Shown one piece after another: positions 1 through 64,000 of a DNA stretch of 64,000 nucleotides (positions are counted from its first letter, which is position 1; each line of letters starts with the position of its first letter). A program made the translations under genes and the position numbers. This stretch comes from the human T2T-CHM13v2.0 reference genome, Homo sapiens. Under the pieces are notes generated by a model, which was given only the letters and a program-made list of their open reading frames with translations, was not told the origin of the DNA and searched no databases. The stretch is taken from NCBI GenBank assembly GCA_009914755.4, contig CP068257.2:39520001-39584000 (forward strand), read 5' to 3'.

Positions 1-1445
1 CTGAGATTAGGACTCAAAGGGCTGGACTCCAGGGTCTGCACTGTTAGACTCTGTGCTCTCCTTCCCCAGTCATAAACACGGAGGAGACTTCTGCTCCTCC
101 TTCTGGGCTTGGAGTGTGTCCCTTTCCCTGGAAGAGACTTTCTTCATCCATGGCTTTGTCCCCGTGAGTTGGCTGCCTTGGTTGCAGCATTGGCAACAAA
201 GTCTCTTCCAGGGAAAGGGGCACACTCCAAGCCTGGAAGGAGGAGCAGAAGTCAGAGGACCCAGGGAAGGAGGGGTTTAGGGAAAGGGGATATCCCAAGC
301 AAAATGAACAGCGGTTGCACTGACACAGTGGTGTGAACGCACCTGGCTCCTTCAGGATGATATATGGGGGAATGGATACCTGAAGCCAGGAGAGAGAGGA
401 TGTTGGATGGAATGAATAATGAACAAGGAAAACTGTTCTGAGAGGTCACAGATTAAAATAAACCTAGAATGTGTTGGCCACCTCTTCTCAGAAGTGGATA
501 ATGAACAAAACTCTTCTTCAATCGGTTAAGCCAAAGGCAAAAGCCTGGGACATGCAAACGCCCCTCCTTTTATGCAGCTAATTATACCCGGAGTCCAGGT
601 GAGACTCGATGAGTTAATGAGGATCCACTCAAAGTCTATCACGGTCCAGAGACAGAGCTAGACCCAGACATGTCCCCTGTCCTCACCAAGCTCGTAGGCT
701 AAAGGAACACAGACAAAGCAAGCAAGCAAGCAAGTATAATGCGGCCTGGTAAGTGCCAGATCGGGATGGTTCCCTTTTCCAGGCTTGATTCCGCAGAGGC
801 AAACCTGGACACAAGGAGTTGAGCACAGCAGTTAATTTGGGATGTGAGCCAAGAAACACTCATGGAGGAGCAGGGAAATGAGACAGAGAAAGGAAGGAAC
901 CCATGCACAGTGCACAGTGGGCACCTGGGCCCAACCCCACTGGGGACGTCTAGGAGGCTGCATACGTGGTACATGCCCCCAGGCTGTACTGGCAAGCAGG
1001 GAGGAGCTGGGTGTTTAGCCACTACCTCCCATCCACCGCTGAGGAAGGGCTGTTCTTGACACACAAATTTGCTGACATTTAGTGAGCCCCTGTTCTAACA
1101 TGCAATCCTGTGGCAGGAGGAGGTGGCCCTGGGGAAGAAAATCAGGGGCAAGGGTCAATGCAGCCATCAGGCAATATGGGGGTTCAGGAGGCTTCCTGGA
1201 TGTGCTGGTGCTTAAGCTAAGAGCCAGTTGCAAAGCTGGAGTCAGTTGGGCAAGGAGAATGAAGGAGTAGCGTATCCCTGGTAGGAACGGCACTAACCAT
1301 ATTCACCAAAACTGCTTATGTGTGTATTTTGTTCCCCGCGGGGAGTAAATTCCAATGATTAGGTCTTATTCATCTTTTTATAAACCTTCCTCAAGTGTTT
1401 GTTCCCTTTGGGCTGGGCCAGAAAAATCTAAGATAAAGAAGTGTG

Positions 1446-1807
<362 letters not shown>

Positions 1808-4800
1808 CTAGCTTCAGGAAGAGATGGCCACCAAAAAAGAATGATCAAGATGAAACTCTTACCACCACAAAGAAAGTGTAAAAATTGCTGGGGGGTTACA
1901 CAACTTTGAGTGGAAGAGGCCATGCAATTTGTTTTGAAAAAAAAAAGTACTATTATTTTACAAAACCAAATATATTGTTTAATTAAAATGTATAGAATGC
2001 ATAACATTCTATAAGTGGAATCACATTATACATGCCAAATTTAAAAAAAAAATATCCACAATATGCTGTGGGAGCTATTTATACTCATAAACATAGCTCT
2101 AGAACGTTCTAGAATATCATATTGTATCAGATTTCTATGCATTCTTTTTAGCCTATCTATACCTTATGGTCTTTAAAGAAGGCTAATGCAAGTAAATACC
2201 TGCTTTCTTTTTTCTTCACTTCCTTGAATGTTTCTTGCGTTTTCTTTGAAATAAGAAGCCATTTTCCTCGAGCATTTATTCACACCATAGCCTATGCAAC
2301 AATGCAAGACACCATGGTTTTGTGGGTCCAGGCCATTCCTTTATTTGGGGGGCCTTTGATGTCCCAGAGCAAGTTCTCACCAGAGCTGACCTCATTGTTT
2401 GGACACAGGATCCTGCCAGACCTACCTTATACTGACATCTGCTGGTCATCTCGAGGTCATCTTCAGTAATAGTTAAAATGGAGAAAGACTTTGAGTTGTT
2501 TCCCAGAGTATGCTGAAATTTTTCCCTCAGTTTTCAAGGCTTTAACCAAGACATGCAACAATTTTTCTGGGCAGCTATGTCTGTAATAGAATACATATCT
2601 GTTGGGTCTTGTTTTTCTCCATCTTATGTCATCTATTGCTGCTACTTGCAATTGGTTAGACCAGCTATCCTCACTCAACACTATCCCGGGAGCATTTGTG
2701 ATGGAAAAAAAAAATGGGAAACTTACATAAACTGTTCCCCATTTTTTTGTTTGTTTTCACAAATTATCCTCAGATCCTGAGCTTAGGTCTTCCACAGAAT
2801 GAATATAAGGGGGATGGGAGGACAGGGAGCATGGAGAAGCGACTTTGAGAAGAGCTTGTGTCCAATGCCAGCTCCTCACTCTCCATAACACTGTGTCACA
2901 GTGGCTCCAGCCACTCGTAAGAGCCAGTCCCATCACAGGAATTTCAGTGGCAGAAAACTAAAATGGTTATCCATCATTCTGGAAAATAGCTTAAAACTGA
3001 AAGGCAACCTTCCAGAACCCGAGTTCCTACAAAAAGAAACTCCTCCTAGAGAGTGAGCTTCTACTCCCCTTCCATCCGTGCCTGCCACTCCCCACTGGTG
3101 CACCCCTGCCCTTGCCCCTCACATGACACTGTGGTCCCAGAAAGCAATTAGACTCCCAGGTCCCGTGGAACTGGGTTCAAATCCCCTCTCCAAGCCTCAT
3201 TTGTGTGAACATGAGTTAGTAATAAAACTTTTCTAAGACTCTCTTTCCTCAACTGTAAAATACATAAATTACGATAACAACACGGAATGGAAATGTGGTC
3301 GTGAGGACTGAGATGGAATCACTTTCCCCCTCAGCCTCGCAGCAGATGTCCAGCCTCTGCTCTCTCCCTTTTTTGGCTTAGTTTCCAAGTTTTATTCAAG
3401 AACTCATACAAAATATTCCGGATAAATGATGTCTAATCCTCATCTTCCTCCTCTTCTTTTTTTTTTTTGGTTAATTTGGAAGTAACATAATTTGTAAGTC
3501 TCTGTGCTGTTAGTAACGAGACACAATCAAACACAGAGATTGTTGCTCAAATATTTTTTGGTGAGATATTGCAAATACCATTTGGAAAAAAAGCACCTCC
3601 TCCTTCCTGCCTCGTTGGCCTGCTCCCTGTGAGAGCCTGGATCTTAAAAGCAATCTCCACCTTCTCCCACACCTGCAGTCAAGATGTTCCCCACTATGGC
3701 ACTGAAGCCACTCTCAGCAAGCCCATCTGTGACCTATTGATGATTTTTACGTCCTCTTCTGGCTTGCCTTCTGAGGATTTCATCGCACCCACTTCCCTAG
3801 TTTTCCTTCTGCTCCACTCCAGGTCAGACCCCTTTACTAGATCTTCCTCCTCAACCCCTTTCAGAAGGGGCAGCTCAGAGGTCACCCTTAGATGCCCATC
3901 TTTGACTTTCCCCTAGTTGAGGTCCCACAGCTGTATTACCTCTATGCTGATGATGCCTATACCAGTAGTTCAGCCCTACCTCTCCCTGAGCTCCAGGCTC
4001 ATATATCCAACTATTTCCAGGACATCTCTTTTGGATGCTGTGCGGGACATTTTTACACACCACCTCACATCCTCTCAGCCCACCCTTTTGCTCCAGCTGT
4101 TGCTGTGGTAACCAGCTGCACACAGGAGGGGCTGATTCCACCTGCAGCCTGAGGCCACGCACACCTCTCGGTTCTCCCCCAGGACAGCTTGGCTGCTGTA
4201 ACTGTGGCACCTGCAGGAGCCCACTCAGTCAGTCACAGGGGGAGCCATCGTACACCTGGAAGAGTAAGAGAGTTGACACGCCCAGGCAGCCCTTGGTAGG
4301 GAGTGGAAACTGGTGGTGATCCTGTCCCCTCCCACTTCCCAGCAAGACCCAGCCCAGATGTCCACAGCAGGGATCAGCTCCAGAACATACTCAGCGTTGG
4401 GCTTCCCTCCTCGGTCTCACTTCTTCCCAGTCCCTGAGATCGCTTTCCCACACAAATAATATGCAGCTCTGCTCTTCTCAAAGGATCTGCTTGTGGGGGG
4501 AATCCAAACTAAGGCCCCTCAAACATAACAGAAAATGTTACTCTTCCAGCTTCGTTTCTCCCCTGCCCCATCTTCACATCTCAACAAATGGAACTGATAG
4601 CAGTGGTAGCCTGTCTGGAGCAGCCACTGGGAAGACGGCTGCAGTGGCGGAGGTATAGCCAGGGTTGCACACTCTGCAGGGCTGGTGGGAGCCAGGAACA
4701 GGCGGGAGCCCAGCCACAGCTCCAGACCCAGGCATCCCAGTGCTCTTGGAGGCCCGGGAAGTCCCTGCCCCTGCAGGCTCAGAAGTGCTTGTTCTGCTCC

Positions 4801-6716
4801 AGCCATCTGGCCGTTCCCCTCTACGGGTGCCTGTTCCAGTGAGGAGCAAAGTTGTGGCAGAGCCTGGGTGCTGTCACAACCCAGCTGGGTGTGTGCATGC
4901 TCAGGGTGGTGCTGACCTGCCAGCCCCATGCAGCTTCATTCCTTTCAGAACTTTGAGCATCAACAAGCATTGGAGGGAGGTGAGGGGGGGATGAGGGCAC
5001 CTTGGCGTAGGCCTGCAGGCACCCCTCAGCATGAACAGCCTGGGGGCCGTGGATGGTATGTTGATGGCAGAAAGGAGAGAGGTTCCTGGGTAGAATGGGG
5101 TGGCCCCTGGTAAAACCCCACCTTTAAGCCAGGGACACCCTAAAGCCTGGGGGGCTGGGCTGCCAGTTCTGGGTGGAGTCTGCAGCTCTGAGTGAGAAGT
5201 TATGGTGTTTTTTCCAGGCCTGCCCATGGCCACTCATGGACCAATCAGCACGTACTTCCTCCCTTCTGAGCCCATAAAAACCCCTGGACTTACCCAGACT
5301 CACATAGATGTCGAGACTACCAGCTGCAGAAAGGAGCTACCCATTTTGGGTCTCCTCGACTCATTTGAATGACCTCCCTGTGAAAAGGAGCTATCCACTT
5401 TGGGTCTCCTGAGAGCTTGTTCTGTCACTCAGTGAAGCTCCTCTCCACCTTGCTCACCCTCCAGTTGTCTGCATGCCTCATTCTTTCTGCACACTGGACA
5501 AGAACTCAAGACCCACTGAATGGCAGGACAGAAAGAGCTGTAATTCAAACAGGGCTGAAACACCTGCCCCTGCTCACCACTGTGCGTGATGAGAAGGAGA
5601 AAAGAGCTGTGGCCCTTCGGGGAGCCCAGATCTAGGAGCTCCCCAAGCCAGGGCTGTGACACCCTCTTTGGGGATCTGCAGTTCCTGGTGTCTCCAAGCT
5701 TCCAGGTGCCACTGTGTTCCCCTCGTCCAGTTGTGGGTGCCCACAGCAGAAGCCACATGCAGTACATCTGGTCCAGCCACAGCTTCGCACAGAGCTAGCA
5801 CCTGTGCTGGCACCTGGAGCTGCCTGCCCCACTGTAGCAGCTGGCATGCCTGGCCATGCACAGTGGCTGGATGCCCCCACCACACACCCCTTGCTGCTCC
5901 ACACCTGGCTGACCCGTGGTAGGTGTGGGATCTGGGCTGATAGCGTGAGCCAAGCACAGGCTGCCGGGCTGAGTGGGTGGGACAAGCCCACTGGGTGCAA
6001 GCAATACTCAGGCAGAAAGTGCCACCGACCACAGAGGTTTCCAGCTGGCGAAGTGACAGCCCAAGGATCCCGTGACAGAACCACATCTGCCCCATGTCTC
6101 ATGTCAATCTTAACTCCTCATGCTTTACCTTGTCCTGCAGGGTCCATCTATCAGCAAGATCTACCAGCTCTGGCTTCAAAATAGTCCCCAGATCTGTCCA
6201 CCTTTCTCCGTTCTTCTTTCTCCGTCAGGATAACATAGTCCAAGCCACGACCATAGCAACAGACTCCTAACTTGTTCCCCCCTCTTCCATTCTCAGCCCC
6301 AACAATCCTTCCTCCACCAGGCAGCCAGAGTGGCCTGTTAGTCTTGGAGAGGTAAACAGTAGCATATCTTTGCCCCACTCAGTGCCCTCCAACGGTGAGC
6401 CATCGAAAGCCTGCTCAGCTCTGAGACTGTTGCACCCTCTCATGGAAAGTTCAACAAGAGTGAGCACAGGTTGGACATGTTGAGTTTACTGTTTATTTTA
6501 TGACATACTTCCAAAACCCTCTTAAAGAGAATATCCCGAATATATTGTGCTGCAGAAAACATGCAGCTTCATTCCCTGCCTTTACTCACTTTTTTACAGT
6601 GTTTTCTGTTTCTGCTATATATTATTACTCTCTGGTCTTTTTATCAATAATCACTTACACAGAATATGGGCTGGGAGGATTTCTCAAAGGGAGGTCCTGA
6701 CCATCTGCAGAGCGGA

Positions 6717-7100
6717 TGTAGTTTGGATGTGTGTCCCCTCTAAATCTCATGCTGATTGTAATCTCCAGTGTTGGAGGTGGGGCCTGGTGGGAGGTAGGAG
6801 GTGTTTGGGCCATGGAGACGGATCCCTCCTGGCTTGGTGACGTCCATGTGACAGTGAGTGAGTGCTTGTGAGATCTGGTTGAGATCTTGCTTGCCCTCTG
6901 TCTCTCACCATGTGACACGCCTACTCCCACTTCACCTTCTACCATGAGTAAAAGCTCCCTGAGGCCTCCCCAGAAGCTGAGCAGATGCCGGCACCATGTC
7001 TGTACAGTCCGCAGAACCACGAGCCAATTAAATCTCTTTTCTTCATAAATTGCCCAGTCTTAGGTATTCCTTTATAGCAATGCAAGAACAGCCTAACACA
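6717..7100 (+). mobile_element. Solo MaLR LTR (MST/THE1-like, ERVL-MaLR)
   Basis: 5' end tgtagtttggatgtgtgtcccctctaaatctcatgctgattgtaatc matches the THE1/MST start tgatatggtttggctgtgtccccacccaaatctcatcttgaattgtagc. 3' end ...aattgcccagtcttaggtattcctttatagcaatgcaagaacagcctaacaca is analogous to the THE1 terminus. The consensus is recalled from memory. Confidence 0.7.
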
Positions 7101-7460
7101 AGGTCCAATGCTGTCCCCTGCACCACATCCTTCCCGAGTCCCCTACTACCTCCACTGCCCCTTTGAGGGCTACACGGCTGCATTTGGCATCTGCACATGG
7201 GATCCCCTGCATAAGAAGGAGCTGCCACTCATCTGAACAGCACAAACAGGCCACGGCAGGATTCCTCACATCTTCTGAACCTTCACACTGCCTTAGCGGC
7301 AGTGGCTCTCCAAGGCACCCGCTCATGGAAAGGGGCCCTGTGTGATCCTCAAGCACCCGGGGTCACCCAGTCCTTTCTCCTCAGTTTATGGGTACACCAG
7401 CCTGTCTGAAGCCCAGACAGTCCACAGGCATCCAGAGCTTAGCAGGTCACTACTCAAACT

Positions 7461-8222
7461 CGTCATGATGATGCCCATTCTGTAAATGAGAAAATGGAGG
7501 GAGAGGATAAAGAACTGGCCTAAGGTCTCAACCGTTGTTCATTGTTGAGTGCAAGACTGAATGCCATAGCCCTTGACACCACAGCTGCTTTCTCCTGCTC
7601 TGTGCTAGGAGGCCACAGCTGTCCATACCCCAGGACACTGACCTACACCAGTGCATGTGACCACCGCCACATGAGATACTGCCTGCCTCAGGAGTCACTG
7701 TGCTTCAGAGGACACCTACACTTGCACACACCACAAAAGCTCACACATGCATTCACAACACACGCAACACACATGCACACACAACACATGCACTCACAAC
7801 ACACATGCAACACAATACACACACGTGCACAACACACATGCACACTTCTGCACACACCACACATCATACATGCACATACACAACACAACCATGACCCCAA
7901 TACACAGCACATATGCACACATGCGCATACATACATGCACTCAGCACATACACATACACACACGGCCCCCACAGAGGTTTTGTGCTTATGCTTATGACCC
8001 AGAGACTATTCAAGTGCATGTGGGGTCCATGCAATTTCTCCTGGCCACCTGCCCTCCCTCCCGCTCCCACGGCTTCCTCTCTACTCTCTGGAAAGCAGCT
8101 GTGGTGTCAAGGGCTATAGCATTCAGTCCTGCACTCAACAGTGAACAACGGTTGAGACCTTAGGCCAGTTCTTTATCCTCTCCCTACATTTTCTCATTTA
8201 CAGAATGGGCATCATCATGATG
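7461..8222. repeat. Fold-back structure: 132-bp inverted repeat arms (7461-7592 and 8091-8222, about 96% identical) flanking a ~500-bp CA/CACATG-rich low-complexity core
   Basis: Left arm cgtcatgatgatgcccattctgtaaatgagaaaatggagggagaggataaagaactggcctaaggtctcaaccgttgttcattgttgagtgcaagactgaatgccatagcccttgacaccacagctgctttc. Its reverse complement recurs at 8091-8222 with about 5 mismatches. The core is cacacatgcacacaacacatgcactcacaacacacatgc... Confidence 0.85.
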
Positions 8223-10019
8223 AGCCTGCAATAAAAAATTCACGCGATGTTGCTGAGACCCTCAGTGCACTTCCACACGGGCGCGCTTGCTCCTTCAACG
8301 ATTGCCGCCTCTGTAGCGCATCAGATCCCACTTCACAGGGCAGGTCTCAGGAGATGGGTGCTGCGGGCACCCCGGGTTGGAGCCAGTTTCCCAAGGCAGA
8401 GTGCTCCTGGGCTACTGCTTGACTGATGAGCACAAACCCCGGGACAGGAGGGAGGGACAGGGGCAGAGCGAGGCTGCAGAGAGGCCGATTGTCAGTGTGG
8501 ACTCTGCAACAGCCTGTGCGATCCCAGGACAGCACCCTGGAAGGCTTATAAACCTCTCAGGAGCATCCCTTGGGGAGTACACCCCCCTTACCCCACCCAG
8601 TCCTCAAAGAAGGCCACACTGCATGGGAGTGGCTCTGAAGAGGGCCCTGTGTGGTGACAGCAGGGAAGCCCTGGGTGGGAGGCAAGAGGGGCAGGCGTGA
8701 GCAGGTGGCGCACTGTCGGGTGCACACGTGCGAAGCTGGTCAGATTCACCCCAAAAGAACACAAGGTACAGAAGTGCCTCGAGGACCTGAACTGGGGCAG
8801 AAGAGGCTCTGCTACACCCTTGTTTCCAAATCAAATCATCATCCCTGCGGAGCCCTCTGGCTGTCCGTCCTTTGTTTTCTTTCTTCTCTTGACTCCTGTT
8901 ACCTCCGCATTTCTCAACTCTTATGGGGAAAGTTTGGACTTTTGAGGATACTGTTAGCCCAAAAAGCATCCTTTCATTCTGCCAGAGAAATTGACCATGC
9001 TCAGCATGCTGGGTTCCATCTGCAGAGCCACTCACGCTCCCGGCCTGGTTCCACGCCCAGCAGTGTCGCTGCTGCCGCCATGTATTCTGTTGCTATCGTT
9101 CCTGTAGTTGTCAGCACTGTGTTGTGTTGCTGTTTGTGGTGGTGGTGGTGGTGGTGTTTGAGTCCTGGGATCACTGCAAACCCCAGAATTCTTCAGATCC
9201 AGAGCTTGCTAGAATTTGGAACAACTGAGTCTGCCATATCCCCTTGTTCCCACAGTATCTAGCATGTGCCTGACACATTGTGAATGAGGATTCATTGAGC
9301 AATGTCCCTGGGGGATAAATATCATTAAATTGGAAGCAAATAAAAAATGGTAGCAGACATCCAACTCACCTATTTATGGGTGACTCCCAGGCATGGAACT
9401 GGAAAGCCCCAAATTCCCATGGCATGCAGAGTATGCACCATGAGGAACTGGACAGAGCAGGAAGTTTAATGTGTTGGATGCTGCCCAGCAGGCTGCATCC
9501 TGCTTGGTGTGGGTGAGTGACACTTGCCACTGGAACTTTTCTTGACCCAGAATTCTTCAAACATTCCATTGTGGGAATGGCTGCTTTTGATTTCCCTTAT
9601 GGCTTCAGCCTGGATTAAACCCGGGTGGGGGTTGTTATCTGCACAGGGAGCCAAGAGTGTGGGGCCACAGGCAGAGGCTGTGCAAGGAATTGGAAGTTCC
9701 TTGGCCATCATCTGTCGGTTGTGGCTTGCATGGATGGGCTGGCCAGGATGTGGCCCCCCTTGTGCCACAGCTCCCCACCCTCTGCCAAAGAAAGTCAGGT
9801 TCACAGAGGCATTTTTTTGGTCTTGTTTCATTTATTGCTGAATTCCTGGGCCCTAGACCAGTGTCTGGCTAGCGCATGTTGAATAAGTCATTCAATCAAT
9901 CAATCAGTCAACTGGAGACTTAGATGAGCTAAGAATTAAGCAGACCAAAATTTTTGGCTGCCTACTTAATATTGCAGAATTAATCAAAACTGGTTTTTAC
10001 TGTGTTCATTTTGGACACC

Positions 10020-10065
10020 TCTATGTAATCTCTCTCTGTCTCTCTCTCTTTCTCTCTCTACCCTC
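10020..10065. repeat. (CT)n microsatellite, interrupted
   Basis: tctctctctgtctctctctctttctctctctaccctc. Confidence 0.7.
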
Positions 10066-13000
10066 CGCCACCCCTCTCACAAAAACAAAAACACTACCCA
10101 TTCACTCCTTGAATTATAGGAGGATATGGGAATTGGGATGAAAAATTCCCCAATACTTATAAATTCCTTCCTGTTCTAGTACCACCATCTCCAAACATCT
10201 CATTGGGGGCAAAAAAAATAAAATTTAAAATTGTGTCTGCATATGAAACCTCTCAAAACCGAAAAGAGAAAACAAGGATTTTTCCCTCTCTCTATTTTGA
10301 AATTGGCTTAAAAAGGAGTTTGAGAAAATCTTGTCCATCTGCTGCCCAGCCTTCACTCTGCTGAGCATTGCTCAGTCAGGGTTACATGAAGCTGAAGAAA
10401 TAATGGAAAGGCACAGAAAACCTCATCCCAACCCACACCGCTAAGCATTTTCCAAAACAGCACTCTTGCCAAATGGGCTTTTGGCTTCATCCACTCGAAC
10501 AACTTTCTTGCTCACTGCTAAGAGGAGGCGTTTTGGCAGGGAAAGGAATGCATGGTGCGAGTCTGACATTCCATTCCAGTGGAGACACAGGGTAAGAGAC
10601 AGGTGACGCTACCTAGTGTCCTCTGTGCAGAGCGTTCCTCCTGCCACACACTCATCCTCCTGTCAGCCAGTTCCAGCAGGCAGCTGCCTCTCTGCCCCAC
10701 ACTGCCCCTAGCAGCTGCTTGCTGATGGATTCATTTCACGGATTGTGTGTTTAGGGCATGCGGTCCGCCAGGCACTGTGGTAAGTGCTTGATGTATATGA
10801 ACTCTATACAACCTACAAGGTCGGTATTACTGTTCTGCCTGTTTTACAGATGAGGAGGCTGAGGTCCAAGTCAGGGACCTTGCCCAAGGCCACACGGCTG
10901 GGAGATGTCAGAGCCAGGATCCCTCCTGGGGCCTTTTGGTTCCAGCTGTGGGCTTCCCCCGCACATGGTGCTCTCCCTCCTGTGGCCGCACCTGCCCGTA
11001 TCTCGCCCCTCCAGAGCCCAGGTGGCCACAGAGCTGATCTGACCAACCCTCCTCCTGAACAGGAGTTGGAAGATGGTCTCCAGAACCCACCCCAGCCCAC
11101 CTGGGGCCTTCCAGAACCCATTCCCTTCCATTTGCCATTTAAACTGGAGGGCAAGGGCTCTCAGAGGAGATGCTTCTGGCTACTTGAGACCAATACACAT
11201 GCATCAAAGAGCCAGTACGTGCCAGGCTCCACCATGGTAAGTGTTCTCAGCATGCTGGAAAACCTTGGACAATTCCTTCCCTGTCTCTTGCTTCAGTCCG
11301 AGGACCGTTGAAAGACTAAGCTGGGGCTGGGAGCCACGGAGGATTTTCTGAGCACACTGGAAAGCCCGAAGGTCGGCCCAGGGTCTCATGGGGAATATTC
11401 AAGAAGGTTCAGGGTCCCATGTACCCAGTTTTACCGCTGTTGGTTACCACTAACATTTGCTTTGTGGGCCATTTCAATATTTATTTGGTTATAAATGCCC
11501 ACATAAGTAGCTCTCGGCCCCAGGGCACCATGACCTTTGAAGCACTTGGTGCTCGGTGTTGGAAAGCAAACCAGAGAAGATGGTCAGTGACGTCTTCATG
11601 TGGAGAAAAGAGAAGGGGAGGATGCATCTGAGGCACTTCTGGAAAGAAAGCAGGACGGGAAAAAGAGAGCTCCACGTCTTGAATATAATCAGGGACTCGG
11701 GACTCCGCAGCATGACCTCTACAGGTGACCTCACCTGGGAAAGAAAGGACGTGGCTTGAATCAGTTGTTTGCAACCCTGTCTCTCCCCCATAAAACTTCT
11801 CCATCCAAAGAAATCTTACTCAGAAGACTGTCTCAGACCTGCCTGTGGGAGGATTCTCTCGCTAGCCAGAAAGTATAGGACCAATGCCCGCTGGAGATTT
11901 TACCATTTGTTTTCTCCCTCTCACCTGTGCCCAGACACCCATAGGGTGACCGACCTCTGCCCTACGGGGATCCTGGCAGTCCCAGCAGCCCAGAAACCCC
12001 CATCCAGGTGCCAGGGTCAGAGGCGCAGGAATGTGTCACAGACTCCTGGCATGACAACAAGTGTCGTGGCCGAGACAATGGCCAGGCTGCCTCTGCTATG
12101 AGGCAGTGCGTGTTCTTGCATCATTATGTGTTCCCCCAGAACAGAAACGAGGGGCTGGGGCTGGCCCTCAGACACAATTCTCCTATTTACTTCCTGGGGC
12201 AGCCATAACAAAGCACCACAAGCTGGGGGTGCTTAAATGACAGGAAGGTACTCTCTCAGCTGGGGATCCAGCATCTAGATGTGGGCAGAGCTGCTCCTCC
12301 TGAGGCTCCTCCTAACTCTGGTGGTTGCTGGTGATCAAAGGGCCTCACTGAGTTCCCTCAGGGGTGGAAGGTGCTCCTCAACAGGCAGCAGGACCTGCCT
12401 CCCAGGGCTCCCCAACTCTCCTTAGCAGGAAGAGGCATCATGAAAGTGGGCTCCCATAAGTGGCCCAAGTGCCAAGCCCTGGGCGCCATGCTTGTGCAGG
12501 ACAGTGCATTTCCTCTTGTTGATCTGTGAGGGAAGGATGACACGCCCAGTGTACAGAGGAGGAAACTGAGGTCCCAAGAAGCCGAGAAATGTTACTCAAA
12601 GTCCCACAGTTAGACAGGATTGCTCAAGGCTTATTTGACTTCCAAGTCCTTGTTCTTCCTACAGCACCAACCTGCCATTTATAATATGATGCTGAATGCA
12701 TTTCCTCCTCTAGAGGTTGATCAAAACTAAATCAGGAAATCAGTGGTGCCTACAGAAACCAGTGTTTATGATTCACATCTTTCAAGGCAGGAATGGGAAG
12801 CAAATGCTTCTGGGGGATCGCGATGACATGGAGGTGAATTCCTCCAGCAAATGTGATTGTGGAGTTACCGCGTGGTGAGATAAGTAGGGGAGGGCATCTG
12901 GGTTAAAAATAGACATTAAAAAATGCTCCCGAACACAGTTTGGAGATTGAAGGTGTACAGGAAACTGGGACACTGATCAAGCCCCAGTGGGACAGACTAT

Positions 13001-13689
13001 TCCGAAGGAAGCCCGGAGGAGAACCATGACTCCACCTGCCCCCTTCTGCTGGAGGAGTAGAGGCGTCCTGGCAGCTTCACTCGCTCAGGCAGGATGGAGG
13101 TGACATAAATGTTTCCTGCACCAAAGCATTCAGAGCTAGGTTAGGAAAGTACAGACAAGAAGAAAGGACAGCAGTCACAAAACTGGCCTTTCTAGTTCTT
13201 CCTTAGATCTCATAGTGAGCTCAGTAGCAACTGGGGTAAAGTAGGTGCTCCTACTTCAGCAAGGACGAATCATAAGATGACCCCATCCCATCACCGAGTC
13301 CCCTCATTTTCCACCTTTCTCTCACTGGCTCCCCAATCCCAAGTGTACCTCTGCTCCAACATCCACCCCTCCTCACTTCCACCTTTAGCGCCTACCTGAG
13401 TGGATCTCGCTGGGCCTGTGAACCCCTCAGCCACAGGTGCTGTTTCTCCAGGGCCCTCCATGGGGTCCTGGGCTTTCCAGGGCTCCTCATGCCCTAAGCC
13501 TACTGAGGACAAGCCTCCAGGAGCTAACTGCACACAGTGCTCCCACACTCTGGATAGACAAGGTGTTGTGGTCTCTGTCTAGTACCACAGGTCATGAGGC
13601 TGAGACAGTTTCATCAAGTTCAAAGACAGGCACTGATGATTTGCTTCTGTTACCCTGTGAGATTTAAATGACAGAATCATGTGGCTACT

Positions 13690-13747
13690 CTCATTTTTTC
13701 CCTTCCCTTCCCTTTCCTTTCCTTTTCTTTCCTTTCATTTCCTTTCT
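13690..13747. repeat. (TTCC)n-like microsatellite (expanded tail of the adjacent antisense Alu)
   Basis: ttcccttcccttccctttcctttccttttctttcctttcatttcctttc immediately precedes the Alu body. Confidence 0.75.
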
Positions 13748-14030
13748 GACACAGGGATTTGCTGTGTCACCCAGGCTGGAGTACAGCAGTACCTTCTCTG
13801 CTTATTGAAGCCTTGATCTCCTAGGCTCAGGTGATCCTCCCACCACAGCCCCCCAGGCAGCTGGGATTACAAGTACGTACCATCACACCTGGCTAAGTTT
13901 TTGTATTTTTCATAGAGCCAGGGCCTCACTATGTTGTCCAGTACGGTCTCGAACTCCTGGACTCAAGCAATCCTCTCACCTCAGCCTCACAAATTGCTGG
14001 GATTACAAGCGTGAGCCACTGTGCCCAGCT
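13748..14030 (-). mobile_element. Alu SINE (antisense)
   Basis: gacacagggatttgctgtgtcacccaggctggagtacagc ... ctgggattacaagcgtgagccactgtgcccagc, the reverse complement of the Alu consensus. Confidence 0.9.
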
Positions 14031-14320
14031 TTTTTCTTTTCTTTTTTTTCTTTTTTTTTTTTTGGACAGAGTCTCATTCTGTTGCTCAGGCTGAGTGCAT
14101 TGGTGTAATCATGGCTCACTGTAGCCTTGACCTCCGGGCTCAAGTGACCCTCCTGCCTCAGCCTTCTGAGTAGATGGGATTACAGGTGTGTGCCACCATG
14201 CCTGGCTTTTTAAATTATTCTTATTATTTGTATAGGTCTTGAACTCCTGGGCTCAAGCAATCTACCCACCTCAGCCTCCCAAAGTGCTGGGATTACAGGT
14301 GTGAACCACCATGCCCAGCC
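14031..14320 (-). mobile_element. Alu SINE (antisense) with poly-T tail
   Basis: ttttttcttttcttttttttcttttttttttttggacagagtctcattctgttgctcaggctgagtgcattggtg ... gtgctgggattacaggtgtgaaccaccatgcccagcc. Confidence 0.9.
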
Positions 14321-17300
14321 CTCATTCTCATTTATTCTGAGAACGTGAGAAATTGTCCAGGAAGCCCTCCCTTCCTACTCATTAGGTGAGGTCACATTCT
14401 GCCACCTGCCAGACCCACTCAGCTCTGTGCGCAGTGCCACGCCAGGCCCACTGGAGCTGCCCAAGACTGTGGTCAGCCTCTCTGCTCCCATGGAAGCAAC
14501 TGGAGAGAAGAGTGAGAAATATGAGTCAAAAAGTTGTGTGGCGACGTGGGGTGGGGGATCCTTTCCTGCAGGACATGAGAAAAATGGATGGTGAATGGCA
14601 GAGTTTGAGGAGGACCATATGTAGGCACTTGTCTTTCTGTATCTATGTCAAAAAAGCATAATTTTAAGAAAGAAATTGAGTTCTGTCATTTTAAAAGTCG
14701 GAAACTTTAATCAAACTCTACCTCTGCTATCTACCAGGTATTTGCAACTCTGAACAAATTATTTTGCTTATATAAGCCTTTATTTCCTCAACCTGTAAAC
14801 TTGAGATAATAAGTCTTGTTTCCCTCACCTCAAAAGGTTGCTGGATGAGCCTATTATATTGGGAATTAAATGTAGGTTTGGTTTTTTCTGGCCAAGTATA
14901 AAGCACTGTAAAAATGCAGGGTATTTACTCTTGCCCTATGGTAAAGAGAAAATTAAAGTAATTGGTGCTATTATATTCTACTCCTAGCTTTTGTGAAAGA
15001 TTTAGTGTAGATTATATAAACTCTTAAAAAGCTTTATTGTATGTTGATCAACAAAAACGTCTGTTTGAAAGACGTGATGCCTGAAAAAGTAATATGTTTA
15101 TTAAACCTAATAAATGCATCTGTATAAAAGCATCCAGATTCTACCATTTTCAAGGGACTGTTGCAAAGATCCAAGGGCACCGTGAGGCTGCAAACCTCCT
15201 TGAACTCTGAAAAGCAATTCACGTATTAGTTGTGGCTGATATTATGATGAGTGCAAGCTGCAGGCAGCAGCGTGGCCAGCCCTGAGTCCACCAGAGGGAG
15301 ACGAATCACACCACTGGAGGCTCAGGGGAGACATCAGCTGTGAGGGGGCAGCAGGATGATTGCCATGAAAGGGAGGACAATGGAAGAGAAGGGAGGAGAT
15401 GGACATGGGGTTGGGAGAGCCACAGGGACAGAGAGCATGGAGAGCCCCAAGCAGAGAGTGGCAGAGGGGCACTCAGAGACACCCTCACCGCCCCTGGTGG
15501 ATACCGTTTAGCTCCCTCAAAAGACGAGGAGCGCTTGAGCAGGGAAGGGGAGCCCCCAGAAGCATCCAGCCCAGCACTGGTCGGGAACTGGAACCAGCCG
15601 CTGAGGCTCCCGTTCTACCCCAGGGCACTGACAAGTCACGAGGCTGCAAATCCTAGGTATTTACCCACCTCACTTCCTGGTCTTTAAGATTGCAGCTGCC
15701 AAAACCTTGTCATCGTCCTACGATTGTTTTCAGGGGTTTCAGCTCGACTACTTTAATGCAATGACAGTGTCACATTTATATCCTGGAACCCATCCAGATG
15801 CTCTGGAGGCCAGAACACCCTGCCAGGAGAGGATAATGAAGCAGATGACACCTAAGAGGGTTGCAGGCCCAGCTGACAACCCCCTACCCCAGCCTGAGTT
15901 GGCAACCTTTGGACATAGTCCTCAGCTTGGGGGCAGAAGAGGCTGCTGGGGCCCCCTGAGGTGCTGTTGTCTTCTGAAAGCTTCCTCATTCTGGTTGTGC
16001 TGAGCAGGGAGGTCAAAGCCTCTTACTCCAAAAAGTCAGCAGATCATTAGTCTAATTAGCATAATAAAGCTGGCATTTTCGCTTGGCTCTGAGCCTGGAG
16101 TTAAGTAGCTTACAGTTGTGCAGGGTGTGGACTGCACAACCCAACGGTTCTCATTCCCATGGACTTGCTAGACATGGCACCCCCCAGAGGCTGTTCAGTG
16201 TCCAGCTTGTTTAACCCTGAGCAGGGTCTGGAAGTTAGGGACCTACAGGCTATGGTGGTGTAGGGAGGAAAATGGGCTTACCTGCTAGTGAAGACTGCGG
16301 GAGGTCAGTGTTTAGGGAGGAAAGAAAATCAACAGGAAATGTGGAATACGCGTTTCTTCCACTCTGTTCTCCAGGATTTTCATTCCTTGGCCAGTTGCTT
16401 CCGGGAATTTATTCCCTTGTCTGGAAATACCATCTCTCTGTTGTTCCTTGAAAACAAAGAACAGAAACATAAGAGAAATCCTTTCATTACCTGGTACAGG
16501 GCTACCCATGGACACAATGAGGGGCCTGTAGGAGCAAACAATGGGGGATTCATTGACCCCACTGAAAGAAATACGCACAAGCAGGCGAACCAACCCACAT
16601 CTTTTTTGTTGTTGTTGTTTATTTGTTTGTTTTGCTTTCACAATATTCTAACCGGGAAAAAAGCAAGTTTGATTCACAGGAGGAAAAAGCGGTTGGAGAC
16701 TTATGCAAACTGTTGTGATATTTGCACCCATATTCTAAAAAGGAACCCCGTGCATGCCGACCCCTGCCCACACAAGCAAGGGGGTCTGGAGAAAGTGAGC
16801 ATTTGCCATGAAAGCGGCAAGGAGGGTTTCTAAGATGCGACCTGCTTGCAAACCAGCCCAAGCTTCACTGCAATGTTCTTTTCAACTGTTTCCACCATTC
16901 TGAAGGTGGATGGCAGATGAGACCCTGGCCAGTCTCTGCAGCCGTGGAGACAAAAACTACAGGCTCAAGAACAAGGACTGGTGCTCAGTGAGAACTGCCC
17001 AACTCTCCCCAGCTCCCCCAAACCCGCTTTGTCCATTAAACAATCGGGAAACGGAGAAAAATATTTGCAGACACAATGTGGTCTGAGGTTGATACATTCT
17101 TATCTAGAGTAGATTCATCTTGGATAAACAGACACTGTTCATTTTCCTAAGACACAGGGCATTTCGTGCAGGTTCAGTGACAGAGCGGCTGGCTGTTTCT
17201 GCAAGTGGGGGTGCGTGGAGAGGGAGATGCAGAACAGTCGCGTCCCCACTTCTGCAAGCTAACTGGTTGTGCTTCTCGAAAAGGCTACCATCCCCGGGAG

Positions 17301-17553
17301 ACACTGCAGCTTCCCCTGTGAAAAGGAACCTCACTATCCCAAAATGGCACCAAATGCTCAAAGACAGTGTAGGTGGGTCAGGGCAGCCCCACCCTGCCGC
17401 TGCTGCGGAGCGGAACGAGCTTCCTCTTCCTTCTAAGATTCAACAACTACTCATTGAGCATTTAACCAGTTTCTGCCACTTGCCAGTTGTGCCTCAGTTT
17501 CCTCATCTGTAAACAAGGGTGACAATTGTTAGATCTGCCATGCATGATGTTGC

Positions 17554-17872
17554 GAAGATTCAATGAGCTGATACTGTAGCTGCTTAGAAGAAGCCCCGGT
17601 CAACACAGGGCTGTGGTGAAGATTCAATGAACTGATACTGTAGCTGCTTAGAAGAAGCCAGGTCAACATGGGGCTGTCACGGAGATTCAATGAGCTGATA
17701 CTGTAGCTGCTTAGAGGAAGCCCAGGTCAACATGGGGCTGTGGTGAAGATTCAATGAGCTGATACTGTAACGGCTTAGAAGAAGCCAGGTCAACATGGGG
17801 CTGTCATGGAGACTCAATAAGCTGATACTGTAGCTGCTTAGAAGAAGTCCAGCTCAACATGGGGCACATGCG
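17554..17872. repeat. Minisatellite: 5 tandem copies of a ~63-bp unit
   Basis: The unit gaagattcaatgagctgatactgtagctgcttagaagaagccaggtcaacatggggctgtggt is repeated head-to-tail with a few substitutions per copy. Confidence 0.85.
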
Positions 17873-18619
17873 CTGTCAGCCTCTATGACCACTTGCGGCA
17901 TCCAAAGGCCCTGTGCCACAAGGTCAGAGCATGGGATGTCATGGGACAGAATTCCAAGCATTAATCTGTGAGTCTCCTTTGCCCTCCATATGCTTTCCTT
18001 CATAGCATCCCAGGGGCTCCTCTTAGGAGGAAATGAGAAGCAAAGGCTGCAGATGCTCACATCGAGTGTTCTTGGAAAGGCTGTTGACCTGAGCGCCAGG
18101 GAGATAATTCCAGATGCGGGCACCATTGGGGTTGGTTTTCTCCTCCCTCCTGGTGGGGATGGAGGGCACAGGATGCAGGTGAGGTGAGGACCGGGAGGAC
18201 AGGGAGTTGTTTGAGAAAAACCTGCCAGGGTTGATGAGCCCTCCCTCAGTCAAGTAGTCTTGGGGAAACTGAGTCAGTGTCCAGGGGTTCTGCTTGTGGC
18301 TGGCTTCATGGGACCACCAACCAAAAGCAGCCAGCCATAGTCTGTGTCTCAGAAAATGTCCAGCCCCTCTGGCCATTCCACATGGAAGCCCCATCCAATG
18401 GTACTGGAGAGTCACCAGTCCTCCAGAGCACAGGTCGAGGCAGGGGGACTTGACGAGCAGTCTAGGACAGCCGGGGACCAGCCATATGCCTCAGGGGCAG
18501 CAGCGTGACACAGCACCTGTCCTGAAGGTGCTTGGGGCAGGACCAAGTGAAAGCCTGCGTGAGCACAGGGGGGCTGGTGTGAGAGCAGATGCAATGCGGT
18601 TTATGGCTAACGAGCCATC

Positions 18620-19260
18620 AAGAGATACTGATGTGTATGGGTGTGCTGTGTATGTGTCTGTATGTGGTAGTATGTGATGTGTTTGTGTGGTATGTAGTAT
18701 GTATTGTGTGTGTGTAGCATTGCATGCGCAATGTGTGTGCCGCGTGTGGTGTGCAATGTGTGTGCCATATGTGTGGCGTGTGTGATGTGTGTGTGCTATG
18801 TGTGTGGTGTATAGCGTGTGTGTCCTGTGTGCTGTTTGCTTGTGTGATGTGTGGTATGTAGTGTTGTGTGGTGAGGGAGTATATATGATGTCTGTGTGGT
18901 GTGCAATGTGTGTGTCTGGGTGTGTGATATGTGGTGTGGTGGGGGAGTATATATGATGTGTGTGTGGTGTGCGATGTGTGTGTCTGAGTGTGTGATGTGT
19001 GGTGTGTAGTGTGGTGTGGTAAGGGAGTGTATATGATGTGTGTGCGGTATGCAATGTGTGTGTCTGAGTATGTGATGTCTGGTGTGTAGTGTTGTGTGGT
19101 GAGGGAGTGTATATGATGTGTGTGTGGTGTGTGATGTATGTGTCTGGGTGTGTGATGTGAGGTGTGTAGTGTGGTGTGGCGAGACAGTGTGTAAGTGTGA
19201 TGTGTGCTTGTGTGTGTGGAGGTTGAGTGTCTCCATGTGTGTGTGTGTGATGGGGGAGAA
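18620..19260. repeat. GT-rich complex tandem repeat with a ~90-bp higher-order period (TG/TGTGG-rich)
   Basis: The block gtgtggtgagggagtgtatatgatgtgtgtgtggtgtgcaatgtgtgtgtctgagtgtgtgatgtgtggtgtgtagtgt recurs at least 4-5 times. It produces the His/Thr-rich 307-aa and 231-aa pseudo-ORFs on the minus strand. Confidence 0.85.
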
Positions 19261-20099
19261 TGGGGTCTCTGAGCTTGGGGTGGTCAGGGAAACCTTCCTG
19301 TGTGCACCAGGACCTGGTGAGGCTTCTCCAGCAGGAGGAGAAATGGAACCCGATATGAGCAGCTGTTGGGGAAAAAAGCCCAAGATCACTTTCAACAATG
19401 CAGTTGTGGAGCACAGGTCAAGGCTTGGAAGAATGGAGGATGCCACTACCTGAGTAACTAAGGAATGTTTCCTCATTTGTGGGGTGGTCACGGTGAAAGT
19501 ACCTTTGGGTTGTTGTGGGTTAGGAGAACCTAACTGCTGCAGCTGTCACATCTGCTACCCAGAAAGGGCTCTGAAGAGTTGCTACTGAAGCCCCTGATGA
19601 TACTGTTCATCCATCATACCCTGCAACGTCGTTATTTTAATATTGTAAGCTATTAATGCAGTAAAATACTTTATTCAAGTATTGAAATCATCTAAGCTTC
19701 CTATTCCCTAGAGATGCATGAATAACAGAGCTCTGATGCTTATTTAAGTTTGTATAGGATTTTACATTTTGCAAAATATTCTCAAATACAAAATCATCTC
19801 ATATCAGTTACCTTCCCCCACCACTGCCAATTAGTCTCTGGCTAGTGATGTAACCCTTATGTACCCCAGATTCCTCATCTGTTAAAATCAGGTTGATGGG
19901 AGGATTAAATGACTTAGTAAAGGTAAAGCGTTGGCATTTGTATACAGTAAGTGCTCAATAAATGTTAGCCAGCAACAATAAGTGTTGCTTCTCCGGGTAA
20001 GTTCTCTGCTTTACCTGAGATGCTTGGTCCTGGGGTTCCAGAGTCAGTCACCCTCATTGATAGAAGACAGACATGAAAGTGGGCCTGAGAACATGCAAA

Positions 20100-20215
20100 G
20101 GACATAAAAAGGAAGAAAGGAGAGAGAAAGTGAGAGAGGGAAAGAGTGAGAGAAAGAGAGGGAGAGAGAAGGGAGAGAGAGAGAGATTGAGATTGAAGGC
20201 CAGTGAGGTCATGTG
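20100..20215. repeat. GA-rich (GAGA/GGAA) low-complexity tract
   Basis: ggaagaaaggagagagaaagtgagagagggaaagagtgagagaaagagagggagagagaagggagagagagagagattgagattgaagg. Confidence 0.7.
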
Positions 20216-20504
20216 CAGAAAAGATAGCCAAGATCACCAAACCACGGATGGCCCCATATACATGCAATTTCCATTTTCCTCTTCTGTTTTCTTTCCCAGC
20301 AGAATTTGCAAGCATATGGAAGTCAAGACCTAAGCCCAGTATCTTCCTGTGTTGTCTCTGGCTGGAGGGACAATAGAAGATCATTTAACCTGAATGTCCA
20401 CATTGAGATCTGTTCATACTAACAGCACTTTCAGAATTGTATATATTAACAGCCCCATTTTTTATAGATATGGTAGCACAAAATATTAAATATGGAAAGT
20501 GGGT

Positions 20505-20870
20505 GTATTAGTCTGTTCTCATGCTGCTATAAGGACATACCTGAGACTGGGTAATTTATAAAGGAAGGAAGTTTAATTGACTCACAGTTATGCAGGACTA
20601 GGGAGGCCTCAGGAAACTTAGAAGGGGAAGCTAACACTTCCTTCTTCACATGGCGGCAGCAAGGAGAAGAATGGGTGCTCAGAGAAGGGGGAAGTCCCTG
20701 ATAAAACCATCAGCTCTCATGAGAACTCACTCACAAGAGTGAGAACAGGATGGGGGAAACTGCCCCCATGATTCAGTTTTCTCTACCTGGTCCTTCCCAG
20801 GACACATGGGGATTATGGGAACTATAATTCAAGATGAAATTTTGGGTGGGGACACAGCCAAACCTTATCA
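20505..20870 (-). mobile_element. Solo THE1-like MaLR LTR (antisense)
   Basis: tgtattagtctgttctcatgctgctataaggacatacctgagactgggtaatttataaaggaag...ttaattgactcacagtt...ggaggcctcaggaaactt ... cccccatgattc...ggggattatgggaactataattcaagatgaaattttgggtggggacacagccaaaccttatca is the reverse complement of the THE1 consensus. The consensus is recalled from memory. Confidence 0.8.
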
Positions 20871-21779
20871 GTAGGCATAGGAAGAAATAAGTGGACTTAA
20901 AAGAATTATGCCTTAAAAAAACAAAATACCCTGTAAATCAACTGGGTTTACATGAACAAATAAAAGAGGAGTTACACAAAATCCTATGTATTTAGTGACA
21001 AAAGACAATGAAAAAATTGTGTTTTCAGTCTTCTGTCCCAGATCAGAAGTTTGAGGGCCTGCTCATTTGAAAATGACTTTTTAAAACCCATGAAGTTATT
21101 TTTAATGGAAGTCTTACTTATTAAAGATTCTTGTTGCTATCTGCAGATCCCAAACAAGATTCTTTGGCGTCCTCAGCTTGCTCTTCTCCCTTTCCTTGGT
21201 AGACTTTTCTCTTTGTCTGTACTTCAAGTGCCTCCTGCCAAGTAGAAAATGAAGAGTCAGTCCGTGTGCTGGGCTCAGAGCCCTGCCGTTTTAGTGGCTT
21301 CATGGATGGCTTGGCACAACTAGGGAGCAATGGTGTCTCCCACACCTGAGATGGACCCTGTTGGACTCAGAGTGGCCAGCAGGATGTGGGTTGACCCCAG
21401 TAGCACATTAAGCTCAGCCCAGAGTGGCAGGAACTGAGGCGGCCAGGAGAATGTGCAAGGGCCACCCAGACTGTAGGACAAGCTAGGAATCCAGTAAAGA
21501 AGAGGGCCCTGGCAGTTCCTTTGGAATCCCTGTGATTCCTTCTTTCATTCATGGCTTCATTCATTCAACAAATATGTATTGAGCACTTGTGACATGCCAC
21601 CTTCTGTTTTGGGTATTCAGGATACATCAGTCAACAGAATAGGCAAAGATTGATTGCTACCCTCGTGGAGCTTATGTGCTGGGGAGGGAGGTATGCAGGG
21701 AGACAGGGCACAGTGAGATGGTGAAAGTCCACAGCAAACACAATGAGCCATCCATTTGTGTGGTCTGTTATAAAATGAT

Positions 21780-22085
21780 TAGAGCTGTGGAAGGACAGAA
21801 GAAAGGAAAGAGGAAGAGAGGGAGGGAGGAAGGGAGGGAGGGACAAATGGAGAGAAGGAAGGAAAGAAAGACAGGGAGGGAAGAAAGGAAAGAGAAAGAA
21901 AAAGAAAGAGAGAGAGAAAAGAAAAGAAAGAGAAAGAAAGGAAGGAAGGAAGAGAAAAGGAAAGGAAAGAAAGAAAAGAGGGAGGGGGAAAGGAAGAGAA
22001 GAAGGAAGGGAAAGAAAGGAAAGGAAAAAAGAAAGGAAGGCAGGCAAACAGGCAGGTAGAAAGAAGGAAGAAAAAAAGGAAAGAG
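21780..22085. repeat. Purine-rich (GGAA)n/(GAAA)n/(AGG)n simple-repeat block of about 300 bp
   Basis: The + strand is nearly all purine (gaaggacagaagaaaggaaagaggaagagagggagggaggaagggagggag...). It produces K/E/R-rich and S/F/L-rich pseudo-ORFs. Confidence 0.85.
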
Positions 22086-23255
22086 GAAAATGAAAACCAT
22101 AGGGAGTCAGGGAGTGCCTGGGCCAAGGCAGGGAGGAAGGGGCCTGGCTGTGACTGGAAATGGGAGGTGCCCTCTGGGCAAGGACTTGAGGAATTGTAGG
22201 AGTGTTCGTCCTGGAGCCATCCAGCAGGTAGCCTTCCAGGTAGAAGTAAGGGGCTGCAAGGAGGCCTTAAGGGTACAGCCCACCTGATCATTCCCCAGAG
22301 TCGCAATGAGGCTGGAGGCCTGAGGGGCTGGAGCAGAACAGATTGCAGTGGGAGAGCAAGGGGGCTTATGGACCACAGAGGGCCTCAAGGACCACTGTAA
22401 GATGCAGTCCCATGGGAACCATTGCAGGCTTTTAAACAGAGGAGGGACACTCTGTGCCATATTTTAACAAGATCACTGGGGCCGCTGGGCAGAGAACAGA
22501 CCATGGGGACAAGGGTGGAGGCCAGAGACCTGCTGGAGGCTGTGGCAGGTGAGGGAGGATGGGAGCTGGGGCCAGGTGGCTGTGGAGAGGTGAGAAGCGG
22601 TTGGTCAGTTTCTGGTAAAGGTCGAAGGTAGATCCAGCATGACTCCTGACGGCTGGATGTGTGGTGTGAGAAAAAGAAGAGTCAAGGGTGTCTCCAAACT
22701 GTGGTCTGAACAGCAAGAGGGACAGATGGGACCTGTGGCTGAGGTGAGGAGGATGGCAGGTAGGGAAGAGAGGGGATGACAGAGCAGAAATTCCATGTGG
22801 ATGCTGTAGAATCTGAGATGGATGTGAGGAAAGCCCAGTGGACTATCAAAGAGGCAGAGGGTATAAGAGTAGTGGGCATTCAGGAGAGGTCTGAGCTGGA
22901 ACTAAAACAGATGAGATATTTTGAGTCATGATTGAAATGTGGGTGAGATCCCCAGAGATCAACAATGGACGGGGCGCAGGAAAGAACCAGGGACTGCACC
23001 CTGGCATCTCCAGCACTAAGAAGTGGAGGAGAAGAGGAGGAACCCACAAAAGAACCTGCGAAGGAGGGACTCAGAGGAAAGAGAAAAACCAAGAGAAAGA
23101 CATTGCAGAAATCAAGAGAATGGAGTTAGAGTGGTCAGCACTGCATCAAATATTGCCAAGGGTTCAGGTCAGATGGGGACTGGGGTTTGAAGATGATTCC
23201 AAGTTTTATTCAAGAACTAATATAAAATACTCCATTCTGGAGTTTGCAGCCAAAG

Positions 23256-23551
<296 letters not shown>

Positions 23552-25258
23552 CAAAGTCCTTCCTTGGGTTATGGAAGCTTATTCCCAGCTTGGTTTCCAT
23601 CAAGTTCAATGTCCAATGAGGTGGCAGCTGAGACTTGAGGATATGACGTGTTTACCTTTGAACTTTGCGTACAAAATACCCCAGCTGAAGGTCCCTCACA
23701 GAGAGTTTGGAAAATAAAAACACTACGACCATCACATTCCCAAGCAGAAGGAAAGACAAATTCATGAGCAAATCACCACATTCATAAACAGAAAGCCACC
23801 AGCCTTCAAGAAGAGATAAGGCAAGGCTGTTCTCATTTCATGGGACGTTGTTACTGTTCTACTGTTCATCTCTATAAAGTATAGATACATGAAAGTATTT
23901 TTTTTCAAACGCAAATAAAAGTTCTTCTCTTAAATGAAAATAACCTAAAAACAGCAATAAAGCCTAAAAGAAATGTGCTGCCCTCAAATTCTTCCTGACG
24001 TTATACCACGGATCTGATTCTCCAGGGCTGGAATCCAGTGTTTCCACCCAGGAGGGGCAAGTTCCTTCACTTCCCTGGGTGTTGATGGTCTCACTTATAG
24101 GTTGGGGATAGCACCCACAATCCACAGTTCCTTAAGAATTTTTTGAGACTGAGTGATTTGTGGCTGGTAAACAGTAATGAGGATGATAGTGATTACCTAG
24201 CTTTAAACAGATTTCCCAAGGAGATAAGTTTCTACCAAGGTTCTTTGCCTTGTCAGAAAGCTCCAAAGGCTGAATGGCGGGCGTCCCAGCTCCCAGATCC
24301 CCATCCTGATAAAACCCTGGTGTGCCCACCCCGAGTTTCCCAAGTGACTCCAAAGAGAATGTTACCCAGAGGAGAGCAACTGGCTCCCAGATCTGTAGGA
24401 GAACTTTTGACATTTTCTCATCATCATGCAAGGGACTGAGGCTCTTTGCAGGATATGGATGGCTCAAGGGAACTAATAGGAACAGTGGCGTGTGGTTCCA
24501 ATCCCACGTCTGCAGTTTAAAAACAAATGGCTGCAATTGCATTGTGTACACAGGCCTACATCCTCCTCTCTGCTCCGGGGAGAAGAATAAAGGTGTGACT
24601 TTCTTTGTTAAGTGCTTTCTTCCCTACCCTGGAATCAGCCTCCACCCACCTGAAAGGGAGGGAAGAGGAGGAGCCCCAACCTTCCAGAAGAAAAAGCAAA
24701 CAAATTCCACCCTCCAAACCCAACCCAACCCAACCCAACGCTAGGAAGCCAGGTTCCATTTGTGTGGCTTAGCACAGAGGGACACCACCCCAGCTTCCGG
24801 TTTAAGTTTATGTAAAAAGAGTTTAAAAATATGTCTGAACCTATATTATCCCATCACCATCAGGAATAGTAATTAGTATTAATTAAAATAATACCCAGTG
24901 ACTAGGGCTTAAAACGTACCAGCTTTATGTGAGGTGATTGACATGTATTCCTACCTAATTTCACAAATATTTGATGAACTGGGCCCTATCTCCCATTTAA
25001 CAGAGGAGGAAGCCAAGGTGTGAAGAGTGGATATGGTGTGCTGGGGAGCACACAGCTGGTGGATCCTGAGTAACAATGCAGTCCTTGGGGTGACCTCCCT
25101 TCCCCCTCCCTGTTAAGCTCTCTCCCACTCTCCACCCCCAACCTCTGCTCTCATCACACGCCAGCCCCACCCACACCCCGGCCAGACTCTTTTTCTTTTT
25201 TCCTTCCCTTTTCCCTCTCATTCTTACCCTACTCCTCCAACTCAAAGAGTTAGTTGAC

Positions 25259-25585
25259 GGCTGGATGTGGTGGCTCACGCCTGTAATCCCAGCACTTTGG
25301 GAAGTCAAGGCGGGTGGACTGCCTAAGCTCTGGAGTTTGAGACCAGCCTGGACAACATGGTGAAACCCTGTCTCTACTAAAAAAAAAAAAAAAAAAAAAA
25401 AAATTGGCTGAGCGCGGATGTGGGCACCTGTAATTCCAGCTACTTAGGAGGCTGAGGCAGGAGAATCGCTTAAACCCGGGAGGCGGAATTTGCAGTGAGC
25501 CGAGATCATGTCACTGCACTCCAGACTGGGTGACAAAGTGAAACTCCATCTTAAAAAAGAAAAAAAATAAAAATAAAATTAAAGT
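25259..25585 (+). mobile_element. Alu SINE with long internal and 3' A-tracts
   Basis: ggctggatgtggtggctcacgcctgtaatcccagcactttgggaagtcaaggcgggtggac ... ctactaaaaaaaaaaaaaaaaaaaaaaaattggctgagcgcgg ... cactgcactccagactgggtgacaaagtgaaactccatcttaaaaaag. Confidence 0.9.
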
Positions 25586-37348: not shown

Positions 37349-40300
37349 TGCTGTCTCATTGCTAAAGAGGCTCGTGGCCGGCTTCCAAAGGCGCAGTACC
37401 CTTTAAAAAGGATTTATGCATGAGCTCAGCTAAAAGCAACCCGGTTAAGAAGTGGCTCGCTTGCTGCTCTGAGGAAGGAGCAGCGTCTCCCCTGCGCCCG
37501 CTTTCCTTTCTCGGAGTTGGTTTGTCAGCTGTGTCCTCGCTCATCCGGCGGCCCTGCCCCTCTGCACGGAGCGATGCATCTACACGCGGGTGTGCAGAGT
37601 GTGAAAAGCATTCCAGCTACCGGGAAAAAAACAGGGGCTGAGTGAGGTGTCCGGGGACCAAGTGGTATCCCGATTACAACACAAAAATAAAATCAAACAG
37701 CTTTCCTTTTCTCTTACTCTGATGTTCATTTACTAACACTTTTTGTAGCAAGAAACAAATGTTCCCAAGCACAGTGATCTGAAAAAAAAAAAAAAAAAAT
37801 CCCAATTGATCTGCCCCCTCCTACTTTCAAACTGTCTAATCCAAGTGGGATTTGAAGTCCTTTGCTCAATTGAATGCACTATTTGAAGATAGTTTATTTT
37901 TATTTTTAACATTGTCATTTGGGTTTTGATTCAGCTATGATTCCCCCATAAATAGAACATACTCATGACTTTTGTATAATTCTCATTAAATTATTCAAGA
38001 CTTTAAGAGGAAAGACATGCCATGCTAATTCTTTTAAAAAAGGAAACTGCCGAATAACTTCTGTAGTTGTTTAATTAGTTTAGGGGGAAAAAAAAACCTT
38101 CAAAAGCGTATATTCAAACTTTGATTCTAGTTGCCTTTCGTCTAAGTCATGGGAAGCCACGTGAGTGATCTTTGCCATCTCCAGGAGTGGATGGTTAGAG
38201 GGAGGGAATAGGAATCCCCATCAGCTGAGGGAGCTTAACTTGGCTGTAAGATGTGGTCTTGGTGCAGCCAACACGTGGGAACATGTGCCTGGTGCTGAGA
38301 ACCTTGGAAATATGACAAGATATTGAGGAAGAACCTCTTCTGTGACCTGCAGAGAATCTTTTGGAACAGGCCTTGAATGAATCCCCATTGGACATGTGTG
38401 CTTTGATGCGAGGGAATTCTCTCTACTAAAAGTAAATGTGGGTGGTCTGAGGGCTATGATAAAAGAAGCCCTGAAACCCTCCCTCCAGAGCAAAGGGGAA
38501 AGGGAGAAGCCTGAAGAAGGACTAAAAAATACTTAACTTTGGCAATCAAAAAAAAAAAGCTTTTATAAATAATAACTTGCCTGTTAATTAATTCAATGAC
38601 CTTTATTTTAAAATGATGAGGTTTAATTAATTTAATTAACAGAAATGTATTGAGTACCTAGGCTCCTGTCTTTACCGTAGCCAAGGCAGTAGTTGGTTCA
38701 AGATTACTTCTCAACCATTAGCATGTTTCCAGGGAGCGCTGCTTCTACAGAGACAGATTTAATTTTTACATGTGATGGGGAATGAAATATCCTGTACCTC
38801 CCTCCTGGCTTGATTTAGCGATAAGCTGCTTTATAACCAAATCTTTCCAAATGCCTACTGTAAAGTCAGGCTTTCCTGACTACTGCATTAGGATTCACTA
38901 CCTGCCTGTGTTGCCCTGAAATGTCTCTGACCACCAGCAGGGTGTCAGCAGCCGGCTAGAGGGGGCAGCAGTGAGGTGACTTCTGAACCTGGAGTGAGCT
39001 TTCCTGCTCTATTAATGGCCAGGAGTCATGCATTTATTCTCTGCTGATTCTCTGAAGCCTAAAATAAAAATTGCTTAGGTGGAGAGAAAAATGGAATTGT
39101 AAATTCAAGCAATAAATAACCAAGAATTTTTCAAGAATTAAGTAATAGTCATAGACAATGTCTGAAAGCTCAGTACGTGACAAGCACTGCGCTCTGTGCT
39201 TTAGGTGTGCTTTCCCAGGAATCCCCACCCACCACCCACCACCCCTCGGGGGTCTTATACGCATTTGGGGGTGGGAAAACTGAAGCTCGGAGAGACTGAA
39301 TGACTTTCCAGGGCAACAGGGCAAGAAAGAGGGAGGGCCAAAAATGGAAGCCAGGGAGCTGAACTTCAGAAGCCAAGTTCTGAACCACCAGACAGATAAC
39401 GACTTCCTTCCCTTCATGCCTCCTGATCTCTTTGGTTTTGGCCTCAAACTACCCTTTCTAGCCAGAGAACCCTGAACGTACACCCCAAGGTGTTAGGGAC
39501 TTATTGTATGACTGCAACTGGACCCTCCGGAACTCCGTGCTGTTCCCCCATCTCCTCTTTCCTTCAGCACTGCTGAATGAGCAACAGAATGAAGGGCTGG
39601 ATCCAGGTGTGCACGGGAGAGGCCTTGAGAGGAGAGGTTCAACAGGAACCAGAGCCCTCCAGCTCCCCTTCTTTTATGGGAAAGTCAACTGTTGGAAGTG
39701 TGCTTGTTCCCCGAAGGCTTTAATCAGGAACTAGAGGTCCATTGTTTAAAGCCCAGTGACTCTGTGAGGAGTCACAGGCATGTGCCCGGAAGCCCGCCTG
39801 AGAGCTGCAAGGCGTGTGTGCTGGCAGGCAGGGCCACGTTGGCATGGAGATGACTGCCAGGTTTGCGGCTGATCCCATTATGTGGGTTCTTTCGAACTGT
39901 AGAACTTTTGAACAGTTCTTTCAACCAGCACCTGCTTGAACCGTGCAATTTGGTCTTATTAATAATAACACTCTTCTAAAGTAATTATAATTACAGCAAT
40001 TTCTATTATGAAAAAAGAGACTTTCATGTTAACACAATAACTCCAGCTGAAGACAGGAGAAGGTGTGCAGCCATATACCTTGTAGTAGCTTCAAAAAAAG
40101 CCTTTGGGATTCTTTTTCTGAAAGATTTTCTGTCATCTCCACTAACATAGGTAAAGCAGACAGCAAAACTATTCTCATACCTGAACACTTGAATGTAAAG
40201 GGCCACCTAATTATTTTGGCGAATCCTATTTTAATCATGGTGCATTCACTTGATTATCAGCCTCTTAGTACACAATTATTTGGAAGACTTGTATTGAAAA

Positions 40301-41791
40301 TATGGATCCAGCATATGCAATAAGAGTTTGTGTTCTTCAGAAGAAGCCATCCAGGCTCCCCAAATGAAGCTGACTGTAGGTGAGGCTGAAAACAAGAAGG
40401 CAATCCCAGCAAGAAGAAATCTGATGGAGCCACTTGAAATGGTAAACTATTAAAGACAATGAGAAAAAACAATTACTGAGGTTGAAAGAACAAGAAAGTC
40501 AAAGCCAGTTTGCCACCAGCTCCTTCGAGTGAGAAGTGGCAGCTTCTGGGCTTTAGAGAAAGAATTCATCAAAGACTGTATTACAGAGGACTGGGAAAGG
40601 TGAGCCAAGAAATCAGCTTGAAACAACAAGGAGGGACAGGAGTCTGAGAAATAGTTTATAAGATCAAGAGCTGACCTTGATTTCTTGCTGATGGAGTGTT
40701 GGACACTCAAAGGGCACGTGAAGCCCTGTGCGTGGCTCACCTCATTGTATCCTTGCAACGTCCTGGAAAATGTGCACAACAATGTGACTTAATTTTCAGA
40801 CAGGGTAACCGAGGCTTGGAGAGGCAGAGTAGTTTGTCCAGGGCCACACTAGTGAAGGCAAAGCAGGGTGGAGCTGTCAATCTGGGTCAGCCCAGCTCAG
40901 TCTTTGCACGTCACTGCCGTTCCTCCTTAGGTGCAGTGTTTTAGTTACAGTAACTTTTTAAGAAGAACCATCTTCATGCTTCTGGAGATGATGTGGTTTG
41001 ACAGGAAGCATCCTGATGTGATTACAGGTCCTGAGCACTGTAGTGTCACACCTGTGACCAGGAGCAAGTGTGTAACCTCCCTCATCTTCCCTTTCCTCAG
41101 CTGTGGAGAATCAAATTTCTGCATTAATGTCCTGGTCTCAAAACAATAGAAACTTGTTCTCATAATTCTGCAGGCCAGAGTTCAAAAAGCAAGGCGACAG
41201 CAGAAACACTGTCCCTCCGGAGGCTCTGGGGGAGGATCCTTCCTTCCCTCTTCTTAGTGTCTGATGGCTGCTGGCATTTCTTGACCCTTGGCCGCATGAC
41301 TCCAATCTCTCCCCTCCATGTAAGTTTCTGTGGCCAAATTCCTCTCTTCTTATAAGGAGACCAGTCATTAGATTAGGGCCTGCCCTCCTCTAACCTGACC
41401 TCATCTTTACTTCATCACATCTGCATAGACCCACTTTCTGAATAAGGTTAAGTTCACAGGTACCGGAGTTACGTCTTCAGCATATCTTTTGGGGAACATG
41501 ATTTAATCCACAACAAGTTCATTCTAAGTTTTTCATTCTATGGATTTTTTTTCTTTGATTCTACCTCACCTTTTAATTGTTAATAATTTCAATTTGGGAT
41601 TCAAGTGTAATTGTTATCACAGGCAATACACAAATGACGATTTTAGTGCTGTATTGATATGAAGCCTGCGGCAAGAGAGTGCCCTGGGGCTTAGGGTGGG
41701 AGAAGGAAGAGAGGAGTGTTTCTGCTTCCCTTCTGTACTTCTGTATTGTTTTTCCTGCTGGAGAGTAACTGCTTGAAAATTTAAAATGTCA

Positions 41792-42178
<387 letters not shown>

Positions 42179-42433
42179 TCAATGATATTTAAATACCTAT
42201 GAGTAATAAACACTTATGTTGGGATGGATGTAGAAAGCTTCAGTATTTCATGTTTTAAAGACATTATAAGGCAACCCCCTTATCAATCAGGATATATTTA
42301 ATATGAAACAGGTGCTTCCCCCCATACTTCCCGCCATACTCATCCCTGATCTCCTTGTGTGATCTCCTTGTTGTAGGTAAGTTGGCTTCACCTCCCCTTG
42401 CCTGCCCATTTTTCCTTTTTCCTCCTGGAATGA

Positions 42434-42770
<337 letters not shown>

Positions 42771-43879
42771 AAGTGGCTATTCTTTTGTGGTGGTGGTACG
42801 TAGCTGCATTGCTCCCAGGGGTGGAGAGGGAGGAATTTAAAGGTGGTGTTTCTCTCCTTCTCCCTGGTATCTGACAGCATGCCTTGGGATTTATGTAACA
42901 TCTCATTCATAGACTAGAGCAGGTCAAGCATTGGCCCCTGAATTCAGGGTCTACCTGTGCTGGAGAAGAGGTGGGGGGTTAGTGGGCACTGACTCTTGCC
43001 CCAACCCCACACTGGGTACAGCAGGAACGGGGTGGTGGTCCTCCTTGCTGGTGAGTGAGGTCCCTCTCCAGGTGACCTGAGGCTCCTATGACTGACTGTG
43101 AGCCTCTGCCTGTCCTTGAGTCCCTTGCTGTGTGTCATGGATCCCTCCTCTGGGTCACCCTGTTTGCCCAGCCTTGGTGAGACACTGGGGTTCATTGTAT
43201 GTTAAGGTAACAGATACTACCCGGACAATAGGGCATACCTGTGAGGCAGGTGGGCAGCCTGGCACCCCTTCTGTAATTTCCCTGGGTATAAACATGTTTC
43301 TGGTGGAACCTGAGGAAGAGAGTGTCACCTCTTCTGGGTGACTTTCCTGGCCTGGCTCCCCTTCATCCTCTCTTGGCCTAGATGTACTAATTTGATATTT
43401 GACTATTGCTACTCAATACAAAAAAAAGTGGTCACTTTTTTGCTCTTAGAATTCTCAAAAGAAGAGAGAATACTCTGGGAGTGCTGACATTAACCACATA
43501 AAGGAAATGAAATGAGTGTGTTTGTTTTGTGCTAATGCTTGCTGTCCAGCCCAGGCCCCGGGTGGGATGTTTTCAGATTTTTATTATATGGCAATCATAT
43601 ACCTGCACCTAGAAATATACAACCTCGGCGCTGCCATTGCAGGAAGACAAAGAGACTGTCTAGAGAGTAACGTGGCGATGCCCTGGGCAGCTCCATCATT
43701 CCAGGGTACCATAAAGGGAAGTGGGAATGCACACTCCATCTGTTTCACGCTAGGCTGAAAGTGGCAGGGGGAGAATTTACACCTGGCCTGCAAAAGGCAG
43801 CCTTGTGTTCCCACTTCAGAGCCCCAACTTCTCCAAAGCCAGTGCTTGGGAAATGGCCTTGTTGGCAGCAGGCAGGAGA

Positions 43880-43953
43880 CTGGTGCAGTGTGCCAGCTGT
43901 GCAAACCCCCACCAGACTGGTGCAGTGTGCCAGCTGTGCAAACCCCCACCAGC
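43880..43953. repeat. Tandem duplication, 2 x 37 bp
   Basis: actggtgcagtgtgccagctgtgcaaacccccaccag is repeated twice back-to-back. Confidence 0.85.
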
Positions 43954-46784
43954 AGCACCCCCACCAGCAGCCAAAGAAAACAATTTCTAAAGCAGCCCCC
44001 AGGATTTCATGCCACGGGGGTGGTGAGGGGTAGGAGGAGGTGGAAAGCATTGAATCAGAAAGTCTTCCAGGTACCAGCAATGCCAGGGTTAATATGGTCT
44101 GGCTTGCTTTTCAGGTGAGCACCTGTAGCTGGCAGGAAAGTGGCTTCTTGGTGGAGGTGGGCATGAATTCCAGAAGCCTTGGAGAGACATCCAGAGCCCT
44201 TCCCACTACATCGTGCTGCCTCCTGGGGAAATTCCTAAGCTTTTTTTGAATCAGAAAAGCCACTGACAAGCAGACAGAATTGTGTGGCTTGCGCAGTGAT
44301 TGGAGAGCTAGGTGCTTTGGGTACTAGTCCCAGAGCTGCTACTTGTCGAATGTTGGGTATTGGAGAGAAGTCATTTGAGCTGTCTGAGCCTCTGTTTCCT
44401 CATCTGTAAATCAGGGAATTTGAACAAGTGACCTCAGATTCCTTCTAGAAGCTCTAACAGTCAATGATATCATCTATTTCATTTGAGAGAATCTCCATAG
44501 CTCTAATTTTTTGCCCCCAGACCAATCTGCTTCAGCTTTGTGTGGGTGCAACACCTGGGGTCCTGTTAAAATGCAGAATCGGATTCAGTGACCGAGAGCA
44601 GAGCTGAGGGTGGCTGCTGCCAGCTCACAGGTCACACTTGGAGTCGTTGCTTCTTTCCCCAAACCAGCTGCCGATGGTTCCTGGAAAGAGCAGGAATACC
44701 TTGCAGAAGGGCCTAGAAATAGAGATTCCCATATGCAGTCCAGACTTATTGGGTGAGCCTGTCTGCACTAGGACCTGAGAATCTGCATTTTATTATATCC
44801 CTTGAGTCCCCTTTAAGCAGCCACGCTGGCCCCAGCCATTGGACTCTATTTGGAGGCCACTGCAGAGGCCAGATGCCCCTCTGCTCGGCGGTTTCCTGTG
44901 CAGAAAGGCTGTGTTCTTTCTTCTTCCTAAATACTCTTCCTAGGTTAAGTGTTTCCTTCTCTTTGCCCATCTAGAAAATCTCCACCTCAAGCAGGTCGTG
45001 TTCCAAAAACTCCTCGTGTTGGGCAAGTGGAAAACACGCAGTTTTTTCTAGGGGTCTCATTCTGAGGCGGTGCTGCTGAAAATCTTGGTGCTGAACGTGT
45101 GTTTTTGAGATTTCCAGTCTATCACGGGGCCACAAGGTGTAAATATCAAGAAAAATGAATTACTAGAAAGGCAAAGTGAAAAAGACATACAAAATACAAG
45201 TGTCATTCTTTTTATTCTTAGTTTGGACAGATACTCCATTCTTCTACACTGGTCCCACGGTTTCTGAAGCTTCCTGTAATGATCAGTGGTTACCTTGTTG
45301 CCCAAGTAACTGCAAATCCCTCCTCTACAAAGTGTGCTTGCTCCAAGGCAGTGCAAACTAGAAGTTGTTACAAATGGTTCCAGTAACAAATTTGTTTGGC
45401 GGCCTTTTCCCATGAATGAGACAGTGGTTATTTTTGCTAAAGCAGAAAGGAAATGTGATACTATTGGGCTGTGTTTTGCCCTCTGGAGTAATCCTGCTTG
45501 GGGAAAATGGAGGCTTGTTCCAGAATGCAGAAATCCCTGTTAAATTAGGCAGTCTTGGGCTGGAGGACGTGTGCCTGCCTCCCCAGTGCCTCACAACTCA
45601 CATCTCTAAAGGCCACTCAGGTGGGACACCATCAAGACATTGAAAATCGACAGAAGGAAGGCAGGAAGGGGAGAGGATCGAACCTGTCAAAATAGATATT
45701 CAGAAAATCTGTGCTCTAAAATAAGGCAGCCCTTCCCTCACAGCACACTTATTCCTAATTTCAACAGGACTCCTAGTCTTGCCCCACAGCGTCACAGCCT
45801 ACAGCAAATTAGAAACTGGGGTGGGGGGCGGATATTATTCCACCAGTAATACCCTTGGGACGGGGCACACAAGATGTTTGCCCTCCTACCTCTCTGTCAC
45901 CTTCCCAAGAAAGGGTCAAGATGAAACAGTGTGCGTTTATGGTATTGCGAGAGTTAAGTGAGCTGCGGTGTATTAGAACCTTAGCCTCGCGCAGCGTCAG
46001 CCGTGTGGTAAGTGTTCCATAAATCTTCGTTTAGAAAAAGTGGCAAATTCCAGGCTGCTAGTAAACAAAGGAGGGAAGACAGACAAAACGGAACAGCAAC
46101 AACAGAAAACCCAAGAACTAGATGCCCAACAATCTGGGTCTGTATCTTGAAGGAATGTGCATCCTGTCCTCTGACTGCAAACCCAGGCCTTCTGTGGCCC
46201 CACGATGCTGCCTCCTAGCCCTCCTAAGGTGGGAATGGAGCTTTACCCCTTGGTGGCAAACAGACCTGGCTCCATGGATCTCAACCTGGGGTGATTGTGT
46301 CCCCACCCCAGGGGACATCTGGCATCCTCTGGGGACATTTTGAGTTCTCACAACTTAGAGGGTGCTACTGGCGTCCTGTGGGTGGAGACTGGAAGTGCTG
46401 CTCGGCATTCTTTGCCGTACAGGGCAGCCCCCACAACAAAGAACGATCTGGTCCAAAATGGCAACCATGCCAAGATTGAGAAATCCTGGTTACTCGACAC
46501 AGCAGGTCGGCTGGCCTAGGAGTTGCTGCCCAGAGAGGCAAAGGGAGAATGTCCAGTGGAAACAGCTGCCCTGAGCATACAGGGCACGCTGACACCTGCT
46601 GATTCCCCCATCCTTAAGGTCCTGTATTGTTCCTAACACCACGTGGATCTTCTTGCCAGATGCATTAAAGTGTGAGAAGAGTTAAAAATCACTTATAACT
46701 GGAGTGACTGGGGGTTAAAGAGGAGAAAAAATTTGAACCTGACTCAAAGGATGAGCATGTTTTTCTTTCTTTCTTCGGCACATT

Positions 46785-47072
46785 GGCTGGGTGTGGCGGC
46801 TCCATGGCTATAATCCCAGCACTTTGGAAGGCCGAGGTGGGAGGATTGCTTGAGGTTAGGAGTTCAAGATCAGCCTAGGCAACATAGCAAGTCCCTATCT
46901 ATATAATTTTTTTTTTAAATTAGCCAAGCTTGGTGGTGCATGCCTGTAGTCCCAGCTACTCAGGAGGCTGAGGCAGGAGGATCACTTGAGCTCAGGAGTT
47001 CAAGGCTGCAATGAATTACGATTGTGCCACTGCACTCCAGCATGTGCAACAGAGCAAGACCTTGCCTCAAAA
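46785..47072 (+). mobile_element. Alu SINE (sense)
   Basis: ggctgggtgtggcggctccatggctataatcccagcactttggaaggccgaggtgggaggattgcttgaggttaggagttcaagatcagcctaggcaacatagcaagtccctatc ... attgtgccactgcactccagcatgtgcaacagagcaagaccttgcctcaaaaca. Confidence 0.9.
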
Positions 47073-47397
47073 CATATTAAGCACCTACTGCATGTCAGGG
47101 CCTTGGTCTAAGCCCTGGTATGCAACAGTCAACTAGACAGAGAGAGTCTTGGCTTTTACAGAACCTCCCCTTATAAGGAAGACAGATTGTCAAGGAAGTA
47201 AACAGACTTTTAGAGGAGTGCTGTGAGACAGTGCCATGTGGGAAGGGGTATTGGTGAAAGAATCCTGCTTTATAAGGGCGGTTATGGAAGACCTCTCTGA
47301 GGAGGTGCAATTTGAGATGAGATTGGCTTGAGGAGGACTGAGCCTTCAGAAGTTAGGGAAAGCGTGTCCCAGGCTGCAGCCAGGGAGGTGAAGACTT

Positions 47398-47925
47398 GAG
47401 GGTGTCAGGGTGAGGAGTGAGGGTGTCAGGGTGACTGAGGGTGCCAGGGTGAGGAGTGAGGGTGTCAGGGTGAGGAGTGAGGGTGTCCAGGGTGAGGAGT
47501 GAGGGTGTCAGGGTGAGGAGTGAGGGTGTCCAGGTTGAGTGAGGGTGTCCAGGATGAGGAGTGAGGGTGTCCAGGGTGAGGAGTGAGGGAGTCCAGGGTG
47601 AGGAGTGAGGGAGTCCAGGGTGAGGATTGAGGGTGTCAGGGTGAGTGAGAGTGTCCAGGGTGAGGAGTGAGGGTATCCAGGGTGAGTGAGGGTGTCCAGG
47701 GTGAGGAGTGAGGGTATCCAGGGTGAGTGAGGGTGTCCAGGGTGAGTGAGGGTGTCAGGGTGAGTGAACGTGTCCAGGGTGAGTGAGGGTGTCCAGGGTG
47801 CAGAGTGAGGTGTCCAGGGTGAGGAGTGACGGTGTCTGGGGTGAGTGAGGGTGTCCAGGGTGAGGAGTGAGGGTGTCAGGGTGAGTGAGGGTGTCCAGGG
47901 TGAGTGCACATGTGTGGTGAGGAGG
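47398..47925. repeat. Minisatellite: about 23 copies of a 22-23 bp unit (gggtgtccagggtgaggagtga), about 530 bp
   Basis: Head-to-tail array ...gggtgtcagggtgaggagtgagggtgtcagggtgactgagggtgccagggtgaggagtgagggtgtcagg... with the variants gtgagtgagggtgtccaggg and gtgaggagtgagggtatccaggg. It produces the 150-aa pseudo-ORF on the minus strand. Confidence 0.9.
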
Positions 47926-48215
47926 TGTTTGCAGTGCTTCAGGCGCAGCAACTCTTTCATCTAGTTTAAAATTGTGCTCTGAGGTTAGATTTTAGTAGAA
48001 CAAAGGCCTTACAAAGAATGTGAAAACATTGTGCTTCCCTGCTTACAGGCAATTAAAAAGGAGAATCAAGCTGAGGGTGCCTGGTGTGGGGTGGGGTGGA
48101 GAAGACCACAGAGACTATTGTGTGTTTTATTCAACAGTGTCCTGGGCTGCTTTCTCCAGAAATGTCCCTGACACATGGATGTAAGTGTGGCTAGTTTACT
48201 GGGAGATGATCCCAG

Positions 48216-48661
48216 TGATGCAGGACAGGCGAGCCCTAAGATTGAAGCATAGCCCGGGAGGGTTCTTAGCTTTGCCCAGGAAGGAACTCAAGGGCAAGCC
48301 AGTGGTGTTAGCAACTTTTATTGAAGCGGCCGGCTGTGCACAGCAGCAGCAGAGGCGCTGCTCCTTGCAAAGCAGGGCTGCCCTACAGGCTGTGCGCCCA
48401 CAGTAGCAGCTCAGAGGCAGTTCTGCAGTGGTATTTGTATCCACTTTTAATTATATGCAAATGAAGGGGCAGTTTATGCAGACATTTCCAGGGTGAGGGT
48501 GGTAACTTCTGGGTGCTGCCAGAGCCATGGTGAACTGACTTGACACAGGTCGGTGTGTCCTATGGAAACTAGCATCTGCCCTGGACCTATTTTAGCTAGT
48601 GCTCAGTTTGGTCTGAGTGCCTGAGCCCCACTTCCAGAGTTGAGTCCCACCTCCTACCTCA
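48216..48661 (-). mobile_element. 3' LTR of the class I ERV
   Basis: Aligns along its length with 54934-55415. On the minus strand it begins tgaggtaggagg and ends ...cctgtcctgcatca. Confidence 0.8.
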
Positions 48662-48672
48662 TTCCCCCTTCA
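48662..48672 (-). other. Polypurine tract (PPT) immediately 5' of the 3' LTR
   Basis: The minus strand reads tgaagggggaa|TGAGGTAGG: a purine run abutting the LTR start. Confidence 0.65.
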
Positions 48673-50472
48673 GAGATTAGATACTCCTCCTTAATCTTAA
48701 GGGGGCTGCAGAAGGGCGGAGATCTGTTTTCCGTAACTACTTCCTGCTGAGTTTATGGACGTAGGCCCTGCCTGGCACTGGAGGAGTAAAAATCTCTGGA
48801 TACCTGATCTAAGGAGCCCAGAGGCAGGACGATTTCATTCTCCGTGTCAGTGGACAGGATGGGCTGGAAGCCTTGTGCCAGCATTGTCTCTGGAACTGTG
48901 GTAATCTAGAATACACAAACTTTACTAAGAGGTTAAAGAAGCAAGGACCAAACATTTGTAACAAGACAGTTGTCAAAGGTCCTAGAAGAGGTGAAAAACA
49001 GGTGAGACTTGGGAAGGCACTTTTGATGGTTGACCAGATATAGTTGGGGGCAGTGCCCTGGTTATATCTATGTAACTAGGTAGCTTGCTCATAGATCTTT
49101 TGAATGTTAACCTCAACCTGTCCAGAGTTAATATATGTGCAGCAGGTTTTATTAATAACTGCACAAGACCCCACCTTGTTCAGCTAGTAAATAATCCAAT
49201 GCTAGTCTGTTATCAACAACTACATTTTCCAGAGTCTGGGGAACTCTTGAATTCTCTTTAATGCCTGATCTCCGTTGGTGGCTAAGGATTCTAGGATTTG
49301 AGCCAAGTTCTTTAGCGTTAACTCATGGTAGGCAAAGCCACCCCAGGGTGCTGCTAGTCCTATTGCCACCCTGATTCCTGCCAGAATTAGTTTTATTGCT
49401 TACTTATTTCTGATATTCTTGGGTCCTAGGCGTTATAGATTGTGACCCCTGGAGGGGTAAGAGTGGCCAACGTTCATTCATGTCAGTTCCAAGTTTTTTA
49501 GATACAAGGGAAAGCTATTCCTTAAAGAAGAGGTGACTCCTTAGGGAGTTGGAGTGGTTACAGGGTGTGACTTCTTCCCATTCATAGTCACAAACAAAAA
49601 TGAACCCAACTAGGGCACCAAGAGAAGCCCTGCGGGGTGCGATGTTTATACTTCATTGCCAGGTTGGGTCTATAGAGATATTTTCCACCTGTTCTCATGG
49701 TGGTGGTTGAACAATCTTTGTTTTCTAGAAGAAGGTAGTACTGTCACCTTCCCAGATCAGGCAGTTGTTTTTCCTTTGTATGTTCCCATCCGGGAGAAGG
49801 TACCATATATGGTCTTTTCACTCACAAATGGAATCTCATTTACCTCCCCGTGGTCTTGGAAACTTGGCAACTAGAGTTGGACCAGAGCATCGCAGGGAAG
49901 CTTCCACTTTTGTGTCATTAATGCAAGAGTGGATGCAAATGTTAGAGTTATGAGTGCACTGGAGATATAGATGCCCAACTTCCCAGATTCCGATAATAGT
50001 GGTCAGGGCAGGGGGACAGCAGGGTCCAGGGGGGATCCACTAAGTGGGGAAGAGTTCCACTTCACAATAGGGGTTTGGGTATTTTGGGGTGCTATGGTTA
50101 GTTAGGAGGTCTGGGGACATGGTCCTGAGATTTTCCAGATAGGTCGGAAGATGAAACTGTCTATCCTGGGGGTGTTGATGACAAATCTGGCAGCCATAAA
50201 GATGATTCTATGATGCTATAATTTTTGAAATATTTACTGTAGAATTTTGTCCACCCTCCCTGTCCACATACACACTAGCTTAGGTTAATTAGAAGAGCAA
50301 ACAGAATTAACAGTGGCATCATGGTATCTGGTTGGGTCTTAGAGTAGCTTCTATACCCAACAAGCCCACAGGAGATGTTTCCCAGGAGGAGGTGGCTGGT
50401 TAAAGCCATAGAAAGGAAGTACTACAGTCAGGAAGAAGAGCAAGATCAATGCTCCTATTCCCATCTACAGCA

Positions 50473-50694
50473 TTACATTACCTCTTCTGGCTGAGTGTTG
50501 ATTATTTTAAATAGGTAGCAGAGGTCTTCCAAAGCTTTACTGATATTGGTTGTGGTTGTAGTGCCCTTCCTTTGTGCCTGTGACTCATAAGAAACAGGTT
50601 TAGTCCTGGATCTGTGTGCCCAAGTAGGTGTTCCCTGAAGTTTAACAGCAGTGGGGGTACTTAACAATACCTGATAAGGCCCCTTCCATTTCAT
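50473..50694 (-). pseudogene. Integrase C-terminal domain remnant (pol 3' end)
   Basis: The translation WKGPYQVLLSTPTAVKLQGTPTWAHRSRTKP matches the conserved gammaretroviral IN C-terminus motif WKGPY.VLLTTPTA.KV.G...W.H.S..K. Confidence 0.75.
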
Positions 50695-52347
50695 TGTAAT
50701 TGATTCTTGGGGTATCCCTGTCTTTACCCTGTCTTTAAGGTTTTAGCAAGACTAAGTCTCCTGGTTGAACCGGGGAGCTATTTTTTCCTTTGTGGGGAAG
50801 GACAGTATTTTATTTTTATATTGGAGGGCCTTTTGAACCTGTCCTAAATTCTAAAGGGGAGGGGGGAAGGTTCATATAGGTAATTACTACAAGCCAAGAC
50901 CACAGCAGCTCAACACATAAAATCCATAGACAAATCAGTTTTACAACCCCATTTCCTGGCTTCTAGTTCTTGGCTTCCATACTGCTCAAAAGGAGTTCAA
51001 GGGCCAATGAGTGCCCGCCCACCTCCACACTCATGCACTGTGCAGATGACTTACACAGACCATCTACAACATAGCTGAATTTCCTGACATGTTCTATACT
51101 ACCTCTTTCTTAAAGTTATTTTACTCTAGGATAGGGAATTTACTATACAGGATTCCTCCACATATAAAATTACTCTTTCTTTATATCCTTCCTTGCAAAA
51201 CAAACAAAAAATACATTTTCTATTCATAATATTCTTTACATCTCTCTTTTCTACTCACTGGTTCACTCATGTTTTGAACCTCCCATTTAGTAACTTCCGG
51301 ATTAGACAAAAAATTTTTTCTCAATAAAGAATACATTTCTTTAGCACATTTTATGGAAACCTAGGAAGGAAGAAGTCATGAACTTCACACTAGACATTGT
51401 CATTCTATAACTGAGAACCATTCTACCATTTTATGATTTTAAACCACACATTAAGCATATCCCATTTACGTGTATTTAATTATTTCACTTTTAACTTTAT
51501 CTAGATCACCGAGAACCAAGGTACCATGCAAAGCTGGTCACCATTTAAAGCCATTTTAACCATTTTAAAGCCTATGAACATCAGTGACTTACCTAGGTAA
51601 AAATCCTAAAGTTAAATTTTAGAAGATACAAGATTCTCTTCAAACTAATAAGCTTTCAGTAGTCTTATTTGTTGAATGTATGAGTGTTCTTTTATCTATA
51701 AGCCAGTTTGACAGCACGCTAGATGTAACACACATCACAATACATGTACATATACCCAAAAACATATTAAATAAAATGACCTATACAAGACAACTGGATT
51801 CAAGTTATTTACAGAACTGGGACCCATCTACCTGGCCAAATTTTGTTTGCCCCGATAGGTATGGAAAACAGGAAAAGGCAGGACAGGGAATCCCATAGCA
51901 TCAACTAAAAAGGGGAGGAAGCAAACTGCATTGCTCAAAAGGAGATTCTGGAGTCCCCACGCCACTGGAGAGCACACTCAGTGGTGGAAATACCAAAGAA
52001 AAATGTTCAGGCGGCTGCTTATCTGCCACTGTGGAAAGCTGTCCTCTGGGACAGTAAACTTACTTGAGCTAAGCAGCTCACTGGGGCTAGTAGGAGAAGG
52101 TTAGCTCTAGTATTGATGGAAGCTTTTTGTTGTTATTGTTCTCTCTCACCAGAGCAGTTAGGACATTTGCATTGCCAGGGGCCCTTTTGCGTATAGTAGG
52201 CGCAGTGATTCTGGCCCAGGGGTCAGCAAGTCAGGCATCAAGTCTTGTCTAGGCATCCCAGATGCTAATTTTGTAACATTTTCTCAAGATGAGTAATCCT
52301 GAGGGGCAAGGAGGCTTAAAGTCACTGTTAACAATTGTACTTTTTGG

Positions 52348-52650
52348 CTATTTCTTTTTACTCCCCTCTTTTGCCCTGTCCCTGTTGTTGTAAACTTTAA
52401 AGGCTATGTTTAAGCGTCGTTTCATAGGACTTGAAGGTCCCATTGCTGCTTTTTGTAGATTCCTCCTAATGTCAGGAGAAGATTGAATGAGAAAATGTAT
52501 ACCCAGGAGAGCTTGCCCTTCTGGGGTGTCTGGGCCTGCATTAGTATATTTCCTGAGTGCTTCAACTAAAAGACCCTGAAACAGAGCGGGATTTTCATCT
52601 TTTCCCCGAGTTACTTCTTTAACCTTGTCATAATTGACTGGCTTAACCAC
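52348..52650 (-). pseudogene. Gag capsid (CA) C-terminal region remnant
   Basis: TRGKDENPALFQGLLVEALRKYTNAGPDTPEGQALLGIHFLIQSSPDIRRNLQKAAMGP...AFKVYNNRDRAKEGSKKK resembles HERV-W/MLV-type CA (QGK.EN..AFL.RL.EALRK.T...PD...GQ.IL...FI.QSA.DIR.KL.K), recalled from memory. Confidence 0.75.
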
Positions 52651-53049
52651 ACACTTTTTCCTCTACTTTTTTTTCCCCACAGCACAGCAAGCGGATGACA
52701 ATATTTGTAAATCGTGGCAATTTGAAGAACATAGTCAACGTAACAAACTCTTGTATAAGCTTTTCTGGTTTATCTGAAAACTGGCCAATTCTTTCCTTTT
52801 ATAAGGTCTAATTAGACATGGAAAGTGGCATATGTACTCTTTGAGTGTTCCCTCATTTCCATCAACTACTTTCCACAGTGGACACAGGCTTGACCTTAGG
52901 GGCTGATATGGAGCCCCACTCCTGGTGTACTGGTTGGGCTCATTTTCTTGGGCAGCAGAGGGTATAGGCTAGGGCTAGTTGGATAAGGGGGAAAGGTGCC
53001 TGATGATATTGGGGTGGAATCTCATTAGGGAATTGGCGAGAACCCCCAC

Positions 53050-53427
53050 TCAGGACTGGGGGACTGAAGAGACTCTGGGGAGGCTTATGAACTTTCTATG
53101 GGGAGCAGCTAGGTGGGGATCCCTTATGCATGGCATTCTAATGCCTGGAAGTAACGTGATCCAGTATAGAGCCATAAAAGCCTGTACATAAGGGATCTCT
53201 TCCCATTTTCCTTCTCTTTTACAAAATAAGCCTAATCGTAAAATATCACTATAGTATATAGAACCATGTTTAGGCCAGATATATTCGTCATCTAACTTGT
53301 ATTTAACCCAAATGGTGTTGCAATACAAAATGAGTTTCTTTTTCTTTAAGCCAAATTTGAATTTGCTCCAATAGCTTAAAAGACACCCTAGCGGCGAGTC
53401 CCTTGGGATACTCCTTGTTGTCCCCAT
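53050..53427 (-). pseudogene. Gag matrix (MA) remnant
   Basis: MGTTRSIPRDSPLGCLLSYWSKFKFGLKKKKLILYCNTIWVKYKLDDEYIWPKHGSIYYSDILRLGLFCKREGKWEEIPYVQAF parallels HERV-W Gag MGN...TPLRCILENW...LRKKRFIFFCSTAWPQY...[34 protein letters not shown] (recalled). Confidence 0.8.
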
Positions 53428-54911
53428 GCCTATATTAAGGATCTCTCTACAGAGGGTTTTATTAGCCCAAGTTTAGCAAAAGCCTAGTTACTCTTCCCTC
53501 TTAAATTCCCGTGTTCTTTAAAGGTGTAAATATAGATAGCAAGGTGTTATAAAAATGGATTATGAGCTACGAATGGGCAGTCGAATGTGGAGCCTAAATT
53601 CCATAGAGATCTAGAGTTGGGTGGAGAGGGGGCTAAACAAATGGAGGAAGGGAAAGGGGTAAACAGCGTTGCCCAAGGGGAGACCTCAGAGGCTCTGACT
53701 TGCTGAAGAACCTACCCAGTAGTGGAGATACTGAAAAAAATATTGGGCTGGCCACTTGTCTACCACTGTAGGTGGCTGACTGCCAGGCCAGGAGCCTGGG
53801 AGCTCCCAATTCCTTTGACCAAGAGCAGCTTAGGCAAGGGAGTTATAAGACAGTACACAGGAAGGAGCTTGCAATTGGCTATTAGGAAAATAATACTCCT
53901 AACTTCAGGGTGGAAAAAGACAAGACCAATATTCGCCTAGCGAAAGGGGTATAACCCACAATCCTAGAGGAAATGTCAGTGCTAAAAACCCCAGAGCATC
54001 TGGAGGGTGGCCTATAATACCGATGCTGAGAACCCAAAATGCCTGCGTTTCAGCCAACAAGGATGCCCTCGCCAAAGCAGCTGTGCACAGCAGTGCCAAA
54101 AACCCTGGGGTACCCAGTGGGCGGCCAACCCCGTGAACCCAAGACCAGGTTACAGAACATAGAACAACGTGACAACGTGACTCTGGTATCCCAGAGTCAA
54201 CACAACAGGGGACCTCTCACAACCAAGTGTCCTGCCTTAAACAATTGCCCAAATACAATTAACAGAAAGTCGAAAGCAAACATAAGACTCCAAACAAGAC
54301 ATACATGTTAGGACTGAAAATGAAACCAAAGTGGAGCAATAAAATGGAGTCAGAGGAGAAAGAACCAGGTGAAGGGGTGGCAAGAATGTGCTTCAAGGCA
54401 CCTAAACCGTGGGGAACTGACCGCTTAGCCAAAGGCTTTTATTTCCTAGCTTACCTGATATTACTGGGGGAGGGTGCAAAGGGGACTCTCACCCATCCAC
54501 AGAAGACAAAATGGCACCAGCCAGTCTTCCACGTGGGACCCGGGTGCAGGTCTCTCTAGGTTCCCCAGCTTGGGGGTGCTCAGCTTCTGTGTCGGGGGCT
54601 GGCTCGTTAGAGCAGTGGGTCCCACACGAGGCAGCTGTACTATGGACACTTGGCTGTCCACTCAGTTTCACCACCTGCCAGGGAAAGATGATGGCTGTGA
54701 AAAGAGGCACTGGTTAGGGTTAGAGCTCGGTAGTGTTAGCAGCTCTTTATTGGTACTTCCTCAGTGTTACAGATCTTACATCCTCAATCACAGACTGCTT
54801 CACCGTCTCTTGCTGTCTTGCCAACTGCTGTCTCTTGTCTCTCACCAATTGCTGCCTCTCTGTCTCTGCTGTCTTGCCTCTCTGCCAATTGCCACCATCT
54901 CCGCTGTCCTT

Positions 54912-54930
54912 GTCCCTTTGCTGGTTGCCA
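54912..54930 (-). other. Candidate primer-binding site, decayed tRNA-Arg type
   Basis: The minus strand reads TGGCAACCAGCAAAGGGAC, 1 nt after the LTR-terminal CA. tRNA-Arg PBS TGGCGACCACGAAGGGAC (recalled) with both CpGs deaminated to CpA gives TGGCAACCACAAAGGGAC. The observed sequence differs from that by one inserted G. Confidence 0.5.
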
Positions 54931-54933
54931 GAT

Positions 54934-55415
54934 GATGCAGGACAGGCAAGCCCCAAGACTGGGGCTTAGCCTGGGAGAGTTCTTGGATTTGCCCAAAGAT
55001 TCAAGGGTGAGCTGGTGGTGTTAGGCAGCAGCTTTCATGGAAGCAGCTGTGCACAGCAGCGCCAGAGATGCCGCTCCTTGCAGATCAGGGCTGCTCCATA
55101 GGCTGTGTGCCCTGAGTAGCAGCTCAGAGGCAGTTCTGCAGTCATATTTATACCTACCTTTAACTATATGCAAATTAATGGGCGGTGTATGCAGATACTT
55201 CTAGGATGAGGGTGGTAACCTTAGGGCCATTGGGTCATTGCCATGGAAAGGGGTGGTAACTTCTGGGTGTTGCCATGGAAACGGTAAACCGACATGGCAT
55301 GCTGGTGGGTGTGTCCTATGGAAAACTGCATCTGCCCTGACCTGTTTTAGCTAGTGCTCAGTTTGGTCCTATGTCCAAGCCTTGCCTCTGGAATCAAGTC
55401 CCGCCTCCTGCCTCA
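54934..55415 (-). mobile_element. 5' LTR of the class I ERV (contains a ~40-bp internal duplication relative to the 3' LTR)
   Basis: On the minus strand it starts tgaggcaggagg and ends ...cctgtcctgcatca. It is homologous to 48216-48661, including gcagctgtgcacagcagc, ggctgtgtgccc..agtagcagctcagaggcagttctgcagt, tatatgcaaat and gagggtggtaac. Confidence 0.8.
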
Positions 55416-58042
55416 CCAGGAGTCGCAGGTAAGAGTGTGTGTCATGGAGGAGGTTATAAATGTGGGCCACTGAGACCCACTCCCCACTGGGGAACTCTGA
55501 GAGGTGACATCAGATAGATTCAGCTGTGCTGACTAGGGGGCAAGGCAGCTGGGCCTTATCACTCCCTCCTGCCAACCGTGGGTGGAGGGCAGCTCACAGG
55601 GGGTTCACTCTTCAGCGTTTCTGGCTCAATAGCTGGCCAAAGAAGCCATCTGCAGAGAGTCACAGGTGCTTGCATTAGAGGCTGTAGAGTCAAGTGCCCA
55701 GGAAGGGTGTGGCTGGCAGTTTGCTGTGGCTACTGTGTGCCTAGAACAACCACTGTGTGCTAGAACCATGGCTGGCACAAGTTAGGATGATATTTGAGGA
55801 ATGAAAGATCGAATATGTTCTACCACTGCACGTATTTGAGAGCATTATTTTGGCCCAGGAATCACAAAACAGAGTTTTAAAACTGTTCTTTAAAATCCTA
55901 ACCTGCTAGCAGGCTCTAGACTCTAACTCATGAAAGCCTCTGTGAGTTTGGAGTGTGCCTGTCATTGCTGTGTAGTTCCTTGAACTTTTATTGGAAGGTG
56001 AAGATGTGATGTGTAGATACTGAGCAAGAGAAAATGGTTGGGGGGCAAAGGGTGATCGTGTTTGAGGTTATAAACAACCACAAAACCGCCTTTGAGAGTT
56101 GAGTGCTCTGAACGTTAAGAGCTTGCAAACCCTTTAGAATGGCTGGGCTTTGTATGGTTGACTGGCAGCACAACAAAGTTGCAAGCAAGTGTTAAATTCC
56201 TGACCCACTACCACTTCCATGTAATCCATCAGGAAGTTTACCAAAGTATAGCTCCCACAGCTTTTGTATATATAAGAATTTACTACGTAGTAGTTCCTTT
56301 ATATTCTGTATAACGTCAGTTCTTAAGTACACACACATTTTAAAAGTACGTAATATTGTTATCATCCTTCCATTAGTCAATATACGTACATTTTGGTTTA
56401 ACCCTGTAGTCCAGGGGCAACTTCTATGATCCCTCCTTCTTGCTTTTTGCACCCAAATAGGAGAGAAGGCAGTGTCATTCAGAATGGTCGGGCTGCAGGC
56501 ACCTGTGGGCCGTGTTTATAGAGAGTGGAATCACTCTGTGCCCAGCAGAACCCACGTCTTCCCCTCCATGTCAGAGCTGGTGCTTCACTTGGGGCCTGCT
56601 CATCTCTGTATCCATGGACATATGCCTCATTGCCTGGGTTTATGAATCATGAGGCTAAGTAGAGAATTGAAAACAACTCCCAATATTTGTGTTCAGGCCT
56701 AGGGAGAGGCAGGGTGTTCCATGGTTGGCAGGCCTATGCAAACCACCCCAGAGTCCAAGGAAGCTGAGAGGCCGAAGAAGAGGCTGCCAAATCCAGTTTC
56801 TCAGAAAGAAATATTTAATAGGGACTTATGAATGGAAGTCATGCCTGTGTCTAGAGTGGTGGCAAGACGAGATGGTGGATTCCTACCCATCACCCCCCCA
56901 GACCCAGGGCTTACATACCATAGGGAAGGAATGTCTAGGGCAGTCGAAAAGGCAAGAATCCTATGTGAATCTGCCTAAGGGCAGGATTGCCTGAGCTAAG
57001 GGCAGGATTTACCAATAAGTACTTTCTCTTACATAAGGAACAATAGATAAGAGAAACCTTAGAAGCCTTCCAGGAACTGGGGTCAATCAGAAGTCAACAT
57101 GGTGGTGGGAATCCAAGGATGGAGTTGCTTTAGCCTCTCCACAGGGTCCTGCTCAACTTCAACCTTAAGCCTCATGTTCCAAGCCAGTGTCAACAGGATT
57201 CTTCCTGGGGCCACTGGGTTTTAGCACAGCCAATGGCACATTGGTTACCGTGGTTCCTTAGCCCTGTAATTGCATCAGAGGCCTGCCCAGAAGACTGATT
57301 GGAGGCCAGCAGTCTCGCTCCTGTGGCCAGGCAGCATCTTCTTGTGTCCCTCGAGAGTTTTGAAGGTATTTTCACATTATCTTCCCGATGCTGTTGATAA
57401 GTCTGATGCAATTGTAATTCCTGATTCACTGTATATGAACTGTTTTCTTTCCCTCCAGAAACATGTGAAGTATTCTTGACCTGGTATTTGGAAATTTCTT
57501 GTTGATGTGTCTTAGTCTGGATCTTTAAAAAAAAAAAAAATGCTGGGCACTTGGTGAATCTTTTCAGTCTAGAAACTCATAACGTTCATGTCTGAGAAAT
57601 TGTCTAGTAATTGCCTGTTCTCTCTTCTTGGACCTCCCATTATTCAGAAGTTGCACCTTCTAGTCTGGTCTCTCTGCTTCCCTTGTCTGTCTTTTTGGTT
57701 CTTCTCTCCATTTTCATTTCTGCCACCCACATTTTAGTTTTCAGGATCACTTTCTTTTTCTCTGAATGCTTCTGTTTTTGTTTGTTTTTCACCTTATTCC
57801 TGTTTCAAAGTTGCACATCTTCTTATATTTCTCTGAGAAAATTATGATTTTGCTTAACACTTGATTTCTGCTTCCTGCTTTTTATCTGTCTCCTCCAAGT
57901 TCCTTGTTTCAGTGTGTTTGTCATGGTCTTTGTGTCTCATGCTAGAGGCTTTCCTCACTATCTCATGATTATTGGCTGTCTGTTCATATTTAAAAGAGAA
58001 GCATTCAAATTTGATTGGAAGTTAAGGACTGTATGGAGACAA

Positions 58043-58545
58043 GGTATAGAAAATATTTTCATTGTTTTATTAGTCAGGGTTCTGTAGGGGAACAGAATAG
58101 GAGATAGATATAGATAATAGAGATAGAGACATAGACATATAGATAAAGGGGAGTTTATTAAGTATTAACTTACACAATCACAAGATCCCACAGTAGGCTG
58201 TCTGCAAGTTTGAGGGGCAAGGAGAGCCAGTCTGAGTCTCAAAACTGAAGAATTTGGAGTCCAGTGTTCAAGGGCAGGAAGCGTCCAGTACGGGAGAAAG
58301 ATGTAGGCTGGGAAGCTAGGCCAGTCTCTCCTTTTCACATTTTTCTTCTGCTTTATATTCACTGGCAGCTGATTAGATGGTGCCCTCCAGATTAAGGGTG
58401 GGTCTGCCTTCCCCAGCCCACTGCCTCAAACGTTAATCTCTTTTGACAACACCCTCACAGACACACCCAGGATCAATACTTTGTATCCTTCAATCCAATC
58501 AAGTTGACACTCAGTATGAACCATCACAAGTCCACCCCTCGTCAA
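58043..58545 (-). mobile_element. MLT2-like (ERV-L) LTR, probable 3' LTR of the adjacent ERV-L provirus
   Basis: The minus strand begins tgtgatggttcatactgagtgtcaacttgattgg (compare MLT2 tgtgatggttaatttcatgtgtcaacttgactgg) and ends ...ctacagaaccctgactaataaa (compare ...ctggagaaccctgactaatacag). Internal matches include ctgtgagggtgttgtcaaaagagattaacgtttgaggcagtgggc. The consensus is recalled from memory. Confidence 0.65.
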
Positions 58546-58902
58546 CTTGAACCCATACACATCTGAGATCATACATAATCTTCAAATAAAGACAATAATA
58601 AGGTCATAATTATGCCTAACATATTACAACTATTCTTTGTACAACCTGAAACACACCAGTCTCCAACCCAAATACTATTACATAAAGTTAACAATACTTA
58701 AATGCTGATTTGAAGTCAGTAAATCTTATGTCACATGCTAAAGGAAAAAGGAAATAAAATCAAGATATTTTCTTAGTACAAGTATAAACATGCACAAACA
58801 TGTTTTTAACAAAACAAGGAAAAAATACTCATGACAATTACAGTCCTCGTTTCTGCAGCTGGTCACGTGGTTGTAGCCGGTATTGATGACTGCCTTCTTC
58901 TA

Positions 58903-59187
58903 CTACCCATTCTGTATTCCCTTTGCCTTCAGCAAACACCTTGGCAGGTTGTGATTTTTTTTTCCTGGTGGAGTGACCCAAACCTTCATTCCTGAAGGGT
59001 CTGGGCCATTTCTAGTCCTGCCTGGATTGGGCTGTTGTAGTTTCCCATTGATCTTAATCACAGGGCATGGTAATACTAAGAGATGCCCTAATGGATCTCC
59101 TGTATTCCATGAGTACTCTTCCTTACCTCCATTGTGGAGTAGTAGACTGATTTCATCTTGATAGTCTGGGTCAATCACCCCGGCCAA
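58903..59187 (-). pseudogene. pol dUTPase domain remnant
   Basis: GVIDPDYQDEISLLLHNGGKEEYSWNTGDPLGHLLVLPCPV fits dUTPase motif 3/4 (G.ID.DYRGE...GDRIAQL). Confidence 0.65.
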
Positions 59188-59377
59188 CTGTAACTCCCAT
59201 CTTAGCCTGTTGACTTAAAGGTAGGAGGAGCCCAAAGTGTCCAGGTGGCAATCTGAACTTACAGTTTAATGGGATTGTTGTTGTGTCTCCTGGTGGCAGT
59301 GTTCCTCCCTCTGGAACTAAGACCTCTAGACCAACAGAACTTAATGTCATGGGAACAGGCAGCAAAAATTTTGCTAC

Positions 59378-60321
59378 TTAATCACTAGGGGTGATGGTGA
59401 GTGATGCCACTTCCACTTCCAACCCTTGATTCCTGGACCCGTGAATCCTGGCTATGGGAGAAACAGTACCATATATGGGACGCTGATTCAGAGCATACAC
59501 GGCCTTCTGGAGAACTTTGTCCCAGGCATGCAAAGTATTGTCACCTAGTTGGCATTGTAATTGTGACTTTAAAAGGCCATTCCAACATTCTGTCAATCCA
59601 GCTGCTTCAGGATGATGGGGAGAACATGGTGAGACCAGTGCATTCCATGAGAATGAGCCCACTGTCACACTTCTTTAGCCATAAAGTGAGTGTCTTGGTC
59701 AGAGGCAATGCTGTGTGGAATACCATGACGGTGGATAATGTATTCCGTGAACCCACGGATGGTAGTCTTGGCAGAAGCATTGTGTGCAGGATAGGCAAAC
59801 CCATATCCAGAGTAAGTGTCTATTCCAGTGGGAACAAACCTCTGCCCTTTCCATGATGGAAGAGTTCCAATATAATCAACCTGCTACCAGGTAGCTGGCT
59901 GATCACCCCTAGAAATGGTGCCATATTGAGGACTCGGTGTTGGTCTCTGTTGCTGGCAAACTGGGCACTCAGCAGTGGCCATAGCCAGGTCAGCCTTGGT
60001 GAGTGGAAGTCCATGTTGCTGAGCCCATGTGTAACCTCCATCCCTGCTACCATGGCCACTTTGTTCATGGACCCACTGGGTGATGACGGGGGTGGCTGGG
60101 GAAAGAGGCTGAGTGGTGTCCACAGAAAGGGTCATCCTATTCACTTGATTATTAAAATTCTCCTCTGGTGAGGTCCCCCGTTGGTGAGCACTCACATGGG
60201 ATACAAATATCTTCACAATTTTTGACCACTCAGAGAGGTCCATCCACATCCCTCTTCCCCAAATTTCTTTGTCACCAATTTTCCAATCATGCTTCTTCCA
60301 ATTCCCTGATGATCCAGCCAA
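59378..60321 (-). pseudogene. pol integrase remnant (HHCC zinc finger plus core), several frameshifts
   Basis: HEQSGHGSRDGGYTWAQQHGLPLTKADLAMATAECPVCQ forms an H..H..C..C zinc finger. It is followed by core-like fragments in ORFs 59820-60068, 59607-59804 and 59378-59668. Confidence 0.7.
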
Positions 60322-60774
60322 ACCATTGGCTACGGCCCATGAATCAGTGTATAATCACACAGCTGGCCATTTCTCCTTCCATGCAAAGTGCACAACCAGG
60401 TGCACTGCTCGAAGTTCTGCCCACTGGGAAGATTTCCCTTCACTGCTGTCCTTCATGGATGCCCTAGAAAGGGGCTGTAGTGCTGCAGCTATCCACTTTC
60501 GGGTGGTGCCTGCATATCATGCAGAACCATCTGTGAACCAAGTCCTAGTCTTCTCTTCCTCTGTCAGCTGATCATAGGGAACTCCCCACGAAGCCATCAG
60601 TGCAGGCTAAGGGAGAGAAGGCAGGGTGGCAGGAGTGGAGACCAGGGCATTTGAACCACTTCCTCATGTAACTTACTTGTGCCTTCAGGATCTGCTCGAG
60701 CCCAATCACGTATATACCACTTCCATTTGATGATGGAATGCTGCTGTGCATGACCCACTTTATGGCTAGATGGG

Positions 60775-61155
60775 TCAGAAAGTACCCAGTTCATGATAGT
60801 TCAGGTCGCATGGTGACTTGAAACATTCAGTTTCCACCAAAGCCCAGTAACAGGCCAAGAGCTCTCTCTCAGAAGGAGAGTAGTTATCTGAAGAAGATGG
60901 CAGGGCCTTGCTCCAATATTCTAGAGGCCTCCACTGTGATTCACCTATGGAGGCCTGCCAACAGCTCCAATCAGCATCCCTATCTGCCACTGACACCTCA
61001 AGCACCATTGGATCTGCTGGGTCGTATGGCCCAAGTGGCCAAGCAGCTTGCACAGCAGCCTGGACCTGTTGCAGAGCCTTCTCCTGTTCTGGACTCCACT
61101 CAAAATTGGCAGCCTTTCGGCTCACTCGATAAATGGGCTGGAGTAACACACCCAA
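60775..61155 (-). pseudogene. pol RT connection / RNase H remnant
   Basis: LGPYDPADPMVLEVSVADRDADW...WRPLEYWSKALPSSSDNYSPSERELLACYWALVETE, the RNase H-type TE..A motif. Confidence 0.65.
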
Positions 61156-62166
61156 ATGAGGAATGTGTTCCCTCCGAAATCCAGATAGGCATTGTGCTCT
61201 TTCTTGGTTGTAGGAGGGACTAAATGCAGCAACTTATCCTTCACCTTAGAAGGAATATCTTGACAAGCCCCACACCACTGGACCCCTAGAAATTTTACTG
61301 AGGTAGAAGGTCCCTGAATTTTAGTCATATTTATTTCCCATCTCCTGGCACATAAATGTCTCACCAATAAGTCCAGTGTGTTTGCTACTTCTTGCTCACT
61401 GGATCCAATCAGCATAATGTCATCAAACTAATGGACCAGTGTGATATCTCGTGGAAACGAAAAGCGATCAAGGTCTCTCCAAATAAGATTATGACATAAA
61501 GCCGGAGAGTTTACTGTCCTACCCCTGAGGTAGGACAGTAAAGGTGTATTGCCGGCCTTGCCAGCGGAAGGCAAATTGCTTCTGGTGGGCCTTATGGACA
61601 GGAATGGGGAAAAAGTCATTTGCCAAGTCAATGGCTGCATACCAGGTACCAGGAGGTGTGTTAATTTGCTCAAGCAATGAAACCACATCTGGTACAGCAG
61701 CTGCAATTGGAGTCACCACTTGGTTAAGCTTACAGTAACCCACTGTCATTCTCCAAGATCCGTCTGTCTTCTGCACAGGCCAGATGGGAGAGTTGAATGG
61801 GGATGTGGTGGGAATCACCACCCCTGCATCCTTCAAGTCCTTGATGGTGGCACTAATCTCCACAATCCCTTCAGGGATGTGATACTGTTTTTGATTTACT
61901 ATTTTTCTAGGTAGAGGCAGCTCTAATGGCTTCCATTTGGCCTTTCTCACCATAATAGTCCACACCCTACCAGTCAGGGAGCCAGTGTGGGGGTTCTGCC
62001 TGCTACTAAGCATATCTATGCCAATTATGCATTCTGGCACTGGGAAAATGACCACAGGATGAGTCCGAGGACCCACTGGACCCACTGTAAGTTGGACCTG
62101 AGCTAAAACTCCTTTAAGTACCTGACTTCCGTAAGCCTCTACTTTACTGGAGGACCACAGTGACAT
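61122..62166 (-). pseudogene. pol reverse transcriptase remnant (frameshifted across at least 3 ORF fragments)
   Basis: [27 protein letters not shown]...[56 protein letters not shown], and a post-YXDD segment [10 protein letters not shown]. Confidence 0.85.
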
Positions 62167-62348
62167 TTTGGGTCCTCTGGAATTAACGTCAGCTCAGAGC
62201 CAGTGTCCAGTAGTCCCTGAAATGTCTGATCATCTCCCTTTCCCCAGTGCACAGTTACCCTGATAAAAGGCCAGAGGTCTCTTTGGGGAAGGATGGGAGA
62301 AAGATTCACTGCATACATTGTCGGTAATGTAGTGGGGTCCTTCCTCAA
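62139..62348 (-). pseudogene. pol protease remnant
   Basis: [15 protein letters not shown] contains the retroviral aspartic protease active site D-T/S-G. Confidence 0.75.
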
Positions 62349-63770
62349 GGGGACCCGACCTCCCCTTCATTCAAGGGGTTCTGGGTCTGTAAACTAGCTC
62401 AAGTCTGGAAATTGATTGAAGAGCCATGATTCTCTGTTTTTATAATTCAAATTAGTGTTTTGGCCATTTGACCTAGAAGTTTTCTGCTTGTATAAATTAA
62501 GTAGGAATGCAGTGGGCTTCCTATCAATTTCACTTCTAGGAACACCATGATTAATTAACCAATGCCGGAGCTCTACACGAGCCAGACTGTTCTGATTGCT
62601 GCTTTGCCTCTGCTGTCCATTAGGGTAGCTGTGCCCACCTGACCTTATCATATCTAGTTTTTGAAACATGGCAGGGAAAATGATTCCACGTAACCTGACC
62701 ATATCAGCTGGGTGACTGAATAAAACACCTTCTCAGCTCGCTTTCCTCTGGCCTGAAGCTTTTTGCTGTAGCTGCTTTTGCAACAAAGGACACAGTTGTA
62801 GGCAGTGGATCCTAAATGGAGGTTTCCTGGGGGACTTTAGGGAAAGCTTATATTTTCCTGATAAAACTGTCAAGTGTGGCCAAGATAATACTTCCCCGTT
62901 TTCTGACTTTAATGAAAATACAAGGCCCTCAACAGAGATAGCTGACTTCTGACTTTGGGAGAGAGGTCAGGGAACAGCAGTGATGCTGTCGCTGATGTTT
63001 TTGAGCTATTGGTCTGATATCACTAGAGGCTTCCTTTACATATTTGAGCCATCCTAAATCTATAATTTTCTGTTTACTTGTAGCCAAAAATATTCTAAAT
63101 GTTTCACCCTCATACTTTTTGAGAAAAAAAAATAGCTTAATAATAATAAAGTACCTTAAGGCAATTTGCCATTCTTTTCCTTTCTTCAAAATCAGCAAAG
63201 CATGGCAGGACACATCTGAAAGTCTGTTTACTGTTGTTTTTGTTGATGTTATTGGCAGGCAGGGCACTTATTTCCAGCAGGGAAGAAGCGGACCCAGTTA
63301 AAGGGATCTAGACTCTGGTCGTCAGGAACGGGTCAAGGCCTTCACCATGAGAAGAGCACCAAAGGGAGTTAATATGGGGTTGACCAGAGGTAGGCAAAGG
63401 AAGGCCTGTGGGCCAAATCTGGCCAGCTACCTGTTTTTATAAATAAAGTTTTATTGGAACACAACCATGCTGGGGTTTGTTTCATATTTCCTGAGGCTGT
63501 TTTCACACTGCAATGGCAGAGGTGAGTGGTTGACACAGATGCCGTCTCACCAAAGCCTATGATATTTACTGTCTGGCCCTATACAGAAAAAGCTTGCTGA
63601 CCTCTGGGTTAGACTGTCAGGTGGTAGAGACTAAGGAGGGAGTGATAAGTCCCTGTTGGCCACCTGAGGTTTTGTCTGTGTCAGGAAGCTGCAGATGGGA
63701 GATGTCCAGGCAGTGGCTCAGAAGAACCCATGGAGGACCCATTAGGGGAAGGGTTGGTATGTGGACACCA

Positions 63771-63958
63771 GCCACGCCCAGGGTGAACCAGCTGTGCAGT
63801 CAAATACAGAACTTCCCGTCCCTTACACCTCCATTCTCTGTGTTTCAATTTTAGTGAAGTCAGCCACACCCAGAGTGAACCAACCGTGCAGTCAAATACA
63901 AAACTTCCTGCCCCTCACACCTCCATTCTCCCTGTTTCAATCCTGGTGAGGTCAGAGG
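63771..63958. repeat. Tandem duplication, 2 x ~94 bp (about 88% identical)
   Basis: ccacgcccagggtgaaccagctgtgcagtcaaatacagaacttcccgtcccttacacctccattctctgtgtttcaattttagtgaagtcag is followed by ccacacccagagtgaaccaaccgtgcagtcaaatacaaaacttcctgcccctcacacctccattctccctgtttcaatcctggtgaggtcag. Confidence 0.85.
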
Positions 63959-64000
63959 CACAGTCATGAGCAAGGTGGGGAAACAGCAGTAAATCCAACC

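What the first reader, a model, noticed from the sequence alone, without database searches (positions are those of the whole stretch)
58043..64000. ERV-L (class III) provirus remnant with pol-encoded dUTPase downstream of integrase, antisense, abutting the class I ERV
Minus-strand ORF fragments give the ordered Pol motifs:
- protease LLDTGSELT (62139-62348)
- RT ...IDLANDFF...FTVLPQG...NSPALCHNLIWRDLD...MLIGS (61122-62166)
- RNase H (60775-61155)
- integrase HHCC finger and core (59378-60321)
- dUTPase motif GVIDPDYQDE...GDPLGHLL (58903-59187)

A dUTPase fused after IN is the signature of ERV-L/HERV-L (spumavirus-related, env-less). An MLT2-like LTR in the same orientation at 58043-58545 sits about 360 bp past the dUTPase as the 3' LTR.

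The 5' part (gag, 5' LTR) is either beyond 64000 or disrupted. An unrelated repeat (63380-63610) and a 2 x 94-bp tandem duplication (63771-63958) lie where gag would be expected.

The LTR orientation rests on my recollection of the MLT2 consensus termini (tgtgatggtt...ctgactaatacag).
Basis: partly seen in the sequence, partly recalled or inferred. Interest (0 to 1): 0.5.

Follow-up and report, generated by a model that had tools for sequence, protein, structure and literature searches.

The report
Truncated HERV-L provirus in BACE2 intron
This is a dead, 5'-truncated copy of the well-known human endogenous retrovirus HERV-L (an env-less class III element whose pol ends in a dUTPase), lying antisense in intron 1 of BACE2, and it is an ordinary genomic fossil.

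Summary
On the minus strand of 58063-62627 lies a colinear retroviral remnant: the last ~97 codons of gag, protease (LLDTGSELT), RT, an RNase-H-like connection domain, RNase H, integrase (HHCC finger and core), dUTPase, the pol stop, 309 bp of non-coding spacer, a polypurine tract and a 466-bp TG...CA LTR. A frameshift-corrected translation (8 frameshifts, 8 stops) scores above the Pfam gathering cut-offs for RVT_1, RT_RNaseH_2, RNase_H, rve and dUTPase, in that order. It is 77% identical over 96% of its length to intact murine ERV-L Pol.

A dUTPase C-terminal to integrase and the absence of env are published hallmarks of ERV-L. The LTR aligns with the MuERV-L LTR at both ends and has the layout published for human MLT2A LTRs.

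Corrections:
- The LTR is 58063-58528, not 58043-58545.
- The true RNase H is at 60157-60549.
- The class I neighbour (the PLAC4 provirus, 48212-55415) is 2.6 kb away and does not abut.
- The 5' LTR, PBS and ~83% of gag are absent, not merely off-window. A public contig extending 2.7 kb past the window shows none of them.

The window is human chr21. Already known; low interest.

The parts
58063..58528 (-). 3' LTR, 466 bp, TG...CA termini, ERV-L/MLT2A-like. Internal landmarks (window coordinates): DUX4-like site 58491-58501, TGATCC 58470-58475, TATAAA 58352-58357, AG-rich stretch 58324-58352, GTAAGT donor-like site 58168-58173, AATAAA 58154-58159.
   Evidence: Alignment with the MuERV-L LTR: both ends and several internal blocks are conserved. 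Motif scan. The layout matches the description of MLT2A1/2 in PMC8559712.
58531..58540 (-). Polypurine tract (gaggggtgga) just upstream of the LTR.
   Evidence: Conserved with MuERV-L (caaggggtgga) in alignment A1.
58529..58837 (-). 309-bp AT-rich non-coding spacer between the pol stop and the LTR. It leaves no room for an env gene.
   Evidence: Sequence reading. Its 3' part is homologous to the MuERV-L 3' untranslated region.
58838..58840 (-). pol stop codon (TAA), at the same position as in MuERV-L (...QLQKRGL*).
59041..59362 (-). dUTPase domain at the C-terminus of Pol, split by one frameshift near 59186. Motif 3 (GVIDPDYQDE) is retained.
   Evidence: Pfam PF00692, 46.7 bits (cut-off 22) at aa 998-1105. 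Best solved match is FIV dUTPase 1f7d, E 1.4e-11.
59609..60069 (-). Integrase: HHCC zinc finger 59947-60069 and catalytic core (rve) 59609-59901. It carries two in-frame stops and one frameshift.
   Evidence: Pfam rve, 44.5 bits. Best solved match is prototype foamy virus integrase 3l2q, 52 bits. Coordinates.
60157..60549 (-). RNase H catalytic domain, with two in-frame stops.
   Evidence: Pfam PF00075, 49.3 bits at aa 603-733.
60819..61098 (-). RNase-H-like connection domain of RT (RT_RNaseH_2).
   Evidence: Pfam PF17919, 47-52 bits.
61278..61776 (-). Reverse transcriptase domain. The catalytic YIDD box is mutated to *FDD (stop at 61430).
   Evidence: Pfam RVT_1, 69.6 bits. Alignment to P0001.
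62014..62345 (-). Protease region, with active-site motif LLDTGSELT at 62187-62213.
   Evidence: The motif is identical to MuERV-L. The Pfam aspartyl-protease hit is only weak (E 0.06).
62370..62627 (-). C-terminal remnant of gag (equivalent to MuERV-L Gag aa 485-581). It ends ...PEPLE*, followed in the same frame by pro-pol, and has one internal stop.
   Evidence: tblastn with MuERV-L Gag: 47% identity, E 1e-18. Pfam DUF5535, 32.1 bits. Same-frame layout.

Best explanation
The region 58063-62627 (minus strand) is a degenerate, 5'-truncated provirus of the human ERV-L family (HERV-L, class III, env-less). It retains the tail of gag, pro, pol (RT, RNase H, integrase, C-terminal dUTPase), the 3' untranslated spacer, the polypurine tract and the 3' LTR. 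It lies antisense in intron 1 of human BACE2.

When active, such elements copied themselves inside germline or early-embryonic cells. The LTR promoter drove a genomic RNA. Gag and Gag-Pro-Pol were made from it, by read-through of the gag stop codon. RT/RNase H, primed by tRNA-Leu, made the DNA copy while the dUTPase kept dUTP out of it, and integrase inserted it. Because there is no env, the cycle is intracellular.

What is shown here: the domain order, the homology, the loss of every reading frame (8 frameshifts, 8 stops, a stop in the RT active-site box), the absence of env, and the absence of the 5' LTR, PBS and most of gag.

What is inferred: the past replication mechanism (from the family, not from this copy), and that a later deletion caused the 5' loss. 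This copy cannot encode any protein or transpose. The only part that could still act is the LTR, as a promoter or enhancer.
For: - Ordered Pfam domains above gathering scores on the stitched translation: RVT_1, RT_RNaseH_2, RNase_H, rve, dUTPase.
- 77% amino-acid identity over 96% of the length, and 79.6% nucleotide identity over 3.6 kb, to an intact 1124-aa Pol. That Pol's 90% identity cluster holds Mus musculus and Mus spicilegus entries, i.e. MuERV-L.
- The reference loci carry gag (581 aa), pol, a 493-bp LTR and a Leu-type PBS.
- The stitched Pol is colinear with the reference from the protease to the shared C-terminus ...QLQKRGL*.
- Only 309 bp separate the pol stop from the LTR, so there is no env.
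- The PPT and both LTR ends are conserved with MuERV-L.
- The LTR has the published MLT2A layout.
- Integrase is closest to foamy-virus integrase among solved structures.
- Literature: dUTPase C-terminal to IN is the ERV-L arrangement (PMC4531489; PMC1224870). ERV-L elements are ~6.5 kb with gag and pol, no env, an extra dUTPase and a Leu PBS (PMC3915180). MLT2A1/2 are the HERV-L LTRs (PMC8559712).
- Human origin: 104/104 aa identity to BACE2 exon 1 and an exact match to human PLAC4, Q8NAM4.
- 5' truncation: no gag upstream of ~62627 even at permissive settings. Nothing ERV-L-like appears in the 2.7 kb beyond the window on contig L008.
Against: - No RepeatMasker/Dfam run was possible, so the subfamily labels (HERVL-int, MLT2A1 versus A2 or another MLT2) are not formally tested.
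- The LTR body is only weakly alignable to the murine LTR outside the conserved blocks.
- The Leu PBS and the target-site duplication cannot be checked, because the 5' end is missing.
- RT scores about equally against gammaretroviral and foamy RT structures (137 vs 131 bits). The 'spuma-related' label therefore rests mainly on the integrase and on the literature.
- Human HERV-L gag might be too divergent from murine gag for tblastn to detect. This is unlikely, given that the gag tail is 47% identical.
Confidence: 0.95

Rival explanations
1. The provirus is full-length but interrupted. A large younger insertion entered gag at ~62627, and the rest of gag, the PBS and the 5' LTR lie more than 4 kb further on, beyond the equivalent of 66.7 kb.
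For: Nested insertions are common in old ERVs. The contig extension stops at about 66.7 kb, so more distant sequence was not seen.
Against: The 4 kb upstream of 62627 is a mosaic, not one element. It holds a 228-bp inverted-repeat-ended repeat with a second copy in the window, a 92-bp tandem duplication and an Alu. No retroelement protein signal appears in six frames.
Confidence: 0.05
2. It is a different dUTPase-bearing retrovirus: a class II (betaretrovirus/HERV-K-like) or lentivirus-like endogenous element.
For: Those groups also encode dUTPases. The closest solved dUTPases are lentiviral (FIV, EIAV).
Against: The position is wrong for both groups. Betaretroviral dUTPase lies N-terminal of the protease, and lentiviral dUTPase lies between RNase H and IN (PMC1224870; PMC4531489). 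Here it follows IN. The whole Pol is 77% identical to MuERV-L, there is no env, and the LTR ends match ERV-L.
Confidence: 0.01
3. The remnant is not inert. Its 3' LTR (MLT2A-like, with TATA box and a DUX4-like site) works as a promoter or enhancer in cleavage-stage embryos or placenta, for an antisense BACE2-intronic transcript or as an upstream start for PLAC4.
For: The LTR keeps a DUX4-like site (1 mismatch), TATAAA, an AG-rich stretch, a GTAAGT donor-like site and AATAAA. Hundreds of MLT2A copies are active promoters in 4-8-cell embryos (PMC8559712). The LTR is 2.6 kb upstream of the PLAC4 provirus 5' LTR and has the same orientation.
Against: Only about 360 of more than 5000 long MLT2A copies are active. 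Just one imperfect DUX4-like site was found, and no expression data were examined. This is compatible with the best explanation, not an alternative identity.
Confidence: 0.07

Closest known systems
HERV-L (human ERV-L; internal part HERVL-int with MLT2A1/MLT2A2 LTRs; Cordonnier et al. 1995, cited in PMC4531489)
   Same: Human host. Foamy-related pol with dUTPase after integrase. No env. The LTR shows the MLT2A layout (DUX4-like site, TGATCC near position 50, TATA, AG-rich region, splice-donor-like GTAAGT near 350). The 466-bp length is close to the 444-bp MLT2A1 consensus.
   Different: Nothing qualitative. This copy lacks the 5' LTR, PBS and ~83% of gag, and all ORFs are broken. The subfamily was not assigned by consensus alignment.
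MuERV-L / MERVL (mouse ERV-L with MT2_Mm LTR)
   Same: Colinear gag-tail/pro/pol/dUTPase. 77% amino-acid and ~80% nucleotide identity. The gag stop is followed by an in-frame pro-pol in both. PPT and LTR termini are conserved.
   Different: The mouse element is intact and active in 2-cell embryos, with a 493-bp LTR whose body is largely unalignable to this one. The window copy is a human fossil.
Spumaviruses (foamy viruses)
   Same: The integrase core is the best match among solved structures, and RT similarity is comparable to that with gammaretroviruses. This is the basis of the class III label.
   Different: Foamy viruses have env and accessory genes, a separate pol mRNA and no dUTPase. ERV-L has a conventional Gag-Pro-Pol read-through layout.
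Retroviral dUTPases of non-primate lentiviruses (FIV, EIAV) and betaretroviruses (MMTV, MPMV, HERV-K)
   Same: Same homotrimeric dUTPase fold family. Motif 3, GVID-DY--E, is conserved.
   Different: The genomic position differs: after IN here, between RNase H and IN in lentiviruses, and before PR in betaretroviruses. Motifs 1, 2 and 4 diverge from the canonical form even in the intact mouse ERV-L. No source read here reports a test of the ERV-L domain's enzymatic activity.

Membership tests
ERV-L (class III ERV; HERV-L/MuERV-L) | Pol homologous to ERV-L Pol across PR-RT-RNase H-IN | tested here: met
   2013 bits, 77% identity and 96% coverage to intact murine ERV-L Pol. 79.6% nucleotide identity over 3.6 kb.
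ERV-L (class III ERV; HERV-L/MuERV-L) | dUTPase domain encoded at the 3' end of pol, C-terminal to integrase | tested here: met
   Pfam rve at aa 819-915 and dUTPase at aa 998-1105 of the stitched Pol. The criterion comes from PMC4531489 and PMC1224870.
ERV-L (class III ERV; HERV-L/MuERV-L) | No env gene between pol and the 3' LTR | tested here: met
   309 bp of AT-rich non-coding sequence lie between the pol stop (58838) and the LTR start (58528). The criterion comes from PMC3915180.
ERV-L (class III ERV; HERV-L/MuERV-L) | Primer binding site complementary to tRNA-Leu | tested here: inconclusive
   The 5' end of the element is absent. No TGGTACCAG... site occurs in the window upstream region or in the 2.7-kb extension. 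The murine reference has one.
ERV-L (class III ERV; HERV-L/MuERV-L) | gag related to MuERV-L gag (Fv1-like), with its stop followed by in-frame pro-pol | tested here: met
   Only the last ~97 codons remain, at 47% identity and E 1e-18. The ...PEPLE*RGG.VPLRKD junction is the same as in the mouse.
ERV-L (class III ERV; HERV-L/MuERV-L) | Flanking LTRs of the MT2/MLT2 type with TG...CA ends, same orientation as pol | tested here: met
   The PPT plus TGTGATGG...TGTCAACTTGA start and the AGAACCCTGACTAATAAAACA end align to the MuERV-L LTR. Only the 3' LTR is present.
ERV-L (class III ERV; HERV-L/MuERV-L) | Target-site duplication flanking the two LTRs | not testable with these tools
   The 5' LTR is missing, so no pair of flanks exists to compare.
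MLT2A1/MLT2A2 LTR subfamilies (human HERV-L LTRs) | Match to the Repbase/Dfam consensus | not testable with these tools
No repeat library or RepeatMasker is available.
MLT2A1/MLT2A2 LTR subfamilies (human HERV-L LTRs) | Published layout: DUX4-like sites flanking a TGATCC/TAATCC hexamer near position 50, a TATA box upstream of an AG-rich TSS region mid-LTR, a GT donor near position 350, and a length of 444 bp (A1) or 549 bp (A2) | tested here: met
   TGATTGGATTG at positions 28-38 (1 mismatch), TGATCC at 54, TATAAA at 172, AG-rich stretch at 177-205, GTAAGT at 356, length 466 bp, compared with PMC8559712. A second DUX4-like site matches only with 2 mismatches (position 149).
Class III (spumavirus-related) retroelements | Pol closer to foamy viruses than to other retroviral genera | tested here: inconclusive
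   Among solved structures the integrase is closest to PFV IN (52 bits), ahead of HTLV and other integrases. RT scores 137 bits against MLV/XMRV and 131 against foamy PR-RT. No phylogeny was built.

The most novel reading that the evidence does not exclude
The surviving MLT2A-like 3' LTR of this truncated HERV-L lies 2.6 kb upstream of the LTR-driven, gag-derived placental gene PLAC4, in the same orientation. It could act as a DUX4-responsive alternative promoter or enhancer that switches on PLAC4 (or an antisense BACE2-intronic RNA) in cleavage-stage embryos.
Probability: 0.05. Interest if true: 0.35.

Novelty: already known. Interest (0 to 1): 0.07.

Why it matters
It matters little. HERV-L and its unusual post-integrase dUTPase have been described since the 1990s (Cordonnier 1995 and Bénit 1997, both cited in PMC4531489). 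MLT2A LTR copies number in the thousands in the human genome (PMC8559712), and standard repeat annotation is expected to mask this one. Beyond that it fixes the element's true limits. It also records that the element sits next to the PLAC4 provirus inside BACE2 intron 1, a placement relevant only if the LTR proves to be transcriptionally active.

Tried and rejected
- Rfam at gathering thresholds over the whole window: no hits, so no tRNA or 7SL clue.
- Self-comparison for a second copy of the LTR or of the 3' spacer in the window: none.
- A gamma-type Gag-Pol (P0036) used as a tblastn probe to map the class I neighbour: it only re-found the ERV-L pol. The class I identity rests instead on Gag_p30 and MLVIN_C hits and the LTR pair.
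- A scan of viral contigs for other HERV-L copies with a gag-tail/PR/RT query: nothing confirmed.
- Primary ERV-L papers (PMC191811, PMC104094) are not held.
- The MLT2A coordinate tables of PMC8559712 are not held.
- A search for papers linking PLAC4, BACE2 and LTR found none.
- Look-up of the 86-aa plus-strand ORF at 63594-63854: not on record.
- Contig L007 did not reach beyond the window.
The six frames were rerun as X-masked letters and gave no Pfam family.
- I considered weak visual similarity of 62630-62750 to MuERV-L Gag aa ~440-485 and rejected it as not significant.

Full report
**Observation.** The minus strand of 58.8-62.4 kb contains a chain of ORF fragments. I stitched nine fragments across 8 frameshifts, masking 8 in-frame stops, into a 1173-aa conceptual Pro-Pol.

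Individually, the fragments gave only partial Pfam hits. The stitched protein gave the following, each above its gathering cut-off:
- RVT_1, aa 191-355, 69.6 bits
- RT_RNaseH_2, aa 419-513, 47.1 bits
- RNase_H, aa 603-733, 49.3 bits
- rve, aa 819-915, 44.5 bits
- dUTPase, aa 998-1105, 46.7 bits

The protease gave only a weak profile hit, but it keeps the LLDTGSELT active-site motif. In window coordinates:
- PR motif 62187-62213
- RT 61278-61776
- connection domain 60819-61098
- RNase H 60157-60549
- HHCC finger 59947-60069
- integrase core 59609-59901
- dUTPase 59041-59362
- pol stop 58838-58840

The RT YIDD box reads *FDD, so the copy is catalytically dead.

**Relatives.** Against 5.8 billion proteins, the best hit (P0001) is an intact 1124-aa Pol with the same Pfam set. 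It scores 2013 bits, at 77% identity over 96% of the query. Its 90% identity cluster contains Mus musculus and Mus spicilegus entries, so it is murine ERV-L.

The next hits, at 36-41% identity, are dUTPase-bearing Pols from amphibians and fish.

Contigs encoding P0001 give a complete reference:
- gag, 581 aa
- pol, 1124 aa
- a 493-bp TG...CA LTR
- a PBS, TGGTACCAGGAGTGG, which I recognise as tRNA-Leu-type; PMC3915180 says MuERV-L has a leucine-tRNA PBS

The window matches this reference at 79.6% nucleotide identity from 62417 to the pol stop at 58838. The two Pols are colinear to a shared C-terminus, QLQKRGL*. In both, the gag stop is followed in the same frame by pro-pol (PEPLE*RGG.VPLRKD).

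**3' end.** After the pol stop come 309 bp of AT-rich non-coding DNA, so there is no env. The polypurine tract gaggggtgga (58531-58540) follows. The LTR starts tgtgatggtt at 58528 and ends ctgactaataaaaca at 58063.

Alignment with the mouse element shows several conserved blocks:
- the PPT and the U3 start, including TGTCAACTTGA
- internal blocks
- the AATAAA signal
- the U5 end

A paper on human HERV-L LTRs (PMC8559712) describes MLT2A1/2 as having:
- two DUX4-like sites around a TGATCC/TAATCC hexamer near position 50
- a TATA box upstream of an AG-rich start region mid-LTR
- a GT splice donor near position 350
- consensus lengths of 444 bp (A1) and 549 bp (A2)

This copy has:
- TGATTGGATTG at positions 28-38 (one mismatch)
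- TGATCC at 54
- TATAAA at 172
- an AG-rich stretch at 177-205
- GTAAGT at 356
- AATAAA at 370

That fits an MLT2A-type LTR, but no consensus alignment could be run.

**5' end.** Only the last ~97 codons of gag are detectable (62370-62627, 47% identity to MuERV-L Gag aa 485-581). Very permissive tblastn and blastn found nothing further upstream.

Upstream lie several unrelated features:
- unclassified AT-rich DNA
- a 228-bp repeat with 12/16-matching terminal inverted repeats (63382-63609) and a second, inverted copy near 32.5 kb
- a 92-bp two-copy tandem duplication (63769-63955)

An exact-protein look-up of the ORF at 62929-63267 retrieved L008, a 4120-bp contig from a human-gut metagenome. 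It is 100% identical to window 62570-64000 and extends 2689 bp further.

That extension has no ERV-L LTR, PBS or gag. It holds an Alu and gives no Pfam family in any of six frames.

A complete element would need only ~2 kb beyond 62627. The provirus has therefore lost its 5' LTR, PBS and about 83% of gag. A large nested insertion pushing them beyond 66.7 kb is not excluded, but it is unlikely because the intervening DNA is a mosaic of unrelated repeats.

**Context.** The ORF at 36596-36907 (+), followed by a GT donor, is 104/104 identical to the N-terminus of human beta-secretase 2 (PDB 6uj0). The ERV-L therefore lies 21-26 kb into BACE2 intron 1, in antisense orientation.

The 'class I ERV' next door is a minus-strand provirus:
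- LTRs at 48212-48661 and 54928-55415
- Gag_p30 and MLV-type integrase C-terminal remnants
- an intact 125-aa matrix-like ORF (53053-53427) that matches human PLAC4 (UniProt Q8NAM4) exactly

PLAC4 was recently described as a co-opted gag gene (PMC12679747). This provirus ends 2.6 kb from the ERV-L LTR, so the two do not abut.

[quoted passage not shown] They add that the elements have an extra dUTPase and a Leu PBS (PMC3915180). The dUTPase lies C-terminal to integrase, unlike in betaretroviruses and lentiviruses (PMC1224870; PMC4531489).

The features tested here came out as follows:
- Pol homology, dUTPase position, absence of env, gag-tail homology and LTR type: all met.
- Leu PBS and target-site duplication: untestable, because the 5' end is gone.

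Among solved structures, the integrase is closest to prototype foamy virus integrase. RT is about equally close to gammaretroviral and foamy RTs, and the dUTPase is closest to FIV and EIAV dUTPases.

dUTPase motif 3 is conserved. Motifs 1, 2 and 4 depart from the canonical form in both this copy and the intact mouse protein.

**Verdict.** The object is a typical, long-known HERV-L fossil. It has no coding capacity, and the only conceivable residual activity is LTR-driven transcription, which I could not test.

Noticed in passing
window 53053-53427 (-), within the provirus 48212-55415: An intact 125-aa matrix-like ORF (MGTTRS...) matches human PLAC4 protein (UniProt Q8NAM4) exactly. PMC12679747 describes PLAC4 as a co-opted gag gene but places it on chromosome 7, whereas here it sits in BACE2 intron 1.
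   Followed up: yes
window 35500-37200; coding part 36596-36907 (+): A CpG-rich block contains BACE2 exon 1. It is 104/104 aa identical to human beta-secretase 2 and is followed by a GT donor at 36908. This fixes the window as human chr21 (or a near-identical primate).
   Followed up: yes
window 62394-62702 (-) and L003 336-2078: Pfam DUF5535 ('family of unknown function') hits the ERV-L gag tail here (32.1 bits, above its cut-off of 25). It also hits the same region of intact MuERV-L Gag (aa 497-539, 21.2 bits). This suggests the DUF is built from ERV-L Gag C-terminal sequences.
   Followed up: partly
window 63382-63609 and ~32460-32640: Two copies, in opposite orientation, of a ~230-bp repeat with terminal inverted repeats (CAGGGGTTGGCA...-type ends) and a conserved core, ...CCAATAAAACTTTATTTATAAAAACAGG.... 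It looks like an old non-autonomous DNA transposon. From memory it resembles a hAT-type MER element; this is unverified.
   Followed up: partly
window 63769-63955: A 92-bp unit is tandemly duplicated (2.0 copies, 85% identical). It has no match elsewhere in the window and its origin is unknown.
   Followed up: partly
L008 1-2689 (equivalent to 64001-66689 beyond the window): A 'human gut metagenome' contig (ENA ERZ980513) is human host DNA from this locus. It carries an Alu at 2064-2355. On the opposite strand around 1185-1725, a translated stretch reads to me like the C-terminal end of an old L1 ORF2; Pfam gave no hit, so this is unverified.
   Followed up: partly
window 47432-47877: A G-rich minisatellite of ~19-22-bp units (GAGTGAGGGTGTCCAGGGTGAG...) lies just outside the 3' LTR of the PLAC4 provirus.
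   Followed up: no
window 7540-8160 and 18490-19490: Long pseudo-ORFs rich in His and Thr (HTHTH...) reflect CA/CACAT-type simple repeats, not genes.
   Followed up: no
window 41792-42085, 46803-47072 and ~23200-23335: Alu elements (GGCCGAGGTGGGAGGATTGCTTGAG...-type sequence), consistent with a primate origin. None reached an Rfam gathering score.
   Followed up: no
window 55416-58062: The 2.6-kb spacer between the PLAC4 provirus 5' LTR and the ERV-L 3' LTR has no internal repeats, no notable ORFs and no match elsewhere in the window. Its nature was not determined.
   Followed up: partly
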